Part shown: piece by piece, positions 1 to 64,000 of the stretch
Layout of the letters: every line of letters begins with the position of its first letter
How positions within the stretch are numbered: position 1 is the stretch's first letter
From: a phage
Direction: 5' to 3' (one strand)
Sequence record: QB031382.1
Length of the DNA stretch: 64,000 nt
The notes under the pieces: model-generated
The model's input: only the letters and a program-made list of their open reading frames with translations
What the model was told of the DNA's origin: nothing
The model's database searches: none
Made by a program: the position numbers and the translations under genes

Positions 1-40
1 AACAACACAACCCTTGCAGAGTTTGTCTAGAGGAGGCAGA

Positions 41-412
41 ATGTTAGTAAAAGGTACCCACACAGTAAAGCAACGTATTGAAGTTGAGATCGATGATTGT
101 GAGCTGAAGCATATTTTGCGGTCATGCTCCAACGTTTTGCTCCTTAGTATTCTCCAGGAGCGAGCGGAGAACGAGTTCTTAAATGCACTGGCAGGCCGTC
201 CTGGGGACTTCTGTGTGCGTAAGCGTGAAGATCATAAGTCATGGTTGTGGGAAATCGATGCCGACTGGGATTACCACAAAAATGAGGGCATAGATGAGCC
301 TATTCGTGAATTGACAGATAAAGAGATTCAGATGTACAATGAAGTTTGTCATTGGGCAAAACGCCAACAAATTTACCTCGACCCTGTGTGGATGATTGAA
401 AATAGCCATTGA
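41..412 (+). CDS. hypothetical protein
   Basis: Track ORF 14..412 trimmed to ATG 41 preceded by AGGAGG (31-36); no motif recognised. Confidence 0.45.
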   Translation: MLVKGTHTVKQRIEVEIDDCELKHILRSCSNVLLLSILQERAENEFLNALAGRPGDFCVRKREDHKSWLWEIDADWDYHKNEGIDEPIRELTDKEIQMYNEVCHWAKRQQIYLDPVWMIENSH

Positions 413-437
413 CAAGAAGTAAGATTGGATATAAGAT
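409..437 (+). promoter_or_regulatory. sigma70-like promoter
   Basis: TTGACA 409-414, 17-bp spacer, TAAGAT 432-437, upstream of gene at 489. Confidence 0.45.
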
Positions 438-488
438 GCTTCACACAAACAGAGAGTTGATTTTTAAATAATTGAGGAGACTGCCAAG

Positions 489-743
489 ATGAAAATTACT
501 TTGAAGCCAGAATGCGTTGCAAATGACCGAGCTTTTAAAGATTGCACAGTCGGTGCAATTTATGAAGCAGAGTTTTGTGAGAACCCTCTGGTAAAAGCCC
601 TTCTGGAAGAAGGGGCCCCTTTATCACAAGAAGAGATTGATGAGCTGGAAAACTCAGCACAGTGCCTTACCTTTAAAGATGACGAAGGAGACTCTGTCTG
701 GTGCACTGTTAATGAAGTAGTTTTTGTAAAACCTGAACATTAA
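489..743 (+). CDS. hypothetical protein, paralog of 807..1079
   Basis: RBS GAGGAG upstream of ATG; shares DRAFKDCT and KDDEGD-type motifs with the next ORF. Confidence 0.6.
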   Translation: MKITLKPECVANDRAFKDCTVGAIYEAEFCENPLVKALLEEGAPLSQEEIDELENSAQCLTFKDDEGDSVWCTVNEVVFVKPEH

Positions 744-746
744 TAC

Positions 747-775
747 TTGACAACAGTGATGTGGCCTAATATAAT
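747..775 (+). promoter_or_regulatory. consensus sigma70 promoter
   Basis: TTGACA 747-752, 17-bp spacer, TATAAT 770-775. Confidence 0.7.
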
Positions 776-806
776 GGCCCTATCGAAACGGAAGGGGATC
801 ACAGCA

Positions 807-1079
807 ATGACCAAACAATATCAACGAATTAAAGCCAAGGTTAAGCCAGACTACTTGGAGAAGGACTCTGCTTTTCGGGACTGCACCGCAGACAAAGTTT
901 ACACAGGGGCCGTCCTGTTGAACGACGAATTTGAAGTGGATGTGCTGGGTAAAGAGGCTACTATCAAGGACGACCAGGGAGATTATGTTTGCTGCACCAC
1001 ACGCGAGCTAGAAATCTTAGAATACTTCGGTGAAATCTTCACCTCTCTTGATGATTACTTAGATGATGAGGCAGAGTGA
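807..1079 (+). CDS. hypothetical protein, paralog of 489..743
   Basis: Track ORF 747..1079 overlaps its own promoter; trimmed to in-frame ATG 807. Confidence 0.55.
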   Translation: MTKQYQRIKAKVKPDYLEKDSAFRDCTADKVYTGAVLLNDEFEVDVLGKEATIKDDQGDYVCCTTRELEILEYFGEIFTSLDDYLDDEAE

Positions 1080-1480
1080 TGAAAAACATTTGGGATATCA
1101 ATATCTTTGAAGCCTCTGAGCTTGACGGTGCCGATGGGGTTATTATAGTTTCTGATGGAAAGGCAACACTGACCTCTGGACTGACCTATGAGGACACTAC
1201 CTACGCATTGGGCGATCTTGCCTTGTTGAAATCAACAGGCGACTCTCTGGAAGAACGTCTGCAAGGATTTGCCTTTAAAGAAGGCACAAACACCACACTG
1301 ATGTGCACTACACGCACTGTTCAGTTGGGCAACGGGGTATATATGGTCATTGCAGTGTGCCCCAAATTCAGCAACATTAATAAAGATGATGCTGACGCTG
1401 TCAACGACGTGGTTGTCCTATTCGTGGGTGACGCTATGGCAGATCTGATGAATGCAGGAGAAGCAGCAAATGAAGACTGA
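1076..1480 (+). CDS. hypothetical protein
   Basis: Track ORF; start overlaps previous stop. Confidence 0.5.
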   Translation: MMKNIWDINIFEASELDGADGVIIVSDGKATLTSGLTYEDTTYALGDLALLKSTGDSLEERLQGFAFKEGTNTTLMCTTRTVQLGNGVYMVIAVCPKFSNINKDDADAVNDVVVLFVGDAMADLMNAGEAANED

Positions 1481-1772
1481 AAACATTACACCAGAAGGAT
1501 TCCTGAAAGTATACCGTGAACTATTGTATACCACAGAGGATAGTGTTCTAGAGTACCCAGAATATCTTTTGCTGTATAAGTATCTGCAGGAAGCTGGTGA
1601 AAATCTTCCAATTAGCGCAGAAGGTGGTCCAAACTGGGTCTACAGTGCATGGAGAAAGGTTGACATTCTCCCAGATCCCGGTAAAGATATGGTAGTTTGG
1701 CAGCTTATCAACAACATCGGGATTCCAATCTTTGATGAAGCTGTTAAAATCTATTTTGAACTTGACGATTAA
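1470..1772 (+). CDS. hypothetical protein
   Basis: Track ORF 1452..1772 trimmed to ATG 1470 preceded by GGAG. Confidence 0.5.
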   Translation: MKTENITPEGFLKVYRELLYTTEDSVLEYPEYLLLYKYLQEAGENLPISAEGGPNWVYSAWRKVDILPDPGKDMVVWQLINNIGIPIFDEAVKIYFELDD

Positions 1773-1789
1773 TATCAGGAGACCTTAAG

Positions 1790-2035
1790 ATGGCTGAAGT
1801 AGTTGCTCGTGCAGGACAGAAAGTGCGTTGTGTTGAAGTGGGTTTTGGTGGCAAAGGGTGTCAAAACTTGACTCAAGGTAAGGAATACACTGTTGTTTCT
1901 GGCGGTGGTGACGAAAGTATTGTGTTCGATGACCATATTCTGGATGTTGAAAACTTTGAAATAATTGATGATGATGGTGATCCGATCACCTGCCTGCTGA
2001 ACGGGAGTTGGGGTACTTTCGAAGTAATTGGCTAA
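1790..2035 (+). CDS. hypothetical protein
   Basis: Track ORF; RBS AGGAGA upstream. Confidence 0.55.
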   Translation: MAEVVARAGQKVRCVEVGFGGKGCQNLTQGKEYTVVSGGGDESIVFDDHILDVENFEIIDDDGDPITCLLNGSWGTFEVIG

Positions 2036-2117
2036 CAAATATCTGTTGTAATTTACAGAAGGAGATGCTAAAATGGTGTCTCCTTTATGTTGTTCAAATA
2101 AAATCGGAGATTCCATA

Positions 2118-2483
2118 ATGGAACAAATGAACGATCAAGCGTCGGTTGCGATGAACGAGCAAGAACAACCTCAAGAATTTTTCTTAGGGTTAAGCAAAGA
2201 TCAGGTGTCTCTCCTGCTAGTGCTCTCTTCTTTCATGGGGAGACTTCAGGAGCTCACACAACAACCAGAGGCTGAACAATTATTTCAGGCTCTGCGCGAA
2301 GAAGAAAAATATCGTCGTTTGGATTATGCCTTAGGTTGGGTAGCTCAGCAACGAGATATGCTAATGGCCCTTTCTGGGACGACAAGTTTTGCAATGGGCC
2401 TGTTGGCTCAAGTGCAGGACAAATTAATTCAAGCAGGGTTTGCACACACAGCAAACACCAACGAAGAACAAGGAGACAAATAA
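2118..2483 (+). CDS. hypothetical protein
   Basis: Track ORF 2073..2483 trimmed to ATG 2118 preceded by GGAG. Confidence 0.5.
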   Translation: MEQMNDQASVAMNEQEQPQEFFLGLSKDQVSLLLVLSSFMGRLQELTQQPEAEQLFQALREEEKYRRLDYALGWVAQQRDMLMALSGTTSFAMGLLAQVQDKLIQAGFAHTANTNEEQGDK

Positions 2484-3709
2484 TGAGCGTTATTCAACAA
2501 TTTGCCAACCCGATGAATCCGCGTGAAACTGTTTTACTGGCTCACGGCATGATTAAACGTGTCAGCATCAAACCTATCAAAGGTGCTGATCCTACAACAG
2601 GTATTAAAACCACTGTGTGGCAAGGTAAGAAAATCGAGTCCAGTCACACCATCTCTTTACTGATTTCTGAACTGGATTCTTCTGATAACCTACTTCAAGG
2701 TGGTGAAGAAGTTTGGATCAGTATGGGTGATAAATTGCTCAAACCTGGTCATCAAGATTCCGTCTCTGTTAAAATTGATGACAAGTGGGAAACAGTAACG
2801 CCAGGATGGATCGTAAATATCCCTTTAAAGGCAAATGAGCATAACGGTAAGACCTACTACAAAGGCTCATTGGCTAAAATGGTTAAGCTGGGGGCAGGAG
2901 AGGCTCCAGCAGCTCCACAGCAACAAAAACAGCAACAAGGCACACAATCACAAGGCCAGAAGCAGAAACCTCAGCAGAATGCCAATCAGGACGTTTTACG
3001 CATCTATGGTGATGTGACTCAGATTGTTGGTAACGTGGTTACTGTCAATGACCACAAGATTGGCGAAGGTGCTATGGTTGTCTCCGATGAGCAGCTTAAA
3101 GACCTGGTGGTTGGCGGTCGTGTTGCAGCTATTGTTGACAAAGACACCGGGAATATTATCAGCGGCTTCAAGGCCTACCCGCCTAAAGCAGAGAACGGTA
3201 CACAAGGTTCTGGTGGTAAGCGTAAATCCTCTTACGACCCCATTGGTGTAGAGACAGGGCACAGTATCAATGCGTTGCAGATCATTCTGGATCGCGGGTT
3301 TAAGATTGACAGCCCTTTAGATGTGGCTAAAACATTGCACGTGGTCACCATCGAGCTTAAGAAAGAGTACGCTCAAGCCACCAACCGGACTGAAGATGAA
3401 GTAGGTGCCAGTGTTGGTAACGCGGTATTGAATGCTTGTCGCCGTATTGACAAGAAAACGAAAGTTGATGATTTTGCAGCAGCAATTACTGCAGAGGCAA
3501 AAGATGTCTTGACTAATCTTGCTGAACCGTTGTACGATTGGATCAAGAATGGTGCGGGGACTACTGAGCATCAAGAACCTCAAGCTGCCAAACAGGAAGC
3601 CACTCCACAGCAAAACACTGTAGATGCCCCTCCTGTAGATGATGACGGAGATGACCCGATGGATCAGAATCCGGCACAATACGCCTTTGATGATGACATT
3701 CCTTTTTAA
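2483..3709 (+). CDS. SSB-like protein with Q-rich linker and C-terminal acidic DDDIPF tail
   Basis: Track ORF 2336..3709 trimmed to ATG 2483 after AAGGAG; protein ends DDDGDDPMDQNPAQYAFDDDIPF, matching the bacterial SSB C-terminal tip. Confidence 0.6.
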   Translation: MSVIQQFANPMNPRETVLLAHGMIKRVSIKPIKGADPTTGIKTTVWQGKKIESSHTISLLISELDSSDNLLQGGEEVWISMGDKLLKPGHQDSVSVKIDDKWETVTPGWIVNIPLKANEHNGKTYYKGSLAKMVKLGAGEAPAAPQQQKQQQGTQSQGQKQKPQQNANQDVLRIYGDVTQIVGNVVTVNDHKIGEGAMVVSDEQLKDLVVGGRVAAIVDKDTGNIISGFKAYPPKAENGTQGSGGKRKSSYDPIGVETGHSINALQIILDRGFKIDSPLDVAKTLHVVTIELKKEYAQATNRTEDEVGASVGNAVLNACRRIDKKTKVDDFAAAITAEAKDVLTNLAEPLYDWIKNGAGTTEHQEPQAAKQEATPQQNTVDAPPVDDDGDDPMDQNPAQYAFDDDIPF

Positions 3710-3724
3710 CATCTAGTTAACATA

Positions 3725-3754
3725 GCCCTGCCCGAAAGGGTGGGGCATTTTTGT
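3725..3754 (+). terminator. rho-independent terminator
   Basis: GCCCTGCCC-GAAA-GGGTGGGGC hairpin followed by ATTTTTGT. Confidence 0.75.
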
Positions 3755-3771
3755 ATAAGGAGATCTGAAAA

Positions 3772-4188
3772 ATGACATTAGAAGATATCATTGTTAAACC
3801 TGAGAACTATGACCAATACAATCTATCAACTCAATCTGTGGACCTTGGATGCGCCACTGCCAGTGCGTGGCTGGTTAACGGAAAAGAGCTGGATAAATGC
3901 TTAGAAGCTCACATGTCTATTAACAAGTTTCTGGATGAAAATACTCACTGGCTTGAGGGTGCAGGCGTATATGCTTCATGGTTGGAGAGTATGGGATTCG
4001 ACTACCAATCTGAAGAGGGGTGGTGGAGCTATTTAGCTATCTGTCCAGAGACGCTACAATGCTTCATGAAATATTCTGAAGATTTGGAGTACCGGGCGAT
4101 GGTTGATAGTGCTATTGCCCGTTATAGCCGTAAACCTTTTTCCCACGACATTAAAACTGTGGAAGAATTTGTTGAAGTTTTCTGTTGA
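3772..4188 (+). CDS. hypothetical protein
   Basis: Track ORF; RBS AAGGAG upstream. Confidence 0.55.
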   Translation: MTLEDIIVKPENYDQYNLSTQSVDLGCATASAWLVNGKELDKCLEAHMSINKFLDENTHWLEGAGVYASWLESMGFDYQSEEGWWSYLAICPETLQCFMKYSEDLEYRAMVDSAIARYSRKPFSHDIKTVEEFVEVFC

Positions 4189-4284
4189 CACAGATTGAAA
4201 GGTGTGCAATTATAACTTCATAGAACGGGAGGACGTGATGAACGAAGAAAACTGGGATGTATAACTAACAGGAGGCCACTGCCC

Positions 4285-4482
4285 ATGATTTATCGAATCC
4301 GTGTAAGAGAAGATGCACCAGGCTGTTACTTTGACTGGCGTGGGTGGTGGTTTCTCCACCCGATGGATGGACTCACAGATAGAATGCTGGATGCTGCCCT
4401 TTATACAGATACCGACATAGAATATAATCTCTATCTGAAGGACGGTATAGATAACGGTCTATTTGAAGCAATTCCTGTGTAA
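4285..4482 (+). CDS. hypothetical protein
   Basis: Track ORF; RBS AGGAGG upstream; TTGACA at 4185. Confidence 0.5.
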   Translation: MIYRIRVREDAPGCYFDWRGWWFLHPMDGLTDRMLDAALYTDTDIEYNLYLKDGIDNGLFEAIPV

Positions 4483-4550
4483 GAGGATGTGATAGCCATG
4501 TTTTATGATCTTCCTATAGCGCCACCACCTGTTGAACCCGGAGAACTAAG

Positions 4551-4976
4551 ATGACCTATGAAATGCCAAAACTGATTCGTGACGATGCCCAAAACGCTCA
4601 CACCATTATTATGGGCAAACGCATGGATATTATTTGTCATAAAGATTTCTGGGAAGGAAGTTACTTCACAGAGTATTTTGGTAAACTGGACAATGGTCTG
4701 CTGATCCAGTTCTACACCGATGCGGAAAACAACATTCACTGGGAGTTCGAAACTGAAGATATCCATAAACTTTTCACCTTCCTCGGTATTAAGGTTGAGG
4801 CCAAGTTTGAAGAAGGTGAGTGCGACGATTGTGGATTCTACGAGGTAACAGATTTCTATCTTCCGAGTGGTGAGAACCTTTACTATGAAAGCCACTTCGG
4901 TAACTCCAATATGCCACAGTGCTGGACTGAGTTTTTTGAAATTGTGGAAGAGGAGTTGGCATATCGTGATTATTGA
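4551..4976 (+). CDS. hypothetical protein, translationally coupled to macrodomain gene
   Basis: Track ORF; its TGA stop overlaps the GTG start of the next gene. Confidence 0.5.
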   Translation: MTYEMPKLIRDDAQNAHTIIMGKRMDIICHKDFWEGSYFTEYFGKLDNGLLIQFYTDAENNIHWEFETEDIHKLFTFLGIKVEAKFEEGECDDCGFYEVTDFYLPSGENLYYESHFGNSNMPQCWTEFFEIVEEELAYRDY

Positions 4977-5424
4977 TACTGTAGAGGGAGATTTAATCTC
5001 CCTTTTTAAGAGTGGTGCTGGTCACCTGATCCACGGTTGTAACTGCTTCCACACAATGGGCAAGGGTGTAGCAAAACAGATTGCCCGTGAGTTCCCTCAA
5101 GCATTGGCAGCTGACAAAACGACTACCTACGGTTGCCTAAGTAAGCTAGGTGCGTTCTCTCGGTGGGAGCACTTATCTCCGAAAGGTATTGTCTACGGAA
5201 TCAATCTATACACTCAGTTCTACCCAGGGCCTAATGCTGAATATTTCTCAATTCTGAAAGGCTTTGAACGAGTCAATGAGATATTCAAGGGATCTACTTT
5301 ACCATTCTACATCCCTAAGATTGGGTGCGGCATAGGCGGCTTGAAATGGGGACACGTAGAGGACGTTATTAACCTTGCCACTTTTGATATAGATATTATC
5401 GTGGTGGAGTACAAAGAGTGTTGA
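4966..5424 (+). CDS. macrodomain protein, TARG1/DarG-like ADP-ribose hydrolase candidate
   Basis: Track ORF 4867..5424 trimmed to GTG 4966 after GAGGAG; motifs EGDLISLF..HLIHGCNCFHTMGKGVAKQIAREFP and PKIGCGIGGLKWGHVEDVI resemble TARG1/OARD1-type macrodomains. Confidence 0.65.
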   Translation: MIIDTVEGDLISLFKSGAGHLIHGCNCFHTMGKGVAKQIAREFPQALAADKTTTYGCLSKLGAFSRWEHLSPKGIVYGINLYTQFYPGPNAEYFSILKGFERVNEIFKGSTLPFYIPKIGCGIGGLKWGHVEDVINLATFDIDIIVVEYKEC

Positions 5425-5449
5425 CAGCCGGATTTTAAGGTGGTATAGT
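5421..5449 (+). promoter_or_regulatory. sigma70-like promoter
   Basis: TTGACA 5421-5426, 17-bp spacer, TATAGT 5444-5449. Confidence 0.65.
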
Positions 5450-5477
5450 CACCACAACGATTAAGACAGGGGGCACT

Positions 5478-5678
5478 ATGGAGACTAAAATCTTAATTCT
5501 AGCTGTGATAGATACAACAGAAGGGGCTATATTTGAATCTGCAGGAGGGTATTTCTACCTGCCCTATGGAAAAAGAACTTCCGAGCCGAGTAAAGATTCA
5601 ATCCTCAAAGTGTTCCCGTGTTCTTTCTGGCTGGAGATTCTGGTAGAGGATTGCAAAGGATTGGAGAGACAATTATGA
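5478..5678 (+). CDS. hypothetical protein
   Basis: Track ORF downstream of promoter. Confidence 0.5.
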   Translation: METKILILAVIDTTEGAIFESAGGYFYLPYGKRTSEPSKDSILKVFPCSFWLEILVEDCKGLERQL

Positions 5679-5869
5679 GAAACAAGAAAGAGCTTTACTC
5701 TGGTGAGTGGATCAACGATCAACAGATCGGAGAGGTAACCTGCTTCCGATGTTTTACCAGGTACAATATTAAAACTGCACCAAAAAGTGTTCCAAAGACT
5801 GACGGTTATTACATAAAAGAACCTCATTGCCCAAAATGTAAATGCCGATTGTACTGGAGCAATCTGTAA
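5675..5869 (+). CDS. small zinc-ribbon protein
   Basis: Track ORF 5618..5869 trimmed to ATG 5675 after GGAGAG; CFRC and CPKCKC cysteine pairs. Confidence 0.5.
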   Translation: MRNKKELYSGEWINDQQIGEVTCFRCFTRYNIKTAPKSVPKTDGYYIKEPHCPKCKCRLYWSNL

Positions 5870-5873
5870 GAGG

Positions 5874-5901
5874 TTGACATCTGAAAACTGCAGTGTATAA
5901 T
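5874..5901 (+). promoter_or_regulatory. sigma70-like promoter
   Basis: TTGACA 5874-5879, 16-bp spacer, TATAAT 5896-5901. Confidence 0.65.
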
Positions 5902-5932
5902 ATACTCATAAACTAACAGAGAGCGATGTATT

Positions 5933-6124
5933 ATGGTAATTTTTAACCGGGATGGTATCATAGTTAGACAGCACCCGTTCCTTGAATACTATCAAATTGA
6001 GCAATGGTGCTACGGGGATTGCAGTCACTCCTATGGGCAAAGTTGGGGATATCGCACAGTTTTTGAATCAACAGACCTTGACAAAGTAAGACAGAAAGTT
6101 TTAGAACTTATTAACAACAAGTGA
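5933..6124 (+). CDS. hypothetical protein
   Basis: Track ORF downstream of promoter. Confidence 0.5.
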   Translation: MVIFNRDGIIVRQHPFLEYYQIEQWCYGDCSHSYGQSWGYRTVFESTDLDKVRQKVLELINNK

Positions 6125-6131
6125 GTATGAT

Positions 6132-6464
6132 ATGGTAACATTAGAAAGACGTAAAGCTATTGCCGCTACACTGGCAGACATCTTTTGGGATTGTAATTTA
6201 AAAGATACCCGATATTGCGGCGCATCTGTAGATGTATTATTCCCACGGCCCACCATTGTTGCAATGGGCAGTCTACTGGGCGTAGTTGCAGGTGCATGGG
6301 ATAAGGAAGGCGGTTTTTATATCTGGCAACCTGACTACGGTACCTGGAAAGAAGTAAGGGGTGCTGATGACTTTGGGCCTGCAGTTGCTAAGATGGATGG
6401 CTGGGAAATTTATGTTGGAAACGACATGAAGCTGAAAGGCGAGATTGTTTACTGGTTACCTTAA
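6132..6464 (+). CDS. hypothetical protein
   Basis: Track ORF. Confidence 0.45.
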   Translation: MVTLERRKAIAATLADIFWDCNLKDTRYCGASVDVLFPRPTIVAMGSLLGVVAGAWDKEGGFYIWQPDYGTWKEVRGADDFGPAVAKMDGWEIYVGNDMKLKGEIVYWLP

Positions 6465-6484
6465 GAAAGTGCAGGAGATAAAGT

Positions 6485-6730
6485 ATGAACAAAGGGTGGA
6501 CATTCGTAGACGGCGTTGAAAACATGCCTCTCGGAAAGTATATCGTAGCCATGGCTGACAAGAATGGCAATGTAGATTTCGGAGCTTGCGAGGTTGTTCT
6601 TGCAGGATCTGGTGGCTATGTGCACAAAACTGGGGTAATTAATGGTCAGTTCTACTTTGATCACAACCCTGTTGTAGCGTATATGGCTATGCCAGAGTTC
6701 AAGCTACCAAAGGAAGGTGCTGATGTTTAA
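6485..6730 (+). CDS. hypothetical protein
   Basis: Track ORF; RBS AGGAGA upstream. Confidence 0.55.
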   Translation: MNKGWTFVDGVENMPLGKYIVAMADKNGNVDFGACEVVLAGSGGYVHKTGVINGQFYFDHNPVVAYMAMPEFKLPKEGADV

Positions 6731-6956
6731 GCTTAAATCTGCATGGAACATTGCTGTAGGCGATGAGATCCGCATTCCGGGTGGGAAGACCGTTATGAAG
6801 ATATCCCGTATTGAATACGAAGGTGACCGTGTATTCCATATTTTTGCAGAAGATGGTCGAGAAATTTATATACAGGCGGGCTCACACATCTATATTCGTA
6901 AAGGGGATGACAAACGACAGAGATCATCATTTCAACTGCAGGGTATGTATTCCTGA
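6717..6956 (+). CDS. hypothetical protein
   Basis: Track ORF; start overlaps previous gene. Confidence 0.5.
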   Translation: MLMFKLKSAWNIAVGDEIRIPGGKTVMKISRIEYEGDRVFHIFAEDGREIYIQAGSHIYIRKGDDKRQRSSFQLQGMYS

Positions 6957-7288
6957 CAATCATTGCGCTGATCATCTTGGTGGTGGTGTATGGATTTGTT
7001 ATCCTGCCTATTCTTGAGACATTTAGTTTGTGTCGGTGTTGGAGAAAGGCTTACGGACCACAGCCGTGGAAAGACTGGCCTCATCTGTTACGCATAGCGT
7101 TCTCCTATGCCTATGATCACTCCAGCAGTGCATGCATAACTGGGTATCACGCCCACAACTGGAACTGGGAAGGGTTGGGGAGATGGAATGTTATAAAAAC
7201 TATACCTCTACGCATGTACAAGCCTAAAAACAAAGATAGTTGATACTTGAAAATCCCTGGCACATCAAACATAAGGAGGATTTCTAAA

Positions 7289-7543
7289 ATGGATTTCCTC
7301 CTTTTGATATTTTACCTGGCCGGATATTTTAAAATTCTTAGAAAATCAGAAAATGGATCGAAAACTAAAATGGATTTTTTCAAGACAGGCACGATAAGCT
7401 GTGCTAATCATCCTATCGTTCGCACCGTACTTCAAATCACCGTTCCAGATTTTCCGCACACACTCTCACCCTTCTACCAGAACTTTCCCAACTTACCTTC
7501 GGCCTTTTATGACAATAAGTTAATTATTATCAGTAAGTTTTGA
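7289..7543 (+). CDS. hypothetical small protein with hydrophobic N-terminus
   Basis: Track ORF 7247..7543 trimmed to ATG 7289 after AAGGAGGA; sits in repeat-rich AT-rich DNA so coding status is uncertain. Confidence 0.35.
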   Translation: MDFLLLIFYLAGYFKILRKSENGSKTKMDFFKTGTISCANHPIVRTVLQITVPDFPHTLSPFYQNFPNLPSAFYDNKLIIISKF

Positions 7544-7554
7544 TACATCTCTCT

Positions 7555-7745
7555 CAGTACTCGATCTGTTTTTCATTTCAAAGATTGGATTTTCTGAAAA
7601 TTTTTCTCGATAAATTTTTCGGTACTCGATCTGTTTTTCGTTTTCTGAATCGGATTTTCTTGAAATTGGTCCAGCACCAGATCTAAAATTTTTGGGAACG
7701 AAAGCGATTTTTCGTTTTCAGAAATGGATTTTTAAAATTTCTATA
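7555..7745. repeat. tandem direct repeats, about 65-bp unit, 2-3 copies
   Basis: GTACTCGATCTGTTTTTC exact at 7557-7574 and 7622-7639, each followed by GGATTTTCT-GAAA-type sequence; degenerate third copy near 7700. Confidence 0.7.
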
Positions 7746-7874
7746 TGGGAATATTTTATGAGGTATTATTTTATATAGAATTGTCACGGTAGGTAATTAG
7801 CATGCTAACTAAATTTATGAAATGCGAAAAGTTCTCATTTAGAATTTTGAATGATAATCATTCTCGTTTGCAGA

Positions 7875-7903
7875 ATAACGGGCACCCCCGGTGATTGTCT
7901 CCC
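7875..7903. repeat. 29-bp inverted-repeat arm A, partner at 15983..16011
   Basis: ATAACGGGCACCCCCGGTGATTGTCTCCC is the exact reverse complement of 15983-16011; degenerate tandem copy near 8012-8050. Confidence 0.85.
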
Positions 7904-8412
7904 GGCCCCTACTGCCCCGGCTTGCTATTATAGTATCACACAGGACAAAGAAAGCAAGGAGTTTTTGCATAAATTTTTAGACGATAATGATAATCGTTCT
8001 CATTTCATGCAGCGCCCATCCCCGGTGGTTGTCTCCCCCGTCACCGGTGCCTGCCGTCCTTTCGATATGTATATTGTGCCACCTGGCGGGGCCGCTGTCA
8101 ACACTTTTCAAAAATTTTTTTCTAACCTGATGCACTAACCGCTGCAACCTGGCGGGGCCAGCCTGGCAGGACCTAACTGACCAGGTGGGCCTATGCTATA
8201 GGATAGGTAACAATTGAAGAGGAGGTACAAAAAATGGAAGGTAATATGATCCCCTGGAAAATGTAGCTATTAATGACGCTGAGGCTATCGCCCTGGTTGA
8301 AAAGGCTATGGCGGGAGCGTTGGAACATAAAGAAGAGTACGAAAAAATTATGGTTAACCTGGCAGGGTCGGCGGCTGAGGAATTTTGCCCAAAAAATAAT
8401 TTTAACTAGTGG

Positions 8413-8441
8413 TTGACAGCTCGGACAGTTTTTGCTATTCT
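8413..8441 (+). promoter_or_regulatory. sigma70-like promoter
   Basis: TTGACA 8413-8418, 17-bp spacer, TATTCT 8436-8441. Confidence 0.5.
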
Positions 8442-8493
8442 TATCCTCGCAAGGTGAACAACACCACACTAATTAACAGAGAGGATAAAAATC

Positions 8494-8691
8494 ATGAACG
8501 CCTACGGAATCAAAGTACGTCGCAACACTCGCCAGGTGGTCACCAATCAAGTGATTTGCCGGGCGGATGTAACCATCAACAACGGGCAAGGCCTTTATAA
8601 ATTTCGTCGCGGTCATAGTTATACCCTGCAACAGCTTAATCGTTGCGCCCTGACAAAAGGCCAGATCAACCACTGGTTTAATAAAAAATAA
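8494..8691 (+). CDS. hypothetical protein
   Basis: Track ORF; RBS GAGGA upstream. Confidence 0.55.
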   Translation: MNAYGIKVRRNTRQVVTNQVICRADVTINNGQGLYKFRRGHSYTLQQLNRCALTKGQINHWFNKK

Positions 8692-8694
8692 GTA

Positions 8695-8723
8695 TTGACA
8701 TATAGCCTGACACAAAATACACT
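8695..8723 (+). promoter_or_regulatory. sigma70-like promoter
   Basis: TTGACA 8695-8700, 17-bp spacer, TACACT 8718-8723. Confidence 0.5.
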
Positions 8724-8755
8724 AAAAGCACAAAAGACACTAAGAGGATAAAATC

Positions 8756-9154
8756 ATGAAAACCACTACCTTTAATTTTGACAATGCGGACTTTTCTTTT
8801 TCTGATGTCAAGAACTGCCGCCGTGATCGTGGATTTTATAAGGCTTATAATCTGGTGGGCCTGGACGATGACAATAATTTGCACGAAGTAGCTGAGATCC
8901 GGTATTATGCCGCCGCCAGTGGGAACACTCACTACTGCGTTTTTTGGATACACGACAACAAGAACAATAAGTACGGCTATACTGGCGGCAAGGCGAGCGG
9001 TCACGGTTATGATAAAGCTAACGCAGCACTTGAGAGCGCATTAAATGCTATGGGGATCACTGCCGACGGCTGGATCTACGAAGAAGAGTTTTTGTCGGCA
9101 CTTGCTGACCGCCTGGGATATAAAAAGCACATTGTAACATGTGCCCACGAATAA
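8756..9154 (+). CDS. hypothetical protein
   Basis: Track ORF; RBS AAGAGGA upstream. Confidence 0.55.
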   Translation: MKTTTFNFDNADFSFSDVKNCRRDRGFYKAYNLVGLDDDNNLHEVAEIRYYAAASGNTHYCVFWIHDNKNNKYGYTGGKASGHGYDKANAALESALNAMGITADGWIYEEEFLSALADRLGYKKHIVTCAHE

Positions 9155-9165
9155 AAAAAAAATTA

Positions 9166-9193
9166 TTGACACGCTGCAAAATTCAAGTAAACT
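9166..9193 (+). promoter_or_regulatory. sigma70-like promoter
   Basis: TTGACA 9166-9171, 16-bp spacer, TAAACT 9188-9193, preceded by A-tract. Confidence 0.5.
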
Positions 9194-9241
9194 AGACACA
9201 AAAGGCGGGAATGTTTCCCGCCAACACAAAGGAAAAAGATC

Positions 9242-9646
9242 ATGAATAAGAACGTACGCCGCATCATGAACGAGTTGGCAAACGATGAAAAAATTATTGA
9301 CATGCATTTGATCAACATTTGCCGCCGTTGTGTAACATATAACAACCGCGCCGCAAAAGCGCGTGAGATGAACGCAAAAGGCACCTTAAAGCCATTCCAG
9401 GTGGTGGTAAAGGCCATTAAAAATGTAACTAATACGGCAAACCAGGTACAGGGGAACACCAACGAGAGTACCAATATTGATCCGGCTTACATCATGAAAC
9501 GGATCCGGACCTGTAAGAACAAAGAGCAAGTGTATAATGTTATAGACTGGTTGGATTCTATGGGCGACGTGGTGTACAATAGATTCTCGGCAGCTATTGA
9601 GATCCAGCTTGACAGGTTGGACGGTAAAGTACTGAAAACTTATTAA
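9242..9646 (+). CDS. hypothetical protein
   Basis: Track ORF; RBS AAGGAAA upstream. Confidence 0.5.
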   Translation: MNKNVRRIMNELANDEKIIDMHLINICRRCVTYNNRAAKAREMNAKGTLKPFQVVVKAIKNVTNTANQVQGNTNESTNIDPAYIMKRIRTCKNKEQVYNVIDWLDSMGDVVYNRFSAAIEIQLDRLDGKVLKTY

Positions 9647-9694
9647 GTTTATTTTTAGATGGCCTTGACTCCAGGGCCATCAATAAAGTAAACT
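9645..9694 (+). promoter_or_regulatory. repeated promoter-hairpin module, copy 1
   Basis: AT-rich tract, then GATGGCC..GGCCATC inverted repeat containing TTGACT, then TAAACT; near-identical copies at 10266 and 13992. Confidence 0.55.
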
Positions 9695-9846
9695 AGTCTC
9701 AACTAAGCGAAAAAGGGGGCTTTAAGATGAGCACTACACGCCAATACACAAAGGTAACTATTATCGTTTGCGTTGTCGGTTACATCCTGGCGCAAATGTT
9801 AATGAGTAGCGCCAACAGTTTTGCAAAATTTTTCTTAAATTTTTAA

Positions 9847-9874
9847 TTGACAAGCTAACCCAAATCAGTATACT
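9847..9874 (+). promoter_or_regulatory. sigma70-like promoter
   Basis: TTGACA 9847-9852, 16-bp spacer, TATACT 9869-9874. Confidence 0.55.
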
Positions 9875-9925
9875 TAAACACGTAAACGGGAAAACTTCCC
9901 AGAACACACAAAAGGAGAAAACACC

Positions 9926-10267
9926 ATGACTACTATGACCGCCGCAGAAAAAGCTATGCAGATCGCCGCGCTGAAAAAACAGATCGCAGACCTTGAGAAC
10001 AAGATCGATAACTTTGAAATCGACGAGGACAAGTACGACGAAAACTATAATGAATGGCTAGACGAGATCCACGGCGAAATTATGATCGGTAACATTTCTT
10101 TTCTTCCGTCGCGTATCCTCAAGGAGTTAGATCCTATCGCTTACCGCTGCGGATTTAGCGACTACATCGACAGCCTGGGCATTGAGGACGACGAAGACTA
10201 TCAAGAATTGCAGACAGAGTTGGAAGAAATGAAAGAGGAGCTTTCAAAGCTGGAAGAAAACGAGTAA
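9926..10267 (+). CDS. hypothetical coiled-coil acidic protein
   Basis: Track ORF; RBS AAGGAGA upstream. Confidence 0.55.
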   Translation: MTTMTAAEKAMQIAALKKQIADLENKIDNFEIDEDKYDENYNEWLDEIHGEIMIGNISFLPSRILKELDPIAYRCGFSDYIDSLGIEDDEDYQELQTELEEMKEELSKLEENE

Positions 10268-10317
10268 AATTTATTTTTAGATGGCCTTGACCCCAGGGCC
10301 ATCAATAAAGTAAACTT
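10266..10317 (+). promoter_or_regulatory. repeated promoter-hairpin module, copy 2
   Basis: TTTATTTTTAGATGGCCTTGACCCCAGGGCCATCAATAAAGTAAACT, near-identical to copies 1 and 3. Confidence 0.55.
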
Positions 10318-10353
10318 TACACTGTTACACTGAACTAATGAGGAGTTAAAACT

Positions 10354-10599
10354 ATGGCAGCACTAATCACAAAATATTATGCGCCCACCAACACCAAAAG
10401 CGCCCGTATCATGGTAAAAGGTTTCGGACGTAAAAAGGTCTACACCTGGGACTATTCCCTAGATATGGAAGACAATTATACCAACGTAATGACTGATTTT
10501 ATTAATGATCTGAATAAACAGATCCTAACCGACTACAAAGTGACCGATATTGTTTACATAGGTGAAGGCGGGATCTGTTTTGTAGGCATTGTGAAATAG
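10354..10599 (+). CDS. hypothetical protein
   Basis: Track ORF; RBS GAGGAG upstream. Confidence 0.55.
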   Translation: MAALITKYYAPTNTKSARIMVKGFGRKKVYTWDYSLDMEDNYTNVMTDFINDLNKQILTDYKVTDIVYIGEGGICFVGIVK

Positions 10600-10675
10600 T
10601 TATTTTTTCGGTGGTCCTGGTTGCAGGGGCCATCTATAAAGATAATTTATTAACACCATGAAAGGAGAAAGTAAC

Positions 10676-11029
10676 ATGATCAGCGGGGCCAGTTTTATTA
10701 TCGGCGCTATTGCTACGGCTTTAATTGTAAACAAGATCCAGGATAAAAAGGAAAGAGGAAGTACCGCCCTTGCAGAATATCCATTTTGGACATTCAACGA
10801 TAACGAAGATTATATTATAAAGTATAAAAATAAAGAAGGCGACCAAGTAACACCGCGACCGATCCCGGCTTACAAAATGCAGGAAACACTATACCGCCTT
10901 GAGGCGGGCGGCGCAAAAATTGTTGACTTTTGGGGATACGACCACACAGATCAGGAAGTTATAAAGCGCCGTATCCGGGCTATTCAGGCCAATATTGAGG
11001 TTAGCAAGAGGGGAATATATGAAAATTAA
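10676..11029 (+). CDS. hypothetical membrane protein
   Basis: Track ORF 10658..11029 trimmed to ATG 10676 after AAGGAGA; N-terminal hydrophobic helix. Confidence 0.5.
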   Translation: MISGASFIIGAIATALIVNKIQDKKERGSTALAEYPFWTFNDNEDYIIKYKNKEGDQVTPRPIPAYKMQETLYRLEAGGAKIVDFWGYDHTDQEVIKRRIRAIQANIEVSKRGIYEN

Positions 11030-11216
11030 TTTCGAGAAAATTGTAAAGCGCCCTCATGATTCCGAAGAGTTGCCAGAACGCCGCCAGCGCAACAATAAGC
11101 TGAATAAGCCAAAAAGGTTTGGGAAGATCTGGCGTAATCATTATGATCGTAAATTGCCCGGCCTACTTTTGGAACGTGAACGACAGGCAGAACGCTACCG
11201 CCATAAAGACAAATAA
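11019..11216 (+). CDS. hypothetical basic protein
   Basis: Track ORF 10995..11216 trimmed to ATG 11019; overlaps previous gene end. Confidence 0.45.
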   Translation: MKINFEKIVKRPHDSEELPERRQRNNKLNKPKRFGKIWRNHYDRKLPGLLLERERQAERYRHKDK

Positions 11217-11224
11217 CAACCAAC

Positions 11225-11253
11225 GCCCCGCCATTGTGCGGGGCTTTTTATTT
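11225..11253 (+). terminator. rho-independent terminator
   Basis: GCCCCGC-CATTGT-GCGGGGC hairpin followed by TTTTTATTT. Confidence 0.8.
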
Positions 11254-11373
11254 CTATCCTACGAATAGCGCCCCTGGTTGGCCCTGTAAGCGCCAAAAAG
11301 GCCCCCACCTATGCAATCGCCCCTTTAACCTGAAAACATCGCCCAGGGCCGTCCTATGGCGTTAAAAATATCA

Positions 11374-11401
11374 TTGACATCGTCAACAGGTTAGCTATAC
11401 T
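11374..11401 (+). promoter_or_regulatory. sigma70-like promoter
   Basis: TTGACA 11374-11379, 16-bp spacer, TATACT 11396-11401. Confidence 0.6.
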
Positions 11402-11433
11402 AACCACATCAAAGAGAGAAAGGAGTAAACGCC

Positions 11434-11694
11434 ATGCGTAAATTAAAAAATTTTGATAAAGTTGATGTTATCCTGAATAATTTTTACTACTGCAACAATA
11501 AAGCTATCTGGTGGCGGGATAGTTCCACCGATAAAGTCAAAGCGCGCTTTCTTCAAGGGCACTGGCAAGGCCGCCCAGTGATTAAAATCATGGGGCAATT
11601 GGTAGCGTTTAAAAATTGCCGCCGCGTTGATGACGTTGAGGAGATTTTAAACATTTTGCGCCACAATAATTTAAAAAATAGTGTTGACAAGTAG
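11434..11694 (+). CDS. hypothetical protein
   Basis: Track ORF; RBS AAGGAG upstream. Confidence 0.55.
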   Translation: MRKLKNFDKVDVILNNFYYCNNKAIWWRDSSTDKVKARFLQGHWQGRPVIKIMGQLVAFKNCRRVDDVEEILNILRHNNLKNSVDK

Positions 11695-11711
11695 ATCTCA
11701 ATAAGTATAAT
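11684..11711 (+). promoter_or_regulatory. sigma70-like promoter
   Basis: TTGACA 11684-11689, 16-bp spacer, TATAAT 11706-11711. Confidence 0.65.
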
Positions 11712-11768
11712 TAAACACACAGGCGGGAAAACTTCCCGCCACTAACAAAGAAAACAGGAGAAAATATC

Positions 11769-12392
11769 ATGACCACCGTTAACATTACCACAGGTTACAA
11801 TTTATCTTTCGACGTGCTGACCGACGAACAAAAAGAAAAAGCCATTGAAATGGTCCGCGAAAGAGAAGAACGTAGCGGGGACGATTTTTTCGCAGAAAAT
11901 GTAATTGAATACTATAAAGAACAAGTTTTTCCAGAGTACGGCCTTGAGGATACCGAAGTACATTGGTCCGGCTTTTGGTGTCAAGGCGATGGCGCATCGA
12001 TCAGTGCTGAAAATGTAGACTTAGAAAAATTCTTGCGTAAAGTCAAGGCCCTGACCAAGTTCAGATCAATTCGTCACTTGTTCGGCACAATGCACGATGG
12101 CGAACTATCCGCCAGTGTTGAACGCGACAAGTACAGCCATTACAGCCATGAAAACACTATAAGCGGGTACATTGATACCACTTGGATAGATCTGACCGCC
12201 AAACAAGAAAACAAAGTGGAAGACCTGGAAGAATTGATCACCGAGACGGTACGGGAGCTATCCCGCAAGGTTTACGTAGACCTTGAGGAGGCCTATCTAG
12301 AACAGTTCACCGCAGAAAACCTGATCGGCCTTATTCAGGCCAATGATTGGCGGTTTGATGTCGATGAATATGGTGAGATGACTTTTTCATAA
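11769..12392 (+). CDS. hypothetical protein
   Basis: Track ORF; RBS AGGAGA upstream. Confidence 0.55.
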   Translation: MTTVNITTGYNLSFDVLTDEQKEKAIEMVREREERSGDDFFAENVIEYYKEQVFPEYGLEDTEVHWSGFWCQGDGASISAENVDLEKFLRKVKALTKFRSIRHLFGTMHDGELSASVERDKYSHYSHENTISGYIDTTWIDLTAKQENKVEDLEELITETVRELSRKVYVDLEEAYLEQFTAENLIGLIQANDWRFDVDEYGEMTFS

Positions 12393-12485
12393 ATAAAGTG
12401 TTGCAATAACCTAAAAACCTGCTATATTAAAACTCAAGGGGGGCAAGACATTTGCCCGCCAACACAAAACAAAGAGGATAACATC

Positions 12486-12866
12486 ATGAAAAATACTACT
12501 AAGGCTATTGACACCGTTATGTTTAACCTGGTTACACTCCGTGAAGATATGAAAGATCTTCCGCGTGAAACAGTGTGCGACCATATCGAAAACTATCGCA
12601 AACTAATCAAAGAGTTGCCATTAAAACGAGATCAGTACGCGGCTAACGCTATGCTAAACGCCATGATCAAAAAGATGATCCAGTGTGATCTAACCCTGGC
12701 CTATGATTATGCAGGCGGTCGTTTTGCAGTATACAATCAGCCCGTGCCTGGTATGAGCACCACCGAAGAATTGCACGCGCTCAATCTAAAACAGGACGTG
12801 TGGGATAGTATGCCTCGCGTGGTGGTATGGGTAGAAAGCGGGAAGATTTACGGCGATAATTTTTAA
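12486..12866 (+). CDS. hypothetical protein
   Basis: Track ORF; RBS AGAGGA upstream. Confidence 0.55.
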   Translation: MKNTTKAIDTVMFNLVTLREDMKDLPRETVCDHIENYRKLIKELPLKRDQYAANAMLNAMIKKMIQCDLTLAYDYAGGRFAVYNQPVPGMSTTEELHALNLKQDVWDSMPRVVVWVESGKIYGDNF

Positions 12867-12876
12867 TCAGGTAGCA

Positions 12877-12902
12877 GGCGGCATAATTGCCGCCTTATTG
12901 TT
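12877..12902 (+). terminator. rho-independent terminator
   Basis: GGCGGC-ATAATT-GCCGCC hairpin followed by TTATTGTT. Confidence 0.65.
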
Positions 12903-12930
12903 GATCAGAACTGCAAAAGGGGTACATAGA

Positions 12931-13302
12931 ATGGAATTTATTATTTTGGCCGTATTGGTTGCCTTATTTAACGCCTGGATCGCTGGCAAGATGGGAAGAT
13001 CCGCCTTTTTATGGTTTATTATATCTATTTTCCTGGGGGTGGTTGCAACTATTGTACTGGTTATCCTTGCAATTGTTGACAAGGGGAATAATAGAAAGGG
13101 TAAAGTATTTTCAGACCTGTACGACGCTCAAACGTTTGTCAACGCCTATTACAGCGATCTTCCAGTCTCCCTACGTTGCAGCCTTGCACAACAGGTTTTT
13201 GATGAGGCTAAAACCAGAGATCACGCCCATGAGATTTGTTTAACTGAGGCGGATCGCTTATTTGAGAGGAATAGAAAATATGTGGGCCAGCCGTTTAAAT
13301 AA
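12931..13302 (+). CDS. hypothetical membrane protein
   Basis: Track ORF 12898..13302 trimmed to ATG 12931 after AAAGGGG; two hydrophobic helices. Confidence 0.5.
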   Translation: MEFIILAVLVALFNAWIAGKMGRSAFLWFIISIFLGVVATIVLVILAIVDKGNNRKGKVFSDLYDAQTFVNAYYSDLPVSLRCSLAQQVFDEAKTRDHAHEICLTEADRLFERNRKYVGQPFK

Positions 13303-13521
13303 TACCACGTTAATTAATCCATTTAGTGAAGATTTGAGGCCAGCCGCCTGGCGGAATGGATTCAATAACGAAAAATTTACTTTTAGGCCTGATCTTGAGG
13401 AATTTTATAACAATGGATCGAACAACGACAGAAATAATTTTTCTCGTAATGTGCGTGGCGATAATACTCCTGGGGGCCATTGTAAACCACGTCACTGCTA
13501 ACAGGAGGAAAGGGGGAGACG

Positions 13522-13641
13522 ATGACAACCAAGGATAAGCCCAGCACCGACAAGGCGCGCCGCGTTATGGTATGGCTTGAGATTATCGCCCTTGAAATAT
13601 TGTTAGGCGTAGGGATGTATTTTATCGCCGTACGTACCTGA
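13522..13641 (+). CDS. small hydrophobic protein, 39 aa, absent from track
   Basis: ATG 13522 preceded by AGGAGGAAAGGGGGAG; hand translation MTTKDKPSTDKARRVMVWLEIIALEILLGVGMYFIAVRT. Confidence 0.45.
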   Translation: MTTKDKPSTDKARRVMVWLEIIALEILLGVGMYFIAVRT

Positions 13642-13645
13642 TAAC

Positions 13646-13677
13646 GGCCCCCGATCCCTGGGGGCCTGACTTTTTTC
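13646..13677 (+). terminator. rho-independent terminator
   Basis: GGCCCCC-loop-GGGGGCC hairpin followed by TTTTTTC. Confidence 0.65.
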
Positions 13678-13705
13678 AAAAAAAAAAATTTTTTCTTCCG
13701 GGGTG

Positions 13706-13734
13706 TTGCAATCCGGTCCGGAATATGGATAATA
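13706..13734 (+). promoter_or_regulatory. promoter, family 2
   Basis: TTGCAA then conserved AATATGGATAATA; same architecture at 14524-14552. Confidence 0.45.
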
Positions 13735-13792
13735 ACAATCAACGGGGAGACACTCCCCACCACACAGACAAAGTTCCAAAAGGAGAAACAAA

Positions 13793-13993
13793 ATGAGCAA
13801 CAATATCCGCGTTATTAACTTCAAAAAAGAAGAAAAAATAGCTGTGCTGGTTGATGGTCAAGAAATATTCAAGGGGTATTACGAAGATCATCAGGCGGCG
13901 ATCAGTATTACCCGCGTAATTGGTTACCATAATTTTTACCCTCAAGGCGCTGAGGCAGCAGTAAAACGAATTAAGGAGATTGTAGGCCTGTAA
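13793..13993 (+). CDS. hypothetical protein
   Basis: Track ORF; RBS AAGGAGA upstream. Confidence 0.55.
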   Translation: MSNNIRVINFKKEEKIAVLVDGQEIFKGYYEDHQAAISITRVIGYHNFYPQGAEAAVKRIKEIVGL

Positions 13994-14043
13994 AATTTAT
14001 TTTTAGATGGCCTTGACCCCAGGGCCATCAAATAAAGTAAATT
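13992..14043 (+). promoter_or_regulatory. repeated promoter-hairpin module, copy 3
   Basis: TTTATTTTTAGATGGCCTTGACCCCAGGGCCATCAAATAAAGTAAAT. Confidence 0.55.
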
Positions 14044-14085
14044 TAAAACCTGTTAAAATAATCAGTGCAAAAAGGAGAAATGATC

Positions 14086-14385
14086 ATGTTTATACCCGCC
14101 AATGATCTTTATTTCTTTGATGGTCAGATCGTAGACGGCGTGGAAGTTGAGATCGCTGGATGTAAAGGCGGCCAGGTAATGATCTTCCGCAATAGTGCCT
14201 TTAACGATCATTTTATTACAATGACTGTGGAAGTTAAAAAGCTGGATGATAAGAAAACACTCATTGACTATTCCGTGAAAGATCATCCAGACTACCACAT
14301 GATCTATGGTGATTTGTGCATTGTTGACCGTGACAAGGTGGGCGGCATTGTGATCGCTATTGTGAACGATGTTTTCTCTGAATAA
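14086..14385 (+). CDS. hypothetical protein
   Basis: Track ORF 14065..14385 trimmed to ATG 14086, best spaced from AAGGAG. Confidence 0.5.
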   Translation: MFIPANDLYFFDGQIVDGVEVEIAGCKGGQVMIFRNSAFNDHFITMTVEVKKLDDKKTLIDYSVKDHPDYHMIYGDLCIVDRDKVGGIVIAIVNDVFSE

Positions 14386-14523
14386 TTCCGGCAAATGATG
14401 CAAAATAAGGCCCATGGCAGGGCCTGCAGCGATATAATCACACAAAGGCTATGCAGTTGCATGGCCTTTTTATTTTAGCGCTACAGCGGCCCCCAAGGCG
14501 TTTAAAAAATTTTTAAAAAGTAC

Positions 14524-14552
14524 TTGCATCAAGTCCGACAATATGGATAATA
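14524..14552 (+). promoter_or_regulatory. promoter, family 2
   Basis: TTGCAT then AATATGGATAATA. Confidence 0.45.
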
Positions 14553-14610
14553 GGACTTATCAGGGGGGGGCGGCCCCCAATCATTAACCGGATAGATGGG
14601 AGTTAAAATC

Positions 14611-14895
14611 ATGGCTATTGTTACCGTGGGCGATGTAGTAGAAATGGAAGCAAAATACTTAAAAGCGGGTATGCATATCCTACGCAACGATCTTGAACTA
14701 GTCCTGACAATGGTCGACTATAATCCCGGTCAGGATTATCCAAGCATCGACTACTTTTTCCAGTATGTTGACGAAGAATTAAAAGAAGATGACGCTTATC
14801 GTGGTGAATTTTGCAATTTCTTTTGCCCTGATGAGGTTGTAAAAGTTATCTATCAACCTGGCGTACCTTTCCCGTTGCACGCCATCAATAAATAA
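14611..14895 (+). CDS. hypothetical protein
   Basis: Track ORF 14596..14895 trimmed to ATG 14611 after GGGAG. Confidence 0.5.
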   Translation: MAIVTVGDVVEMEAKYLKAGMHILRNDLELVLTMVDYNPGQDYPSIDYFFQYVDEELKEDDAYRGEFCNFFCPDEVVKVIYQPGVPFPLHAINK

Positions 14896-15020
14896 GCCTG
14901 GCGGGGCCGAAAAAGGCCCCTCCTGAAACTATGAAAAAATAAAGATAGGTGAATCATCATGATGGAACAAATTAAACGCGCTGAGGCTATTAATGGCAAT
15001 GATGCCGCCAACATGACAGA

Positions 15021-15284
15021 ATGAAAAACATCATTTACAGATTGACAAAACGCAACATCATGATCGCCACCGTGATCGCTTGCCTTTTCGCTTTCGTGAG
15101 TAACGCAACGTTTAACGCCGTGGGCCGGGTGGTGTTTAATGCTGGCAGTGTTTCAACAGCTAACACAATAATCGATTGTTTGCAACTTTTCTTTTATGTT
15201 GCCTTTCGTTTAAAAATAGCTTGCAAGGTAGACCGTTTTGATTTACCTTTTATTTGTGGCGGCGTGATCGCTATCGTATGCTAA
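15021..15284 (+). CDS. hypothetical membrane protein
   Basis: Track ORF; hydrophobic segments. Confidence 0.45.
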   Translation: MKNIIYRLTKRNIMIATVIACLFAFVSNATFNAVGRVVFNAGSVSTANTIIDCLQLFFYVAFRLKIACKVDRFDLPFICGGVIAIVC

Positions 15285-15356
15285 CAGAGGATCAGAAGAA
15301 AAGTGTACGACATAGGGCGGGGCAATAAGGCAACGCCCATTAATGAGGGTGGAATC

Positions 15357-15461
15357 ATGTTAGAAAAAATTTTCACGGTTGTAGTAGTTGGCATGGCATT
15401 ATCGGTTGGAGTGGTTGCAACTATGGCTAACATGATCCTATCTTCCCACGGTATCGGGTAA
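15357..15461 (+). CDS. small hydrophobic protein, 34 aa, absent from track
   Basis: ATG 15357 after GAGGGTGG; hand translation MLEKIFTVVVVGMALSVGVVATMANMILSSHGIG. Confidence 0.4.
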   Translation: MLEKIFTVVVVGMALSVGVVATMANMILSSHGIG

Positions 15462-15471
15462 GGTGAAACAA

Positions 15472-15630
15472 ATGATCACGAACAAAACAGGAAAAACGGA
15501 ATTTTTACGCGGCTTGCAAATAGGTAAGCCTGAGATCTGGTATTGCACTAAAACACCACGTGACGAAATGAAAGATTTTACCGCCACGCTGAAGCGGGTA
15601 AAGATATCTATCACGCAGAAAAAGCCTTGA
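15472..15630 (+). CDS. small protein, 52 aa, absent from track
   Basis: ATG 15472 after AAGGTGA; hand-translated open frame to TGA 15628-15630. Confidence 0.4.
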   Translation: MITNKTGKTEFLRGLQIGKPEIWYCTKTPRDEMKDFTATLKRVKISITQKKP

Positions 15631-15776
15631 TAGTGGTGGAAGGTGAGATCCCTCAAGCCGTTGTTATAGTTGAGCGTACAGCATAGTTTAATCTATACCG
15701 TACGCCCCATTAACTAACAAAGCATAAGCAGGCGGCGGTGACCGCCTTGAACGCAACAGAAAGAGAATAGAAAAGC

Positions 15777-15911
15777 ATGAGAAAGGTAATTATCACCATA
15801 GGGATCGTGGCGGCAATGTTGGCGATCTTTCCCTTTATGGTTAGGTATGTGCTGATCAGTATTGTCCTGATAGTCAGTGGTCTATTGGAAACGGTTGGCA
15901 ACTGGTTTTAA
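15777..15911 (+). CDS. small hydrophobic protein, 44 aa, absent from track
   Basis: ATG 15777 after AAAGAGAA; followed by terminator hairpin. Confidence 0.4.
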   Translation: MRKVIITIGIVAAMLAIFPFMVRYVLISIVLIVSGLLETVGNWF

Positions 15912-15919
15912 GATAATAA

Positions 15920-15948
15920 ACAGGGCTTGCAATGGTCCTGTTTTTTGT
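15920..15948 (+). terminator. rho-independent terminator
   Basis: ACAGG-loop-CCTGT hairpin followed by TTTTTTGTT. Confidence 0.5.
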
Positions 15949-15982
15949 TATACTTATCTCACGGGTGGCACCTGGCGACGGG

Positions 15983-16011
15983 GGGAGACAATCACCGGGG
16001 GTGCCCGTTAT
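15983..16011. repeat. 29-bp inverted-repeat arm B, partner at 7875..7903
   Basis: GGGAGACAATCACCGGGGGTGCCCGTTAT, exact reverse complement of arm A. Confidence 0.85.
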
Positions 16012-16030
16012 ATAAAAACTATAAAAACAG

Positions 16031-16059
16031 TTGACATCTGCCAGGTGGTTAGGTAACAT
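16031..16059 (+). promoter_or_regulatory. sigma70-like promoter
   Basis: TTGACA 16031-16036, 17-bp spacer, TAACAT 16054-16059. Confidence 0.5.
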
Positions 16060-16113
16060 TTATCTTGAAGGGGCAAAAGTGCCCACACAACAACCAGAAG
16101 AGAGGAAAACATT

Positions 16114-16386
16114 ATGTCAAGCTGGATTAATCAAAAAGTTGAATCACGTTTTAATGCTATCTGGGATCTCATCGAAAAAGAGGACGGAACATCAAGCCCT
16201 TACCTCAATAATCTTGAATTCCATTTTGTGGAAGCGATGAACGCAGAACATGATCACAAAGGTGGCGCGGATGAGTTCGCTCAAGGGTATGGCTTCAACA
16301 ATGCCAACGAAATGATTGAAGCGGTTGTACTTCAGGCTGAGGAAGATTATCAATTAAAAACACTTGAATTTTGCCGCCGTAAGTAA
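16114..16386 (+). CDS. hypothetical protein
   Basis: Track ORF; RBS AGAGGAAAA upstream. Confidence 0.55.
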   Translation: MSSWINQKVESRFNAIWDLIEKEDGTSSPYLNNLEFHFVEAMNAEHDHKGGADEFAQGYGFNNANEMIEAVVLQAEEDYQLKTLEFCRRK

Positions 16387-16447
16387 TAAGATAATGACAC
16401 GGGCCAAAAGGCCCACCAAACCAGAACCCCATAAAGAGGAAAACATC

Positions 16448-16711
16448 ATGAAACGCCTTGATCAGCTCAAACTAGTTCAGTACATGGCCTACAAAGTTAT
16501 TGAAGTCCAAAAAGGTAGTAAAAAGGAGGTTTGCGAGAAAGCGTATAAGATCTTTACTCGTAAAAAAGATGATTGGATGTTACGCCAGACCAAAAAGGCT
16601 GATATCCTGGGGTACCTGGAAGAAGAGATCCGGCTTGAAGAGCAAGAAGAGATCCGCCGCAGTGAGGCAGATTATCAGGCAGCTTGGGAAAGCTGGATGA
16701 GAAACAAATAA
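16448..16711 (+). CDS. hypothetical protein
   Basis: Track ORF 16364..16711 trimmed to ATG 16448 after AAGAGGAAAA. Confidence 0.5.
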   Translation: MKRLDQLKLVQYMAYKVIEVQKGSKKEVCEKAYKIFTRKKDDWMLRQTKKADILGYLEEEIRLEEQEEIRRSEADYQAAWESWMRNK

Positions 16712-16723
16712 TAAACATTATCA

Positions 16724-16752
16724 AGGGGCTTAGGCCCCTTTCTTTTTGTTTG
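16724..16752 (+). terminator. rho-independent terminator, end of + block
   Basis: AGGGGC-TTAG-GCCCCT hairpin followed by TTCTTTTTGTTTG. Confidence 0.8.
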
Positions 16753-17364
16753 CTCTTTTCCTACCATAAACGGCCCTACCTGGCAAGTGGAATAATTGAC
16801 GAGCCATTAATCCCGCACACTGTACAAATATACATATAAAATAACTATTGCATAATCTTTCATCTTGTGGTAGCAGGGTCATTTTTACACGTTTTTCCTT
16901 CCAAAAATGCACGTAATGCAGCTATTGCACAAAATTTAACCTGATGCACATTTTCAGCATACTGTCAACAATTAAAAACCCTTATAAATCATACACTTAC
17001 ACAAACCAAAAAGCGTGTCCTACGTGAAAAATCGGGTGTAACTATAGCCGACAGATCTCAGAATCCACGTACGATCACCATTCTATAGCCTGCTAAGTAT
17101 TTATTCCAACCACAGAATAACGGAATAGTCAATACCTGTACAAAATAATTATTCGTATAAACTGCATAACATAAATTTTCTCATGTGTAAACATTTTTCG
17201 TAAACAGTCCGAAATTGTCACGATAGGTTACTATAATCAGAGAAATCTTTAGTCGTCTAATGTTTACTGCACATAACTATACTGACTGGAATCATTAGAT
17301 GACTAAGAGAAAGATAAGAAATAGTTAACAATGTAATTGTTTTACCTGTAACAATAAGGCAACT

Positions 17365-17642
17365 ATGCAAACGAATGTCATGGCGCGACGGAGTCGCGAC
17401 ATAATATAAAAGCAGTAACCATCACCCCCGTGATAGTTTATCTGCAAACTATTGATCAGATCATAGTTGCCTTAGATTTAGTTAATCATGACATAATAAG
17501 CAAGGCAACTATAGATCTGATAATAGTTGCCCTGCTTTTATATTATGTCATATATTATTAACCTGTTAATTGTCAGCTTATTGGCTGTTAGCTTGTCAAT
17601 TGTTAACTTGTTAATTGTTATCATGCAAACGAATGTCATGGC
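17365..17642. repeat. composite repeat element: 20-bp direct repeats flanking an 18-bp inverted-repeat pair
   Basis: ATGCAAACGAATGTCATGGC at 17365-17384 and 17623-17642; GACATAATATAAAAGCAG 17398-17415 is the reverse complement of 17532-17549; interior has repeated GGCAACTAT/ATAGTTGCC and a TGATCAGATCA palindrome. Confidence 0.8.
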
Positions 17643-17653
17643 TTATCATCTTT

Positions 17654-17765
17654 GTGTAAACTGTCAGGGTGTAGACTATTCAAGGTGTAAATTATTCAGA
17701 TGCAAACTATCCAGGCGTAAACAGTCTATGCGGGAACAATCTGCACGTGAACAATGAAACATGAA
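17654..17765. repeat. degenerate tandem array, about 16-bp period, about 7 units
   Basis: GTGTAAACTGTCAGG / GTGTAGACTATTCAAG / GTGTAAATTATTCAGA / TGCAAACTATCCAGGC and further units. Confidence 0.55.
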
Positions 17766-19254
17766 ATAATAACAGTCGTTATTGTATCGAAAGTGTATAA
17801 GGTGTCAGATTATGGCATATTGTGTGACATTGTGTCAGACAAGTTTTTCTCCTCTTTGTCAAGTGCTGCATGTAAAATTTACAAACTGGTATGGTAGCAT
17901 TTTTGCGGCCCTGTTTACATTCAGGAGTGTATGTATAACCCTTGTTGTGTGGGCGTTTAGACGTCTGGACGGTCAGAAGTCTGCAGGTTAATATCTAATC
18001 TATTGGTCGCTAACTATATCCCCACAAATAATAAGAAATGCAATTGTTATATGCGTAAACAGTAACTCATGTTATCAATCCCTGTATGTATCGCCAGTGG
18101 TGCGCATAATGGGTATTATGTTAAATTGCCCGTAATGATAACGATTCTCACAATGATAGGTATTCTCATTCACCCGCCCAGGATAGGTTGCAAATGTTGT
18201 GCCACTGTGTGAACGGCCTCGCCTATTAATTTGCCTCACTGCCCCGATATTTGAGAATTATTATAAGAATGAGAAGTATTCCCATTTCGTCCGCCTGGCA
18301 GCACTCCTGTAGGACAAGCACAAAATCGTGGCATAACTGTACCTGTTCAGATATTTCTGGCTGACTCTTCAGGTCTGTGTGGGAAAAGCCAACCTCTCCG
18401 GCGGCGGGGAGTGGGTCAATTAAAAAATTTACGTGGTGTATGAAGCGCTCTTCAGGTAAGGCAGGTATTATGGGATGAATCACTCTTCAGGTGATGATAT
18501 TTGTAGGTGTGATATTTGCTGGAAAGCCAGATATGACGGGACTCCCGGCGGGGCAGGGGTAGTACAGACAGGGAAAATGTGGAGAATGTGGTGGGTAAAT
18601 TGATCAAGCAGGTAGAGTATGGAATATGTTACAGGTATGTTAAATATGGAGGTAAGATATTTGTAAGATTTGTGTGTAAAATCAAAGACTTAAGTAGTGT
18701 TGTGGTATTTTCTATAAATAATTCAAGTTTAATAGGGAATATTTGCCTCTATCCACTTTGTATGGTAACTATATTCTAATTGAATTGGTTTACAAGTGTA
18801 TATAAAGTATACAAATTAAAGATACAAGAAACCCCCCTCCCCCTTCGGCTACCATTCACCTTTTCCTCTGACTGGTACTTAAACACTTATTCAGACTCTT
18901 CAGGTTATCACTCATATATCATATGGCAGTGACTGGTGTCCTCCGGCCCCTCTTTCGTCACCCGTCCGCTTCGCCATGCTAATGCCATAGCTAACTGTTC
19001 GGTTGTTCACCCTGTTCACTCAGGTGTATCTCCATACCCCTTCAAACCGAAGAGAACAGAAAACCCGAATTACTCGGTAAAAGAAAAGAGAAGAACTTAA
19101 TTTTATCAGGATAGGCAAGAATGTCAAGGCATGACTGCTCACTAAACAAGCAAACAGTCATGTGTGGGAGGTAAGTGATTGTGGTGGTAGGAAATTTAGT
19201 TGAAAGATGTGTTATAGGTGCTTCCAGCACTTTAGCCTGGCAGCTAATTGTGTG

Positions 19255-19470
19255 TCAGTCCAGCGGTTCATCCTCTACTTCACTGAAATCAATGTTCAGG
19301 GTCTCTTCCCAACCATCGATCTCAGCACAAGAGTGGAGTTCTTTAGGGTTTACTCCCAAAGCCTCAGCAACAGAGTCTATATTTAACACCTCTGGCAGGT
19401 ATGATTCATCGAATTCAAGGTAAATCAGGCCACGAGTGTTGTCAGCTCCACCAAATATTTCTATCTTCAT
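19255..19470 (-). CDS. hypothetical acidic protein
   Basis: Track ORF, last gene of minus-strand array. Confidence 0.5.
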   Translation of the reverse strand: MKIEIFGGADNTRGLIYLEFDESYLPEVLNIDSVAEALGVNPKELHSCAEIDGWEETLNIDFSEVEDEPLD

Positions 19471-19590
19471 AAAATCTCCTCTGGAAATGAGAGTGTGAAC
19501 AGGGTTATACGTTCCAATGCGCAGGAATTTATATACGTTTGCCTCTTCAGGCCATGCTTTAGCATGATAAACTTATGTGGGCTCGGTGCT

Positions 19591-19893
19591 TCATAGTCTG
19601 CCACCTCTGAACTCTTCGTGCTCGGGCAGGATAGAGAACCAGATGTCTAAGATGTCTTCCCACGTCAGGTCATCAGCCTCAGGGTCTAAGTTTTCCTCTA
19701 CGGTCACTTCTTCAGATGTCTCTTCAGATGCATGTGTGTTGGTCATGTTCCACCCGTTAGTATTCCGGCAACAGCCGCTATGGACGTAATGATCATCAGG
19801 ATCACCACTAAAACTTCGGACAATGTTTTCATTGCGTATTCCATATTCTTCAAACGATGTGAGGATACTATCACAGGAGCGGTAATGTGTCAA
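19591..19893 (-). CDS. hypothetical acidic protein
   Basis: Track ORF in minus-strand array. Confidence 0.5.
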   Translation of the reverse strand: MTHYRSCDSILTSFEEYGIRNENIVRSFSGDPDDHYVHSGCCRNTNGWNMTNTHASEETSEEVTVEENLDPEADDLTWEDILDIWFSILPEHEEFRGGRL

Positions 19894-20049
19894 CAGAAAC
19901 GCCGCGAGGGTTGGTTAAAATCCGAGCGTATGGTGATTTGGGTCAAAACGGACGTGCGTTCTCGCTACGCTCGAAATAGAGAGTTGTTTACAGGCCGCCC
20001 TTAAACGCTCTGTAATAAGATTATCCATCTAAGGTATGCAATCGTGCAC

Positions 20050-20080
20050 CAGATAAAGAAAAGGACGCCACAGAGCGTCC
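20050..20080 (-). terminator. rho-independent terminator
   Basis: GGACGC-CACAGA-GCGTCC hairpin; minus-strand transcript continues UUUUCUUUAUCU. Confidence 0.65.
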
Positions 20081-20105
20081 TAGGTGCCTTAAATTTGATA
20101 TTTTG

Positions 20106-20417
20106 CTATACCCATGAGGGCTTGTCCAGGTTGGAGTAACTGAAAGGGGTCAAAAGGTGACTGTCAAAATCTTTCAAACTGTCCAGATCTTTTTCCTCGT
20201 CCTGACACCATCTGTGTCTACATTTATTGTTGTAGTGCATGGAATGCATAGCGTTCTGCAACTTAATAGGCACAAGTGATTCAGGAGTAGATAGAATTGT
20301 TGGGTATGCCAGAACTATCTCAAACAATGGAAACACATCGAAACTAAAGTCTACCTCTGCAGAGGTTGATGGCATATAGGAGTATTTAGCCGCCCTTGTA
20401 GACATAATCCACCTCAC
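20106..20417 (-). CDS. hypothetical protein
   Basis: Track ORF. Confidence 0.5.
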   Translation of the reverse strand: MRWIMSTRAAKYSYMPSTSAEVDFSFDVFPLFEIVLAYPTILSTPESLVPIKLQNAMHSMHYNNKCRHRWCQDEEKDLDSLKDFDSHLLTPFSYSNLDKPSWV

Positions 20418-20644
20418 ACAGGTTTGATAATACCTTTACCGAATAACTCTTCGTATCTAATCTTATCCGGATCCCACTCCTGGATAATTTCGAAGACAAT
20501 ATCTAACCCAGGGATAATCACTTCTCCAGTATCAAGTTTGGCAAGAACAAAACCAGAAGGCTGAATGGTTTCCCAGTTGCGACGATTGGAATAGAAGACC
20601 TCAAAAATATCACCGACCTCGATCTGTTGATCAAGATGGTTCAA
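20414..20644 (-). CDS. hypothetical protein
   Basis: Track ORF; 4-nt overlap with downstream gene. Confidence 0.5.
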   Translation of the reverse strand: MNHLDQQIEVGDIFEVFYSNRRNWETIQPSGFVLAKLDTGEVIIPGLDIVFEIIQEWDPDKIRYEELFGKGIIKPV

Positions 20645-20761
20645 GATTCTCTTTCATACGGACGCAGCGGATTTTTCGTGCAGGCCATAGACCACCTGCA
20701 TCACGTTCATTCAACTCTTTTACAGTGATCGGTATACCCATCTCAAATCTCCTTCATAGAT

Positions 20762-20788
20762 AGTAAAAAGAGGGGCCCAAGCCCCTCT
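20762..20788 (-). terminator. rho-independent terminator
   Basis: AGAGGGGC-CCAA-GCCCCTCT palindrome followed on minus strand by TTTTACTA. Confidence 0.65.
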
Positions 20789-20796
20789 CTTTGTCA

Positions 20797-21102
20797 TTAT
20801 TCTACAGAGCGTTTGAACAGAATGTCTGCTTCAGACATGTGCTCAACCTCTTCTTCGATTTTAGCTCGACGTTTTTCAGCTTCGTAGCGGATATCGAACT
20901 CGGTAGCCACCAGAGATTTGATGAATTTAGGAGAATACAGATGATCCTGCTTCTCAACAAGAATGATATCTTTGATAGCATCTTTCAGATCTTTGATCTG
21001 AAGCTGGAGTTCCACCAGTTCTTCGATTGTTTTGCGAAGGCGATCACGTTCTGCAGTGTCAGAAGGAAGAGAGGTGAACAGTTCAACTTTAGATTTAGCC
21101 AT
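20797..21102 (-). CDS. hypothetical coiled-coil protein
   Basis: Track ORF. Confidence 0.55.
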   Translation of the reverse strand: MAKSKVELFTSLPSDTAERDRLRKTIEELVELQLQIKDLKDAIKDIILVEKQDHLYSPKFIKSLVATEFDIRYEAEKRRAKIEEEVEHMSEADILFKRSVE

Positions 21103-21130
21103 AGTAAAAGTCTCCTTATGTTGTTTTAAA

Positions 21131-21448
21131 TTAACGTTCTACAAAAATACCGTTCAGTTCAATAACCAGGAATTTCTGGTCTTCACTATCGTCTCGTGCC
21201 AGAACCTCACAGACGTATCGGTCATCCCCATCATCATCGCAGTCAAATACAAGACTGAGGACTTTATCATGGTAAACCTTCGCCACTACCGCCTCGTAAG
21301 TATTGCCGATTGTGAATCCAAGATAATCTCCGATGCATTTGACAACAACATGGTCGCCAGCATTTAAGTCAATCTTCGTCATTACTGTGCTCCTTGGGTG
21401 ATAATATGGTATGTAAAACTTTAACCAGAGATGTGAATAACGCCCCAA
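21131..21448 (-). CDS. hypothetical protein
   Basis: Track ORF. Confidence 0.5.
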   Translation of the reverse strand: MGRYSHLWLKFYIPYYHPRSTVMTKIDLNAGDHVVVKCIGDYLGFTIGNTYEAVVAKVYHDKVLSLVFDCDDDGDDRYVCEVLARDDSEDQKFLVIELNGIFVER

Positions 21449-21537
21449 AACACACAGATAGCGCTAAAACGGATAAGGCCATCATTAAAGCTTCAGTAAA
21501 ATCAGTCATTCCTCACCTCTTGTTAGTAACTATACTA

Positions 21538-21738
21538 TCATTTATCTTCGCCGTCAAGAACTTTTTTAAATCTCTCAGGAATATCTCCTGTTCTTAGATA
21601 GCTCATGACCTCCCAAGGTTTCCACTTGAACTTCTTGCACAGTAAGGCAGCCGAGATCGTCTCGTTGCGAAAAGAAAGGATATTAATATCCCACTCTGAG
21701 AACCCCAATTTCCGAAGAGTGGCTATAGAAATCCTCAC
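21538..21738 (-). CDS. hypothetical protein
   Basis: Track ORF. Confidence 0.45.
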   Translation of the reverse strand: MRISIATLRKLGFSEWDINILSFRNETISAALLCKKFKWKPWEVMSYLRTGDIPERFKKVLDGEDK

Positions 21739-21890
21739 AGCAACCTAACAAGAGAGGCACGCAACAAACGCCACTGCCACAACCCACATCAGGATGTTCA
21801 TACAGCCCCCTTAATGAAATACAAGACATAGTGCCAAGGTCACTATCCAGCAAATAATTAACAGTGCCGTTGCAACCTTGGCAAGATTTA

Positions 21891-22178
21891 TCATAGCGTC
21901 TCTAAAATTTCATACCCTTCGGGTCGGAAAACAAGCCACTCAGGTGCTCCATTTGGTCGATACGCTTTATACAGAACAACCTGATCTCGGCACATACACA
22001 TTGCTACATAGTTTTCATCCACACCTGCAGCCTGCATTGCATCTTCTTCTCCGGCAACCGCTTTGCTTACAACTTCCTTGGTAGGCAGGTGGGCGATCAG
22101 CTCGTCACCATCGTTAATTCCAAAATGGCTGAGTTCTCCATTGGTATCTTTAATCTTGATCTTAACCAAATCTTTCAT
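21891..22178 (-). CDS. hypothetical protein
   Basis: Track ORF. Confidence 0.5.
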   Translation of the reverse strand: MKDLVKIKIKDTNGELSHFGINDGDELIAHLPTKEVVSKAVAGEEDAMQAAGVDENYVAMCMCRDQVVLYKAYRPNGAPEWLVFRPEGYEILETL

Positions 22179-22507
22179 TAGTCTTCCCCCAAGTTCAAAG
22201 GTCCTAAGATTTCATATGCCAGATTAGAAGTTACCAGGGGATCTTCTGCATCTTTAGTATTATACCACCCGTGAATAACCAGAGTCCCACTTTGCTTCAT
22301 GTCTAACTGAAACTGTTCTGCCGTTTCCTCATCCATCTCCAAGATCTCCATGAGGTATTTGATGTTAGGAAGGTATGCAGCTGTTACAGTCCCCTCTACC
22401 AGGCCTTCAGGCCAACCTACATCCGGATGACAAGTAGGGACCAGAGAGGTCAGCTTGATAGTGTATGCTTTTTCTGCACGAGCCTTCAGTAACGGATCAA
22501 TTTTCAT
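22178..22507 (-). CDS. hypothetical protein
   Basis: Track ORF; 1-nt overlap with neighbours. Confidence 0.5.
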   Translation of the reverse strand: MKIDPLLKARAEKAYTIKLTSLVPTCHPDVGWPEGLVEGTVTAAYLPNIKYLMEILEMDEETAEQFQLDMKQSGTLVIHGWYNTKDAEDPLVTSNLAYEILGPLNLGED

Positions 22508-22857
22508 TATTCTTCCTCCTCTTCGGTGCCTGCTTCCAGTAGTAAGTTAAGAACATCTTCAGCAGAAGGTTCGTAGAACTCCTGGCCTTCGTTGTCGATG
22601 ATACGATAGTCATCACCACGAATAATCAGAGGATCGTTATCAAAACCTTCAAGACCTTTAACAACGACAACACGGTCGATTGCCATCATTGTAAGAACTT
22701 TATCAACATCTTCCTCTGCCACACCATACTGCAGTAGGATGTCTTTGGTAGGAGGAACAGCATCAACCACAACACCGTTACCAAAACCTTCCGGAAGTTT
22801 AGCTAAAATATCTTCCGGAACCGCATTCATATCAAAACCTGTGATCTCTACTTTCAT
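22507..22857 (-). CDS. hypothetical acidic protein, MKxE/MKxK family
   Basis: Track ORF; acidic C-terminal tail. Confidence 0.5.
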   Translation of the reverse strand: MKVEITGFDMNAVPEDILAKLPEGFGNGVVVDAVPPTKDILLQYGVAEEDVDKVLTMMAIDRVVVVKGLEGFDNDPLIIRGDDYRIIDNEGQEFYEPSAEDVLNLLLEAGTEEEEE

Positions 22858-23115
22858 TTACAGCACCTCTTCGTCAACTACTTCATAAAAATGGCTTGGG
22901 ATTGCAATAGCGTTCTCACCTTCACCTACAAACACGGTCCCGTCAAGGATCAACATCATAAGAATGTCTGTAATATCCTCTTCCGGAACGTTGCCAAAAC
23001 CTTTAATCAACTTATAGGTCGGGATATTCGCCTCTAAGATGTCGCCATCTTTAGAGCGGAAATCAACACCGTCCTGAATCTCTGCCGTTTCAAGGTTTTT
23101 CAATTTAATCTTCAT
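22858..23115 (-). CDS. hypothetical acidic protein, MKxK family
   Basis: Track ORF; ends YEVVDEEVL like 24283..24552. Confidence 0.5.
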   Translation of the reverse strand: MKIKLKNLETAEIQDGVDFRSKDGDILEANIPTYKLIKGFGNVPEEDITDILMMLILDGTVFVGEGENAIAIPSHFYEVVDEEVL

Positions 23116-23194
23116 TAATCAGTCTCCTGCCTTGTTAAGATGAAGGTATTATTGCACACAGGGTTGGTGTTGTCAACACCTGTGTGGCATAAAA

Positions 23195-23590
23195 TTACTG
23201 AAACAGTGCAGATAAATTACCTTCTGGTGGAAACTTATCTGCCAAGAACGGAGTCAGAACAGTGGCCTTCTGAAGATCTGGAGTCCACTCGTTGTTCAGA
23301 ACATCCCAGTAGTACGCAATGTTGCTGTGTGGGTGCCGCATTACGAACTTTTTCCCTTCGTAGTCAGTTGAAACCTCTACAGAAGAAATAACAACAGAAT
23401 CTTCAAGAGTTTCTTCATAGAAAGATCCACCCTCGAATTTCCAACGAGATGCAAGAGCTCCTGCCTTAAACGCTGCAGATAACGGACTGTCGGCAAGAAC
23501 ATACATTTCTTGCACTCTGTCGCTGCGATCTTTGCTTCTTACGTTGTATACAGTATCTGAGCTATACTCAACACGGTATAGACTTACCAT
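23195..23590 (-). CDS. hypothetical protein, paralog of 25400..25810
   Basis: Track ORF; shares HP.S....YW.....WTP motif with 25400..25810. Confidence 0.55.
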   Translation of the reverse strand: MVSLYRVEYSSDTVYNVRSKDRSDRVQEMYVLADSPLSAAFKAGALASRWKFEGGSFYEETLEDSVVISSVEVSTDYEGKKFVMRHPHSNIAYYWDVLNNEWTPDLQKATVLTPFLADKFPPEGNLSALFQ

Positions 23591-23949
23591 TACCGCACCT
23601 CCTCAATAACTTCCACATCTGAACCTACCACAAATGCAAAAGGACAGGTTTCATGAAAGACATCCGGATCGCCGCCAAGCTTGCTAACTATTTCTCCACC
23701 ACTGATAAACACAAGCTCACCAATATTCATCAGATTGCTGAAATAGTATCCATAATGGTTAAAGAATGCAGCAGGGTCAGGTAGACTGGTGGCCTCAAGC
23801 TCTACATCGGTTGAGATTACTTTCTTATCATACCCTCTGGCCTTTTGAGATGCAAGATCTGCAGAATCCTCAGGCGACCGAAGATGCACAGGAATTGTTT
23901 CACCAATAAAGCGTACTTTCATATTATCACCCAACAACCATAGCTTCAA
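23590..23949 (-). CDS. hypothetical protein
   Basis: Track ORF. Confidence 0.5.
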   Translation of the reverse strand: MKLWLLGDNMKVRFIGETIPVHLRSPEDSADLASQKARGYDKKVISTDVELEATSLPDPAAFFNHYGYYFSNLMNIGELVFISGGEIVSKLGGDPDVFHETCPFAFVVGSDVEVIEEVR

Positions 23950-24190
23950 AAGGGGTCATAAACGAATAAACAGCATCATCATCTGCTTCAGGAAATGCCC
24001 CCAAAGCCTTCATGTCTGAGCCTTTAACAAATACAAGGTTTTGATCAAAAGCTTCTTGTGGATCAATCCGGTACATATTTCGTAGGGTATCACTTACCTC
24101 ATCATCAAGAGGCGAGTATGCTGTGCACGTTTTTCCAATCAAGCTTTGAGAATCAGGGTATCCACCTGAAGTTTTAAAATAAACAATCAT
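23927..24190 (-). CDS. hypothetical protein, KGxDLxAAGA family
   Basis: Track ORF; FVKGSDMKALGAFPE motif. Confidence 0.5.
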   Translation of the reverse strand: MIVYFKTSGGYPDSQSLIGKTCTAYSPLDDEVSDTLRNMYRIDPQEAFDQNLVFVKGSDMKALGAFPEADDDAVYSFMTPFEAMVVG

Positions 24191-24282
24191 ATAGTCTCAC
24201 CTCTGGTAAGAGATGGGGATTCCTTTCCCACAAATAGTTACAAACCTTTCTTGTCGAGGAAAGTATGCTAACCCAAGCAGGA

Positions 24283-24552
24283 TTACTCTTCTACAACCTC
24301 ATACACATCCGGAGTTACAATCAACTCTTCTCCGTTACCCGGTGCAACAAACACCACCAGACCTTCAGGTGTGTGCTTTTTAGCCATTTCGATGACATCT
24401 TCTCGCAGAGCTGGCTCCATCAGATCAAAACCTTCACCCAGGGCATCACGAACCACCTTCATGTAGTCCACTGGTTGTGCTTCAACGATCATGCCTTCAA
24501 CCAGTCCACAGTTTTTGTCTGCCAGCTCAGTTTGGAATAATTTAATTTTCAT
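24283..24552 (-). CDS. hypothetical acidic protein, MKxK family
   Basis: Track ORF; ends VYEVVEE. Confidence 0.5.
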   Translation of the reverse strand: MKIKLFQTELADKNCGLVEGMIVEAQPVDYMKVVRDALGEGFDLMEPALREDVIEMAKKHTPEGLVVFVAPGNGEELIVTPDVYEVVEE

Positions 24553-24578
24553 TTAGAGGTCTCCTCAATTATTTGATA

Positions 24579-24680
24579 TTAATAGCCGTAACCTAACACA
24601 TTAACTACAACTGCGATTGCAAACATAATTTCAAAGCATGCAATCTCTACATTTGGGACTAATTTCTTAATCATGCCCAT
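24579..24680 (-). CDS. small hydrophobic protein, 33 aa, absent from track
   Basis: ATG at 24680 after GAGGTG; hand translation MGMIKKLVPNVEIACFEIMFAIAVVVNVLGYGY. Confidence 0.4.
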   Translation of the reverse strand: MGMIKKLVPNVEIACFEIMFAIAVVVNVLGYGY

Positions 24681-24695
24681 TGTAGCACCTCAATC

Positions 24696-25007
24696 TCAAA
24701 AGTCAATCTTTACTTTACCTTTTCCCTTACCTTTCTTTCCACCACATTTAGCCAACTGGCGTGCTGCAACATCTACCATACGGTCAGTTGCCTCGTAAGC
24801 ATCACTACCTTTAGCTTTGGCAATGACTTCTTTTCCAGAATTGTCAAAAATGAAAGCCATAACTTCCTGGTGATCATTTTCAACTTTTACACTCACACGT
24901 GCATAGTTGGCAGAGGGGTGCAAACGCTCCAGCTTAGACATTTTGTGGGAAATGAAAGACACCATACCTTCAGTGATTTCTACGTTGCCAGTGATTTCAA
25001 TTTGCAT
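24696..25007 (-). CDS. ribosome hibernation factor-like protein (HPF/RaiA fold candidate)
   Basis: MQIEITGNVEITEGMVSFISHKMSKLERL...ATDRMVDVAARQLAK parallels E. coli RaiA/HPF; Lys/Gly-rich C-terminal tail. Confidence 0.5.
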   Translation of the reverse strand: MQIEITGNVEITEGMVSFISHKMSKLERLHPSANYARVSVKVENDHQEVMAFIFDNSGKEVIAKAKGSDAYEATDRMVDVAARQLAKCGGKKGKGKGKVKIDF

Positions 25008-25091
25008 AACGTGCTCCTTTTAAGGAAGAGAGAATAACAACCATCTCTTGAAAACAATAATACTATAGCTGAAGCGTTGTGTCAACAGTTT

Positions 25092-25382
25092 TTACAGCTT
25101 ATTATCGATAGTATCTAAAATATCTACAGCAAGATCTGCCATTTTTCGAACATACTCTGCAAACTCAACAGGATCCTTGATCAAAGAATTCACAGGGTCG
25201 TACCCTAGAGCGTTCAAAATGGCTGCAGCATCTACAACCTTCTCATCATTTGCGAAGATCTCACCGTCAAACTTGTAGGTCCATTTTGAGTCAATCTTGG
25301 CATGGCAGGATTGGTCCATGCTTATTACACCATCTTTTTTAAACGATTCGGTGTTATCAGTGTCCAAAACTAAATCCATCAT
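25092..25382 (-). CDS. hypothetical protein
   Basis: Track ORF. Confidence 0.5.
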   Translation of the reverse strand: MMDLVLDTDNTESFKKDGVISMDQSCHAKIDSKWTYKFDGEIFANDEKVVDAAAILNALGYDPVNSLIKDPVEFAEYVRKMADLAVDILDTIDNKL

Positions 25383-25399
25383 GTAAGTACCCCACTATT

Positions 25400-25810
25400 T
25401 CAGCTTATCTTTTCTTCAACAACCCCATAGCTTGGGGCAGAGTCAAGAGCTTTCTGGTTTAAAAGTGGTGTAGCAGAATCTGCAAACGGTGTCCAGGTTT
25501 TTGTTCTGGCATTCCAGTAATGCTTCACTCTAGAATCAGGATGCACTATAATAAAAACTTTTTCACTTGTCAACACGTTAATTTCTTCCACACCCTTGCT
25601 GACAATTTCTCCGTCATAGCCTCCAGTCTGGTATCCTTCGTACCAGGTTCTTGCATAGGCATATCCAGCCTGCCAGCATGCAGCCTCTTCAGAGGTGGAG
25701 ACTACGTAGAAGTCTTTCTCAAACTCTGGGATACGCCCTTGCTTTACGCTCCAAGCTCCGCGAATTTTCATTGTAACTTTAAACAGTTTATTTTTCACAA
25801 CAGTCCCCAA
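25400..25810 (-). CDS. hypothetical protein, paralog of 23195..23590
   Basis: Track ORF; shared C-terminal motif. Confidence 0.55.
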   Translation of the reverse strand: MGTVVKNKLFKVTMKIRGAWSVKQGRIPEFEKDFYVVSTSEEAACWQAGYAYARTWYEGYQTGGYDGEIVSKGVEEINVLTSEKVFIIVHPDSRVKHYWNARTKTWTPFADSATPLLNQKALDSAPSYGVVEEKIS

Positions 25811-26065
25811 TCACGGCTCTAAAATATCTGCATCTGACCCTACCCCAAAGGCATAATACGAGTCCTCTCCGAAATAATATTCCGGAGCACCAGCCGCGAT
25901 CAGGTCTGATCCCAAAATGAACACCACATTGTGGCCTACATAGCTGTGATTTTGCCGCACAGGATCATCCCACGGCAACCCTTCGAAGTATACAGCAGGT
26001 ACTACCTTTCCCTTCAGGAATGATTGTCCCAAGTAGACGTTAGAGTCAAGAATTTTAACCTTCAT
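25811..26065 (-). CDS. hypothetical protein, KGxDLxAAGA family
   Basis: Track ORF; MKVKILDSN...LGSDLIAAGAPE. Confidence 0.55.
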   Translation of the reverse strand: MKVKILDSNVYLGQSFLKGKVVPAVYFEGLPWDDPVRQNHSYVGHNVVFILGSDLIAAGAPEYYFGEDSYYAFGVGSDADILEP

Positions 26066-26279
26066 AATCGTCCTCCACTATCTCCACATCCTCCCCTAGG
26101 GCAAAGTTGTAGGCCCACTGACTGTCAAAGCATTCCTGAGACGCGCCAGCGGCAATAAGATCTGCCCCTTTTATTTTTAAAAGGTCAGGATAATCTTCGT
26201 TAGGGATAGCGGTAAACACTTTTCCAACTAAAGGCTCTTGACCAATATAGAAGTTTGAATCTAAAACTTTCACTTTCAT
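26055..26279 (-). CDS. hypothetical protein, KGxDLxAAGA family
   Basis: Track ORF; MKVKVLDSN...KGADLIAAGASQ. Confidence 0.55.
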   Translation of the reverse strand: MKVKVLDSNFYIGQEPLVGKVFTAIPNEDYPDLLKIKGADLIAAGASQECFDSQWAYNFALGEDVEIVEDDYEG

Positions 26280-26563
26280 CAGCGGTCTCCATCGGGCGGT
26301 TGTGGAACGTAAACACTGTTACGAATCTCGTCAGCAGTGTAGTAACAAGTTTTCCCCTCTCTGTCTCTGGCAGCAATGTATTCAGCTATACCAATAAGTG
26401 CCATAGACTTGGTAGCGTATCTCTTAAGCTCGTTAGCTCCCCAGCAAAATCTCTGCCAAAACGGTATGAAACCGAATAGGTACACTTTCTGTTTTACTAT
26501 CCAATAAGTGCCTTTACAGATCACTTTAAACTCTGCAGCACTGTTGCTGACACCATTGCTCAT
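26279..26563 (-). CDS. hypothetical protein
   Basis: Track ORF. Confidence 0.5.
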   Translation of the reverse strand: MSNGVSNSAAEFKVICKGTYWIVKQKVYLFGFIPFWQRFCWGANELKRYATKSMALIGIAEYIAARDREGKTCYYTADEIRNSVYVPQPPDGDR

Positions 26564-26575
26564 TATCTTCTCCTT

Positions 26576-26860
26576 TTATTTTTCTGGGTTTGGTAGATAT
26601 TGCACATTGGCAGGAGGAACACCGGATAGCTCCCAAACAACCATAGTGCTGTACCCTGGCACACTTCTAACATTTAAAAGAGTAGGAGCACCAACACATT
26701 TAAACTTCCTTTTCCCAAATCCGTTCTCCATCATAACCCAGTATCCTGTATCCTGATCACCTGGAATTTGTGTTCCATCATCGTCCACCCAGCGGACGGT
26801 CCATTTCGATACAGCAACGGCTCGGTATTTAAACTTTTTAAACCACTCAAACAGTTTCAT
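26576..26860 (-). CDS. hypothetical protein
   Basis: Track ORF. Confidence 0.5.
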   Translation of the reverse strand: MKLFEWFKKFKYRAVAVSKWTVRWVDDDGTQIPGDQDTGYWVMMENGFGKRKFKCVGAPTLLNVRSVPGYSTMVVWELSGVPPANVQYLPNPEK

Positions 26861-26944
26861 AATTAGCCATAATAACTATAAACAGACAAATAATGAATCC
26901 GAATGCCACGCCACCCATAAACGTTAATATTGATGCGACCATAA

Positions 26945-27130
26945 TCAATCATCCTCGTTTGGCAGCTCTTCCATTTTGACATACCGGAAAGTGTTGCCGT
27001 AATAGTTGATCCATGACATCAGCTCGCTTTCTTGCTCTTCCTCTGGGATTGACTCTCGGATGCTGACAAGTTTTAAGAAAATCCAATCACAATCTGCACC
27101 CATCCTACCAGACAGGCAATAGTGCTTCAT
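26945..27130 (-). CDS. hypothetical protein
   Basis: Track ORF. Confidence 0.45.
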   Translation of the reverse strand: MKHYCLSGRMGADCDWIFLKLVSIRESIPEEEQESELMSWINYYGNTFRYVKMEELPNEDD

Positions 27131-27148
27131 AGAACCCTCCCGACTGGT

Positions 27149-27343
27149 TTAGAATATTGCTTCTTCCATTGCACCTGAGAGCAACAAAGAGGTAATATGG
27201 CTAACATTCATCTCAGACTCTACTTCCTCCCCTTTGAAAGGTTCGCGGCAGAATAGGACTGTTTCAGGACTTTTACTTCGAACAATATAATACAAATCAT
27301 TCAAAGTGTTGTAGTAATAAGTGTTAAAACGTAAGTTTTTCAT
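27149..27343 (-). CDS. hypothetical protein
   Basis: Track ORF. Confidence 0.45.
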   Translation of the reverse strand: MKNLRFNTYYYNTLNDLYYIVRSKSPETVLFCREPFKGEEVESEMNVSHITSLLLSGAMEEAIF

Positions 27344-27627
27344 TTTCTAGTCCCCTTCTTAGATTTTTGTGAAGAAACGCTTTCTGCAATACGAGACAGG
27401 CGTTCTTCTGAAGCTTTACCTACCCCAGGTTTCTTGAGCGGGTTATCTTTATGACCGCAATCCAATTGGATGCTAGATACCTCTCCAACCTTGTAAGTCA
27501 ATTCTAGCAAAAGGTTGTCGTCCTTGTCAAATGTTTTTACGATAAATTTTTTATCGTCCTCCTGAACTTCATACCTAGTACCTGCAGTATACAGCATGGT
27601 GCCATCAGTGTAGGATATCCAAATCAT
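27340..27627 (-). CDS. hypothetical protein
   Basis: Track ORF; 4-nt overlaps. Confidence 0.5.
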   Translation of the reverse strand: MIWISYTDGTMLYTAGTRYEVQEDDKKFIVKTFDKDDNLLLELTYKVGEVSSIQLDCGHKDNPLKKPGVGKASEERLSRIAESVSSQKSKKGTRK

Positions 27628-27971
27628 TGCACCTCCTTCTGCTGCAACAGCATTAACTCTTTGTTGGAAATCTTTACTACTGTCTTTATTGTTCCATCTT
27701 CACGGAACCACGACCAGAATTCTACAGTGTCACCACTATCAAGCAAGGCATGACCATGGTAAAAATCCTTGTCCTTAGACAGTTTCTCATCTATATCTGC
27801 ATCGACACATTCGTGATCCATAGCATTTTGCCTGAATGCATCGGTTATGCCAATGCATGCCTTGCTCTCAAGACTGGCATATCCGATATCTTTTAATTCA
27901 GTTTCCCAAACCCAGAACCCTATAAAAGCCACAACAGCTACCCACATTAATATCGATTTAATCTTTGACAT
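27624..27971 (-). CDS. hypothetical membrane-anchored protein
   Basis: Track ORF; N-terminal hydrophobic helix. Confidence 0.5.
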   Translation of the reverse strand: MSKIKSILMWVAVVAFIGFWVWETELKDIGYASLESKACIGITDAFRQNAMDHECVDADIDEKLSKDKDFYHGHALLDSGDTVEFWSWFREDGTIKTVVKISNKELMLLQQKEVQ

Positions 27972-28031
27972 TCTCTCTACCTCTTTCTTAATTTGTTTAA
28001 TTATGGCACATCCTTTGTGCCTTGTTGCACA

Positions 28032-28502
28032 CTACTTAGACAACAGTTCAAAATAGTGCAAAATTAACAGAAGTTGAATTACGCCTAGCACAACGGTAAG
28101 TATGTTAATCTTAGAATCAAAAAACTTCTTAACTTTTACTCTAAAAGGTTCCTTAATGTCCTTTACGATCCTATCTATAGATGACCTCATATCTCTGATT
28201 ACCATCCTGAACATTAAAGACGGATGCTCCCCCATCTCTGTAACGGAATCGAAAACATACTCTCTTCGGTCATAAGGGCCGCCAGCTCTGCGTATTAACC
28301 TCTCCACAGAGACCTCGAACGTCACACCTGTAACGTAATCATCTATAACAAGTCGTGACGGGTCTTTACCTTTACTATCAAGAGGTATCAAAGTTATCTT
28401 TCCAGATTTTGTTAAAATTTCTCCTTTTTCAAGCAAGGTGTACCAATGCTCTCTACCAAGATTGTTGAGGCACGTTTTTACATATTTAACAAACATCGTC
28501 AC
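28032..28502 (-). CDS. hypothetical protein with C-terminal hydrophobic helix
   Basis: Track ORF. Confidence 0.5.
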   Translation of the reverse strand: MTMFVKYVKTCLNNLGREHWYTLLEKGEILTKSGKITLIPLDSKGKDPSRLVIDDYVTGVTFEVSVERLIRRAGGPYDRREYVFDSVTEMGEHPSLMFRMVIRDMRSSIDRIVKDIKEPFRVKVKKFFDSKINILTVVLGVIQLLLILHYFELLSK

Positions 28503-28702
28503 CCCTTATCGCACGTCTGATATAACCATTCTATGAAATCTTGATACCACTCTCCCTCTGAGCGCTCCGTAGGCCAATAATCTTCCCCCTCTCTTGCATT
28601 AAAATCTGAGTATTCGACTTTCCACTCCTTTACCAGCTCGTGGAGAAGGTTTTCAGCCTGTTCTAAGGATTTATTTTTTGTCATTACTGTCCCCTTTTTC
28701 AA
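28499..28702 (-). CDS. hypothetical protein
   Basis: Track ORF. Confidence 0.5.
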   Translation of the reverse strand: MKKGTVMTKNKSLEQAENLLHELVKEWKVEYSDFNAREGEDYWPTERSEGEWYQDFIEWLYQTCDKG

Positions 28703-28904
28703 GATAATTATACATCAGTGCCGCGCCACCCAAAATGGCTACTAGCAGTAATACTCCAGAGAGCATTTCAATAAACATGGCTTGAAACATTAGAAGGCCC
28801 CCTCTAATTTCACGCACCATTTTAAATACATACTCTTTTCCCATGAAGATGCTAAACTAAGGTCTGTATAGAATGCAATCTCCCTAAGAACAGCATAAAC
28901 AGTT

Positions 28905-29141
28905 TCAGGCACTGTTACCATTCTTATCTGCCTCCTTCATTTTCCTGACGGTTTTACAGTGATCTACCAAGCACATAACCACAATGAAGAGAACAATAGG
29001 CCAAAAAGGTGCGGCAGTGATTATAGTTATAAAGTCGTCAAACTTAATTTTTCTACAAGATATGATGCAAAGAGTTGCTAAAACAACCATTGTCAGAAAG
29101 GTCAATGCGCAATACCAAACCAGCACAGTGTCTATAGTCAT
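28905..29141 (-). CDS. hypothetical membrane protein
   Basis: Track ORF; two hydrophobic helices. Confidence 0.5.
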   Translation of the reverse strand: MTIDTVLVWYCALTFLTMVVLATLCIISCRKIKFDDFITIITAAPFWPIVLFIVVMCLVDHCKTVRKMKEADKNGNSA

Positions 29142-29142
29142 A

Positions 29143-29670
29143 CTATATCTCCTGGTTCAAACTGTTAAGAAAGGATACCCTGTCTTCGCTATTTTTCTCT
29201 GTGATGTACCCTCCAAACATGGAAAGAATCACATGCTTCAAGTAATCTTTTTCTGGGTCGCTTAGATGATTGCGTGGCTTTATTTCCACATCATGGTAGT
29301 CATACAATCCACAATCATGATACCCCCAGTATCGACACACCTCAATACTGATCGGGAGTTTTTTGTCACACGAAACTTTCCAACGGGTTACGTTGTTACC
29401 AGGAGATAAATCCTCTCCCACCTTCACGAATGACAAATCATAATTCATAAACTTTTCGTACAGTTTAAGTACAAAACCTTCTACCTGTGGAGAAACACCA
29501 GCCACTAGCTGGGCGTATCTATATTTACTTTCAATAATTTTTCGGCGCTTTGCTGTAAGGTTTATTGCAGCAATTTGACTCTCCGAGTATCTCCAAGGCT
29601 TATATATAAATGCTTTCGGGTCTTTATCGCCATAAAAATCTTTCCAATCAACTAGCAGCATACCTGTCAC
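29143..29670 (-). CDS. hypothetical protein
   Basis: Track ORF. Confidence 0.5.
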   Translation of the reverse strand: MTGMLLVDWKDFYGDKDPKAFIYKPWRYSESQIAAINLTAKRRKIIESKYRYAQLVAGVSPQVEGFVLKLYEKFMNYDLSFVKVGEDLSPGNNVTRWKVSCDKKLPISIEVCRYWGYHDCGLYDYHDVEIKPRNHLSDPEKDYLKHVILSMFGGYITEKNSEDRVSFLNSLNQEI

Positions 29671-29900
29671 TCCTCCACAACTTCAAGGCCTTTGCCGCCT
29701 CGTTCTGGTAGATTACTTAAAGACAGGTAATACGTATAGTCAGGAGAGATCCTACCAGACTCTGCACCTGCAGATAGTAAATCTTTTCCCTTAACCATGA
29801 CAACATTATCGTTTGCAGATAGTCGTTTTGCTTCCACAGTTTTACCAACGCAGTCAACCAAGGAAGGGTACCCTAAATCTGTAAGAAATTTAACTTTCAT
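29667..29900 (-). CDS. hypothetical protein, KGxDLxAAGA family
   Basis: Track ORF; MKVKFL...VKGKDLLSAGAES. Confidence 0.55.
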   Translation of the reverse strand: MKVKFLTDLGYPSLVDCVGKTVEAKRLSANDNVVMVKGKDLLSAGAESGRISPDYTYYLSLSNLPERGGKGLEVVEE

Positions 29901-29939
29901 GCTACCTCCTACTTCTACCGTCCCTGGTAAGATAAATTA

Positions 29940-30338
29940 TTACTGAACAAAGCGCGGAGCTGGGAAGGATAACTCTTCTAAAGAGAAGATTTCATTCCCC
30001 ACAATCCATGTTGCCGGATCATCTGGGTTGACTGGATAGATAATCATCACCTCGTCCGGGTTACATACCCGCTTTTTACCTGTGGAGTTATCAGCAACCA
30101 GCATGCGCGGTTCTTCAGAAATGCACAGGTAGCCTCCTCGGCCCACTGTTCCTTCCACAGGGTCTTGTCCTTTGATCACGATGATTATCTTTTCACCTGA
30201 GGCGATATTACCTTGCACACTAACCGTTTGACCAACCTTAGATGTGCCAATCTTAGTGACTTCGAACATTGCATCCCGAATCACTGTTGCATAATCGCCA
30301 GACACTTTCTTACCTTCTTTAGTGATCTCAATCTTCAT
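29940..30338 (-). CDS. hypothetical protein
   Basis: Track ORF. Confidence 0.5.
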   Translation of the reverse strand: MKIEITKEGKKVSGDYATVIRDAMFEVTKIGTSKVGQTVSVQGNIASGEKIIIVIKGQDPVEGTVGRGGYLCISEEPRMLVADNSTGKKRVCNPDEVMIIYPVNPDDPATWIVGNEIFSLEELSFPAPRFVQ

Positions 30339-30574
30339 ACACTGGGCTCCTTAAATGAATCTATGTAATCAATTAAATCCCAAGCATCCCTATGACCTGT
30401 CAAAGGGTATACTTCTCCAAGAGGGATCATAGCAATAAGTCTATCAAAAACCCAGTCTGGACGCAACATTTTATGATGATATTCCCACTCACCTTCTACA
30501 GACTTTTTCTGAGTGATCAGAATCTCTGTGTAGTGTTTTGCCTGTCTTGAGTAGATTGAAAATGACTTGTACAT
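30335..30574 (-). CDS. hypothetical protein
   Basis: Track ORF. Confidence 0.5.
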   Translation of the reverse strand: MYKSFSIYSRQAKHYTEILITQKKSVEGEWEYHHKMLRPDWVFDRLIAMIPLGEVYPLTGHRDAWDLIDYIDSFKEPSV

Positions 30575-30611
30575 AGATGACCCCTCCTCTTGTTGAAAAC
30601 AAAATACACTA

Positions 30612-30896
30612 CTACCAGGTCACTGTCAAGTAGGCAACCGTGTTATTTTTCTCCGGAGAGATGCCAACAACATCCACCTGCAGACCTCCTGCCCTCAAAT
30701 CCCCAACGATGTGTGGGAAGTAGTCTGAGAGGTGCGATGGGAGATTTATCGAAAATCCGCATCCCAGAAAGCCTGCTAACGCTTTATTTTGTATCTCCCC
30801 TACAATCGCATCATAAATGGAGTTAAGCTCGTCAGGAAGAGTTACAGGACGTTTTAGCGCTAACTGGTGCAACTTGTCCTTAGCACTCATTTTCAT
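30612..30896 (-). CDS. hypothetical protein
   Basis: Track ORF 30612..30965 trimmed to ATG 30896, which forms an ATGA overlap with the upstream stop. Confidence 0.45.
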   Translation of the reverse strand: MKMSAKDKLHQLALKRPVTLPDELNSIYDAIVGEIQNKALAGFLGCGFSINLPSHLSDYFPHIVGDLRAGGLQVDVVGISPEKNNTVAYLTVTW

Positions 30897-31426
30897 TTCA
30901 GGTCTACCTCTGGAGGTGCCAACCACATAAATGGCGGCAGGTCTAAACGGTTCTTCTTGTCCCACACAAAATATGCATATGCTTGCCCGTCAGTTCTGCC
31001 ATTCGATTGGAATGATGGACGCTTAGATATTGTGATCACAGTGGTAGGTGCATTATCAAGCCACCATTCAAATCTGGCTTTGCTTTCCAGAAAATTAAGA
31101 CGCAAAAGCATAATAACTACGTCAGCATCTTTCAACGCCTTGTCTACAAACTCACGAGCCAGGCTGTACGGTGGGTTGGTGATAATACAGTCAACATGGT
31201 TGTATTCTGTATTCAGATAGTCAACACCTTCTTGGATTTCTCCCCATGCAGATCCTAATGGCATACGGGAGTAGAACACACCTGAGGCGCTGTTCCTGCA
31301 AGGCTCTAGGTAGGTCCAGTCTTCTGGGAACGGAATAAGGTCATACAGCCCTTCTGCACACCACTCCGGTGTCACATACTCGTCGTAAGCGTTACGTTGT
31401 TCATCAGGTTTTCTAGCACAAGTCAT
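30893..31426 (-). CDS. putative DNA methyltransferase (N6-adenine or N4-cytosine)
   Basis: DCIITNPPYS (motif IV NPPY) and upstream EPCRNSASGVF. Confidence 0.55.
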   Translation of the reverse strand: MTCARKPDEQRNAYDEYVTPEWCAEGLYDLIPFPEDWTYLEPCRNSASGVFYSRMPLGSAWGEIQEGVDYLNTEYNHVDCIITNPPYSLAREFVDKALKDADVVIMLLRLNFLESKARFEWWLDNAPTTVITISKRPSFQSNGRTDGQAYAYFVWDKKNRLDLPPFMWLAPPEVDLK

Positions 31427-31445
31427 GCAAATCTCCAGATCATAA

Positions 31446-31465
31446 AAGCCCTCCGAAGAGGGCTT
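31446..31465 (-). terminator. possible terminator
   Basis: AAGCCCTC-CGAA-GAGGGCTT hairpin just downstream of the ClpP-like gene; weak U-tract. Confidence 0.45.
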
Positions 31466-31477
31466 TAGAATTAATGT

Positions 31478-32527
31478 TTAAGCTTCTTCGACAATTCCTG
31501 CACCCAGGATTTTTTCATTGAGCTCTTTTGCTGTTTTAATAATATTGTCCACCAGACGCTTGCGGGTCTTATCTTTAACCTGAACTTCTTCACCTCCGTT
31601 CAGGGTGGTTTTCAATTGGGACAAAATGTCCTGAAGCTCTACCACAGAGAATCGCTGCAGATCTTCCGAGGTAATCTCACCCAGTGCAATCTTAACGGTC
31701 TCGCCACTCTCCATCTGCAGATTCAGGAACACAGTGTGAACATCACCTTTCACACCATTTGCTTTTGCAGACTCAACAGCATGAACCAGCTCGTCCAGAG
31801 ATGTGCATTGGTGAATCTCTGGCAGGCCTGCTTCACCTAGCACACCTTCTTCATCACTTTTTGCCAGAAGCTTTTTCGGTTTCTGTCCATTCTGAATGCG
31901 CTGAATGTTTTCATCGTCCAGAATAATAGCACCAGTTCGAGATGCCAGCTCTTCTCCATCTAACCACACTTCGCCGCCAGCTGTGATGGATGCGATCTCA
32001 TCTTCTGTTAGCACTCCACCGTAGTATTTTTCGATCAGGCGTTCAAAACGTTTCTTCCAGTAGTTGACCTGGGTATTCATGTTCACACCGTTACCATAGG
32101 TGCCACCTTGATAATAGTGGAACATAAATTCTGTGTCCGGAGCCACAGTTCGTTCTTTGCAACCCAGCCATAAGATTGTTCCTGCTGAACAGCACATCCC
32201 TTCAGCGTGTACAACAACGCTTGCCTGAGACTCGCGGAATGCCTGCAAATACGCCATAGCAATGTGAACGCAACCACCAGGGCTGTTAATGATTACACGG
32301 ATACTTTCTTCTGGCTGAGCCATACGAATCGTCTGTAGACGAGACATATGATCTTGCAGGTCGTCCAAATCGTCAATATAAAGAACGTGGTCAACAACAG
32401 GTGTTGGGTAGCTGTATGTTTCCATAATACCACCAGGCATACCAAACATTTTGTTACTCATAGGTTCGAAACCGTTCTGTTTTTCTTTCATGCCGTGTAC
32501 CATGGTGCTGCGAGGTGTTAAATTCAT
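31478..32527 (-). CDS. ClpP-like serine protease with C-terminal coiled-coil extension
   Basis: VIINSPGGCVH and GMCCSAGTILW resemble ClpP/S14 motifs. Confidence 0.55.
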   Translation of the reverse strand: MNLTPRSTMVHGMKEKQNGFEPMSNKMFGMPGGIMETYSYPTPVVDHVLYIDDLDDLQDHMSRLQTIRMAQPEESIRVIINSPGGCVHIAMAYLQAFRESQASVVVHAEGMCCSAGTILWLGCKERTVAPDTEFMFHYYQGGTYGNGVNMNTQVNYWKKRFERLIEKYYGGVLTEDEIASITAGGEVWLDGEELASRTGAIILDDENIQRIQNGQKPKKLLAKSDEEGVLGEAGLPEIHQCTSLDELVHAVESAKANGVKGDVHTVFLNLQMESGETVKIALGEITSEDLQRFSVVELQDILSQLKTTLNGGEEVQVKDKTRKRLVDNIIKTAKELNEKILGAGIVEEA

Positions 32528-32587
32528 GAGAAATCCTTAATATTGGAAGTTGAAAGCTATTTATTTAAACCTGATTCACATTTACCT

Positions 32588-32899
32588 TTATTTAGCAATC
32601 ACTATAGAATACTTACGATTGTCAGAAGCATCACAGCTCAATGATTGCCAGTCTACCACATACCACGTATCATTGTCAACAATTACTTTATCGCCTGTTC
32701 TGTAGCAGGTGCTGCTTTCAATAATCCGAGACTCGATAAAGAATCTGTGTCGGCGCTCACGTAGCAACGCTAAGTTGATTATATTACCACCACTGTCCTT
32801 GGTCCACACATTCTTGGATCCCTTATTTGCCAAAATTGTCTCGCCGTTATATACAAACAGGCAGTATATTTTATTCAGTCTCTCTTGTATTGTAGCCAT
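32588..32899 (-). CDS. hypothetical protein
   Basis: Track ORF; RBS AAGGAG; own promoter with -35 TTGACA (complement of 32965-32970). Confidence 0.55.
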   Translation of the reverse strand: MATIQERLNKIYCLFVYNGETILANKGSKNVWTKDSGGNIINLALLRERRHRFFIESRIIESSTCYRTGDKVIVDNDTWYVVDWQSLSCDASDNRKYSIVIAK

Positions 32900-32925
32900 A
32901 CTGTGCCCTTCTCCTTGTTTTGTTC

Positions 32926-32946
32926 AATAATAATAATAATAATAAT
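32926..32946. repeat. (AAT)7 microsatellite
   Basis: Seven perfect AAT units; on the minus strand they overlap the -10 and start of the 5-prime UTR of gene 32588..32899. Confidence 0.9.
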
Positions 32947-32988
32947 ATCTAAAGCTCACCTGTTTGTCAACAACTGTTTTAGATATTT

Positions 32989-33009
32989 AAGGGTGGAATA
33001 ACCACCCTT
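32989..33009 (-). terminator. rho-independent terminator after phoH
   Basis: AAGGGTGG-loop-CCACCCTT 8-bp stem; minus strand continues UUAAAUAUC. Confidence 0.6.
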
Positions 33010-33014
33010 CTGTA

Positions 33015-33803
33015 TTACTCGGAAACAGGAGTCCAAATATGATTTGCACGATCCTCAATAAGATTGAGTGCAATCTGACGGCCCAACCCGGAACGAACGA
33101 CATCGTCTGGACTATCAAAGCTAATCATTCCAACCTCAGGATCTGGATGACGAGTAAAGAAATCCGTCACCCATGCAAGGCCAGATTTACCAGGGATGTC
33201 ACGTTGGCTATTATCACCCATAATTACAAGGGTGGCCTGATCAGAGATCCTTGTGATGATTGACAACATTTCTTCAGGATTGGTTTGCTGTGCTTCATCA
33301 ATAAGGACAAAGCATCGTTCATCAAAACTACGACCACGAATGCTTTCAACCTCACAAATCTCGATACGGCTGTTCTGACCGTCCCCAAGCATTGCTGCAA
33401 AAGCACCTTTGCCAACACGACGACAAATAGTGTCCATCATGCTTCGAAGATAGGGCCACAGTTTCTGCATTGCATTTCCGGGTTTAAATCCTGAAGTCTT
33501 TCCTGTCTGAACGTAAGGACGTGCAACAATGATCTTATCAATCTCGTTCTTGCGCAGAAGATCACCTGCATATGCAGATGCCATGAATGTCTTACCGGAT
33601 CCAAACACACCGTTTACAATGATAATCTTACGCGACCCTAGATAATCAAGATACTTTTGCTGCTTTTTATTCATTGGTCGGAGAGCTGGAGCGGTGTGCT
33701 CTCGTTCGTCAGCAAATTTTTCAGCAGCCTTACGCAGGCGATCAGATTTGCGAGCCTCTCTAGCTTCATCACGCATGCGTTTTGTTTCTTTAGCTCGACC
33801 CAT
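33015..33803 (-). CDS. phoH: PhoH-like ATPase
   Basis: Walker A GVFGSGKTFMA and overall PhoH-like layout. Confidence 0.8.
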   Translation of the reverse strand: MGRAKETKRMRDEAREARKSDRLRKAAEKFADEREHTAPALRPMNKKQQKYLDYLGSRKIIIVNGVFGSGKTFMASAYAGDLLRKNEIDKIIVARPYVQTGKTSGFKPGNAMQKLWPYLRSMMDTICRRVGKGAFAAMLGDGQNSRIEICEVESIRGRSFDERCFVLIDEAQQTNPEEMLSIITRISDQATLVIMGDNSQRDIPGKSGLAWVTDFFTRHPDPEVGMISFDSPDDVVRSGLGRQIALNLIEDRANHIWTPVSE

Positions 33804-33842
33804 GTTGGGACTCCTTTCAGATTGAGATGTGCCAAGTACTTT

Positions 33843-34193
33843 TTACTGCAATAGTTTTTCAATAGCCGCTTCCATGCTGCTTGCAACAGCCTGAACTCGG
33901 ATATTCATCTCTTCTTGGTGGATCAGCTCCTTAAGCTCTTTAATGGTAAATTCTTTAGAGAAACCTTCCACCATAATCTTGTGTAAGGCTTCTTGCGTGT
34001 CTACCTGCAAGAACTTTTCCAGTTTGTTGGCAGAGGCTTCTAAATCAGCCCGAATACGAGGGTCATCTGTGCGATTCAGCATCAGGCGTAAGCCATCAAG
34101 ATTAGTAGAAATAGCGTCTGCATGTTGAGTAACTAATCGTGGCAAAATGAGATCTACAAACTTATTAGCCAAATCGATACGTTCTTGTGTCAC
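33843..34193 (-). CDS. hypothetical protein
   Basis: Track ORF; GTG start overlaps stop of upstream small ORF. Confidence 0.45.
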   Translation of the reverse strand: MTQERIDLANKFVDLILPRLVTQHADAISTNLDGLRLMLNRTDDPRIRADLEASANKLEKFLQVDTQEALHKIMVEGFSKEFTIKELKELIHQEEMNIRVQAVASSMEAAIEKLLQ

Positions 34194-34303
34194 TGTTGCA
34201 CCCCCTCTTCATCCTCATGATGTTTCTTTTCATGCTTGTGTTTTTTCTTAAGCTCAAGCGCAATCTCTTTTTTGTACGCCTTCTTCAAGGCCTTTTTAGC
34301 CAT
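34190..34303 (-). CDS. small lysine-rich basic protein, 37 aa, absent from track
   Basis: ATG at 34303 after GAGGAGG; hand translation MAKKALKKAYKKEIALELKKKHKHEKKHHEDEEGVQQ. Confidence 0.45.
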   Translation of the reverse strand: MAKKALKKAYKKEIALELKKKHKHEKKHHEDEEGVQQ

Positions 34304-34365
34304 TTGGCACCTCCTCTGCTTTCATTACGCTAATTATAACCAACTTAACAAGACTTTGTCAACAA

Positions 34366-34839
34366 TTAGTCAATCTGAACCCAACCGCCTGCTACCTTTT
34401 TAAACATTCTTTGGTTATCACTACCTCTGAAAGGTTTTTTGGTTGGTAAATCTTTTACATACTTTCCATCAATGACGATATCAGCCAGTTTAAGAACATC
34501 ACTAGAGATATGCTCAAATGTGAACCCAGTATACACAAGAATAGTTTTCTTGTCACCAAACTTTTCCTTAATTCTCCTCATAAGGTCAATAATACCTGGC
34601 TCATTATAAGTAGCCAAAGGCTCTCCACCAAGTAAAGAAATACCGCATACAGATTCATTGTCTAAATCCAACAAAATTTTCTGCAAATCTTCTTCGGTGA
34701 ACTCTCTTCCTTTATCTTTTGACCAAAATGCTTGATTAAAGCAACCGGGACAAGCGTGTGGGCACCCAGATACCCACAAAGCTGTCCTAATACCTGGCCC
34801 CTCGGTGTAAGATATCTCTGTATACCCGACAATATTCAT
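34366..34839 (-). CDS. nrdG: anaerobic ribonucleotide reductase activating protein
   Basis: GCPHACPGC cysteine motif; track ORF 34366..34857 trimmed to ATG 34839 (MNIVGYT), which forms an ATGA overlap with the upstream small ORF. Confidence 0.75.
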   Translation of the reverse strand: MNIVGYTEISYTEGPGIRTALWVSGCPHACPGCFNQAFWSKDKGREFTEEDLQKILLDLDNESVCGISLLGGEPLATYNEPGIIDLMRRIKEKFGDKKTILVYTGFTFEHISSDVLKLADIVIDGKYVKDLPTKKPFRGSDNQRMFKKVAGGWVQID

Positions 34840-34952
34840 ACATACTCCGCATCGCATTTAGGACAATGCCAAATAAAATCGTCCAGTGCCTTACACCAAC
34901 GAAGATTGCAATGACAACCACACTTGCAAATTTTATAAATACCTGTAGACAT
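34836..34952 (-). CDS. small Cys-rich zinc-ribbon-like protein, 38 aa, absent from track
   Basis: ATG at 34952 after GGAGGTG; hand translation MSTGIYKICKCGCHCNLRWCKALDDFIWHCPKCDAEYV. Confidence 0.45.
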   Translation of the reverse strand: MSTGIYKICKCGCHCNLRWCKALDDFIWHCPKCDAEYV

Positions 34953-35015
34953 GCTGCACCTCCTAGTTTACTGTGTGACAACAATATGCCACATCCTTGT
35001 GACTTTTGTCAAGTA

Positions 35016-36008
35016 TCAGCAACCACAACTTCCGTAGTGCTTAACCCGTTCTATAACCTCCGCTTGCTTACCTTTATTGTAAGGACGGGAGTTTGGACTG
35101 GACAGATACCCGGATACACGTCTAATCACACTGATCGTTCCCTCTTCATGGTTTCCACACTCTGGGCATACAAAGCCTTTAGCTGTTGCACTGAACTCAC
35201 CAGAGAATCCACACTTAAGACATTTATCCACAGGCTGGTTAATACCAAAATACATAATGTGTTTATATCCGAAATCAACAAGAGCTTCCAAAGCATCTAA
35301 GTTGTTTTTCAGATTTGGTGTCTCTATGTACCCAATGTTGCCACCAGAGGAGATCATAGCAAAACCTTCCTCATACTTCCACTTATCAAAAGGCGAGCTA
35401 TTGATCCATACTGGCTGATGGAAACTGTTGGTGAGGTATTCATGCTCGTGCTTCAACACTTCTGGGTATTCACGATCCAGACAGGTTGCAGCTTTATAGC
35501 ATAAACTCTCAGAAGGTGTGCCGTACAAGCTAAATGCTAGTCCACTTTCCTTCTTGTATCGCTCACAAGCATCTTTCATGTGCTGAAGGATTCCAAGAGC
35601 TAAAGCCTTGTCACCCTCTCTGCCCAAAATCTGACAGGTTTCATACACACCAATATACCCAATACTGATGGAAGCGTACCCGTCATAGAAGAGTTTATCG
35701 ATACTCTCTTCAGGATCCAGGCGAGCAAGAGCTCCTTCACACCACATGATAGGGTTATGCCCTGCCTTTGTTCCTTTTAGACGGTTAACTCTTACAAGGT
35801 GAGCCTCATATGCCAAATCCAAATATTCGTCAAGAACTGCAAAGAAATCAACACCTTCCGTTTTAGCTTTTGCCGCAATCATTGGTAGGTTAAGGCTAAC
35901 AACACCCAAGTTGAATCTGCCAAGGTATTTCTCCTCGCCTGTTACAGGATCGCTATATTTCGATAAGAAACTTCTACACATTATGTTCAAGGTGGTTCGC
36001 AAGGCCAC
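35016..36008 (-). CDS. nrdD: anaerobic ribonucleotide reductase, C-terminal part
   Basis: Ends CLKCGF...CPECG...RRVSGYL (Zn site plus glycyl-radical RxSGY motif); track start is a GTG, true 5-prime boundary unknown. Confidence 0.75.
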   Translation of the reverse strand: MALRTTLNIMCRSFLSKYSDPVTGEEKYLGRFNLGVVSLNLPMIAAKAKTEGVDFFAVLDEYLDLAYEAHLVRVNRLKGTKAGHNPIMWCEGALARLDPEESIDKLFYDGYASISIGYIGVYETCQILGREGDKALALGILQHMKDACERYKKESGLAFSLYGTPSESLCYKAATCLDREYPEVLKHEHEYLTNSFHQPVWINSSPFDKWKYEEGFAMISSGGNIGYIETPNLKNNLDALEALVDFGYKHIMYFGINQPVDKCLKCGFSGEFSATAKGFVCPECGNHEEGTISVIRRVSGYLSSPNSRPYNKGKQAEVIERVKHYGSCGC

Positions 36009-36128
36009 CCCCGCACCATTACGTGCTGCTGCATGTCCCCATGCAGATCAGACTATATCTTCACACTTAGTGTGTCTACCATTTCGAGTGTCATCAGCTT
36101 ACACCCTACACCGCTACATTCATCACGG

Positions 36129-36638
36129 TTAGTCGTTAGGCATTTCGTAACAGAACTCGTAATCATAGTTATTAGGTGCACCACGTTTCAGGATAGCAGA
36201 TATTCTTTTTCTATCTATTCCTAAAACATCAGCACAACATCTCAGACTCTTAAAGTGAATAACCACACCAGTTAATTTGTGGGTGGCTTTCACCCCGTGA
36301 CATCTTGTGTAAAAAGCATAACAGTTGTTGTCGTATCCTTCTTGAGTATTGTCTGGGCAAGCTCCCCACTCAAGGTTGTATACGCTGTTATCTTTCCTGT
36401 TGTCACCTTTGTGCTTAACATATGGTAAATTGTCTGGATTTGGTAAAAACGCTTCAGCAACAAGTCTGTGAACCCTTAGGCAAACAGTCTTTTTGTTCTT
36501 GCGTATCCTGACAAGACGGTAACCTGTGTTTATCTCTTCCCACGAATGAATAATTCTTTCATTTTCGTATCGGGTGCAATAAACATTGCCCATCTCGTCA
36601 ATTTCATAACCTTCAAAATCACGAATTTGTTTTCTCAT
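36129..36638 (-). CDS. HNH homing endonuclease inserted in nrdD
   Basis: Track ORF 36129..36680 trimmed to ATG 36638 after AGAGGAG; GYEIDEMGNVY..RLVAEAF..HKGDNRKDNSVYNLEW resembles HNH homing endonucleases. Confidence 0.65.
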   Translation of the reverse strand: MRKQIRDFEGYEIDEMGNVYCTRYENERIIHSWEEINTGYRLVRIRKNKKTVCLRVHRLVAEAFLPNPDNLPYVKHKGDNRKDNSVYNLEWGACPDNTQEGYDNNCYAFYTRCHGVKATHKLTGVVIHFKSLRCCADVLGIDRKRISAILKRGAPNNYDYEFCYEMPND

Positions 36639-36731
36639 TTCAGGACTCCTCTTAGTCAGGAGTTCTGTTACGTTTAGCACGGGATTGTCCGTTCTGGAGT
36701 TTCCCCGTTTAGATAGATTTTACATGAGCAG

Positions 36732-37901
36732 TTATAGTTTACCCATGCTTGTTACTTTGCCGTCTGTTGAACCTGTCACTTTACGATTTAGCGGAACAGA
36801 AACAAAGTCAGGATAAATCCGCTCTGCAGAGCATTCTAAGGCCAATCGTTTCAAATCATAGTTAGGATCCCCAGGGTTCATGTTGACACCCTCCTCTAAG
36901 AAGAACAACACTTTAGGGAACACAGGTGTGATCCGTTCTTCACCAAGACCCATTTTGTGAACTTTCAAGTAGTTTTTGGTAATCATTCTACCAAAGACCG
37001 AAGTATCCAGCCCTAAACTTAATGTGATGAATGGGGTTTGCCCGTTGACAGAAGTTAACGTATTGATTTGGTAGAGCAAAGTTTGCATACTATCAAACAC
37101 GTCTTTATCTGTCATTTGCATTGCAACAGTCTCAGCATCTGGCAACCAATGTTCCTGACAAAATTTAAGGTTCTTCTCATAAGTTGCTTCAGCATACTGT
37201 GCCAAATAATGATCAATATGACTCATGGTCTGACCGCCATATTGAGCACTAGCTACTGCACTAGAGATTTGGCTAAGGATTGTTGTTGCAACCCCTATTG
37301 ACTTCGGCTTACTGACATGGGCGTTGCCAATGTTGAATCCGTTTTCCAGCATATCCGGATAATTTACCAAACAACAGTTTGTTAACGGACTGATCAGGTA
37401 GTCAAGATCATGCACATGGATGAAGCCTTTGTTGTGCTCTTCAGAGACACGGTCTGGCAGGATCTGTGTTGATGCAAGATGTTTGCTAAGGATGCCTGCA
37501 AGCAGGTCACGATGAGTATGCACATGATTAGTAGGCTTATTTGCGTTTTCTTTTGTAAATTCATCACAAGTACGATCCAAGAATCCGCTAATATCTGCAA
37601 GCAGTTTTCCACCTGCCTCTCTGTTATTATCTCTTGTCTGTCTATACTGGATGTATCCTCTGGCTGCACATTTTAAACCCATATCCATAAGAGCATCTTC
37701 AACAAGGATATGGATATTTTTTACAGAGATCGTGCACTGGTCGGTTGGCAGATTGTTGGCAACAACTTCATTAACCGCGCAGGCAATCCGGTAAGCTTCT
37801 TCTTCAGTATGTCCAGACTCAAGTAAGGCGGACTCTGCCGCCTTGATCACCTTAATTCCGTTATAAAACTCTTCTCTACCGTCCCGTTTTACAACTTTCA
37901 C
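36732..37901 (-). CDS. nrdD: anaerobic ribonucleotide reductase, N-terminal part
   Basis: N-terminal ATP-cone-like VKRDGREEFYNGIKV; frame closes at TAA 36732-36734 just before the HNH insertion. Confidence 0.7.
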   Translation of the reverse strand: MKVVKRDGREEFYNGIKVIKAAESALLESGHTEEEAYRIACAVNEVVANNLPTDQCTISVKNIHILVEDALMDMGLKCAARGYIQYRQTRDNNREAGGKLLADISGFLDRTCDEFTKENANKPTNHVHTHRDLLAGILSKHLASTQILPDRVSEEHNKGFIHVHDLDYLISPLTNCCLVNYPDMLENGFNIGNAHVSKPKSIGVATTILSQISSAVASAQYGGQTMSHIDHYLAQYAEATYEKNLKFCQEHWLPDAETVAMQMTDKDVFDSMQTLLYQINTLTSVNGQTPFITLSLGLDTSVFGRMITKNYLKVHKMGLGEERITPVFPKVLFFLEEGVNMNPGDPNYDLKRLALECSAERIYPDFVSVPLNRKVTGSTDGKVTSMGKL

Positions 37902-38176
37902 TTTTTCTCTCCAAAACCATTCTTAACAAAAGAGATGAAATCGTCAGCACCACCTATGTGGATACTGTCAAGGTTGCTTTCCAAGAAGATCTGAGGCAAC
38001 GTTCTGGGAACAAATGGGCTACACTTCTCGATAAGCTCTTCTTTTGTGTATCCTTCACCTAGCGTCTTGTATACGAAAGGTATGCCTTTGCTGACTGCAA
38101 ATTCTTTTGCTCTTACACAATGTGGGCAGTTATCCTTACCGTAAATGATGATGAAAAAAGATTTTTCGCAGCTCAT
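37898..38176 (-). CDS. glutaredoxin/NrdH-like redoxin
   Basis: CPHC active-site motif near N-terminus; 92 aa; sits between nrdB and nrdD. Confidence 0.7.
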   Translation of the reverse strand: MSCEKSFFIIIYGKDNCPHCVRAKEFAVSKGIPFVYKTLGEGYTKEELIEKCSPFVPRTLPQIFLESNLDSIHIGGADDFISFVKNGFGEKK

Positions 38177-38179
38177 ATA

Positions 38180-39268
38180 TTAAAACTCCCAAATTTCTTC
38201 TTCAGCGTCGTTAACAGTTGTGTTGACGCGGTAGTCAGTGTTCGACATTTCTTGGTTCGCCGTCTGTTGCAATGAAGGTTTCATCCACACCTGCATAAAC
38301 GGTAGCGGGTCCTTTGTTGGCGGCACAAAGTCTTTGTCGATGTCGTAATAATCATAAATCGGTGAGCAGTTATAGTCAACCCATTCTTTAAGCAACGGTG
38401 AATTAAGACCTATAATCGCTCTTCCTTCGCTGAAAATATAGTCACTCCAACCGTACTCCTTGGTCCGCACTTCGTCAAGAATTTCTTTTAACTCACCCTT
38501 AATCTCAAGAAAGCTTTGCTCCCATGCAGGATCATCAAGCAGAATATCGATGATAGCAAAATCACCTTTCGAATGCAGCATTTCGTCAAGCATAATTTTT
38601 TGAACAAGTTGCGCCACTTGAACAAAAATACCTTGCTCAGCTACTGCGAACGTACATGCAAAACTTGCAATAAACTCAATACTTTCTAGAGCTAAAAGTG
38701 CAAAAAGTGCTCTAAGGATACATTTCCGTACAACATCTTCTTCAACACTGGAAGGATCCAGTCGGTATTTTGCACCAATAACCTCAAGCTCTTGCATATA
38801 TTTGACAATAACTCCAGATCTGCTCAGCACGTTCTGGTTTTCCTGAATCTCTTCTATAATCTCACGAGCATTAGGAAGGCATTGTCTAACAATCTCTGAG
38901 TAAGTTAGTGCATGAAGAACCTCAATCTCAGACTGCTTCATCAACAAGGTGAAAAGCTCACTATTGGTGATAAATGGTGAAAACAGACAAATGATAGATC
39001 TTGCTGCAACACTGTCTGCCTCCCATTGCCACATCAGTGTCTGCACCATCACATCGTAAGTTGACTTTGAGCATGTTACGAAATCCGAAATAGACTGTGA
39101 CAAATCTACTTCGTCCTCTGCCCAATCTTGTTCTTTTTGTTTTTTGTATAGTTCAAACAGCTGTGGATACTTTTTGTTAATAGAGTCGTACATCCCCATC
39201 TGCTGTCCTAGAAACAGCGGATAATCACCAGTTTTATGAGCAGTGTTCTCAGTATTAAATACGGACAT
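38180..39268 (-). CDS. nrdB: ribonucleotide reductase class I beta subunit
   Basis: 362 aa directly downstream of nrdA; helical iron-site region LESIEFIASFACTFAVAEQG. Confidence 0.8.
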   Translation of the reverse strand: MSVFNTENTAHKTGDYPLFLGQQMGMYDSINKKYPQLFELYKKQKEQDWAEDEVDLSQSISDFVTCSKSTYDVMVQTLMWQWEADSVAARSIICLFSPFITNSELFTLLMKQSEIEVLHALTYSEIVRQCLPNAREIIEEIQENQNVLSRSGVIVKYMQELEVIGAKYRLDPSSVEEDVVRKCILRALFALLALESIEFIASFACTFAVAEQGIFVQVAQLVQKIMLDEMLHSKGDFAIIDILLDDPAWEQSFLEIKGELKEILDEVRTKEYGWSDYIFSEGRAIIGLNSPLLKEWVDYNCSPIYDYYDIDKDFVPPTKDPLPFMQVWMKPSLQQTANQEMSNTDYRVNTTVNDAEEEIWEF

Positions 39269-39285
39269 TATTCTACCTCTAAAAT

Positions 39286-39299
39286 GGGGCCGAAGCCCC
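39286..39299 (-). terminator. possible attenuator hairpin between nrdA and nrdB
   Basis: GGGGC-CGAA-GCCCC hairpin; only 4 U downstream on minus strand. Confidence 0.4.
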
Positions 39300-39306
39300 T
39301 TTTAAA

Positions 39307-41622
39307 TTACAGTGCACAACTTTCGCAATACGGATCTTCAACTGAACTATCTGCAATCAAAGGATAGTTCTTTCTGGTTTCATCTTCAGCCTGTTTCTTC
39401 GCGTGAAGCTCCTCTGTCAAAGAGTCACCAGCACCAACCCGAGAGTTTAAGTAATACCATGTCTTCATCCCGAATTTAGTAGCACGGATAAGATACCCAA
39501 GCTGCTCCTTCATTGAAATTTTACCATCTTTCAACTTGGTGTAATCAATATATAGGTCAGCACTGATTGCCTGTCCTGTGAATTTTTGAATCACAGCATA
39601 CATATCAATCATGTCGTTAGTATCAACGTCCCAAGCCGAGGTATAATACTCTTTCAGTTCATCATATTCAGGAACGATAAACAGCACCTGCCCTTGTGGC
39701 GACTTTTTAAAGATAATGTGCTCACGGACAGGATAAACCCCGTTAGTTGTGTTTGTTGCCAACGAAGAGCTTTCATTAGGCATATATGCTTCAAGAACGC
39801 TATTACGTAGTCCACCGTTTTCAATAATTTCTTTACGTAACCCTTCCCAATCCTGCTTAAGAGAAGGATCTTTCACCACACTATCGACCTCTTTGTTATA
39901 AGTGTCGATTGGTAACCAACCATCTGGGTATTTTGTTTTATGCATCCACTCGCAGACACCACGCTCTTTTGCCAATCGTAAACTTGCCTTATGCAAGCTG
40001 TAGCTGTGAAGCTCTGCAAGATCGTGAACAAGCTGTTTACTTTCAGGAGACCCGTAAGCAACCTTGTGGCTGGCAATAAAATGTGCAATATTGGTAAGGC
40101 CAACCCCGATGGATCTGCGTTTTTTAACAGTGCTCTCCATATTTTCATACGGATATGTCATGATTTCCATAACATTGTCAATCATAAGCACAGTGTAGTA
40201 TGCAACATCCTCATACTCCTCTGGGGTAACCCTTCCAGCTACAAGGGATGATAGGAAGCACAATGCAACCTCACCATCATCAGCATCGTACTTGAAGATA
40301 TTACGCATATCTGAATAGCCTTTTGTCGGAAGAGCTATCTCTGCACACAGATTACTTGAATAGATTACATCTTTAAAAGGTGTATGTCTATTCATCTCAT
40401 CTGTCCAGTACACATACAGTCTGCCCACCTCGGTACGCTGCGTGATCAGTTCAACAGCAAGGTCTCTAGCACGGATCCATGTTTTAGGAATGCTGTCATC
40501 TTTAGCGATACGATCAACCTCTGCATCAAACTCCTCCATAGACATGGTGAAGATACCCTCGTGCAGTTGAGGCGCGTGCTTATAGGAAACAAGCATCCAA
40601 TCTAAATTCTTAGCCACACGGTTGATAAATGACCTATTAATACCTATAGAGTAGTCCATAGTGTTGATTCTTTTTGAAGCAACAGTCATAGGGTTTCTCA
40701 AACGGATCAGTTCATCAATCTGTGGGTCTAGCGCAAGGAATGATACCGTTGCCGAACCTCCGCGTGATTGTTGTCTATTCTCCTTAACCCCGGCATCAAT
40801 GCCTCGATAATATGGAAGCTTACCCATATGTTTAATAGTGTTACCACGAACACCATCACCTGCAGATCTTGATGATAGATAGTAGCCAATACCTGCTTGG
40901 TTAACCGTCATTGTGTACGCAACTTCACGTGCCACGCCAATAGATTTTGCTGTATCGTCCGCTTTTATTACGCAACAAGATGCATACCCTGTCTTACCTG
41001 TGCGTAGACCGTTTAAGTACGGTGTCGGGGCATTAATCTTCAAGTCCGACAGATAAGTGTATAATTTTACAACATCGTCAATACGGCGTTCTTTAGGCAT
41101 ATTCTTCATGACAGCCATTGCTATCCCCATAAACATCATCTGGGGAGATTCAAACAGGGTGTCTTTAAGAGTATCCTTGATCCCGTATTTGTCGCGAAAC
41201 TGTTTAAGGACTGCATAGCCATAACCGAGATCTTTACTGTGATCAATAACAGCGTCTAAAGTGTTTAACTCGGTAAAGCTATAACCCATATCCTCCCAAT
41301 ACCCTTTATCAACCATGGTATTGTAAAATGAGGGTAAGGAAGGGATCTTTGTAAATCCTCCAAAAGCCTCTTTATAAATCTGACCAATAAGAACACGACC
41401 AGCCATGCGGGAATGTGCTTCGTCTTTACGGCTAACACAGGAGTCTATGATAGCTTGGTTAACTTCTTTTGTTGTACATCCATCATACAGCCGTTTGTAT
41501 GCATCGAGTGCAATATGTGACCAATTTCCGTTACCGTCGTCACCGAAAATAGCTGCCTTATTTAAACGTTCTGGATCGAATGTCACTTCACATCCGTTGC
41601 TTTTAATTACCTTGGTGATCAA
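39307..41622 (-). CDS. nrdA: ribonucleotide reductase class I alpha subunit
   Basis: 771 aa; ATP-cone start VIKSNGCEVTF; active-site SNLCAEIALPT; TTG start overlapping upstream stop, preceded by GGAGG. Confidence 0.9.
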   Translation of the reverse strand: MITKVIKSNGCEVTFDPERLNKAAIFGDDGNGNWSHIALDAYKRLYDGCTTKEVNQAIIDSCVSRKDEAHSRMAGRVLIGQIYKEAFGGFTKIPSLPSFYNTMVDKGYWEDMGYSFTELNTLDAVIDHSKDLGYGYAVLKQFRDKYGIKDTLKDTLFESPQMMFMGIAMAVMKNMPKERRIDDVVKLYTYLSDLKINAPTPYLNGLRTGKTGYASCCVIKADDTAKSIGVAREVAYTMTVNQAGIGYYLSSRSAGDGVRGNTIKHMGKLPYYRGIDAGVKENRQQSRGGSATVSFLALDPQIDELIRLRNPMTVASKRINTMDYSIGINRSFINRVAKNLDWMLVSYKHAPQLHEGIFTMSMEEFDAEVDRIAKDDSIPKTWIRARDLAVELITQRTEVGRLYVYWTDEMNRHTPFKDVIYSSNLCAEIALPTKGYSDMRNIFKYDADDGEVALCFLSSLVAGRVTPEEYEDVAYYTVLMIDNVMEIMTYPYENMESTVKKRRSIGVGLTNIAHFIASHKVAYGSPESKQLVHDLAELHSYSLHKASLRLAKERGVCEWMHKTKYPDGWLPIDTYNKEVDSVVKDPSLKQDWEGLRKEIIENGGLRNSVLEAYMPNESSSLATNTTNGVYPVREHIIFKKSPQGQVLFIVPEYDELKEYYTSAWDVDTNDMIDMYAVIQKFTGQAISADLYIDYTKLKDGKISMKEQLGYLIRATKFGMKTWYYLNSRVGAGDSLTEELHAKKQAEDETRKNYPLIADSSVEDPYCESCAL

Positions 41623-41849
41623 TTTGCTTCCTCCACTTCATCAACGTATTTATCAAGGCAGGTATCAGTATCTTGTTGGATAAAGGTATCCTCTTCTACG
41701 GAGATATTTATAATTTTACCTGTATACTCGTCATAATAAACATCATCATACATTTTAATATCGTTTGTCAGACCGTTGAACCAAAGCCAACCAACATATT
41801 CTGCCCGACTTGCAAAACCAAGATCCTTCCACTTGGAGTTATGACTCAT
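41619..41849 (-). CDS. hypothetical protein
   Basis: Track ORF 41619..41927 trimmed to ATG 41849 after AAGGTGG. Confidence 0.45.
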   Translation of the reverse strand: MSHNSKWKDLGFASRAEYVGWLWFNGLTNDIKMYDDVYYDEYTGKIINISVEEDTFIQQDTDTCLDKYVDEVEEAN

Positions 41850-41859
41850 CTTCACCACC

Positions 41860-42360
41860 TTAGCTTTCAATACCGAATAATTTTTCCAGGCGATGCAGAT
41901 CTTCAAAATTGAAAGGTTCATCAACAATATGAATATCTTCAGCCTTTTCAGATTGTTTTGTATACTTTCTTACATTAACACGATCTTCTACAGGGATATC
42001 ATAGGGGAGATCTTGAACAAGCATTGCCTCATCGGGTGCTTTATCTACATCTAAAATATCTACACCGTTATACATTTGCGGGTATCTAAAGTCTGCACGC
42101 ATGACACCAGCAAATACATCTGCCTTTCTATAATGTGTCGGCTTATTTTTGCATCGAACGTTTTTTCCACGAAGAACATCAATATTTTTTAAATCAAACC
42201 CTACAGCAAAGAGTGCAGCTCGGAGACCGTTTCGTGTGCGAACGTTAAATCCGGGAACAGTAGATAGGAAATCTAAAGTAACTGAAATAAATGTCTTTTT
42301 AGGAATCATAACATTACTCATATCTGTCTCCATTTCTGGCTCACCAACAAAGTGAGCCAT
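41860..42360 (-). CDS. hypothetical protein
   Basis: Track ORF. Confidence 0.5.
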   Translation of the reverse strand: MAHFVGEPEMETDMSNVMIPKKTFISVTLDFLSTVPGFNVRTRNGLRAALFAVGFDLKNIDVLRGKNVRCKNKPTHYRKADVFAGVMRADFRYPQMYNGVDILDVDKAPDEAMLVQDLPYDIPVEDRVNVRKYTKQSEKAEDIHIVDEPFNFEDLHRLEKLFGIES

Positions 42361-42419
42361 TATTATAGATTATCTAATACTATTAGTCAACACAAAAGTT
42401 ACCTATCGCTGTAATAGGA

Positions 42420-43403
42420 TTAACCTTTCATGAAGTGGTTATTAAGCAGCTGTCTGTGCTGAACCCACCCACAAAAGTTGGCAGACCAGAATTTACCATC
42501 ACGGTCTTGATGGGTTACACCTTCCTGCCAAACACAGCTGTCCTGTGTGATTTCACATGAAGACAGGTAGTAGTTTAAACGTTCCATTGCGTTATCGTGA
42601 TCCATAGGTGTTGCCTGGTGCTCGTAAGGGCTTGCATGAATACGATCCCCACCAATCAATTTTTTAGCCACACTGTCTGCCTTTTCAAACGTGCTGTCAA
42701 TATTTCGATAAGATACCTGTGCACAGCAACTAGCACTAATAGACAGAGCTTCTTTAGTATCGAGAATGCAGAGCTTTCCTTCTGTGTCACGTACAGCGTA
42801 GTTAAACTCTCCGTCCAAATAAACGTGCTCTACATATGGGGTGTGCCATTGACCCGGTTTAAGGATTTCAGGAGTGCTATTCCCAAGAGCCTCCCACATA
42901 CAATTAGCCAACATCTGAATTGTAGGATCCGCATCGTGCCAGCAACGGAGGTGGAAAAAATTATTCCACTCGGTGCTTGTTACAACTGTTTTCATGCGTT
43001 GAAAAGGTTCCACTAAGCGGTTACATACTTGCTTATGGTAACCAGCAAGGGCGAACTTCTCTGCATGCCAAGCGGCGTTTTTTGCAGCTTCTTTCCAAAA
43101 CTCTTCAGGGGTCATCTCCATGTCAGTGTATTCTACACGGATCTTTTGATCGTGTTCCCCTCCATCTTCCATTCCTCGCTTATTTACACCGAAGCGAACT
43201 GGCATTGCCGGATTCTCCACAATCTGCTGCAGCATCTTGCTGACAGGCACTGCACGAGAAGACATAGCGTTTCGGCTGAACATTCGATGTGTCATAAGCT
43301 CTGAGTGAATAATTCGAGGATATTCTAGCTCAAAAGTAGTGATACGCTTACCTTTCTCGGAAATGCTGTCGGCAATAATCTTTGCAGTGCACAGTTTTAG
43401 CAT
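42420..43403 (-). CDS. thyX: flavin-dependent thymidylate synthase
   Basis: THRMFSRNAMSSRA fits the ThyX RHR-x7-S signature; C-terminal HASPYEH. Confidence 0.65.
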   Translation of the reverse strand: MLKLCTAKIIADSISEKGKRITTFELEYPRIIHSELMTHRMFSRNAMSSRAVPVSKMLQQIVENPAMPVRFGVNKRGMEDGGEHDQKIRVEYTDMEMTPEEFWKEAAKNAAWHAEKFALAGYHKQVCNRLVEPFQRMKTVVTSTEWNNFFHLRCWHDADPTIQMLANCMWEALGNSTPEILKPGQWHTPYVEHVYLDGEFNYAVRDTEGKLCILDTKEALSISASCCAQVSYRNIDSTFEKADSVAKKLIGGDRIHASPYEHQATPMDHDNAMERLNYYLSSCEITQDSCVWQEGVTHQDRDGKFWSANFCGWVQHRQLLNNHFMKG

Positions 43404-43603
43404 TATTTAGCTCTCCTTGTTTTAATTTTGGAAATTTCGTCTGGGTTTATGTTGGCCTTAAATGCAAGGTATCTGTTAAACATATCGGAGCACATATCTT
43501 GGGTGATCCTAGAGGCATACACCAGCTTACCGCCCAGATCATACACCTCTATCCAGTCACCGTATCTGACTACAGGATCGCCACCTTTAGAACATCTACC
43601 CAT
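43403..43603 (-). CDS. hypothetical protein
   Basis: Track ORF. Confidence 0.45.
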   Translation of the reverse strand: MGRCSKGGDPVVRYGDWIEVYDLGGKLVYASRITQDMCSDMFNRYLAFKANINPDEISKIKTRRAK

Positions 43604-43604
43604 T

Positions 43605-44198
43605 TCAAATACCTTCTAAAAACTTCCCTATTTTATACCAGCTGTTAGCGGTATAGTCAACACTAACCTTCAACTCCTCGAATTGCTCGTAAGGAGTGTC
43701 TTTTAAGATTTTAATAACTTCAGGGCGTGAAGCGAATTGGTTCAGGTATTCATGCCTGTCGTCAATTATAACGTCTACAGCCACATTACCTTTGAAATGT
43801 GTGGCGTAGAAGCCGTGACCCTGGGTGTGATCGTCCAGATCCATAAAATCGCTGGTCCAACGCTTTAAGAACCTTGATTTAGATGCAAGGTGACCTTTCT
43901 TACATACAGAGATAAATGCAAGCTTGTGACCACGAGCCACCAAATCTTTCATAACCTCAATAGCCCCATCTTCAGGCTTAAGAAAGTCGTAGAGGAACGG
44001 GTCACTCCAGAAATCAAAAGGCCCTATGATGTTTTCTTTGGGGCGATCAGGCCAATATTTTGACAGATCGTAATACATCAGTCCGTTAGAAGGTTTAGCG
44101 ACTGTCTTGCTGGCTGGACCATATAAACGCTCTAGCCACTCCCACCATGCTGTTCCTGAGTCTACCAGTGTTAAATCTACATCAATTCCGATCAGCAT
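43605..44198 (-). CDS. HAD-family 5-prime(3-prime)-deoxyribonucleotidase-like
   Basis: N-terminal IDVDLTL (DxDxT) HAD motif. Confidence 0.55.
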   Translation of the reverse strand: MLIGIDVDLTLVDSGTAWWEWLERLYGPASKTVAKPSNGLMYYDLSKYWPDRPKENIIGPFDFWSDPFLYDFLKPEDGAIEVMKDLVARGHKLAFISVCKKGHLASKSRFLKRWTSDFMDLDDHTQGHGFYATHFKGNVAVDVIIDDRHEYLNQFASRPEVIKILKDTPYEQFEELKVSVDYTANSWYKIGKFLEGI

Positions 44199-44203
44199 TG
44201 TTC

Positions 44204-44806
44204 TCAGCCCTCTTTAGCATCAATATACTTGCACACAATCTCAGACGCGCACTCCCAAGGAGCTCCCTCAGGGTTAACAACATCAAACTCAATACCTTTT
44301 ATCCCGTTCTTCTCTAGGCTAAGGTAAGTTCTGGAATCATTTCCCCAATCATATCCTGCACGGTGGATACGGAACAGTAGAAGATCGCCACCTGTGCTGT
44401 ATGCGTACTCGCCAAGGCATGCCAGCTCCTCTTTGAAGCCACCATCGGAGTAAACAACAACCCCTTTACCTTCAGGGAAATCTTTCTTCAAGGATGCGAC
44501 TGCGGCCTTACCGAAAGCATCTTCACCAAAGATAGGTTTAATCAGATTTTCACTACAATGGATCATCCATTCTCGCGGAGAAACATGCTTGCCGTCTATC
44601 ATTAAGAACGGGCACGGTTCTTCTTTGTAGCGGCGATCATAAAGTGCATTCCACAACTGTGGTGAAATACCAGCTGCCTTAATTGCCACACTGAATAGCA
44701 TTTCCTTTACCTCGCGGTGATGCGAGTTTGGAATGGCTTCCAACAAAAGATCTGCGATATGGTCTTTTCCAGAACTTGGTGGAGCATTAAGAACAATAAT
44801 ATCCAT
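44204..44806 (-). CDS. deoxynucleoside monophosphate kinase-like
   Basis: N-terminal P-loop IIVLNAPPSSGKDHIADLL resembles T4 gp1 dNMP kinase. Confidence 0.55.
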   Translation of the reverse strand: MDIIVLNAPPSSGKDHIADLLLEAIPNSHHREVKEMLFSVAIKAAGISPQLWNALYDRRYKEEPCPFLMIDGKHVSPREWMIHCSENLIKPIFGEDAFGKAAVASLKKDFPEGKGVVVYSDGGFKEELACLGEYAYSTGGDLLLFRIHRAGYDWGNDSRTYLSLEKNGIKGIEFDVVNPEGAPWECASEIVCKYIDAKEG

Positions 44807-45009
44807 TAAAAACCTCCGTGGTATTCTTCAACTGCATCAATAATACTTTTACACTTATCTACCAGCTCGTTAGCTACTACAGCATCGTCTTCCCAAACAG
44901 CCTCCTCAATCTGATCAAGCAGTGATCGCATCTTCTTCATCATTTCTGGGATAAAGCTTTCTGAAAAGCTGTCTGGAATTGTTAACTCTGGTGTCATTGC
45001 GGTCTCCAA
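44806..45009 (-). CDS. hypothetical protein
   Basis: Track ORF. Confidence 0.45.
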   Translation of the reverse strand: METAMTPELTIPDSFSESFIPEMMKKMRSLLDQIEEAVWEDDAVVANELVDKCKSIIDAVEEYHGGF

Positions 45010-45024
45010 TCATACTGCACGTTA

Positions 45025-45483
45025 TTAGAAGTTTGTTTTTACACGTCTCTTTTCATCTACTTCGTTGTTAGCTAAAAGCGTTACAAAGTCTGTAAAACGA
45101 ACATGAAGAACTCTTTTCTTATCCAGGTATCCTAAAGCCACACCTGAGAAATTTAGCATTAAAGGGGCTAAAGAAGCTCTAGCACTGAGATGCTGCTGTT
45201 CAACTCTTCCAACACCCTTAGTATAAGAAGGGTTGAGATTGTAAGTTCTGAATCCAAGTTTTGTTGGAGCTTTAGAATTAAAAACAACTTTATAACGTTT
45301 CTTACTCAGCTTATGTTCCAGAATAAGCATTCCCTTTTCGCCACGGATAAGCTGAAAATCTGTAAAATGCTCTTTTAAGACAAAAGGTAGTGCCAGCCCC
45401 ATAGCCTGTCCCCTTTGCACAGCTGTCTCACCAAAAGCCTTTGCATCAGTAAGCTCTTTAGTCAAGTCTATACTTTTGATCAT
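45025..45483 (-). CDS. hypothetical protein
   Basis: Track ORF. Confidence 0.5.
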   Translation of the reverse strand: MIKSIDLTKELTDAKAFGETAVQRGQAMGLALPFVLKEHFTDFQLIRGEKGMLILEHKLSKKRYKVVFNSKAPTKLGFRTYNLNPSYTKGVGRVEQQHLSARASLAPLMLNFSGVALGYLDKKRVLHVRFTDFVTLLANNEVDEKRRVKTNF

Positions 45484-46264
45484 ACCTGGTCTCCAAAATG
45501 TATTGTAGTTCTTTCTTGCCTATACTCTTCATTCCAGCAGTCTTACCTGCTTCTTCTTGAAAAGAAGAATAGCATTCAGCAAACACTCTGTCAACACCAT
45601 CAACTAAAGATTTTATGAAATATGTTGATTCTTCAGATTTTGGGTCATCCTCCCCCAATACTTTTCCAGCATTATACCCGACACGTCTTATGCAGAAGTC
45701 GTAGTCATCTGGTGTGCTAAAAGAAAATAACTTATTCTCCCCAATCTCTACAGGATTCCTATTGCACACCTTTTTCTCCCAAATTTGGAAAACACATGGC
45801 ACGTCATAAGGTTTGCCGTTAAGTAAAAACGAGTTCTTGGGGCACCTTTCGCTGTAAATAAGGTGCATCGACATGTCAAGCCTGTTTGCAAAAAATATTT
45901 TTTCAAATGTCCGTGGCAAGATGAAGGCTATAGCCCCACCAGGCTCTAGCAATGATGCACAGTGGTTAAAGAACTTGCAAGCTAAAGACGAATTTTTGCC
46001 GAATGGAGGATTGCCTATGAAGACATCAGCCTTAGGGTACACCTCTAAGAAGTTTGCCTTAATACACGGTGTTGGGCCTTCAAATTCAGGATCTGGTACC
46101 AAATCGTACGACAGTATCTCTGAAAATAGTTTTGAAAAAGAACCCTTTCCAGCAGAAGGCTCAACGTATGCACAATTCCCATACCTAACTTTTACTTTAC
46201 CAACAAGATATTCTGCATACTCAGGGTCTGTGTAATATTTGTCGTTGGACTCTTTCTTGCTCAA
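45458..46264 (-). CDS. DNA N6-adenine methyltransferase-like
   Basis: YYTDP start, EPSAGKGSF (motif I-like), FIGNPPFG (motif IV). Confidence 0.65.
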   Translation of the reverse strand: MSKKESNDKYYTDPEYAEYLVGKVKVRYGNCAYVEPSAGKGSFSKLFSEILSYDLVPDPEFEGPTPCIKANFLEVYPKADVFIGNPPFGKNSSLACKFFNHCASLLEPGGAIAFILPRTFEKIFFANRLDMSMHLIYSERCPKNSFLLNGKPYDVPCVFQIWEKKVCNRNPVEIGENKLFSFSTPDDYDFCIRRVGYNAGKVLGEDDPKSEESTYFIKSLVDGVDRVFAECYSSFQEEAGKTAGMKSIGKKELQYILETRYDQKYRLD

Positions 46265-46269
46265 GGTGC

Positions 46270-46302
46270 CTCCAAAATGAAAAGGGGAGGCGCAAGCCTC
46301 CC
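46270..46302 (-). terminator. rho-independent terminator
   Basis: GGGGAGGC-GCAA-GCCTCCC hairpin; minus strand continues CUUUUCAUUUUGG. Confidence 0.7.
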
Positions 46303-46310
46303 TCTACTTG

Positions 46311-47294
46311 TCAGATTATCTGAATCAGGGTGTTTTTCATCTCTTCTCGGGTACGGATGTTGTTACGATCACGAACAACAGATCCACAACCTTCGCAGCG
46401 GTAGGTTTTAAATGCACTCAGTTGAGTATACGCCAAAGCCTCTTCCTCGTGAAGGTGTTCTCCACCACAACGTGGGCAACGAACTTTTGACTCCTCATCT
46501 TGGTAGTACAACGACATGTTGGGGTGCTGCTTAGCAAACGGACGCGCCAGCAAATACAGACCTTCCAGAGACAAGATGTCCCCAACATTATACTCCCGCA
46601 TCTGTTTAAACGCCTCAAGATCACCATGAACACACTTGATCCACATTTCAAATGTGTGGGCAATTAGTTTCTGTCTGGCCAGTTGGAAGTATTTACATGC
46701 ATACTCTAACGTGTTTGCATTCAAACGGAATGCCTTTTTAATCATCTTGAGGGTGTCAACCTCTTTGTATGGGCTTGTTGGCGGCAAACCGTGAAATGCA
46801 AATCGTTGGTTGGCCCACCCACAGTCAAAACCAGAGTTGTGCGCTACTGCGATATCGCATTTATCCAGATAATACCACAAATCTTGAATCAGTTCAAGAT
46901 CGTTGTGGATATCCTCGTCCCACATTTTGTAATCAGGAAGAGCACAGTCAACCACGCTAGGACTGTCTAACCATTTACCTGCGAAAGTTAGCATATATGG
47001 CATAATTTCAATACCGCAGGTTTGAATGTTGGTCTTATAATGCCCAAAGAACCAGCCGTTTGTTGGAGATGTCTCTGTATCATACACCCAAACTTTGGCA
47101 CCTTTGTGTTCTTCAAGGAAGCGCTCCGTTGCCTCTCCTACAATCTCTGACATATTCTCTTGTGCACGTTTAAGCTGTAGTCGGATCCAGCTCTCACGTG
47201 ACTCACGACCTAAAAATTCACGAGCAATTTGTCTATTAGTGTATCCCTGTTGCTTCAGTGTTAAAATTTGCTCAAGAGTTAACTTTGTCATCAT
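46311..47294 (-). CDS. DEDD-type 3-prime-5-prime exonuclease with N-terminal HTH and C-terminal zinc ribbon
   Basis: VYDTETS (exo I), AHNSGFDCGW (exo II), YNVGD (exo III), CPRCGG...CEGCG. Confidence 0.55.
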   Translation of the reverse strand: MMTKLTLEQILTLKQQGYTNRQIAREFLGRESRESWIRLQLKRAQENMSEIVGEATERFLEEHKGAKVWVYDTETSPTNGWFFGHYKTNIQTCGIEIMPYMLTFAGKWLDSPSVVDCALPDYKMWDEDIHNDLELIQDLWYYLDKCDIAVAHNSGFDCGWANQRFAFHGLPPTSPYKEVDTLKMIKKAFRLNANTLEYACKYFQLARQKLIAHTFEMWIKCVHGDLEAFKQMREYNVGDILSLEGLYLLARPFAKQHPNMSLYYQDEESKVRCPRCGGEHLHEEEALAYTQLSAFKTYRCEGCGSVVRDRNNIRTREEMKNTLIQII

Positions 47295-47306
47295 CGTTAA
47301 GATTCC

Positions 47307-47528
47307 TTAGTAAAACTGAAGAATGTCTTTTAAAGCGAAGTCACGATATTCGCCCTTGTCTACATCAAATGCATGCATCAACCACTGCTCTTCTTTATGA
47401 TACTCTGTAGAGCCAAACCATAAATTGGGCTCAGTAACGCAGCGATCTGCAACAACACCTTTCCAGTTACGGTATTTCATCCTGATCAGGACTGAATCGC
47501 AAGGATTGAATACCTTTTTCATCCCCAT
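47307..47528 (-). CDS. hypothetical protein
   Basis: Track ORF. Confidence 0.45.
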   Translation of the reverse strand: MGMKKVFNPCDSVLIRMKYRNWKGVVADRCVTEPNLWFGSTEYHKEEQWLMHAFDVDKGEYRDFALKDILQFY

Positions 47529-48072
47529 AGAAATCTCTCTCCTCAGTTTTCTTTATAAACTCCTGCATGTAGGCCTCAATAGCCTCATGCTTGGTGTACT
47601 CTGAATTAATGACAAGATCAAGATCCGATTCTGCCCGTGCAATAATCGTAGCTTTAGAGCATCTCCTCAAGAACTTTGTCATATCGTCCCTGTAGTTTTT
47701 GTGGAGCGGGAAGTCGCTGTAGTCTTTCTCCAGATAGTCAGCCATCCGGCGCAACGCCTCTGATAAACTGCAATCTGTGTACTCGTTACAGTATTTCATC
47801 CAGTATTTAAGCACATACCCCTCGAAGGTATTAGTGCATTGGGACAAAACACCCCTGCAACGACCAGTCAGATGATCATGATCTAAACAAGGCTTACGAA
47901 GTGGTTCACACAAGATCGGATCAAGACCATCCTGCTCTTCTGACAATTCTTTTCGAAAGTTGGCTATGTCCTTAGAATCTTTTAGCCACCCGCTATGAAC
48001 GGGGGCTTTGACAGCTTTCTTTCTTATTTTACGCTTTGCGATAATCCCTCCAGATGCGCCCTGCCTATCCAA
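47467..48072 (-). CDS. endonuclease VII-like nuclease
   Basis: CLDHDHLTGRCRGVLSQCTN matches the T4 endonuclease VII HLDHDH...RGLLC..CN zinc/active-site region. Confidence 0.6.
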   Translation of the reverse strand: MDRQGASGGIIAKRKIRKKAVKAPVHSGWLKDSKDIANFRKELSEEQDGLDPILCEPLRKPCLDHDHLTGRCRGVLSQCTNTFEGYVLKYWMKYCNEYTDCSLSEALRRMADYLEKDYSDFPLHKNYRDDMTKFLRRCSKATIIARAESDLDLVINSEYTKHEAIEAYMQEFIKKTEERDFYGDEKGIQSLRFSPDQDEIP

Positions 48073-48653
48073 TAAGCATCTGCGAGATCGGCCTTACCTT
48101 GTACCAAATTGATCCCATCTAGGAACCCAGGTTCAGATACTTCGCAGGCCTTAACCATCAACTTTTTATCCATTGTAACAGGTTTCTTCACAGTATGCTC
48201 TTTACCTGTCTTTTTGTCAAGCTTTTTCTTCTCCTCGAAAGCAAGTTCCTCAGGAAGATGACTACGAGCAAACTTTTTGGCAGTTGTTGGTGTCACTGTG
48301 TGGACCTTAAACAGGCCGTCATTTTCACAATCAGCTAAGGCATCCCAAAGCATAACTTCAAGACCGTAAAACAACCCAGCCAGTTCACGTGTGGCATCAC
48401 CGCGTGATCCAAAGGAAAGCCCTTCCATAACTACGGTGTCAACGCCGTGCGTGTGGATATAATATCTGACCTGTTTGCAGATCCAGTCAATACGCTCAGC
48501 AGCTGTTGCAAAAGAAACCGTCCCTGGTTTCTTCTCTTTTGCAGATGAGCTTTGAGTTCGTAACACAACCTTATGAACAGGCTTTCCATCGTCCCATACA
48601 ACGCAAGCTGTGTGTGTCAACGACTGGTCTATGGATAATAGACGCTCTCTCAT
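48024..48653 (-). CDS. RuvC-like resolvase candidate
   Basis: SIDQSLTHT, VVMEGLSFG and ADAYWIG resemble RNase H-fold resolvase acidic motifs. Confidence 0.45.
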   Translation of the reverse strand: MRERLLSIDQSLTHTACVVWDDGKPVHKVVLRTQSSSAKEKKPGTVSFATAAERIDWICKQVRYYIHTHGVDTVVMEGLSFGSRGDATRELAGLFYGLEVMLWDALADCENDGLFKVHTVTPTTAKKFARSHLPEELAFEEKKKLDKKTGKEHTVKKPVTMDKKLMVKACEVSEPGFLDGINLVQGKADLADAYWIGRAHLEGLSQSVK

Positions 48654-48985
48654 GCTTCCTCATCCCCCTCTCCTTCATCAGGAGCATAAGCCTTATCTTT
48701 GAACAAGACGAGAGAGCAAAGCTTAACATCTGTTTCCACACTGGTGAACATGCATAACCGCTCGCCCTCAATCAGCTCACAATCCTCTTTTAAAACAGCA
48801 GACCATACACGGTCATCTGCGTAATCATCCGTGTACAGGATGTATGAAATGGTGTCATCTTCATACAACCGCCACATACCTGTGGCAACAACGAATGTGT
48901 TTTTTGTTTTAAGTGTCCCTGTTGTATGATCATCCTCAAAAACAGCTTCCATAATTGCGTTATCTACAGCATTTTTAGTCATCAA
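48650..48985 (-). CDS. hypothetical protein
   Basis: Track ORF. Confidence 0.5.
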   Translation of the reverse strand: MMTKNAVDNAIMEAVFEDDHTTGTLKTKNTFVVATGMWRLYEDDTISYILYTDDYADDRVWSAVLKEDCELIEGERLCMFTSVETDVKLCSLVLFKDKAYAPDEGEGDEEA

Positions 48986-50121
48986 ATTGCTCCAACATTT
49001 CTAAGAACGTTAACAAGTTTTGTTTGATCATTGAATGTTCGCTTCATATACAAACAGTCAAAAATTATACTCATCCATTGACCTACGGAAATTCTGCGAT
49101 CAATACCATTGAAGTCAGTATACTTAACAACACCTTTCGGGAACCACTTCTTGTACTGATCAATAATAGCCACCCACATCTCCTTTGGAGTGCTGCACTG
49201 AGACAGTAGGTAGAATGCTGAGGCATCCCCGAACTTACCCTTACCGATAAGTCCTTGATACGGCTTGATATTGTCAGCAGAGTCACCACACAGCATTTGG
49301 TATCCGAAGAACAGCATCCCGTAACCACCAACCTCTCCATTAGGCTTCATGAAGATGTTCCCCATACCGTTGTCGATCAGCATAGGGGTTTCCCTTACAA
49401 AATCTCCCTTATCGTTTCGCATGGGATCGAACACAAGCCCCGGTAGTGTTCTTTGGTCCTTATCAATAGAGATAATAAACTTGTTGAACTTACCTGTTTT
49501 TTGGTAGTGGTTCCAACCTTCAAATTGCTGGATAGCTAACCAGTCGTCAGCCTCGATACCGTTGATCACTTGAGCATTATACTGCTTTTGGAGATACTGT
49601 CTTGCATCTCCAAGCAGCAGTGGTCGAAGAGTATTGTTACGGTTGGCTTTATATCTTTCCGGCATGGGAAGATCTAGTCTGAAATTACCTGTGCCTCCAA
49701 GTACCCCCACGCACCGATCTTCCGGAATACCGAGATAATTAAGGACTGCATTAGCTTTACACTTAATTGTGTGCAAGCAGTTCTCTACAGGATCAGGGGT
49801 TTGGATATCCAAGACATCGAAATCTTCTCGTGTCCACGGAATAAACTCCTTGCCAGCCTTTTTACATGCAGCTTCACGGTTGGTATTCTCAGCTTTTAAC
49901 CAACCACCAACGGTGTTCTTCTGCCTCCCCCAGAACTCTGTTCGTGTTTTAAACATCTTCTTACGTCCGGAGGCTTTGTGTGTTACCTCAATTGTCCTTT
50001 TTTCACAACTTGCTGCAGCTTGATATGCAACCTGATCGAAGTCATAATAAACTATAGCGTCAGGTTCAAGAAGATCAGCCAGACAATCTATGGACTCAAT
50101 AAGTGGATATTCTCTACTCAA
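48982..50121 (-). CDS. FEN-family 5-prime-3-prime exonuclease / flap endonuclease
   Basis: GIEADDWLA, ISIDKD and LCGDSADNIKPYQGLIGKGKF parallel T5 D15 exonuclease motifs; TTG start after AGGAGGG. Confidence 0.65.
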   Translation of the reverse strand: MSREYPLIESIDCLADLLEPDAIVYYDFDQVAYQAAASCEKRTIEVTHKASGRKKMFKTRTEFWGRQKNTVGGWLKAENTNREAACKKAGKEFIPWTREDFDVLDIQTPDPVENCLHTIKCKANAVLNYLGIPEDRCVGVLGGTGNFRLDLPMPERYKANRNNTLRPLLLGDARQYLQKQYNAQVINGIEADDWLAIQQFEGWNHYQKTGKFNKFIISIDKDQRTLPGLVFDPMRNDKGDFVRETPMLIDNGMGNIFMKPNGEVGGYGMLFFGYQMLCGDSADNIKPYQGLIGKGKFGDASAFYLLSQCSTPKEMWVAIIDQYKKWFPKGVVKYTDFNGIDRRISVGQWMSIIFDCLYMKRTFNDQTKLVNVLRNVGAI

Positions 50122-50136
50122 AGACCCTCCTGTTAG

Positions 50137-50421
50137 TTATTCTGCAAGATGGTTGGATGCTGTAATGGAATGCATCATCACTCTCTGCAATAAGTGACTC
50201 AACATCCCAATACTTTTCAAAAAGGAACGGATTAGACCCCAGTGGTGGGTTATTTTCATCAAGGAGTCTGGTATCAGATAGCCACAGATCTTAATTACAT
50301 CGCCAGGTTGAATTGTATTTTCATGAAGGTTGCTTGCCTTCTTCAGGATCATACCTTTATGATTCTCGTTTGCATACAACTGGACAATATCTTTATCTTC
50401 AACAATAAAAATTTTAAGCAT
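50137..50421 (-). CDS. hypothetical protein
   Basis: Track ORF; RBS AGGAGA. Confidence 0.45.
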   Translation of the reverse strand: MLKIFIVEDKDIVQLYANENHKGMILKKASNLHENTIQPGDVIKICGYLIPDSLMKITHHWGLIRSFLKSIGMLSHLLQRVMMHSITASNHLAE

Positions 50422-50480
50422 ACCTAGTTCTCCTGGTTTATAAATATCTGACTGATAATATCAGATTAATAACACTTTTG

Positions 50481-50777
50481 TCAAGACTTTTTAGTCTTCC
50501 TTGGAGAGCTTTTTGTTGATCTTTTCCTTTTGTGGTAGATTCCAAGTGCAGCGTTTTCTTGGGCGCACGTTTTAACAGTTCTCAGACAAGAGCTTTCAGC
50601 TTTAGGCAGGTTTAGCTCCCACCAACCAAGCCAGTAAAGTTCTGATTCAGACAACTGCTCTGATTCAGCCTTTCTATACAATGATTGCATACCTCTAATA
50701 ATGTCGTCCAGAGGTGTATCGAATACAAAAGCTGTCTTATCAAATTTCTCTTTTACAGGTTTCTTAGCCACACTCAC
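50481..50777 (-). CDS. hypothetical basic protein
   Basis: Track ORF. Confidence 0.45.
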   Translation of the reverse strand: MSVAKKPVKEKFDKTAFVFDTPLDDIIRGMQSLYRKAESEQLSESELYWLGWWELNLPKAESSCLRTVKTCAQENAALGIYHKRKRSTKSSPRKTKKS

Positions 50778-51666
50778 CTCTCACACAATCATCCACTGAC
50801 TTAATGAACTCTTGCACCCAAAGTGCCCCTATTTGCGGAACTATAGCGTTACCGAAGCCTTTGTGGCGAGACAATCCCATTGGGGTGGATAGCCCATCAA
50901 CCAACAAGGGAATGCCGGGTTCAGGAAGTTTACGCCATTTTCCGTCTCGGCATAGACACTGTCCTGTATGCTCCCACACCCGTAATACATCCTCACCTGC
51001 TCCCACAGATTCCCAGGACTTAATGACTTCCTGCCAGTTGCTAAGCGTTGTTGCTTGCGCCTCTCCATCGCCTCCTGAGATCTGCACCCTACCTGAGTTA
51101 CCGTAGGGGTTAACCATGTTGCTAACTGCCCCGAAGTAAAGTCGTTCGCGGCGGTGCGGGGCGTTGAGGATTGCAGCATTAAGTATGGAAGCCCCGAAGC
51201 TGTAACCAGCGTTTTCCATTTCATCCTGCATATCGTCGAGCCATCCAGATTCAGTCGCTTTTGCAACCTGCTCTCCAAACATGAACTCAGGTCTAAGCTG
51301 TTTAACGATCCGGAGGTATGTTGGTGCGAGATGTCTTGGGTCAAATTTTCCACGTTGCTTACCTGCCTGAGAGAAAGGTTGGCAGCACGGAGATCCTGTG
51401 CATACCGACCAAGTTTCTGGAATGCCAGCAAGTTTCAAGGCCAAAGGCCATCCACCTATGCCAGCGAAGAAGTGCCACTGTGTGAAACCTTTAAGATCTT
51501 CTACAGTAACCTCTGTGATAGAACGATCATCAACCTCGCCTTGAGGAAGTAGCCCTAAAGATATTAGGTTCTTCAACCAAGCAACGGCATCTTTATCATT
51601 ATCGTTATAGTATACCACACTCAACTCTCCAAATACTGATGTATCCAAGAAAAGTCTGTTTCCCAT
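50764..51666 (-). CDS. DNA cytosine-5 methyltransferase-like
   Basis: HFFAGIGG (motif I), SPCCQPFSQAG (motif IV PCQ), HRRERLYF (motif VIII), GNAIVPQ (motif X); unusually short I-IV spacing. Confidence 0.55.
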   Translation of the reverse strand: MGNRLFLDTSVFGELSVVYYNDNDKDAVAWLKNLISLGLLPQGEVDDRSITEVTVEDLKGFTQWHFFAGIGGWPLALKLAGIPETWSVCTGSPCCQPFSQAGKQRGKFDPRHLAPTYLRIVKQLRPEFMFGEQVAKATESGWLDDMQDEMENAGYSFGASILNAAILNAPHRRERLYFGAVSNMVNPYGNSGRVQISGGDGEAQATTLSNWQEVIKSWESVGAGEDVLRVWEHTGQCLCRDGKWRKLPEPGIPLLVDGLSTPMGLSRHKGFGNAIVPQIGALWVQEFIKSVDDCVRGECG

Positions 51667-52085
51667 TCTGGAACCTTGCTGAGCTCACGCCACTCTGCAA
51701 AGCAGTCTCGGTAATAAGCCTCTGCCATACCTTTAGTGATCTTATTCACCTTAGCCAACTGATTAACTGCCTGAGCATACTTTCCACGGATATTTGCTAA
51801 CCCAGGATGCACCGATGTGTGACAATCTGGGCACAACGCTATCAGTCCGACAAGCCGGATCACCCCCTCTTCGAAGGTGTAAAGTTCATGACACTCCACA
51901 GGGTGTTTGCTACCTTTGCCGCCGCACACCTCGCAAGTGTAGTTGGCCTCTCTGTAGCACTTCTTACGGATCTTATCCCACTCACTCTTCTTCACAGCGT
52001 TTCGGAGGTTATTATACCAAGCTGTTTCTGGGATCAGTTGCACAATAAGCCTGCGTTCAGACTTCATTAAACGTCCGTCTTCCAC
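51621..52085 (-). CDS. HNH endonuclease
   Basis: CEVCGG...H...CPDCHTSVH zinc-finger HNH pattern. Confidence 0.55.
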   Translation of the reverse strand: MEDGRLMKSERRLIVQLIPETAWYNNLRNAVKKSEWDKIRKKCYREANYTCEVCGGKGSKHPVECHELYTFEEGVIRLVGLIALCPDCHTSVHPGLANIRGKYAQAVNQLAKVNKITKGMAEAYYRDCFAEWRELSKVPEWETDFSWIHQYLES

Positions 52086-52094
52086 GTATCCTCC

Positions 52095-52301
52095 TCATTC
52101 AAAGAAATGGGTGCGAGGGCAGGAACCTGCCTCACCTTGTTTCACAAGCTCATATAGCTCACCTTGGCTTGTCTCATAAAGGCAAATACGTTTACCATTG
52201 TCCCGATATACATCTACAAGGTACGCTGTCTCACCTGCAAACACGACACCACAGACAAGGCATGCTGCCATGAACAAAATTGCCAACAGAAAATCTTTCA
52301 T
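52095..52301 (-). CDS. small secreted/lipoprotein candidate
   Basis: N-terminal signal-like LLAILFMAACLVCG with possible lipobox. Confidence 0.4.
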   Translation of the reverse strand: MKDFLLAILFMAACLVCGVVFAGETAYLVDVYRDNGKRICLYETSQGELYELVKQGEAGSCPRTHFFE

Positions 52302-52364
52302 GGTTAAACCCTCCTGAACATTCTATGAGGCAACAATACCACATCCGTGTGGTTATGTCAATGA

Positions 52365-52835
52365 TTAATCCAGGACAACGCCGCCTGACTTTTTAAACAC
52401 CTCGATCAACTTTTCGATCTTCTGTTCGTGCTGACCGTACCCTGCACCTGGGAGGCTTGCCCATCGGGATCTGCAAAGATGGATGGCCTGGTGAATACGA
52501 CCTTCATCAATATTATCGAGCGCCTTACACTCACGGATCAGTTGCAACGCAATCTTGTCCTGACTGGTAGGGCCAAAATCTGGTAATCCTAACTGTTTCA
52601 TATAGTGTTTAGCAAACTTCTCCAGAATCTGGTAACGCCCAGCAGCAGAGGAGGTAAGTTTAGCATTTAGTTTAACGTAAACACCTGGATGCTTACTGTA
52701 ATCGCTAAACAGCTTGCCCCCGACTATGACATCGTAGCCCCGATCCTTGGTAGGTTGTCTACCATTATCTGTACCTTCTGAATATGCGATCATATCCAAG
52801 AAAGCTTTTCGTTGAACATTTTTATCAAGTTTCAT
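52365..52835 (-). CDS. endolysin, lambda R-like lytic transglycosylase
   Basis: QRKAFLDMIAYSEGTDNGRQ...GYDVIVGG...WASLPGAGYGQ is nearly collinear with phage lambda R. Confidence 0.85.
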   Translation of the reverse strand: MKLDKNVQRKAFLDMIAYSEGTDNGRQPTKDRGYDVIVGGKLFSDYSKHPGVYVKLNAKLTSSAAGRYQILEKFAKHYMKQLGLPDFGPTSQDKIALQLIRECKALDNIDEGRIHQAIHLCRSRWASLPGAGYGQHEQKIEKLIEVFKKSGGVVLD

Positions 52836-52959
52836 TTTTCATACTCTCCAGTTTACTCATAACTAACCAGATCAACAACACTGCATAATGTGGTTATGTA
52901 GGTGCCAATTGAAAAACCATCATTCAATTGGCTACCGTTATCTACTAAACATCTCTACA

Positions 52960-54243
52960 TTATTCCAGCACCTCCCAAGTGTCTGGATTAACATTTCGGA
53001 CGCAGATACCGACAGGGAATTGGTAGTTGTTGTCTTCTGTCCTTGCTTGATATTTGAAGGTGACAAACTTGCCGATCATTTCCTGCATCCTGTCATAGCT
53101 ACGCTCCTCGTGCGTACCTTTCATCTTCATTTTAACAACAATACCTTCCTTGTCAACACAGATAAGAACACCTTCATCATTCTTATCTTTCTCAACGTCA
53201 ATAACTTTCACCTCTGCGTCGTTGAACTTTTTCCATTTCAATGCTTCAGATGTTCGCTGACCATACTCATATTTACCACAGAAGTTACGCATGATAGTAC
53301 CTTCATACCCTTCGGACATGAATACACCAACAGACTCTTCGCAATGATCAACTGTGTACGCAATCTCTGCGTCAACAACCTTGATATGGTCAAGCATCAG
53401 AGTGGTAATGGTATCTTCTGCATCCATAAGATCCTTGCAGCGTCCAGACTCTGTTTCTGGATCCCACCACACCTTGTCACTAGGGATATCAAAAATGTGA
53501 TACTCTAGATCATAGCTGCAGTACCCTCCGTAACGCAAATCATCACGAACAGGCTCAACATCGACAGGAATATCTACCTTATTGAAGTTTTTGTATGTTG
53601 ATAAGCCTGCCTTAATTGCGGCATGACGGCGTTTTTTATCTGCCTCGTAGTCTTTATCGATCTCGGCCTGAATCTCTTCCTGTGTGCGCCACCGTTTAGC
53701 AAGAGACACTATTTTCTGCAGAGGCAGGCCATGAATATAGATCTCTCCGTCGAGCTGTTTAATCCCGGTGGTGAAGTGGAAAGAACGAAGTTGCTCCAGA
53801 AGCTTTCCTTGAATAGGGTAGGACTTATTACCACGGGAAATAAATTTAGGCTCACCATTTTGGAAAACAACAAGTAGACGAAGGCCATCTAACTTACGCA
53901 AGATCCAGCAAGGTAATTTAAGTGCCTTTCCACGCTTCAGGTAGTCATGCACCAGCATGGGTAAAAGGTCAACACCCTGCTCGCAATCTTCCATATTTTC
54001 AACATACCCCAGACGGACTTGTTTTTCCCACTTACTGATCGCTTCCAGCTCAGCCTGTTGCTCAGCTGTAGTTTCATTGGCACGACCAACGTTCTTAGGT
54101 GTGCAGATCGTCTCTTTGTATTGCAGTTTACCATCAAGCTTGCCAAACTCTACGATAACCTTATCACCATCCGTGAATACTTTCCACTGTTGGTAGCTGC
54201 CATCTTTGTTCAGTACGTACAGTGTTGTTTTGATCTGATGCAT
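52960..54243 (-). CDS. ATP-dependent DNA ligase
   Basis: Motif I KLDGLR, motif III DGEIYIHG, motif IV EGTIMRN, motif V LKWKK. Confidence 0.8.
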   Translation of the reverse strand: MHQIKTTLYVLNKDGSYQQWKVFTDGDKVIVEFGKLDGKLQYKETICTPKNVGRANETTAEQQAELEAISKWEKQVRLGYVENMEDCEQGVDLLPMLVHDYLKRGKALKLPCWILRKLDGLRLLVVFQNGEPKFISRGNKSYPIQGKLLEQLRSFHFTTGIKQLDGEIYIHGLPLQKIVSLAKRWRTQEEIQAEIDKDYEADKKRRHAAIKAGLSTYKNFNKVDIPVDVEPVRDDLRYGGYCSYDLEYHIFDIPSDKVWWDPETESGRCKDLMDAEDTITTLMLDHIKVVDAEIAYTVDHCEESVGVFMSEGYEGTIMRNFCGKYEYGQRTSEALKWKKFNDAEVKVIDVEKDKNDEGVLICVDKEGIVVKMKMKGTHEERSYDRMQEMIGKFVTFKYQARTEDNNYQFPVGICVRNVNPDTWEVLE

Positions 54244-54512
54244 TACTCAGCCTCTTCCTTAAAAATTTTAAACATCTCTTCTTTGCTCATTACCAACCAG
54301 TCTCCCATAAAGTCAACTAACCAATCCCCTTGGTACAAGACAAGGTTACCAAACGGCTCGACAAGCTCACACATGCGAAGAATATCTCTGGTTCGAACAG
54401 GTGACGATGTAAACACACCTGTATCAATCCACCGTTGCAGATCAGATACTGATGAAGAGCTTCCGTCAAACTGGTGTGCTTCTACAGGTTTAGCAAGATT
54501 AAATAACGGCAT
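54243..54512 (-). CDS. hypothetical protein
   Basis: Track ORF. Confidence 0.5.
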   Translation of the reverse strand: MPLFNLAKPVEAHQFDGSSSSVSDLQRWIDTGVFTSSPVRTRDILRMCELVEPFGNLVLYQGDWLVDFMGDWLVMSKEEMFKIFKEEAE

Positions 54513-54807
54513 TGCAGTCCTCCTTCTCTAATAGGTCTTTTATCGGGTAAACAAGTAGGTGCGGATCGTAATAACTTATAGTTCTATTCTGCCACACTAT
54601 GAACTTAATTACAACTAAATTTACTACATCCTTATCCCCATGTAGTCCAACACACAAATTTGTCCATATCTTGTGGTTGAATACTTTACTGTCGATGTAG
54701 ATTTTAGTGTCAAACTTATCCTCTATCCTGCCTATTAGTTTAACCAATTCTTTCATCTGATCTCCAAACACAGCATCATTTTCAAGATCTCTGGAGTGCT
54801 TGTACAT
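54499..54807 (-). CDS. hypothetical protein
   Basis: Track ORF. Confidence 0.5.
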   Translation of the reverse strand: MYKHSRDLENDAVFGDQMKELVKLIGRIEDKFDTKIYIDSKVFNHKIWTNLCVGLHGDKDVVNLVVIKFIVWQNRTISYYDPHLLVYPIKDLLEKEDCNAVI

Positions 54808-54870
54808 AACTATCTACCTCACTTGCATACTTTCCACAACAAGTAAAGCCGGGATCGCCCGGCTATGTTG

Positions 54871-55584
54871 TTAAATATACTCTGTTACATCCTTGAAGCT
54901 TGAAGGCTTCATGATCTTGCCTTTACTGTCAAGGAATATGATAACTTTATTACCGTTGTAGAATTCCTCTTTAGCAACAAAACCTTCATAGCGACCATCA
55001 AAGCGTCGCTCAAGATCTTTAATCTCCAACTCGATGAGTTGTTCAGCAGGCATATCTGCACTGGCACCGTGTGAATACCGCAGATGGTTGACCCGTGCAA
55101 ACTTGCTGTCATTAGATTTTAGAACCTTCCGCATCATCCCGCACACATCACCGCGAAGCTGGAACAGTAAAGCCGTTGACAGCTCTACTAAGCGGTAAGC
55201 AGACGCTCTTTGCTTAGAGGTATTTTTCGCAGCGATCAGTGTATCATAAAATTCACCGATCTTAAACTTAAGACCTCGCGGGTTATCAAACAGGTTTGAC
55301 CACTTTTCATGGTTATCGTTAACAAGATAAGCGGCATAACTTGTGACAACGTGAAGATCGCAGGCCTCTTTTAGGAGATGATCCCCACCATCACCTTTCT
55401 CCAACTCTTCCAAAACTTCATTGAACTCTTCCTCAATGAAACTCAGCTGAAGTTCGAATGGTGTGTATGATTTTTTCACTTTAGCTGCTACACGGTTCCA
55501 ATTTTCCACCCAGTTGGCAGACCAAAGGTAGTTTTCAGGCTGAGACAGTTTTTCCAGGTTGTCGATCAGTTTAGTATTCAGCAT
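54871..55584 (-). CDS. hypothetical protein, possible MazG-like NTP pyrophosphohydrolase
   Basis: Glu-rich helix SFIEEEFNEVLEELEKGDGGDHLLKE; weak call. Confidence 0.3.
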   Translation of the reverse strand: MLNTKLIDNLEKLSQPENYLWSANWVENWNRVAAKVKKSYTPFELQLSFIEEEFNEVLEELEKGDGGDHLLKEACDLHVVTSYAAYLVNDNHEKWSNLFDNPRGLKFKIGEFYDTLIAAKNTSKQRASAYRLVELSTALLFQLRGDVCGMMRKVLKSNDSKFARVNHLRYSHGASADMPAEQLIELEIKDLERRFDGRYEGFVAKEEFYNGNKVIIFLDSKGKIMKPSSFKDVTEYI

Positions 55585-55598
55585 TAAAAGGCCTCCGC

Positions 55599-56360
55599 TT
55601 ACAGTTCCATAAAGTTTTCTACGATGTCAATAAATGTTTTATCAGAGAAAGCGTCAACCGCCCCGTTAAACCAAACTGGGATGCCGCGATCCTCATACTG
55701 GTAAATGTCACTACGTGAAATGCCATTCTCCCCTAAATGCTGTGAGTCGTATTTGTTAACGATTAGTAGTTTAGTCCCCTTATTACAGGCAGGAAACAGC
55801 TCCCAGTTAAAATTGATAACTGTATTGGAGCACCCTACAAGAATAACCATATCATTGCTAGTCAGAGAAGTCAACAAGTCATACATGTCTGTATACTTTG
55901 GGGCTACTTCTCCGAAGAATACTACATTAGGCTTAACCCAAATATACTTGCTTGTATCTACCTCAGAGTATCCAATGTCTTTAATGACGTCATTCCCTTC
56001 ATCATCCTCATAAACTATTTCTGGCAAATACCCGTGGACATGTAAAATATCTTCATGTTTTACACCAGCACGCTCCAGCAAATCATCTACATTGGTGGTC
56101 AGGTTGATCACACGACCAGACCAGCGGGAATACCACTCAGCTATCCGGAGATGTGCAAGGTTAGGATCAACACTGCCCAGAGCTACACGCCGTGCATTAT
56201 AAAAGTCATGCACCTTATAGTAGTTCTTGGCAAAGGTGTGGATGTTACACACCTCATCGATGCTGAAATTCTCCCACATTGCAGTGCCACCAGATCGGAA
56301 AGTTGGGATACCAGATTCAGCGCTCAAACCAGCACCAGAGATAATGATCAGTCGTCGCAT
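55599..56360 (-). CDS. Sir2-family NAD-dependent deacylase / ADP-ribosyltransferase
   Basis: GAGLSAESGIPTFR, TTNVDDL, HVHG, VVFFGE, VGCS sirtuin motifs; no zinc-finger cysteines seen. Confidence 0.7.
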   Translation of the reverse strand: MRRLIIISGAGLSAESGIPTFRSGGTAMWENFSIDEVCNIHTFAKNYYKVHDFYNARRVALGSVDPNLAHLRIAEWYSRWSGRVINLTTNVDDLLERAGVKHEDILHVHGYLPEIVYEDDEGNDVIKDIGYSEVDTSKYIWVKPNVVFFGEVAPKYTDMYDLLTSLTSNDMVILVGCSNTVINFNWELFPACNKGTKLLIVNKYDSQHLGENGISRSDIYQYEDRGIPVWFNGAVDAFSDKTFIDIVENFMEL

Positions 56361-56368
56361 AAGTGTCC

Positions 56369-56719
56369 TCAGTAGATGTTTTGTTTAATCTCTATTCCAA
56401 ACTTTTTAAACGAGTCAGCAGCAAGCATGAATTTACGAGCCGCTGATGGGTTAGAAGTATGCACGAAAATCTTCACGTTGTCAACTACAGGAGGCTTACC
56501 AAATACAAATTTTTCTTCCAGCATAGATAGGCAATCGTACCCTTCAAATACCTCTCCAAGGTCGTTGTCCATGTGCCACTCAGAAACGCGCCTATAGAGC
56601 TTTCCCTTATCGTTAATAAAATCCATAAACTCAGAGGAATTCTTTAGCCAAAGAGCATCTGGGAGCCCATAATTTGACGGATCTCTCAAGTCATCCAGCC
56701 ACACAATCAACTTCTTCAT
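56369..56719 (-). CDS. hypothetical protein, coupled to RNA ligase gene
   Basis: Track ORF; 4-nt overlap with RNA ligase gene. Confidence 0.5.
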   Translation of the reverse strand: MKKLIVWLDDLRDPSNYGLPDALWLKNSSEFMDFINDKGKLYRRVSEWHMDNDLGEVFEGYDCLSMLEEKFVFGKPPVVDNVKIFVHTSNPSAARKFMLAADSFKKFGIEIKQNIY

Positions 56720-57651
56720 TGCATATAGTCCTCGTTGTGGAAATAGCAGTCAAGTATCTCACGGCGTTCCTGCTCCAAGAGGCAATTCCACACATCTTCT
56801 GTGTAGTTTCTACGAATGAAGTTTACCATGCCGTAAAACTCTTCGTCAACACGTTTAAAGATATCATTATCCCAAATCTTCCAAGCTTTACCCCTCATTA
56901 CGGCCTTCCGTGCCAAATAGTATGGAGACTTGATCTTCAGCTGCAGATCATAAGGATAGTAAGGCTTACGAATCATATACCCTTCACCTCTTGTTTCTGC
57001 AGCTAATTCTTTTGCATAGCTGAACGGAATTTCACGCACAGTGTGAGGACGTTTTGCACCAAGGTATTTGGCAATCCCATCTAAAGCTGCTTCTGGTAGC
57101 ATTATTCCAGAATCATTATATCTGCAACCTATCAAATATGCGCCATGATCTTCCTGAACAATATGCGGATCTGAAGGGTGACAAATTTCAAACATGAATG
57201 TCATGTTTTCATGGCCCATAACCTTCTTGATAAGATCTAAATTACCACATTGCTCCTGGATTGTTTCCTTTGCAAGGTTACAATATGGAGAATCAAGAGA
57301 CCCGGTTGTTGAGAACAACAGTTCACCTTTGTGAGATGATACCACACCAAGGAATCCGTTCTTTTTCTCTACCGCCGTCACAAGTTTATTGTCAGGCAGG
57401 TTTGTGGAATTTTCTCCCAAGTTAAACACTTTTGTGAAGGGCCATGCCACAACATTTCCTTCATTACCAACAACAATTCCTCGGCACTCTGGTAAACGCG
57501 GAGACAAATGCCATAAATTGTTGTAGAATACTTTTCTGGCATATTTGTAGATCTTTAATCCAAGATCTGGGTAATACCGACTGGTTACAAGACCTTTATC
57601 CACTAAATCATCTGCATTAAAATACTTCATCATACATTCCTCGTTTGTCAT
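56716..57651 (-). CDS. RNA ligase-like nucleotidyltransferase
   Basis: EKKNGF (KxNG variant of lysine motif I), FMFEI (III), GEGYMIRK (IV), LKIKS (V). Confidence 0.55.
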   Translation of the reverse strand: MTNEECMMKYFNADDLVDKGLVTSRYYPDLGLKIYKYARKVFYNNLWHLSPRLPECRGIVVGNEGNVVAWPFTKVFNLGENSTNLPDNKLVTAVEKKNGFLGVVSSHKGELLFSTTGSLDSPYCNLAKETIQEQCGNLDLIKKVMGHENMTFMFEICHPSDPHIVQEDHGAYLIGCRYNDSGIMLPEAALDGIAKYLGAKRPHTVREIPFSYAKELAAETRGEGYMIRKPYYPYDLQLKIKSPYYLARKAVMRGKAWKIWDNDIFKRVDEEFYGMVNFIRRNYTEDVWNCLLEQERREILDCYFHNEDYMQ

Positions 57652-57665
57652 TTTGTCACTCTATC

Positions 57666-57691
57666 TTGACACACAAATAAACTCGTGTCAA
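57666..57691. promoter_or_regulatory. inverted repeat in divergent promoter region
   Basis: TTGACAC 57666-57672 and GTGTCAA 57685-57691, perfect 7-bp arms. Confidence 0.6.
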
Positions 57692-57694
57692 CAC

Positions 57695-57723
57695 TTGAAA
57701 TGAACAAAAGAGTTATGTATACT
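57695..57723 (+). promoter_or_regulatory. sigma70-like promoter for kinase operon
   Basis: TTGAAA 57695-57700, 17-bp spacer, TATACT 57718-57723. Confidence 0.55.
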
Positions 57724-57751
57724 ACCATTAAAATTAAAACGGAGGATTACT

Positions 57752-58162
57752 ATGTCTAAAATGCTATATATCGTGCGTGGTCTACCAGGTTCTGGCAAAT
57801 CAACACTGGCAAATGCACTATCTTTAGAGGGGCTGTACCCACATTTTGAGAACGACATGTTCTGGTACGACGACGATGGAAATTACAACTGGGATGCAAG
57901 TAAAGTAACACTTGCAGCAAAATGGTGCAAAGATAACGTAGAAGATATGATACGTATGGGATACGACCGTGTCGTGGTAAGTAATACGTTTACAAAAGAA
58001 AAACATGTGCAAGAATATGTTGACATGGCAATCAGTCATGGGTATAGTTATACTGTGATCGTGGTTGAAAACCGCCACGGTAATAAGAGCATTCATGATG
58101 TTCCAAATAGGGTTGTGGACCGTATGGAGCGTGAGCTTAAAAACTGCATTAAACTAAAATGA
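57752..58162 (+). CDS. P-loop kinase, polynucleotide kinase-like
   Basis: GLPGSGKST Walker A, VVVSNTF; size and layout like the T4 Pnk kinase domain; RBS GGAGG. Confidence 0.5.
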   Translation: MSKMLYIVRGLPGSGKSTLANALSLEGLYPHFENDMFWYDDDGNYNWDASKVTLAAKWCKDNVEDMIRMGYDRVVVSNTFTKEKHVQEYVDMAISHGYSYTVIVVENRHGNKSIHDVPNRVVDRMERELKNCIKLK

Positions 58163-58169
58163 GGGATGT

Positions 58170-58724
58170 ATGAAATATTTTGTAACAAGCGATACACACT
58201 TTCTCCACCAGCGAGTCATGGAGTTTGATTCATGTCAAAAACACAGATCTCAGTATGATCGCAATCTTGACAGTATGAATGCAGGAATCATCGCCGAGTG
58301 GAACTCTGTTGTGTCACCGGAAGACACTGTGTTTCACTTGGGCGATATTGCATGCACTAAGGATAAGAATATCAACAAATTTCTCCCAGATGTTCTAAAT
58401 ATGTTGAACGGACATATTATTCTTGTTCGTGGTAACCATGACACAAGGACGACTGTCAGAATTATGAAAGAGTTCGGTCATGAGGTTGTAGATTATTACG
58501 AGCTTCGCCACAACAAGAATTTGATCTGTATGAGCCATTACCAGTTTGCAAAGTGGAACAGAAAGCCTCACGGATCAGTCCAACTGTTCGGTCATGCTCA
58601 CGGAACCACACAGCAGTTGTTTGGCAGGCAGTTTGATGTCGGTTGGGATGTGTGGGGGAGACTCTTACCATTAGAAGAGGCATACCGTATTGCAATGAGT
58701 CTTGCTATTGACAGCGGGGAGTAA
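58170..58724 (+). CDS. calcineurin-like metallophosphoesterase
   Basis: TSDTH, GDIA, VRGNHD, GHAHG metal-binding motifs. Confidence 0.65.
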   Translation: MKYFVTSDTHFLHQRVMEFDSCQKHRSQYDRNLDSMNAGIIAEWNSVVSPEDTVFHLGDIACTKDKNINKFLPDVLNMLNGHIILVRGNHDTRTTVRIMKEFGHEVVDYYELRHNKNLICMSHYQFAKWNRKPHGSVQLFGHAHGTTQQLFGRQFDVGWDVWGRLLPLEEAYRIAMSLAIDSGE

Positions 58725-58771
58725 TCCCTGCTATTTTAAAGAAAATTGCCACACAAGGAGAATCAGGAGAT

Positions 58772-59122
58772 ATGAAAGATGGGGATAAGCTACTATATCT
58801 TAAAGTCCCCCTTGAAATACTGTCTATGTCAAAAGTTTTGAATGACACAACCGGGGAGGTTGTTGTTCTTGACTTATATGACAAGATCGTATACTGCTAC
58901 CTGCACAACTGGTATAAGCTTGGAGGAAATTCACGCTTCACACCCAGCACAAGGAAAATTGCAGCAGATGTTGGGATAAAGAAAACAAAAGCAGCAGCGT
59001 GCGTTAAAACTTTAGAATGTGCAGGAGTGGTTGAAATATCCACACAAGGGAGAGGTAAAAGATGTACATTTTCCAAAGTTTTGCCGCCAGAGGAAGTTAT
59101 TCGAATGGCAACAACTGGTTAG
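58772..59122 (+). CDS. putative winged-helix DNA-binding protein
   Basis: Track ORF; STRKIAADVGIKKTKAAACVKTLECAGVVE looks like an HTH; directly upstream of palindromic operator array. Confidence 0.4.
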   Translation: MKDGDKLLYLKVPLEILSMSKVLNDTTGEVVVLDLYDKIVYCYLHNWYKLGGNSRFTPSTRKIAADVGIKKTKAAACVKTLECAGVVEISTQGRGKRCTFSKVLPPEEVIRMATTG

Positions 59123-59197
59123 ACCAGTAAAAACTTAAATATCTGTACTATAAAGGTTCGTATGTTTTATGTTCACTTTGGAGCTAAGATTATTAAC

Positions 59198-59257
59198 TGT
59201 CCGCCACGCGGACACATCTGCCCGTAATACGGACACTAACTGTCCGCAATACGGACA
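59198..59257. promoter_or_regulatory. array of palindromic operator-like sites
   Basis: TGTCCGC-CAC-GCGGACA 59198-59214, TGTCCG-CAATA-CGGACA 59241-59257, partial site between, centres about 21 bp apart. Confidence 0.65.
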
Positions 59258-59762
59258 CATAAAGAATATAACTAAAATAACTAAATAATAAAAATAAAAG
59301 ATCTAGTACTTATGGTACTAAAGTACATATACTTAACTTATGTAGAATATACTAGATCCTAAGTACCATGTTTTAAATTTATTACTTATTATGGGTAGTG
59401 TCGGCCCCTCATTGGCACTCGCCTACGAGGGGGCGAGATGCCGGGCCTCCATAGTGCACACAATAACAGGAGTGCATACATGCAGGACTGTTAACATGTG
59501 TGGGAGCGAAGCGATAGCGCAGGCCAAAGGCCGAGCACTAATGTGGACCACCGACGAAAGCTTGCCAGCGCCGTAAGGAGTCGGTTGAGAGACTCCCGCG
59601 CGAGTTTGGTTAAAGTTTATGTGTGGAAACGGACAAGAAGGCTCCTAAATCTCACCACAGCTGTGTAAACTCTACCAAGTAAGGCAATCGCACCAGTTTG
59701 ATAGAAAAGCTCGTTACAAAGCGATACAGTGAGTTTTTCTATAACTTGAAGAGGAGGCAGCT

Positions 59763-60341
59763 ATGAGTTCACGCAAAGATGACCGCGAAAAGATTGCAAA
59801 ACGTTATCAGAATGAAGAACAGATGGAGAAAACTTTCAAGTGGAAGCCAGGTTTCCAGCGTAATCATTCTAACGCTAGTGATCGTAAGCATCCGGATAAG
59901 TGGCTAACACCGCCAAATGATGGCATGCAGGTTGGTGATGAGAAGGAGCTATCGCCTGGAAAAGATGGCAACTACATTCGCACTAAGGACGCTGGTCCAA
60001 AGGATGACAGCTATCTTGTAGATAAAGTTCTTGATGGTATTGATGTAGATGTTGACACTACACGGAACTTTTTTCTTGGGTGGTATCGCACAGGTTTTTT
60101 CGACATCAAGGCCATTCGTCGTGTTTGTGATATTAAAAAGTCTGCATATGATGACGACTCGTTACATCGCACCCTGAGACAATATTCAGAAAGATATGGT
60201 CATCCGGTTATCACTCTTGACGATGTTAACGAAGTGATGTATCATGCAGAGGTTGTTGCAGGAAGATTTGGTGATGCATATCTGGATATCCTTTCTGCAA
60301 AGGATGAGGTAATGTTAAATAAGATTTACTATGAACGCTGA
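59763..60341 (+). CDS. hypothetical protein
   Basis: Track ORF; RBS GAGGAGG. Confidence 0.6.
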   Translation: MSSRKDDREKIAKRYQNEEQMEKTFKWKPGFQRNHSNASDRKHPDKWLTPPNDGMQVGDEKELSPGKDGNYIRTKDAGPKDDSYLVDKVLDGIDVDVDTTRNFFLGWYRTGFFDIKAIRRVCDIKKSAYDDDSLHRTLRQYSERYGHPVITLDDVNEVMYHAEVVAGRFGDAYLDILSAKDEVMLNKIYYER

Positions 60342-60353
60342 GAGGGGAGATTA

Positions 60354-60542
60354 ATGAATAATCCAGTAGCAAAGAACTGCAATAAGTTCAACAAGTCTGC
60401 AATTCACACTGACAGGAAAAAGAGCTGGTCGCCAGACATTGATGAGGAGCTTGAGAATTACTTTGAAGATCTGGTTACCAATGCAGGTGAGGTTGCGATT
60501 AAAGAATACACAGACAGGAGGTATAAGGCCGGAATCTGTTGA
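60354..60542 (+). CDS. hypothetical protein
   Basis: Track ORF; RBS GGGGAG. Confidence 0.45.
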   Translation: MNNPVAKNCNKFNKSAIHTDRKKSWSPDIDEELENYFEDLVTNAGEVAIKEYTDRRYKAGIC

Positions 60543-60618
60543 CAAAAATAATGTTACCTGATAAGATCTGCAATATGATGTGATACAATTTTAACTTACG
60601 AGGTCTACAGGTAATGCT

Positions 60619-60861
60619 ATGTTTAAGGTTAAGCTCGTTTTCCGTTCCATGAATGAGGATTATTTAGAAGATGAAGGTGAATTTCGTGCACTAGATGATG
60701 CAATAGATTTTGCCAACGACTTAGCTTGTATGAATACGGGTTATGGTTTATGTTGTTGGGATGGTGGTGTTCAGATTGGTGATAGCAAGATCTTCTACTT
60801 CTACCCTGAGCCCGATAACAAACAAATTAAGTATGTTTTATTTATTTGTGCTTTACAATGA
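60619..60861 (+). CDS. hypothetical protein
   Basis: Track ORF. Confidence 0.45.
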   Translation: MFKVKLVFRSMNEDYLEDEGEFRALDDAIDFANDLACMNTGYGLCCWDGGVQIGDSKIFYFYPEPDNKQIKYVLFICALQ

Positions 60862-61149
60862 GGTTGTTTTCGTGTATCATGATGAATATCCAATTTAAAG
60901 ATGAGTTTGATGGCTTTATCTCCGGATGCTTTGAAACAGGGTTCGGAGAAGTCTGAGTTCCCCTTAGAGGGCTTGATAGTGCACCACACTTAAAATGGTA
61001 GGGGCAGCCAGCACATGACGATGTGACCCCAGCCAACCTGTAATAAGGTCGAGCCAAAGCGCGGTAATGGGTCTCTGGTAACCCACTTGTTGGGTCTTGC
61101 TGGTCCAGGACGCTGGGCAAGTCGCAGGGAATACCACCCTGCGGCGAAC

Positions 61150-61178
61150 TTGACAATCAGTATTTGCCGTGATAAAAT
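61150..61178 (+). promoter_or_regulatory. sigma70-like promoter with downstream palindrome
   Basis: TTGACA 61150-61155, 17-bp spacer, TAAAAT 61173-61178; TATCACGTGATA at 61184-61195. Confidence 0.6.
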
Positions 61179-61206
61179 CCACCTATCACGTGATAATGGA
61201 GGAAAC

Positions 61207-61545
61207 ATGGCGGATACAACTAAAAAGCGTCGCCGTAGAGGCAGACCTCTGAAAGAGGAGTCCAACGCCATTCAGCTAGAGAAGAACATTCTTGATATGA
61301 AGGAATCTTTTATAGCAATGGTTCCAGAAGCTCACAAAGTTTTAAGAGAGCTGATGTTGGATCCGAAAACCAAGCAAAATATTCGTCAAAGCATTGCAGA
61401 GTATGTTCTTGATAAGGCAGACCGAATGCAGGAAGAATATGATGAGATGTTTGGTGAAGAGGAAGAGGTGGTAGTAGAAGAGGCTGAAAAACCAGCACCT
61501 TTTATGCCGTTTACCACAGAAATACAGCCTGTTGGCAATAGTTAA
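61207..61545 (+). CDS. hypothetical DNA-binding protein (RGRP AT-hook-like), possible small terminase subunit
   Basis: Track ORF 61087..61545 trimmed to ATG 61207 after GGAGG; N-terminal KKRRRRGRPLKEE. Confidence 0.35.
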   Translation: MADTTKKRRRRGRPLKEESNAIQLEKNILDMKESFIAMVPEAHKVLRELMLDPKTKQNIRQSIAEYVLDKADRMQEEYDEMFGEEEEVVVEEAEKPAPFMPFTTEIQPVGNS

Positions 61546-61641
61546 AATATTTTCTTGACAAACTTTGCTTAACAGTGTAATATTGTAAACATGGTCTCCC
61601 ACCTTTTCTGGCGGCTCAGGTGTAAAAGAAAGCCACCCAGT

Positions 61642-61716
61642 GCCCTGTTAGCTTAGTGGATAAAGCAGCGGCCTTCTAAGCCGTTGACACTGGTTCGAGT
61701 CCAGTACGGGGTGCCA
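61642..61716 (+). tRNA. tRNA-Arg(UCU): tRNA-Arg (anticodon UCU)
   Basis: Hand-folded cloverleaf: acceptor GCCCTGT/ACGGGGT, loop CTTCTAA, T-loop TTCGAGT, encoded CCA. Confidence 0.8.
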
Positions 61717-61720
61717 AATT

Positions 61721-61807
61721 GGGGAGTTATCCCGTAGAGGTAGCGGTGTAGACTGTAAATCTATTGTCATTGCGACTCGGGTGGTTCGACTCCACCACTC
61801 CCCACCA
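61721..61807 (+). tRNA. tRNA-Tyr(GUA): tRNA-Tyr (anticodon GUA), long variable arm
   Basis: Acceptor GGGGAGT/ACTCCCC, loop CTGTAAA, T-loop TTCGACT, encoded CCA. Confidence 0.75.
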
Positions 61808-61921
61808 AATTTATATTTTTAAATGCATAAATCATACAGATAATGACATTGATATTTATCGTCGTTTATACTAGTCACTAACTGCTCGAAAATCAGTGTC
61901 ATTATCAGTGTAATTTATAAA

Positions 61922-62012
61922 GGAGGGTAGGGAGCAATGGTGCTCAAGCGGTCTTGAAAACCGTCCCGTTGAGGATGACTCGATGATGGTTCGATTCCAT
62001 TACTCTCCGCCA
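61922..62012 (+). tRNA. tRNA-Ser(UGA): tRNA-Ser (anticodon UGA), long variable arm
   Basis: Acceptor GGAGGGT/ACTCTCC with one GU, loop CTTGAAA, T-loop TTCGATT, encoded CCA. Confidence 0.75.
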
Positions 62013-62110
62013 CATTGTTGACCTTGTAATTAAGCGAAAGCCGGAAGCAGAACCGGATTATCAAATGTTACAGTCGTCATCGCCGACTAGCCACATGGTC
62101 AACATATTGC

Positions 62111-62207
62111 GCTAGGTAAGCCCTTTGGCAAGGGCGAGGATTTTTAATCCTGAAAATAGACGCGGTAGTCGTTGAATACATAGGTGGTTCGATTCCATCA
62201 CCTAGCA
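62111..62207 (+). tRNA. atypical tRNA-like gene, identity unresolved
   Basis: Perfect acceptor GCTAGGT/ACCTAGC, D-arm and T-arm (TTCGATT), but the anticodon region is a 6-bp hairpin AGGATT/AATCCT with UUU loop and about 30 extra nt; 97 nt. Confidence 0.4.
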
Positions 62208-62214
62208 CCTTTTT

Positions 62215-62290
62215 GCTGATGTAGCACAATCGGTAGTGCAATTGATTTGTAATCAATAGGTTGCAGGTTCAAGTCCTGCCATCAGCACCA
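62215..62290 (+). tRNA. tRNA-Thr(UGU): tRNA-Thr (anticodon UGU)
   Basis: Acceptor GCTGATG/CATCAGC, stem ATTGA/TCAAT, loop TTTGTAA, T-loop TTCAAGT, encoded CCA. Confidence 0.8.
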
Positions 62291-62291
62291 T

Positions 62292-62366
62292 GGCCCTGTA
62301 GCTGGAAGGTTCAAGCAAGCGACTCATAATCGCCAGACGGTGGTTCAATTCCACCCAGGGCCACCA
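62292..62366 (+). tRNA. tRNA-Met(CAU): tRNA-Met or tRNA-Ile2 (anticodon CAU)
   Basis: Acceptor GGCCCTG/CAGGGCC, loop CTCATAA, T-loop TTCAATT, encoded CCA. Confidence 0.75.
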
Positions 62367-62377
62367 AATTATAAATA

Positions 62378-62454
62378 CTCCGCGTAGCTCAGCTTGGTAG
62401 AGCGCCTGATTTGGGATCAGGAGGTCGAGTGTTCGAATCACTCCGTGGAGACCA
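62378..62454 (+). tRNA. tRNA-Pro(UGG): tRNA-Pro (anticodon UGG)
   Basis: Acceptor CTCCGCG/CGTGGAG, D-arm GCTCAGCTTGGTAGAGC, loop TTTGGGA, T-loop TTCGAAT, encoded CCA. Confidence 0.75.
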
Positions 62455-62500
62455 CCTTTAGTTATACTTTAAACATATATACACAAAAGGAACCTTTAAA

Positions 62501-62770
62501 ATGTATACACTTAAAATTGTAGAGCGTGTAAATCCAACCCATACTGTAGATTTTCGTGACGATTTCAATCCTCTGGCTGTAAATCTTCGAGAGTCATATC
62601 ATGAACTCAGCTGCGATGCAGTGGTGGTCTTTTTTGAAGACAACTCTGAAGGGGCGGTAGCTTGTGTTGTTGATAGTGAGCAGAAGTTTTATATTTACAG
62701 AGATGTAGATGCATACTTGATGAATGAAAATGCAGTTACTGTTAGAATCATCCACCGAGTGCCTCGATAA
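62501..62770 (+). CDS. hypothetical protein
   Basis: Track ORF; followed by strong terminator. Confidence 0.5.
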   Translation: MYTLKIVERVNPTHTVDFRDDFNPLAVNLRESYHELSCDAVVVFFEDNSEGAVACVVDSEQKFYIYRDVDAYLMNENAVTVRIIHRVPR

Positions 62771-62826
62771 GTATTAGTCTCCTTTTAGTTAGTTTCGATC
62801 TATTTAGGTTACTCAATTTTAACCCG

Positions 62827-62860
62827 CCCCGTTAGCTGTATAGCTGCGGGGTTTTTTCGT
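62827..62860 (+). terminator. rho-independent terminator
   Basis: CCCCG..AGCTG-TA-TAGCT..CGGGG extended hairpin followed by TTTTTTCGTTTC. Confidence 0.8.
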
Positions 62861-62875
62861 TTCTGGAGCCTTAAA

Positions 62876-63274
62876 ATGATTTCAGTTTTAACATGGCTGA
62901 GTAGGTATAGAGGGATCATAAAAGGTTTAGTTTTTGCAGCTGCTCTAGGCACAGCATACCTGGGGGCCGTGTATTGGTTTAACTCTAAGCTTAACGCTGC
63001 TTATCAGGAAGGTGTAACAGCAACAGAGTTGAAGTGGGAGCAGATCCTTGACCAGCAACAAAAGCGAGCCGACAGGATTAAAATGGGACATGCCGAGGAG
63101 GTGAAAAACCTTGAAAAATCCCTTTCTGACTTACAGGATAAGCTGGAGGCAGCTAAGATGGCAGGTAAAGAAAAGCAGATTATCTACCTTCAGTCGCCTG
63201 AGGGTAAGAAGTCAACACTACCTGACCAGCTTATAGATATTTATAACGAGAGCATTAATCAGGAGGGTAGATGA
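62876..63274 (+). CDS. i-spanin candidate
   Basis: N-terminal TM helix LVFAAALGTAYLGAVYWF then coiled-coil; 4-nt overlap with downstream lipoprotein gene. Confidence 0.55.
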   Translation: MISVLTWLSRYRGIIKGLVFAAALGTAYLGAVYWFNSKLNAAYQEGVTATELKWEQILDQQQKRADRIKMGHAEEVKNLEKSLSDLQDKLEAAKMAGKEKQIIYLQSPEGKKSTLPDQLIDIYNESINQEGR

Positions 63275-63558
63275 GAGCCGCCGTATTGTTAGTTACTTGC
63301 TTGCTGCTGTGCGGATGTGCGACAAGTGTCGAAAAAGAATATAAGATTGATCCTCCGGATGTGGGAAGATTGATTGTTAAACCGCCCGAAGGTGCTATGA
63401 AGCCTCCTGCTAAAGCTATACCTTTAAAGAAAGGTGCGCCTGATGCTGTGAATTCTGGCATTATGAGGGATAATAACCTGTCTTGCAGTAATGATAGGGC
63501 TAAATTGATCATTTTGCAAGACTATATTAGAACACTGTTTCCAAAGGAGAGAGGTTAA
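63271..63558 (+). CDS. o-spanin candidate
   Basis: Signal peptide with lipobox LLCGCA, Pro-rich mature region. Confidence 0.55.
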   Translation: MRAAVLLVTCLLLCGCATSVEKEYKIDPPDVGRLIVKPPEGAMKPPAKAIPLKKGAPDAVNSGIMRDNNLSCSNDRAKLIILQDYIRTLFPKERG

Positions 63559-63986
63559 TGTCTAAGATTTACGGACCGTGTTCTGAAAAGCAGAAGATGA
63601 TCCTTGAAAACGATGCAGACATTCTTGTCATTGGTGGTGCGGCTGGGTCAGGTAAGTCGTTCCTCCTGCAGTTGATGCCGCTTAAAATTATTGATGACCC
63701 ACACAGCTCTGTGGTTATGTTCCGAAGAACAACTCCACAGTTGGAAGGTGAGGGTGGGCTATGGCCTAAAGCAGTAGCTATTTACAGTGATCTGCCTGAA
63801 AACATTAAACCAAAGTTCAGAGAGAAGGATCATAAGTTTATTTTTCCACGGTTTGATCCGAGCACTGGTAAGTGGGACAGGAGCAAAAAAGGCGCTGTTG
63901 TAAAATACTGTCACATGGAATATGTCCAAGATAAGCTCAACCATCAAGGGCTTGAGTACACCATGGTTTGCTTCGATGAGGGTTAA
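63558..63986 (+). CDS. terminase large subunit, N-terminal ATPase segment only
   Basis: Walker A GGAAGSGKS and Walker B MVCFDE; frame closes at TAA 63984-63986 directly after Walker B, 14 nt before window end. Confidence 0.65.
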   Translation: MSKIYGPCSEKQKMILENDADILVIGGAAGSGKSFLLQLMPLKIIDDPHSSVVMFRRTTPQLEGEGGLWPKAVAIYSDLPENIKPKFREKDHKFIFPRFDPSTGKWDRSKKGAVVKYCHMEYVQDKLNHQGLEYTMVCFDEG

Positions 63987-64000
63987 TTTGTAGCTCTCGT

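What the first reader, a model, noticed from the sequence alone, without database searches (positions are those of the whole stretch)
4551..5424. Early-region TARG1/DarG-like macrodomain in a two-gene operon
ORF 4966..5424 has the two TARG1/OARD1-type macrodomain blocks (GDL...HGCNC..MGKGVAKQIA..FP and PKIGCGIGGLKWG). Macrodomains of this class remove ADP-ribose from proteins and, in DarG, from DNA. Placement among promoter-driven early genes fits an anti-defence role against ADP-ribosylating immunity such as DarT. Its GTG start overlaps the stop of a 141-aa ORF of unknown function (4551..4976), which could be a specificity partner.
Basis: partly seen in the sequence, partly recalled or inferred. 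Interest (0 to 1): 0.7.

Follow-up and report, generated by a model that had tools for sequence, protein, structure and literature searches.

The report
Phage anti-DarT macrodomain (AdfM/Tk.4 ortholog)
This rV5-like E. coli phage gene is an ordinary, widely conserved phage macrodomain, related to the phage T4 protein Tk.4/AdfM that lets T4 grow on bacteria armed with the DNA-ADP-ribosylating DarTG2 defence; the gene in front of it shows no sign of being a dedicated partner.

Summary
ORF 4966-5424 (GTG start, 152 aa) is a real macrodomain with every quoted motif, and its start overlaps the stop of ORF 4551-4976 by 11 nt. The window is a Vequintavirus (rV5-like) genome, where more than 100 GenBank records already annotate this gene as "macro domain protein" or "phosphatase". 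The protein is 39% identical over its full length (E 8e-41) to T4 Tk.4. A 2025 preprint named Tk.4 AdfM and showed that T4 needs it to grow on DarTG2-expressing hosts. The anti-DarT reading is therefore supported by homology and is already known in kind. Two corrections apply. First, the catalytic Lys of TARG1 and DarG is an invariant Gln (Q84, paired with N26) in this family. The same arrangement occurs in Streptomyces SCO6735, which removes thymidine-linked ADP-ribose from DNA. The PhiKZ protein also called AdfM is Lys-type and a separate lineage. Second, the 141-aa upstream ORF is not a conserved partner. It occurs only in Vequintavirus and some T4-like phages, where it sits beside Dam, QueC-like or Mom-like genes and never beside a macrodomain. 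Verdict: new member of a known kind, low to moderate interest.

The parts
3725..3746 (+). Intrinsic-terminator-like hairpin upstream of the gene block (9-bp stem with 7 GC pairs, followed by a T-run)
   Evidence: An equivalent terminator is annotated in phage HdK5.
4185..4213 (+). Sigma70-like promoter (TTGACA-17-AATTAT with TG). It is the likely start of the transcription unit that carries the macrodomain gene.
   Evidence: The hexamers are conserved in 5 related genomes while the spacer varies.
4285..4482 (+). 65-aa acidic ORF of unknown function (PHROG 9903), probably the first gene of the unit
   Evidence: dN/dS 0.06
4498..4554 (+). Possible unannotated 18-codon leader ORF (MFYDLPIAPPPVEPGELR*). 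Its stop overlaps the ATG of ORF141 (ATGA), and a GAGGA lies 10 nt upstream.
   Evidence: Substitutions among 5 genomes are mostly synonymous in this frame. Coding status is not proven.
4551..4976 (+). ORF141: acidic protein (pI 4.3) of unknown function, PHROG 8157. The family signature is C91-x2-C94-G...H115-F-G...P122-x2-W125-x2-F128.
4966..5424 (+). Macrodomain protein (152 aa, GTG start), an ortholog of T4 Tk.4/AdfM. The ADP-ribose-binding loops are HGCNC...MGKG and PKIGCGIGG, and the active-site pair is N26/Q84.
5421..5449 (+). Next sigma70-like promoter (TTGACA-17-TATAGT with TG). It overlaps the macrodomain stop codon and marks the start of the following unit.
   Evidence: The hexamers are conserved while the spacer is strongly diverged among relatives.

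Best explanation
The 152-aa protein is the Vequintavirus ortholog of the phage Tk.4/AdfM macrodomain family. Inferred mechanism: it is made early from sigma70-type promoters, binds the ADP-ribose that the host toxin DarT2 attaches to thymidines in single-stranded phage DNA, and hydrolyses the ribose-base bond. This restores replicable DNA and so neutralises DarTG2-type defence. Unlike DarG and TARG1, it does not use a catalytic lysine. An invariant Gln (Q84), positioned by an invariant Asn (N26), occupies that site, as in Streptomyces SCO6735. In SCO6735, Gln85 orients the distal ribose and a backbone-held water is proposed to start catalysis. Shown here: fold, family membership, active-site residues, synteny and purifying selection. 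Inferred: substrate (T-ADPr DNA), anti-DarTG2 phenotype and early timing. The upstream 141-aa ORF is co-transcribed and its stop overlaps the macrodomain start, but it is most likely an independent accessory gene.
For: Fold: the AlphaFold2 model has pLDDT 97. Foldseek against the PDB ranks TARG1 first (TM 0.78-0.85), followed by Poa1p, Taq and Mtb DarG, BT1257 and SCO6735. Class: the family profile matches Mtb DarG at 1.6e-18, TARG1 at 2e-17, SCO6735 and Taq DarG at 1.2e-16, and nsp3/MacroD-type domains at 4e-3 or worse. It also matches NCBIfam antitoxin_DarG at 1.6e-11 and PADLOC DarG at 6.6e-13 over the macro part only. Orthology: 39% identity and E 8e-41 over the full length to T4 Tk.4, with a shared NLYTQFxPGPN motif. 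It is 66% identical to the Krischvirus Sf20 protein, which sits in the T4 vs->tk.4 position. Function of the ortholog: tk.4 was the single significant hit of a T4 transposon screen on DarTG2, and a clean knockout became DarTG2-sensitive (bioRxiv 10.1101/2025.11.20.689424). Active site: N26 and Q84 are invariant in 57 diverse family members, and Q84 aligns with DarG and TARG1 catalytic Lys and with SCO6735 Gln85. SCO6735 cleaves thymidine-linked ADPr from DNA, and its Q85A and N27S mutants lose activity (PMC9411070). Accessory character: natural deletion or frameshift variants exist, and the gene is a local divergence patch in otherwise 95-100% identical genomes, while dN/dS of 0.09-0.17 shows it is kept functional.
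Against: No experiment exists for the Vequintavirus protein itself, and none of the papers read or found by the searches run here reports one. The T4 evidence is genetic and comes from a preprint, and no biochemistry on a Gln-type phage macrodomain was found. At 39% identity, substrate preference could differ. The family is annotated 'Poa1p_like/phosphatase' and shares the IH(S/G)CNC motif with yeast Poa1p, so a small-molecule substrate is not excluded. Iyer et al. (PMC9503650) argued that most phage macrodomains act on soluble ADPr derivatives. The 'early' timing rests only on promoter-like consensus matches.
Confidence: 0.7

Rival explanations
1. The macrodomain processes soluble ADP-ribose derivatives rather than DNA adducts. 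Candidates are ADP-ribose-1''-phosphate, O-acetyl-ADP-ribose, or ADPr-based immune signals or toxins. This is what its 'phosphatase/Poa1p_like' annotation implies.
For: PHROG 335 is labelled 'phosphatase'. The protein matches yeast Poa1p in sequence and fold, including the IH(S/G)CNC motif. [quoted passage not shown]
Against: The T4 ortholog has a specific DarTG2 phenotype. The closest profile matches are DNA- or protein-deconjugating enzymes. The annotated related genomes I read showed no KptA/Tpt1 or 2H enzyme nearby that would generate Appr1p. The 'phosphatase' label is inherited annotation, not an assay.
Confidence: 0.12
2. The macrodomain reverses ADP-ribosylation of proteins or RNA. Targets could be host ART toxins such as the mRNA-modifying CmdT or protein ARTs, or the phage's own ADP-ribosylation could be tuned this way.
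For: TARG1 and SCO6735, the structural relatives, also de-modify proteins (PMC9411070). Macrodomains are generally versatile in substrate.
Against: CmdTAC still defends strongly against wild-type T4, which carries Tk.4 (PMC11618068), so this family does not obviously counter RNA ADP-ribosylation. No ART gene is annotated in the related genome segments read. The T4 screen tied tk.4 specifically to DarTG2.
Confidence: 0.1
3. ORF141 and the macrodomain form a two-component anti-DarT module. In this view the acidic ORF141 supplies specificity or binds DarT, acting as a split version of DarG's C-terminal domain.
For: The two genes overlap by 11 nt, which allows translational coupling, in all Vequintavirus genomes examined. 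ORF141 is very acidic, with pI 4.3 and 30 D/E against 10 K/R. It is under purifying selection. In other phages the family sits next to enzymes acting on DNA bases.
Confidence: 0.05

Closest known systems
Phage T4 Tk.4 = AdfM (anti-DarT factor Macrodomain; bioRxiv 10.1101/2025.11.20.689424)
   Same: Both are stand-alone phage macrodomains of about 152-155 aa. They share 39% identity over the full length (E 8e-41) and the same HGCNCFHTMG, NLYTQFxPGPN and IG-G-IG motifs, including the N/Q active-site pair. Both are non-essential accessory genes.
   Different: The gene neighbourhood differs: vs->tk.4->tk.3...tk in T4, against ORF65->ORF141->macro here. The Vequintavirus protein itself has not been tested against DarTG2.
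PhiKZ gp104 AdfM (chimallivirus; Cell Rep 2026, PMC13309987)
   Same: It is a phage-encoded single macrodomain. It is shown biochemically to remove DarT2-made ADP-ribose from thymidine in ssDNA and to protect against DarTG2.
   Different: Identity is only about 21-25%. It is Lys-type, with an FPTKDNW motif and K78 like DarG, where this family has Gln. It is imported into the phage nucleus. It is therefore a separate lineage that happens to carry the same name.
DarG (DarG2) antitoxin macrodomain, Mtb 5M3I / Thermus 5M31
   Same: It is the best sequence match among solved structures. It has the same fold, the conserved Asn and the Gly-rich phosphate-binding loop.
   Different: This protein has no C-terminal DarT-binding domain (152 aa against about 340). 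No DarT is found next to it. The catalytic Lys80 is replaced by Gln. The NCBIfam score is 44 bits against a cutoff of 250.
Streptomyces coelicolor SCO6735 (5E3B; PMC9411070)
   Same: It belongs to the ALC1-like class and has Gln at the catalytic-Lys position, held by the conserved Asn. It has proven thymidine-ADPr DNA hydrolase activity without a DarT partner.
   Different: It is a bacterial chromosomal protein with about 24% identity. Its longer mobile loop carries Lys89 and Lys94, which are implicated in DNA binding and are absent here (YPGPNAEY loop).
Human TARG1/OARD1 (4J5R/4J5S)
   Same: It is the top structural match (TM 0.78-0.85), with a similar size and a similar GCG loop.
   Different: Its Lys84/Asp125 catalytic dyad corresponds to Gln84/Gly124 here. 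Its physiological substrates are protein Glu/Asp-ADPr and OAADPr.
Yeast Poa1p (6LFQ-6LFU), ADP-ribose-1''-phosphate phosphatase
   Same: It shares the IH(S/G)CNC N-terminal motif and the fold. It is the source of the 'Poa1p_like/phosphatase' database label.
   Different: It is longer (about 180 aa) and, at the single-sequence level, matches only over segments. Its phosphatase role is tied to tRNA-splicing by-products, which have no evident source in this phage.

Membership tests
Macrodomain (Pfam PF01661) | Sequence score above the Pfam gathering threshold | tested here: met
   26.9 bits against a cutoff of 22, E 5.1e-6
Macrodomain (Pfam PF01661) | Alpha/beta/alpha macro fold | tested here: met
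   AlphaFold2 pLDDT 97. There are 171 PDB matches at E<=1e-3; the top matches are macrodomains and macrodomain-derived designs.
ALC1-like / TARG1-like macrodomain class | Closer to TARG1, DarG, SCO6735 and BT1257 than to the MacroD, nsp3 or PARG classes | tested here: met
   The profile against the PDB gives 1e-16 to 1e-18 for this class and 4e-3 or worse for the others.
TARG1/OARD1 | Catalytic Lys84-Asp125 dyad | tested here: not met
   Q84 and G124 occupy these columns. Q84 is invariant in 57 homologues.
DarG antitoxin (NCBIfam NF048014) | Full-length score above the curated cutoff, that is, macrodomain plus C-terminal DarT-binding domain | tested here: not met
   44.1 bits against a cutoff of 250. 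Only profile positions 3-143 of 338 are matched.
DarG antitoxin | Catalytic Lys (Taq K80) | tested here: not met
   It is replaced by invariant Gln84.
DarG antitoxin | Adjacent darT toxin gene | tested here: not met
   The five neighbouring ORFs scanned (3772-5869) have no ART hit in Pfam or PHROGs. The setting is a lytic phage genome.
AdfM, T4 Tk.4 type | Full-length homology to T4 Tk.4 as a single-domain phage protein | tested here: met
   39% identity, E 8e-41, residues 1-150 against 1-152. Both fall in the PHROG 335 family, labelled 'phosphatase'.
AdfM, T4 Tk.4 type | Required for, or sufficient for, growth on DarTG2-expressing hosts | not testable with these tools
   This is shown only for T4. 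No data on a Vequintavirus were found.
AdfM, PhiKZ gp104 type | DarG-like active site (N23 + K78) and close sequence relationship | tested here: not met
   hhalign gives 21% identity. PhiKZ has FPTKDNW where this family has NLYTQF.
SCO6735-type thymidine-ADPr hydrolase | Gln at the catalytic-Lys position, stabilised by the conserved Asn | tested here: met
   Q84 aligns with SCO6735 Gln85 and N26 with Asn27. Both are invariant.
SCO6735-type thymidine-ADPr hydrolase | Hydrolysis of dT-ADPr on ssDNA | not testable with these tools
   This needs a biochemical assay.

The most novel reading that the evidence does not exclude
The ORF141 family has the signature CxxCG...HFG...PxxWxxF, is acidic and has no known fold. 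It may be an unrecognised accessory factor that works with phage enzymes acting on DNA bases. In T4-like phages it sits immediately upstream of Dam, QueC-like or Mom-like genes, often overlapping them. In Vequintavirus it sits upstream of the AdfM-type macrodomain, where it could supply DNA targeting or a DarT-decoy function analogous to DarG's C-terminal domain. A separate point: the Gln-type (T4/rV5) and Lys-type (PhiKZ) 'AdfM' proteins would be two independent inventions of anti-DarT2 macrodomains with different chemistry.
Probability: 0.1. Interest if true: 0.55.

Novelty: new member of a known kind. Interest (0 to 1): 0.27.

Why it matters
If the inference holds, rV5-like phages carry a ready-made counter to DarTG2. 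These phages are common candidates for E. coli phage therapy and biocontrol, so the gene is relevant for predicting host range on DarTG-positive E. coli. The useful refinement is mechanistic. The widespread T4/rV5 macrodomain family (about 5.6% of phage records) lacks the DarG/TARG1 catalytic lysine and instead shares the Asn-Gln site of SCO6735. The two proteins currently named AdfM are therefore different lineages with probably different chemistry. None of this opens a long-standing question, and the gene class and its role were already described in 2025-2026.

Tried and rejected
1. Membership in DarG proper is rejected. The NCBIfam score is far below the cutoff, there is no C-terminal domain, no Lys and no DarT nearby.
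2. A TARG1-type Lys/Asp mechanism is rejected.
3. ORF141 as a conserved macrodomain partner is rejected on phyletic and synteny grounds.
5. The long multi-stretch hits in the 1.8-billion-protein search (P0098 and others) are repeat or low-complexity artefacts.
6. The afdb50 fold library was unavailable.
7. There is no DNA match in complete E. coli genomes, so this is not a prophage or host gene.
8. A search for a published Vequintavirus-specific DarTG2 test found none.
9. I could not retrieve the Poa1p residue that aligns with Q84, so the comparison with the 'phosphatase' relative is incomplete.

Full report
**Observation.** The window is a Vequintavirus (rV5-like E. coli myovirus). Positions 3700-6200 match 120 phage records, 116 of them over at least 80% of the query, and the best is phage HMD-6 at 96.6%. 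ORF 4551-4976 (141 aa) ends at 4976, so the two genes overlap by 11 nt, and a GAGGAG lies 10 nt upstream of the GTG. GenBank annotators call the same two CDSs, labelling the second 'macro domain protein', 'phosphatase' or 'Poa1p_like'. Homologues start at the same column (MII...), which supports the GTG start. Both genes evolve under purifying selection, with dN/dS 0.09-0.17 against three relatives.

**What the 152-aa protein is.**
- It passes the Pfam Macro threshold (26.9 bits against 22) and matches PHROG 335 at 1e-58.
- An AlphaFold2 model built on 57 homologues has pLDDT 97.
- Foldseek against the PDB ranks TARG1 first (TM 0.78-0.85), then Poa1p, Thermus and M. tuberculosis DarG, BT1257 and SCO6735.
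- A family profile scores Mtb DarG at 1.6e-18, TARG1 at 2e-17, and SCO6735 and Taq DarG at 1.2e-16. Coronavirus, alphavirus and MacroD-type domains score 4e-3 or worse.
- The DarG models of NCBIfam and PADLOC match only over their macro part. The NCBIfam score is 44 bits against a cutoff of 250, covering profile positions 3-143 of 338.

The protein is not a DarG: it has no C-terminal domain and no neighbouring DarT.

**Relatives and known function.** tblastn finds the family in 2817 of 50,697 phage records. These are mostly large myoviruses of enterobacteria, Pseudomonas, Vibrio, Acinetobacter and Aeromonas. In T-even phages the hit is gene tk.4. The window protein is 39% identical to T4 Tk.4 over the full length (E 8e-41). 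It is 66% identical to the Krischvirus Sf20 protein, which lies in the T4-syntenic vs->tk.4 position. A 2025 preprint (10.1101/2025.11.20.689424, read) reports three things. Tk.4 was the only significant hit when a T4 transposon library was grown on DarTG2. A clean knockout became DarTG2-sensitive. The authors named the gene adfM (anti-DarT factor Macrodomain). A different protein, PhiKZ gp104, was also named AdfM and was shown in vitro to remove DarT2-made ADP-ribose from thymidine in ssDNA (PMC13309987). None of the papers read or found by the searches run here reports a test of the Vequintavirus protein.

**Active site.** Among 57 diverse family members the invariant residues are G24, N26, G34, A36, N80, Q84, P117, G120 and G122. 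Q84 (motif NLYTQF) aligns with the first Lys of TKK in Mtb DarG and TARG1, which is the catalytic Lys80/Lys84. TARG1 Asp125 aligns with Gly124. In the HMMER alignment to SCO6735, Q84 aligns with that protein's Gln. According to PMC9411070, this residue is Gln85, the equivalent of the DarG/TARG1 lysine. That paper also reports that:
- Q85A abolishes activity, and N27S almost abolishes it;
- SCO6735 hydrolyses thymidine-linked ADP-ribose on DNA;
- the proposed mechanism uses a backbone-positioned water.

T4 Tk.4 shares the NLYTQF motif, whereas PhiKZ gp104 has FPTKDNW. The T4/rV5 family is thus a Gln-type (SCO6735-like) macrodomain, and the PhiKZ 'AdfM' is a Lys-type (DarG-like) one at only about 21-25% identity. 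They are two lineages under one name. The chemistry itself is inferred from alignment, not shown.

**Transcription unit.**
- Sigma70-like sites are enriched in 3600-6200: 12 found against 5.5 +/- 2.6 expected.
- TTGACA-17-AATTAT (with TG) at 4185-4213 and TTGACA-17-TATAGT (with TG) at 5421-5449 keep their hexamers across five related genomes while their spacers diverge, as expected for real promoters.
- A terminator-like hairpin lies at 3725-3746.
- No strong promoter or terminator lies between 4213 and 5421. The unit is therefore more likely ORF65 (4285-4482), ORF141 and the macrodomain gene than a two-gene operon.
- In the 68-nt gap there is an 18-codon ORF (4498-4554, MFYDLPIAPPPVEPGELR*). 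It has a GAGGA upstream, its stop overlaps the ORF141 ATG, and substitutions among relatives are mostly synonymous in that frame. This is a possible polyproline leader peptide and is unproven.
- The gene sits in a block of about 40 small unannotated genes downstream of the replication module. This fits, but does not prove, early expression.

Its genomic contexts outside Vequintavirus are:
- in RB49, directly upstream of dam, then nrdC and endoVII;
- in L012, upstream of a D12 methyltransferase with an 8-nt overlap;
- in L010/L011, upstream of a QueC-like PP-loop protein and then a D12 methyltransferase;
- in L016/L017, between a Mom-like gene and QueC-like, D12 methyltransferase and glutaredoxin genes;
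- in L013-15, among unknown small ORFs.

None of these contexts contains a macrodomain. Krischvirus has both genes in separate loci. The 'specificity partner' idea is therefore not supported. What remains is a weak guilt-by-association link between this family and enzymes that act on DNA bases. The dam-linked contexts probably reflect one ancestral locus, so that link rests on about two independent contexts.

**Accessory behaviour.** Against rV5_ev147 the window is 95-100% identical on both sides, but identity falls to 73-83% from about 4870 to 5470, exactly across the macrodomain gene. tblastn identities among Vequintavirus-like records fall into bands of 90-95% (69 records) and 80-90% (42 records). 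Some contigs carry inactivated copies. P0017 is a chimera of ORF141 residues 1-55 and macrodomain residues from about 86 to 152, joined at a shared QFY. It sits on a 135.5-kb contig where one 121-aa gene replaces both. P0020, P0033 and P0048 are internal-deletion or frameshift forms. Assembly error cannot be excluded. This pattern fits a conditionally useful anti-defence gene.

**Rivals.**
- Soluble ADPr derivatives. A role on Appr1p, OAADPr or immune signals is suggested by the Poa1p-like label and motif and by Iyer et al.. It has no experimental support and does not explain the T4 phenotype.
- RNA or protein de-ADP-ribosylation. This is possible for the class, but CmdTAC still blocks wild-type T4, which carries Tk.4 (PMC11618068).
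- A two-component ORF141-macrodomain module. This is disfavoured by the distribution data above.

**Verdict.** The gene is a new, untested member of a known kind, the Tk.4/AdfM phage anti-DarTG2 macrodomains. Two refinements apply: the active site is Gln-type (SCO6735-like) rather than TARG1/DarG-type, and the upstream ORF is not a dedicated partner. Interest is low to moderate.

Noticed in passing
window 4498-4554 (+): An unannotated 18-codon ORF (MFYDLPIAPPPVEPGELR*) carries a Pro-Pro-Pro motif. A GAGGA lies 10 nt upstream, and its stop overlaps the ATG of ORF141 (ATGA). Differences among five Vequintavirus genomes are mostly synonymous in this frame. It may be a translationally coupled leader peptide.
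   Followed up: partly
window ~4870-5470, compared with L007 (rV5_ev147): The macrodomain gene is a sharp divergence patch (73-83% nucleotide identity) inside 95-100% identical flanks. This suggests allele replacement by recombination at this gene among Vequintaviruses.
   Followed up: partly
L009 1501-1866 (Logan ERR11560567, 135.5-kb contig); P0020, P0033, P0048: Natural knock-out variants exist. One is a ~519-nt deletion at a shared QFY microhomology that fuses the N-terminus of ORF141 to the C-terminus of the macrodomain. The others are internal-deletion or frameshift forms of the macrodomain gene. They could be real dispensability or assembly errors.
   Followed up: partly
L002 4001-4432; L012 2592-3008; L010 514-951; L016 3502-3924: In T4-like phages the ORF141 family lies immediately upstream of dam (D12 methyltransferase) or of a QueC-like PP-loop gene, often overlapping it, and in one case next to a Mom-like gene. 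The family signature is CxxCG...HFG...PxxWxxF, and no known fold matches it.
   Followed up: partly
window 5675-5869 (+): A 64-aa protein two genes downstream matches Pfam Phage_zn_bind_2 (PF23903, 9.3e-23). Some related records annotate the neighbourhood as 'endonuclease VII' or 'homing endonuclease'.
   Followed up: no
window 61642-62454 (+): A cluster of seven tRNA genes (Arg-TCT, Tyr, Ser, Thr, Met, Pro) includes an odd 99-nt call at 62111-62209 with an undetermined anticodon. ARAGORN reports 'atcc', and Rfam tRNA scores 35.5 bits.
   Followed up: no
window ~17200-19000: An ORF-poor stretch of roughly 2 kb separates the rightward block of small genes from the leftward block. It corresponds to the HMD-6 gap at 15.3-17.1 kb. 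The HIDEN-SEQ preprint reports that the equivalent ~2-kb intergenic region of Bas54 tolerated no transposon insertions.
   Followed up: partly
(phage database records): Sixteen records named 'Campylobacter phage' (for example C2 and A141, about 140 kb) are more than 90% identical to this E. coli Vequintavirus region. They are probably mislabelled, or the phages were propagated from mixed samples.
   Followed up: no

Follow-up and report, generated by a model that had tools for sequence, protein, structure and literature searches.

The repeat tract at positions 7545-7850 of the analysed window (the whole stretch of 64,000 nucleotides of phage DNA in sequence record QB031382.1) contains three direct copies of a unit of ~45 bp. 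Our data support the view that it is a cis-acting non-coding element under strong selection, composed of three iteron-like units and belonging to a larger module with palindromic operators and a promoter that fires inward. The reading that we favour, with a probability of about 0.45, is that the tract represents an iteron-like DNA array to which a sequence-specific protein binds, and that this array belongs to a control or origin-like module, maybe gated by a host factor. From the sequence we infer the protein binding, the involvement of Fur and the process that is served, be it replication initiation or transcriptional insulation.

The window derives from an rV5-like myovirus of the genus Vequintavirus; over bases 6500-9500 it shares 97% identity with phage FV3 and 91% with rV5. 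Small early genes are numerous in this part of the genome and lie on the + strand in window orientation. Between the stop codon of the homologue of rV5 gp195 (7243) and the next real gene on the right (ATG at 8235, with the RBS GAGGAGG) lies a non-coding stretch of ~990 bp (7244-8234), i.e. ~1 kb without a conserved ORF, over which the ORF calls of 14 annotated relatives are mutually inconsistent or absent. BLAST matches to the gp195-like flanking gene and the repeat tract were confined to about 117 Vequintavirus genomes, whereas the downstream gp190-like gene has homologues in other genera, where the non-coding DNA close to it was informative. Capture of the tract from the host was rejected, given that no match was found among 5,426 E. 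coli genomes. In the paper on rV5 the sole non-coding region reported is one of 2.6 kb at 104013-106618, and ORFs are annotated at the repeat locus. The literature that was searched yielded no description of the repeat element, nor a transcriptome, origin mapping or functional screen of the locus in any relative.

Each unit is composed of GGTACTCGATC, a T-rich spacer and TCGGATTTTC. The consensus reads as a left box GG(T/G)(A/T)CTCGATC, a T-rich centre of 13-15 nt and a right box TCG(G/T)ATT(T/C)TC (Table 1). The original prediction had described an exact repeat at 7557 and 7622 within 65-bp units, together with a third, degenerate unit. Indeed, the 18-mer GTACTCGATCTGTTTTTC is present at both positions and has no other site in the 64 kb even when 3 mismatches are allowed (0.05 expected), and a repeat search placed the unit starts at 7547, 7612 and 7686, at spacings of 65 and 74 bp and with 74-80% identity; the units were not scored as an array by Tandem Repeats Finder. 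The motif of the AATGGATTT type that had been noticed to recur could be traced as well: AAATGGAT has four copies in 7244-7850 and no other on the same strand of the window, and six of the window's 18 copies of GGATTT fall in the same interval (7291, 7355, 7372, 7587, 7652 and 7726), all in + orientation. The tract is as AT-rich as was claimed (GC content 0.30-0.32), and in terms of duplex stability the 300-bp segment 7518-7818 ranks third from the bottom in the window (z 3.6; z 3.5-3.9 for the tract). It also directly adjoins arm A of an inverted repeat (7875-7903), of which a perfect 29-nt inverted copy is located at 15983-16011. The short element between U1 and U2, TCGATAAATT, is a putative match to the high-affinity consensus of H-NS. 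Two other interpretations of the tract were rejected. A CRISPR-like array does not apply, as the 'spacers' are allelic variants and not unrelated sequences, and the repeats lack a hairpin. The sigma-70-like promoter TTGAAA-18-TAAAAT that can be read in the tract (7660-7689) is GGAAAT...TGAAAT in most relatives.

Table 1. Coordinates of the sequence features at the repeat locus (positions in the window; a dot marks features without assigned strand)
Feature	Position	Strand	Characteristics
Conserved block A	7265..7385	+	AAATGGAT(TT) copies at 7287, 7351 and 7368; pairwise identity of 7325-7384 0.94-0.98
Hairpin AAGGAGGA / TCCTCCTT	7273..7303	+	15-nt loop, followed by TTTGATATTTT; starts 30 nt past the stop of the upstream gene
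C-rich, G-poor spacer	7385..7555	+	length (170-172 nt), C (29-35%) and G (12-16%) kept; sequence varies
Unit U1	7555..7596	+	left box GTACTCGATC kept; right half variable among relatives; E 0.019 with the Certrevirus-unit HMM
U1-U2 spacer element TCGATAAATT	7606..7615	.	identical in 15/16 distinct sequences; G at position 8 in one relative (L014)
Unit U2	7620..7661	+	GGTACTCGATCTGTTTTTCGTTTTCTGAATCGGATTTTCT; best-kept copy, identity 0.97-0.98; invariant in the relative of 82% identity (L019); E 0.011 with the Certrevirus-unit HMM
Unit U3	7694..7735	+	left box short by 3-4 nt; overlaps the 16-bp A/U-rich hairpin 7688-7725
Palindrome TAATTAGCATGCTAA(C/T)TA	7794..7811	.	perfect 18-bp palindrome in 7/17 sequences
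Fur-box-like palindrome 1, TGATAATCATTCTCG	7846..7869	.	12/14 match to the 7-1-7 motif (7852-7866)
GC-rich hairpin core 1, ACGGGCACCCCCGGTGATTGTCTCCC...	7875..7920	.	inverted paralogue at 15983-16011
Fur-box-like palindrome 2, GATAATGATAATCGTTCTC	7983..8008	.	7983-8001 matches the 19-bp Fur consensus at 17/19; 0.02 expected
GC-rich core 2	8011..8060	.	direct paralogue of core 1
Predicted sigma-70-type promoter	8066..8125	-	TTGACA (8101-8096), 17 nt, TGgCACAAT (to 8073); A/T-rich UP-like stretch 8102-8125

Conservation of the locus was evaluated on an alignment of 17 sequences, the window and 16 relatives, two of which are IMG/VR contigs (90% and 82% identity). The mean pairwise identity amounts to 0.97-0.98 over the U1-U2 spacer and U2 (7594-7653), to 0.96-0.98 over U3 (7684-7743) and to 0.96-0.996 over 7834-8102, except for a single bin of 0.89 (7954-7982), as compared to about 0.91 in the upstream coding flank and 0.68-0.80 in 7385-7555. 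Across the 16 relatives, U2, U3 and 7790-8100 hardly vary, in contrast to the divergent flanking genes and 7385-7555 spacer, and even in the relative of 82% identity U2 and U3 are almost unchanged. The lengths are kept too: the interval 7556-7850 measures 295 nt in 16/17 sequences (294 in L019), and the interval 7851-8100 measures 250 nt in 16/17 (251 in L009). The alignment shows that the tract is constrained more strongly at sequence level than the flanking genes and is under strong purifying selection.

The constraint does not appear to be that of a protein. We consider it extremely improbable that the tract is ordinary small-protein coding sequence, in the form of ORF 7289-7543, the ORF at 7540-7686 or two 34-aa minus-strand ORFs. 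Some annotators did call ORFs here, and the frame from 7540 is open for 48 codons in most relatives. However, that frame starts with TTG, GCG, TCG or TAG, the ATG of ORF 7289-7543 is ATA in phage NHEP1, and at 7787 most relatives have GTA where the 34-aa minus-strand ORF of the window starts with GTG. Moreover, ORF 7289-7543 ranges from 7 to 99 codons among the relatives, and indels of 1 and 2 nt at about 7375, 7410 and 7463 shift the frame of its C-terminal part. Neither of the unit spacings of 65 and 74 bp is divisible by three, and the substitutions in the tract show no third-position bias, conservation being even across the three codon positions. All of these ORFs were therefore rejected, and among the compared relatives no conserved ORF was found in the tract on either strand. 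The description of the locus as non-coding and repeat-structured holds accordingly: no frame has a conserved start or length, and the annotators of the 14 relatives disagree. This status corrects the annotations of rV5-like phages, which show a shifting set of hypothetical small genes at this position.

A comparison with the genus Certrevirus separated the conserved properties of the tract from the incidental ones. In the phages CR3 (of Cronobacter), phiTE (Pectobacterium) and F1M1E (Enterobacter) three tandem units are found at a matching relative position, spaced by 78 and 63 bp. The nine Certrevirus units align gap-free with those of the window and have in common GG(T/G)(A/T)CTCGATC(T/G), a T-rich centre and TCG(G/T)ATT(T/C)TC; on the + strand of the Certrevirus loci CTCGATC occurs inside the modules only. 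When the 64-kb window was searched with an HMM of the Certrevirus units, U2 and U1 were the top two matches (E 0.011 and 0.019) and U3 was weaker (E 3.2), and in the reciprocal search with an HMM of the Vequintavirus units five Certrevirus units formed the five best matches (E 2e-4 to 0.06), values that are marginal to moderate only. The DNA between the Certrevirus units is GC-rich, and therefore the conserved property is the unit and not the AT-richness. The order of elements is also retained: in Certrevirus the units are followed by four AATGAGAATCATTCTCATT-form palindromes, of which the last three lie at intervals of exactly 29 bp, by a GC core and by an opposite-strand promoter. At the level of sequence comparison, the homology of the units across the two genera, the architecture of the module and the conservation of its predicted promoter are established.

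In the window the repeat array constitutes the distal end of a module of ~0.55 kb (7556-8125), which is indel-free and non-coding. Going rightward, the array is followed by an 18-bp palindrome, two to three Fur-box-like palindromes, two GC-rich hairpin cores and a promoter on the minus strand. The first Fur-box-like palindrome is invariant in the relatives, save for one C-to-T change in one of them, and a degenerate copy precedes it at 7817-7842. The predicted promoter would fire leftward, through the cores and palindromes and towards the repeats. Among the relatives its -35 hexamer is invariant and the changes in its -10 element keep or improve the match, and the same promoter is present in the nine lineages examined, from three subfamilies. 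On the minus strand no intrinsic terminator was found between this promoter and the tract. For the GC-rich cores, the 3' arms align too poorly across families for a clean count of covariation. No Pfam match was obtained for the small proteins that adjoin the module in the window, in KP13-16 and in tuntematon.

The palindromes of the module, and not the repeats, resemble the Fur-regulated operators of the Enterobacteriaceae, with matches of 17/19 to the 19-bp box and of 12-14/14 to the 7-1-7 motif TGATAATnATTATCA, and like those operators they are clustered; Fur-type palindromes in fact cluster in the modules. In contrast to Fur operators, the phage palindromes are situated downstream of the sole strongly predicted promoter and not over it. 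A dimeric, phage-encoded protein would be an equally possible binder of the palindromes. This part of the module is more widespread than the units. The palindromes of the Klebsiella phage KP13-16, together with the GC-rich segment to their right, match 280 phage records, including Phapecoctavirus, Justusliebigvirus and phages of Salmonella, Klebsiella and Cronobacter, as well as, for the palindromes, T5-like phages; the combination of palindromes, GC core and promoter reaches the phi92-like phages. The 45-bp units themselves are specific to the Vequintavirinae, because the unit HMM (nhmmer) recognises neither the AT-rich repeats of phi92-like phages nor the T5 DRD repeats, and the repeats of SP01 were missed likewise. 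Homology of the units to the DRD or the phi92-like AT-rich repeats was rejected on this ground. The only part of the unit that recurs in T5-like phages and in KP13-16 is its 8-nt core TCGGATTT.

The palindromes provide a link with the injection-stop region of T5. In T5 a palindrome array is found inside the annotated iss (9140-10149), beside the DRD repeats and at a distance of about 300-500 bp from the terminal-repeat end, which in the T5-like phage SP01 coincides exactly with the start of the record. The region, known as Repeat Region 3 of the left terminal repeat or iss (Heusterspreute 1987; Davison 2020, bioRxiv 10.1101/866236), contains repeats that the latter, a comparative study, describes as highly conserved and of unknown function; it makes no mention of Fur. 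Like the tract, the region is untranslated and better conserved than the adjacent ORFs, and both loci combine a direct-repeat array with an array of AATGAGAATCATTCTCATT-form palindromes; we rate the tract as resembling the known conserved untranslated repeat regions of virulent phages. There are differences as well. The T5 iss lies at the terminal-repeat end and is tied to two-step injection, whereas the tract is found among early genes. DRD repeats (TGTGCAAATCCGACA) and DnaA boxes in pairs are present in the iss, and at the tract locus the search for DnaA boxes gave only a 9-mer with one mismatch, TTTTCCGCA at 7450, which is located in the variable spacer and is not conserved. The palindromes of the T5-type region stand in tandem, five to seven of them, at 29-35 bp in SP01 and less regularly in T5, as opposed to the two to three boxes, about 135 bp apart, of the window.

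The similarity raises the question of whether the tract serves as a DNA entry or packaging signal, comparable to the T5 iss or terminal-repeat end, with repeats that would be bound by the terminase or by a protein of the membrane or of the host. This idea can draw on the Fur-like palindromes that adjoin the units here and are arrayed beside the DRD repeats within the iss, on the occurrence of the palindrome-plus-GC-core composite in the T5-family phages SP01 and R7, and on the resemblance of the DRD core to the right box of U2. Nevertheless, we consider it very unlikely. The packaging of Vequintavirus has been reported to be headful, with permuted ends (PMC13211470), and the starts of the GenBank records of the relatives cluster near ~19.4 kb of the window or follow the conventions of a reference, and not at this locus, so that a packaging site at the tract was rejected. 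The unit HMM that does not match the DRD repeats and the lack of conserved DnaA boxes at the locus argue against it as well.

The sequence upstream of the units provided another candidate function. The original prediction included a GGAGGA...TCCTCC hairpin that would sequester the RBS of ORF 7289..7543. The hairpin exists (arms 7273-7280 and 7296-7303) and is supported by one compensatory change, with 12 distinct sequences showing GC at the pair 7279-7297 and 2 showing AU. In addition, several changes in it preserve pairing through G.U, such as in the pair 7277-7299, which is AU in 8 sequences and GU in 6. The proposed trapping of the RBS fails, because the ORF behind the hairpin is not conserved, and for the same reason we read the structure more plausibly as a hairpin that follows the upstream gene and serves in termination or processing. 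Further downstream, the 7385-7555 spacer shows a C-excess stronger than anywhere else in the + transcribed part (1-18000) of the window, where it belongs to the top 0.18% of windows for this measure, and its + strand RNA resembles a Rho-loading (rut) site on untranslated RNA. Finally, a 16-bp, A/U-rich hairpin with three G.U pairs (7688-7725) overlaps U3 and is followed by GGAUUUUUAAAAUUU; it is terminator-like on the + strand only. At the pair 7697-7716 of this hairpin 4 sequences have AU and 12 have GU, variants that pair on the + strand alone. Together with GGAUUUUU it is kept within the genus, and it is absent from the units of Certrevirus.

These elements could be combined into a zone of transcription termination or insulation, in which the repeats would be pause and release signals. 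Rightward early transcripts, beyond the stop (7243) of the last gene to be translated, would pass the 7273-7303 hairpin, expose the rut-like spacer and be released in the T-rich repeats, both by Rho and by the U3 hairpin with its U-tract, and the convergent promoter at 8101 would reinforce the barrier. The spacer is in line with this scenario on account of its C-excess and of a composition and length that are kept despite 20-32% divergence, as are the strand-specific pairing of the U3 hairpin, the compensatory change in the 7273 hairpin and the conservation of the convergent promoter. Yet we consider it unlikely, since such zones normally need no near-invariant 45-bp units that are kept across genera. 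The Certrevirus units lack the U3 hairpin, U1 and U2 form no comparable hairpin as judged by inspection of the sequence, and the stem of U3 itself is A/U-rich and separated by two bases from the U-tract. A long-range hairpin between U1 and U2 was rejected, as an A7584-to-C change breaks its pairing.

An alternative that we regard as decidedly unlikely is that the tract acts as part of a functional non-coding RNA. On the minus strand it would be the 3' part of an RNA started leftward at the 8101 promoter, a part that is rich in A, lacks structure and runs antisense to the early operon; on the + strand, repeats of the GGAUUU, ARN or U-rich type would bind a protein of the kind of Hfq, CsrA or RNase E. 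Such a role agrees with the strong, conserved promoter that is aimed at the tract and with a path between them in which no intrinsic terminator was found. The motif copies, which share one orientation and the strand that is transcribed in the early region, would fit an RNA-level role too. Against it, the folding of 7545-7850 displayed no excess stability over shuffled sequence (z -0.58 for the + strand and +0.16 for the - strand), and the alignment fold contained no supported compensatory pair in the tract, where the few two-sided changes rest on the divergent L019 alone. Scans with Rfam, at gathering and permissive thresholds, and for tRNA and tmRNA gave no match in the region. A sponge of the CsrA type was rejected, because the GGA of the motif varies to GAA, AGA and CCG in the relatives. 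An RNA role and a T5-like role in entry or packaging both have less support.

A role at the level of DNA is favoured for several reasons. The units are kept as sequence rather than as structure, the sole hairpin (U3) is not common to both genera and there is no covariation. In addition, direct repeats beside regulated promoter activity typify nucleoprotein assembly sites. The unit motifs occur in a single orientation and are essentially confined to this locus within the 64-kb window, and therefore do not represent a general promoter motif. In the mechanism that we propose for the iteron-like array, the units would nucleate a protein-DNA complex in easily melted DNA. The protein that binds them could be phage-encoded and common to the Vequintavirinae, or a host factor. 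The leftward transcript might then reach or activate the complex, and host Fur on the palindromes would possibly gate it, so that the element, situated between two early operons, would act in the manner of an origin or in transcription control.

The comparison with the iteron arrays of lambda ori, P1 oriR and R6K gamma reveals both agreement and discrepancy. The likeness consists of one-orientation direct repeats in easily melted, non-coding DNA (the three units and the three motif copies in 7265-7385), and of adjacent promoter activity and host-factor sites, which in the phage are predicted. With its T-run, the left box (GATCTGTTTTT) agrees with positions 1-11 of the consensus of the E. coli oriC 13-mer, GATCTnTTnTTTT. 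An origin-like role would fit this likeness, the low duplex stability and the promoter aimed at the repeats. The phage units differ from the classical iterons in that they measure ~45 bp at a spacing of 63-78 bp, as compared to ~20 bp at a spacing of ~22 bp, in that no initiator gene adjoins the tract and in that the AT-richness between the units is not kept in Certrevirus. The long spacing, which is not strictly in helical phase, weakens the favoured reading, and a role in DNA unwinding would, to judge from the GC-rich inter-unit DNA of Certrevirus, probably not be conserved. An origin-like role in particular is weakened further by the skew data and by better candidates elsewhere: no global skew switch was detected at the tract in the window, and the 2.6-kb non-coding region, at ~17-21 kb of the window, looks like a better origin candidate. 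The paper on rV5 likewise gives no skew signal at the locus and places the switches only where transcription changes direction.

In a broader perspective, the occurrence of similar Fur-box-like palindromes, often with the same GC-rich core, in Certrevirus, phi92-like and T5-like phages suggests that they may be read by a common host protein. The T5 iss, which has been unexplained since 1987, holds an array of such palindromes. The repeats, Fur-like palindromes, GC-rich cores and antisense promoter might then make up a hitherto unrecognised non-coding control module, the palindrome/GC-core part of which would be common to otherwise unrelated virulent phages of enterobacteria (rV5-, phi92- and T5-like), the T5 iss included. 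The iron status, as read via Fur, would gate an early DNA transaction (replication initiation or a switch between early transcription units), with the 45-bp units as assembly sites of the effector. We offer this generalization tentatively and hold it to be rather unlikely. In practical terms, the tract is a cis-acting site that phage engineers should leave intact.

A last comparison concerns the terminator-promoter cassettes known as PeSL from T4-type phages. The promoter of the module resembles these in having a GC-rich hairpin in the spacer, and the AT-rich units differ from them in that they are without a conserved promoter. Cassettes of the PeSL type are present elsewhere in the window, at 9634, 10256, 13982 and about 15921-15962.

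In the sequences compared, Fur-box-like palindromes are carried by several phage groups, and the regions that contain them are listed in the table for the window and for five loci of other phages (L023, L025, L028, L029 and L030). In Certrevirus (CR3, phiTE and F1M1E), in the phi92-like phages and in the T5-family phages SP01 and R7, a conserved GC-rich core, GAATAnCGGGCA..CGGTGaTTGTCTC, comes after the palindromes. A predicted sigma-70 promoter on the opposite strand comes next in order in Certrevirus and the phi92-like phages, as checked in nine lineages, Vequintavirus included. The palindrome array of T5 itself is located within the annotated injection stop signal; Fur is not mentioned in the T5 literature examined.

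Coordinates of features in the window and in loci of other phages
Feature	Window	L023	L025	L028	L029	L030
Palindrome region	7817-8125	455-835	1280-1615	2470-2840	500-1090	740-925
GC-rich segment (~130 nt)		655-790	1450-1580	2670-2800
Terminator-promoter cassettes (repeated)	9634-9694, 10256-10316, 13982-14042, 15921-15962

Certrevirus and the phi92-like phages also have in common a conserved GC-rich segment, which is not present in the window and has no match in Rfam. It contains TCTTTACAnTTCTTTACA, the reverse reading of which is GTAAA-N5-GTAAA, a direct repeat that resembles the CpxR box. The segment is probably a regulatory site or a structured RNA gene.

The entire non-coding stretch around the direct repeat units is enclosed by a 16-nt inverted repeat (arms 7258-7273 and 8066-8081, TGGCACATCAAACATA and TATGTATATTGTGCCA, 81% complementary), and its right arm shares sequence with the minus-strand promoter at the -10 and start region. 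In the flanking genes, the gp195 homologue has, at 6914, ACG in place of the ATG start of FV3, and the 58-codon gene starting at 8235 (region 8235-8265) is frameshifted by one missing C in the C-run 8251-8254, which counts four C in the window versus five in most relatives. These differences reflect either recent pseudogenisation or sequencing errors.

A large non-coding region at ~17050-20900 is the counterpart of the 'non-coding' stretch 104013-106618 of rV5. It holds numerous direct and inverted repeats, further Fur-like palindromes (18136-18266), successive G-rich, AT-rich and C-rich segments (18400-19050) and, at the scale of 200-300 bp, the window's least stable DNA; the GenBank records of several relatives begin near window ~19.4-20.0 kb. 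The terminator-promoter cassettes, in which the -35 hexamer sits in the hairpin loop (e.g. GATGGCCTTGACTCCAGGGCCATC...TAAACT), are similar to the mobile promoter-early stem-loops found in T4-type phages.

Seven tRNA genes are clustered at 61642-62454, where the ARAGORN call at 62111-62209 reads four bases (atcc) in the anticodon loop and has a weak Rfam score (35.5 bits). The site 59194-59394 has a 22-bp unit in three tandem copies (TAACTGTCCGCAATACGGACAC), each with the palindrome GTCCG-N5-CGGAC, beside the 100 bp with the lowest stability in the window (z 4.9), a layout similar to that of classical iterons with an unwinding element.

Follow-up and report, generated by a model that had tools for sequence, protein, structure and literature searches.

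A promoter-linked repeat with a 15-bp core in rV5-like phages: a candidate signal of early transcription units

Face-to-face promoters for lytic and lysogenic transcription are found in coliphages 186 (pR/pL) and P2 (Pe/Pc). In lambda (nutL/nutR) and HK022 (putL/putR), short conserved antitermination signals are located just past opposite early promoters, so that they look like an inverted pair several kb apart; they work at the level of transcripts or RNA polymerase and not of DNA. The putL site of HK022 lies directly after its promoter and a phage protein is not required (PMC9378689). In the rV5-like Pectobacterium phage phiTE (now Certrevirus) the pseudo-ToxI non-coding repeats are intergenic, are expressed and act as RNA (PMC3475682). 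Pseudo-ToxI sets a precedent for small, RNA-acting non-coding repeats in this phage group. The rV5-like phages are widely used as candidates for biocontrol of E. coli O157 and for therapy, and to our knowledge their early gene control is essentially unknown.

The stretch of DNA analysed here (64,000 nucleotides; the window) belongs to an rV5-like E. coli phage (Vequintavirus) closest to FV3. The perfect 29-bp inverted repeat described in the original prediction was confirmed: ATAACGGGCACCCCCGGTGATTGTCTCCC is present at 7875-7903 (plus strand) and its exact reverse complement at 15983-16011, with 8.1 kb between the left and the right arm. With up to three mismatches allowed, no further match to the 29-mer was found in the window (0 expected, from 100 shuffles). 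A sequence profile of the element detected exactly three copies in the 64 kb. One of these is the degenerate tandem copy proposed earlier, which is confirmed (78% complementarity of 8003-8039 to the right arm, core at 8022-8036); it lies 134 nt from copy 1. The features of the two loci were as follows.

7547-7732, no strand: three iteron-like direct repeats of 65-74 bp, downstream of the two leftward modules and in the same control region
7847-7876, plus strand: rightward promoter-like site facing copy 1 (TTGAAT 7847-7852, 18-nt spacer, CAGAAT 7871-7876)
7875-7903, minus strand: copy 1, the left arm; core GGAGACAATCACCGG on the minus strand at 7902-7888; profile match 7869-7909, 43.5 bits
7927-7957, minus strand: sigma70-type promoter of copy 1 (-35 TTGCTT 7957-7952, 19-nt spacer, -10 TATAAT 7932-7927)
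7983-8001, no strand: GATAATGATAATCGTTCTC, a Fur-box-like operator located 20 nt from copy 2 and agreeing with the E. coli Fur consensus at 17/19 positions
8003-8042, minus strand: the degenerate copy 2; minus-strand core GGAGACAACCACCGG at 8036-8022; profile match 32.1 bits
8073-8101, minus strand: promoter of copy 2, strong by score (TTGACA, 17-nt spacer, (TG)CACAAT)
15918-15954, plus strand: terminator hairpin of the preceding gene (15918-15943) and promoter of copy 3, whose -35 lies inside the hairpin loop
15961-16011, plus strand: copy 3; a hairpin (15961-16008) holds the right arm (15983-16011); core 15984-15998; profile match 44 bits
16031-16059, plus strand: second, ordinary promoter of the right locus (TTGACA, 17-nt spacer, TAACAT)
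16114-16386, plus strand: gene served by copy 3 (90 aa, phrog_7287, hypothetical); start codon 115 nt past the core

The invariant core, GGAGACAAnCACCGG, is 15 bp long, asymmetric and non-palindromic, with one free position; the sense strand of the full element (~30-35 bp) reads GGAGACAA(T/C)CACCGG-GGGTGCCCGTTAT. The left and right copies have only the 29-33-bp element in common, with sharp borders, and their promoters and spacers are unrelated, which points to a need for the element to be transcribed near a 5' end. The other half of copy 2, GTCACCGGTGCCTGCCGT (8041-8058, plus strand), is common to the hairpin arm of the right copy. The motif CCTGGCGGGGCC, said to recur at 8084, 8140 and 14899, is indeed present three times, at 8082, 8148 and 14897 (2-8 nt off); its proposed kinship to the 29-mer was not borne out, the three sites being separate GC-rich features (a minus-strand promoter spacer, a hairpin and a terminator stem).

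Read in the sense orientation, every copy is preceded by its own predicted sigma70-type promoter, with 22-36 bp from the -10 box to the core. A promoter score of at least 9 within 12-45 nt upstream was obtained for 11 of 15 copies, versus 4.7% of random positions; the opposite orientation gave 3 of 15. The promoter of copy 1 scores 8, lowered by its 19-nt spacer, and was found in all Vequintavirus loci (predicted start near 7920; core starting 24 nt past the -10). That of copy 2 scores 11, a value reached by 1.1% of random positions, and its core starts 36 nt past the -10 (predicted start near 8066, minus strand). The promoter of copy 3 (TTGCAA 15927-15932, 16-nt spacer, (TG)TATACT 15949-15954; predicted start near 15961) scores 9.5, and its terminator-promoter design is also present at the right copy of CR3. 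Two modules are directed leftward (7.9-8.1 kb) and one rightward (15.93-16.01 kb); the inverted appearance of the shared sequence comes from the opposite directions of the preceding promoters. Between the arms there are at least 10 strong plus-strand sigma70-like promoters, and the earlier figure of about 25 small genes agrees with the FV3 annotation (25 CDS between the FV3 arms).

All three copies were found at syntenic positions in eight Vequintavirus genomes and two IMG/VR contigs, and in CR3, of the distant genus Certrevirus, the inverted left and right copies are again syntenic (10.6 kb between the arms). Across ~115 rV5-like records the 41-nt left motif keeps 95-100% identity, against only 87-95% for its flanks; in Certrevirus and Henunavirus it is 88-97% identical over 31-36 nt. 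The exact complementarity of left and right is perfect over 29 nt in the window and phage WM and extends over 12-26 nt in other relatives. Within a given phage, copy 1 and the right copy show concerted variants next to the core (CACCC/CACCC, CAGGC/CAGGC and, in NHEP1, ACAGGCA/ACAGGCA).

Many copies of the promoter-plus-core module are also present in at least two further lineages of phage, with flanking genes dissimilar to those of the window. The second lineage consists of freshwater metagenome contigs with 14 distinct modules; in the single 6-kb locus that was compared, no protein resembled those of the window. In 12 of the 14, by automatic call, TATAAT (one TATACT) lies 21-23 nt upstream of the core; the spacing of a 13th, read by eye, is 23 nt. 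Ten modules precede a co-directional ORF at a distance of 103-212 nt, a range that includes the 115 nt of the window. In the third lineage, a 168-kb contig, TTGACA-17-TATGAT is followed after 28 nt by the core, and the module lies between small co-directional genes. In other phages, some modules lead directly into the terminator of a convergent gene.

We give an even chance to the reading that the element is a cis-regulatory signal of presumed early transcription units, in the form of a 5' leader or a short non-coding RNA, and not a site of DNA rearrangement. The repeat family, its conservation and its link to promoters are seen in the sequence itself; promoter activity, an RNA-level action of the element and its function are inferred. 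As the core lies downstream of the -10 box, host RNA polymerase should transcribe the element as ~+17 to +50 of the RNA. The right module would be an add-on promoter and leader, placed between the terminator of the preceding gene and the ordinary promoter of gene 16114. The left modules would face operator-bearing opposite promoters ~38-65 nt away, forming convergent-promoter units (transcriptional interference or antisense) at the entrance to the small-gene block. Our preferred guess is that a conserved host or phage factor recognises the nascent 5' leader and alters RNA fate or elongation. A pure mRNA-leader role is awkward, because the left modules are directed away from all genes and their predicted RNAs are antisense to the upstream operon.

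As with nut and put, the element sits shortly past putative early promoters in a divergent pair, and terminators are present downstream of the right module; any role of the element in antitermination would be by analogy. Unlike those sites, the element has no boxA/boxB, lacks the two conserved stem-loops of ~70 nt and shows no Rfam or sequence similarity to them (in some copies only, a boxB-like loop can be drawn from a GACAA stretch); its left copies have no downstream genes, and the phages that carry it are not lambdoid. As in 186 and P2, a leftward promoter opposes an operator-bearing rightward promoter at both left copies, and the predicted transcript overlap of ~38-65 nt has the geometry of transcriptional interference. 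Unlike 186 and P2, the phage of the window is virulent and has no immunity region, and the core lies inside the overlap, a position with no counterpart in those phages.

The left copies are located in a non-coding control region of ~700 bp (7544-8234), whose layout with direct repeats recurs in CR3 and Hena1. The rightward promoter facing copy 1 is weak by consensus (8/12), and its spacer holds the operator palindrome TGATAATCATTCTCG (7852-7866). Its predicted start is near 7883, which would give ~38 nt of overlap with the leftward RNA, across the core. This promoter and its operator are kept in CR3, Hena1 and P7_Pc; in L002, L212 and L220 the hexamers differ (TTAAAT-17-TATATT) and the layout is retained. 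No other non-coding DNA of the rV5-like group is as conserved as the element, the adjoining operator and the 700-bp control region.

The hairpin of the right copy (15961-16008) folds with z -2.6 and z -2.3. A double change in one of its arms (GGGTGCC to GCCTGCC) is matched in the other (GGTGGCA to GGCAGGCA), which indicates that nucleic-acid structure matters; a strand test of this hairpin slightly favoured the opposite strand (13 pairs and 2 broken cells versus 12 pairs and 5 broken cells). No secondary structure common to all copies was found, single-sequence folds being inconsistent, and the cores of the second lineage appear unstructured. Rfam searches of the whole window at the gathering threshold returned tRNAs only, and E-value searches of both loci and the second-lineage modules returned nothing relevant. 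No paper describing a matching element was found in the literature, and the element looks to be previously undescribed.

Two known RNA or leader elements were considered and rejected. The stretch GGTGATTTGCTACC of ToxI superficially resembles GGTGATTGTCTCC of the element, a likeness of at most ~11 nt. A mimic of a type III (ToxI-like) antitoxin was set aside, since repeats of that type (~34-45 nt; 36 nt in the ToxI mimics) are arranged head-to-tail on one strand and the copies here are dispersed (134 nt and 8.1 kb), one of them inverted. The ops element of RfaH, which acts on the non-template strand in leaders, has the consensus GGCGGTAGCGTG; a single second-lineage module is similar (GGGGTAGCGTG) and lacks the C at position 3, and the Vequintavirus copies read GGGGGTGCCCGT.

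A 15-bp, invariant and asymmetric sequence fits a protein-binding site in double-stranded DNA equally well. The core could be a duplex site at ~+16 to +30 for a sequence-specific host or phage protein, serving to shut off a subset of early promoters or as a roadblock, with its orientation following that of the promoters; we regard this as possible, at well below an even chance. The non-palindromic core with its one free position, the tight spacing to the -10 in most second-lineage modules (21-23 bp), the lack of an RNA structure common to all copies and a second protein site (the candidate operator) 20 bp from the left copies would all suit such a site. However, the distance to the promoter ranges between 24 and 36 bp among Vequintavirinae, and the compensatory arm changes of the right copy are unneeded in duplex DNA. 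The lineages share no detectable genes nearby, so the binder would have to be a protein conserved across hosts or a co-transferred gene product, and none was identified.

A bolder reading, which we hold to be rather unlikely, is that the core and its own promoter form a previously undescribed phage signal, shared horizontally among unrelated phages, where it marks some of the early transcription units. A conserved host component, for example RNA polymerase, would recognise it either in the nascent RNA or in the non-template DNA. If so, it would reprogramme elongation or RNA fate in a protein-independent manner, in the spirit of HK022 put, although the sequences are unrelated; the Fur-like operators in Vequintavirinae would then couple early phage transcription to host iron status.

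The two arms may instead yield a sense/antisense pair, in which the RNA of the 7847-7876 promoter starts with the 29-mer and that of the right module carries its exact complement; pairing in trans would let the copies regulate each other and would freeze the sequence, and the leftward RNAs would be antisense in cis. The perfect 29-nt complementarity in the window and WM, the concerted core-adjacent variants and the face-to-face promoters of the left copies are consistent with it. We consider it doubtful, since exact matches fall to 12-26 nt in other relatives, gene conversion explains the concerted changes equally, and modules of the second and third lineages are mostly co-directional leaders without a consistent opposing promoter.

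Very unlikely, in our judgement, is a replication origin in the left region, where tandem leftward G-rich transcripts would enter an AT-rich stretch with the three iteron-like repeats and act as primers or R-loops, as at T7 or T4 origins, with a secondary origin at the right copy. Promoters, operators, AT-rich stretch and the three 65-74-bp repeats are conserved in three genera and the leftward RNA has G clusters; such an origin would account for the region, not for the repeated core, and the second lineage has up to five modules in 12 kb, mostly before genes. Moreover, Hena1 is without G clusters and no replication initiator was linked to the region.

A recombination substrate, either for inversion of the 8-kb block or as terminal repeats of a mobile cassette, is extremely improbable: a perfect inverted 29-mer could in principle suffice for rare recombinase-mediated exchange and relatives differ in inter-arm length (8.0-9.6 kb), but there are three copies and not two, arms are non-identical in most relatives and the arrangement is kept between genera. 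The inversion proposed in the original prediction was not seen, the interior and the two flanks being co-oriented in at least 28 related genomes (no isolate inverted). The 10 largest inter-arm ORFs contained no recombinase or transposase domain, and in seven annotated relatives all inter-arm CDS encode small hypothetical proteins on one strand. An invertible segment of the Hin/Gin/Cin or Fim type was rejected on these grounds despite its inverted repeats. The cassette boundary likewise found no support (outer flanks GCAGA and ATAAA, with no target-site duplication), and a transposon or MITE was rejected, both arms being present in all relatives and another genus with no presence/absence polymorphism. 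Paired regulator sites, also suggested, survive as regulatory sites, not as a pair bracketing the block. A pac/cos site or genome terminus was discarded. The EdH4 genome is reported with a 458-bp terminal redundancy (PMC6563267); on the assumption that its record begins at the physical genome end, EdH4 position 1 aligns to window position 18295, and the arms lie 2.3 and 10.4 kb from that end.

Three predicted start sites, one 15-nt core and one palindrome provide handles for dissecting early transcription. That unrelated phages carry the module suggests a portable part for regulation, directed at conserved host machinery; the element would be a candidate entry for catalogues of RNA or regulatory motifs and possibly a useful part for synthetic biology.

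The operator at 7983-8001 matches the 19-bp Fur consensus at a level (up to three mismatches) for which 0.02 sites are expected. It overlaps promoter elements and may hold a second rightward promoter (-10 GATAAT). A second Fur-box-like site (7847-7865, 15/19) overlaps the 15-bp palindrome in the spacer of the facing promoter. Like the Fur boxes of Enterobacterales, the operator adjacent to the element (not the 29-mer itself) is a 7-1-7 palindrome, TGA(T/G)AATnATT(C/A)TCA; unlike them, most phage sites have G for T in each half-site. Clusters of operator sites are also present inside the terminal repeat, which, with the G-for-T change, suggests that a phage-encoded binder is as possible as Fur.

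The 29-nt sequence ATAACGGGCACCCCCGGTGATTGTCTCCC was found at 7875-7903 and its exact reverse complement at 15983-16011, 8079 nt apart, as stated in the original prediction. The window, from an rV5-like myovirus (Vequintavirus) with ~95% identity to phage FV3, holds no other match to the 29-mer at ≤3 mismatches, and none is expected by chance. The degenerate copy that had been proposed was also recovered as a third copy after the left arm, with 78% complementarity between 8003-8039 and the right arm. Scanning of the window (64 kb) with a sequence profile derived from 17 copies returned exactly three places: copy 1 (the left arm), copy 2 (the degenerate copy) and copy 3 (the right arm). The supposedly related motif CCTGGCGGGGCC is present at 8082, 8148 and 14897 but falls outside the 29-mer family, its sites being other GC-rich features (promoter spacer, hairpin and terminator stem).

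When the copies were oriented as GGAGACAAnCACCGG, a sigma70-type promoter was located directly upstream of each. The settings of the arms, and the position of the invariant 15-nt core of each copy, are as follows.

7544-8234, non-coding region of 700 bp holding the left arm together with two operators, both palindromic, and three direct repeats of 65-74 bp
7888-7902, leftward, core of copy 1; promoter TTGCTT-19-TATAAT at 7957-7927, -10 to core 24 nt
8022-8036, leftward, core of copy 2; promoter TTGACA-17-(TG)CACAAT at 8101-8073, -10 to core 36 nt
15984-15998, rightward, core of copy 3; promoter TTGCAA-16-(TG)TATACT at 15927-15954, -10 to core 29 nt
Right arm, intergenic gap of 200 bp, bounded by a terminator and by the promoter that serves a gene of 90 codons

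For copy 3, the promoter -35 falls inside the loop of the preceding terminator. An upstream promoter was also found at both copies of CR3, in Hena1, in P7_Pc and in divergent metagenomic relatives. A simple promoter score of ≥9 was reached at 11/15 copies, against 4.7% of random positions and 3/15 in the opposite orientation. Copy 1 and copy 3 have only a sharp-bordered element of 29-33 bp in common; neither their promoters nor the 24-29 nt that separate promoter from core are related, so that conservation applies to the element and to its position close to a transcription start. Judged from the sequence, the element is a putative promoter-proximal phage control signal that is undescribed; of the original suggestions, paired regulator sites are retained as a regulatory reading, in this different form.

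Modules, each a sigma70-type promoter followed by the core, were found in two further lineages. The second lineage (an IMG/VR contig with related metagenome sequences from freshwater samples, plus one 215-kb contig) has 14 distinct modules. In 12 of these the -10 (TATAAT, once TATACT, often with TG upstream) was placed automatically 21-23 nt before the core, and in a 13th TATAAT was read by eye at 23 nt. A co-directional ORF follows 103-212 nt downstream of ten modules; the other four lack an ORF and face the end of a convergent gene. In the one 6-kb locus compared, flanking ORFs did not resemble the window, nor did the DNA match any catalogued phage. The third lineage is a 168-kb contig faintly similar to Pseudomonas phages. 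Its single module, TTGACA-17-TATGAT followed after 28 nt by the core, lies between a pair of small co-directional genes. In the window, 115 nt separate the end of the right core from the gene 16114 start codon, a distance inside the second-lineage range, and the right copy is therefore typical of gene-leader modules. Copies 1 and 2, by their direction away from all genes, are 'orphans'. There is no constant downstream gene family (CR3 lacks conservation of the gene that follows the right copy), and proteins neighbouring the module have no known domains. Among the few right-copy neighbours conserved in both Vequintavirus and Certrevirus is a basic phrog_5988 protein of 55 codons (15463-15630; CR3, handle L141, 29743-29907), 0.35-1 kb upstream of the right copy and 67% identical between the genera; it is a candidate regulator.

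A 41-nt stretch around the left arm is 95-100% identical in ~115 rV5-like records, whereas the surrounding DNA is just 87-95% identical. Over 31-36 nt of this stretch, identity is still 88-97% in phages of Cronobacter, Pectobacterium and Erwinia that belong to other genera. All three copies occupy the same places in the 8 Vequintavirus genomes and 2 IMG/VR contigs inspected, diverged right copies of relatives being missed by BLAST. In Certrevirus CR3 the left copy is again present, and the right copy, also inverted, lies 10.6 kb from it. The inverted pair is therefore an old, fixed arrangement and not a recent or strain-specific one. The longest exact match between left and right arms in relatives is 12-29 nt, and the perfect 29 of the window is the top of this range. 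Some 16-18 'Campylobacter phage' records (MG0656xx, host C. jejuni) were ~88-96% identical to E. coli rV5-like phages in all tested regions, and their host labels look doubtful.

At the left locus (copies 1 and 2), copy 1 is faced by a promoter-like site, and further repeats are present.

7847-7876, plus strand, rightward promoter-like site TTGAAT-18-CAGAAT, its spacer filled by the palindrome TGATAATCATTCTCG
7983-8001, second operator, at a distance of 20 nt from copy 2 and with 17/19 positions of the E. coli Fur consensus
7547-7732, three iteron-like direct repeats (65-74-bp period) with GATC and the half-operator-like TTTTCATTTC, adjoining an AT-rich stretch

The predicted starts of the copy 1 promoter and the facing promoter are ~38 nt apart, with the core inside the overlap. 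The facing site with its palindrome-filled spacer is kept in three genera, divergent relatives having other hexamers (TTAAAT-17-TATATT). The left locus may consist of two convergent-promoter units in tandem, leading into the small-gene block between the arms. Phages 186 and P2 have face-to-face promoter switches, which the left locus resembles. The iteron-like layout is common to three genera (also in L012, ~1150-1350, and L013, ~1215-1400) and may serve as an origin of replication or as an auxiliary array of operators. Fur-box-like 7-1-7 palindromes, TGA(T/G)AATnATT(C/A)TCA, occur at 7852-7866, 7983-8002 and 18136-18284 in the window and at 20153-20263, 31014 and 32616-33216 in CR3. Those of the left control region fall within promoter elements; others cluster in or beside the terminal repeat (those at 18136-18284) and close to the terminus of CR3. 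Their placement suggests a possible regulon of Fur or of a phage DNA-binding protein.

Several other features were noted in and beside the block. The first ORF past the control region (8235-8267) has a strong ribosome-binding site yet just 10 codons, where the FV3 annotation has the 59-codon ORF181; this could reflect a frameshift, a leader peptide or mis-annotation. Early-promoter cassettes of 61-66 nt, 74-90% identical, are repeated at 9634-9694, 10256-10316 and 13982-14042, a family with a GGCC...GGCC hairpin around the -35, and at 9847-9912 and 11684-11749. A CCWGG (Dcm) site lies in the spacer of several promoters of the window and CR3.

The right copy forms a hairpin of ~48 nt, of which the 29-mer is one arm and part of the loop, and which is more stable than shuffled sequences (z -2.3 to -2.6). 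Between phage groups GGGTGCC is replaced by GCCTGCC, a double change, and GGTGGCA in the other arm by GGCAGGCA. These matched changes point to nucleic-acid structure in the right copy. They weigh against the main rival, in which the core is a duplex DNA site bound by protein. However, no fold common to all copies was found (single-sequence folds of nine copies disagree), second-lineage cores appear unstructured, and the right-copy consensus folds alike on both strands, marginally better on the one opposite to the promoters; the duplex site is therefore kept as a rival. Within a single phage, variants beside the core covary between copies 1 and 3, which indicates either gene conversion or selection that keeps the copies matching or complementary. 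A second rival is pairing of the left and right leaders in trans as sense and antisense.

Known systems were also compared. The conserved signals nutL/nutR and putL/putR stand right after oppositely directed early promoters (PMC9378689). The arm pair has a like geometry but departs from the structural definitions of nut and put. The pseudo-ToxI RNA of phiTE shows that small intergenic RNAs are used in this phage group (PMC3475682), but its architecture differs from that of the element. The motif and region are not described in any paper found, and the main text of the rV5 genome paper gives promoters and terminators without the element.

Less well supported readings were set aside. A tRNA or a member of a known RNA family was rejected, since neither ARAGORN nor Rfam gave a match at the left or right locus. 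The 29-mer paired no better than shuffled sequences with E. coli rRNA (16S, 23S and 5S) or with the three tRNAs tried. The 15-mer had no BLAST match in E. coli genomes, BLAST being insensitive for so short a query; in representative bacterial genomes, the matches listed were random or coding, including Pantoea and Enterobacter genes. An intrinsic terminator after the core was rejected since the U-rich tract lacks a consistent stem before it, and a ribosome-binding-site mimic since the window yielded no target, although two second-lineage genes have similar ribosome-binding-site spacers. Readings by eye eliminated a sigma54 promoter (wrong spacing), a -10-like pause element (last base T/A/C), a G-quadruplex (absent in Hena1), and ops/RfaH, CRP, marbox, boxA and CsrA sites. 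Inversion or recombination, as first suggested, is contradicted by the block, which is not inverted in any related genome (at least 28 records) and encodes no recombinase or transposase among its 10 largest ORFs or in the annotations of relatives, and the mobile-cassette boundary by the absence of a target-site duplication outside the arms.

Vequintavirus terminal repeats are 458-459 bp (PMC6563267, PMC7471380). With the start of the EdH4 record taken as the physical genome end, EdH4 position 1 aligns to window 18295; the arms are thus 2.3 and 10.4 kb from this end and are not packaging sites or termini. Alignment to EdH4 places the terminal repeat at ~17838-18295. Around the inferred terminus, ~2 kb (17300-19250) have few ORFs, many repeats and several strong minus-strand promoters (17569-17542, 17838-17781 and 19127-19100). 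The tRNA cluster at 61642-62454 includes an odd 99-nt tRNA-like gene (62111-62209), with a four-base anticodon (atcc) by ARAGORN and an Rfam tRNA score of 35.5 bits, which could be an intron-bearing tRNA, a frameshift-suppressor-like tRNA or a pseudogene.
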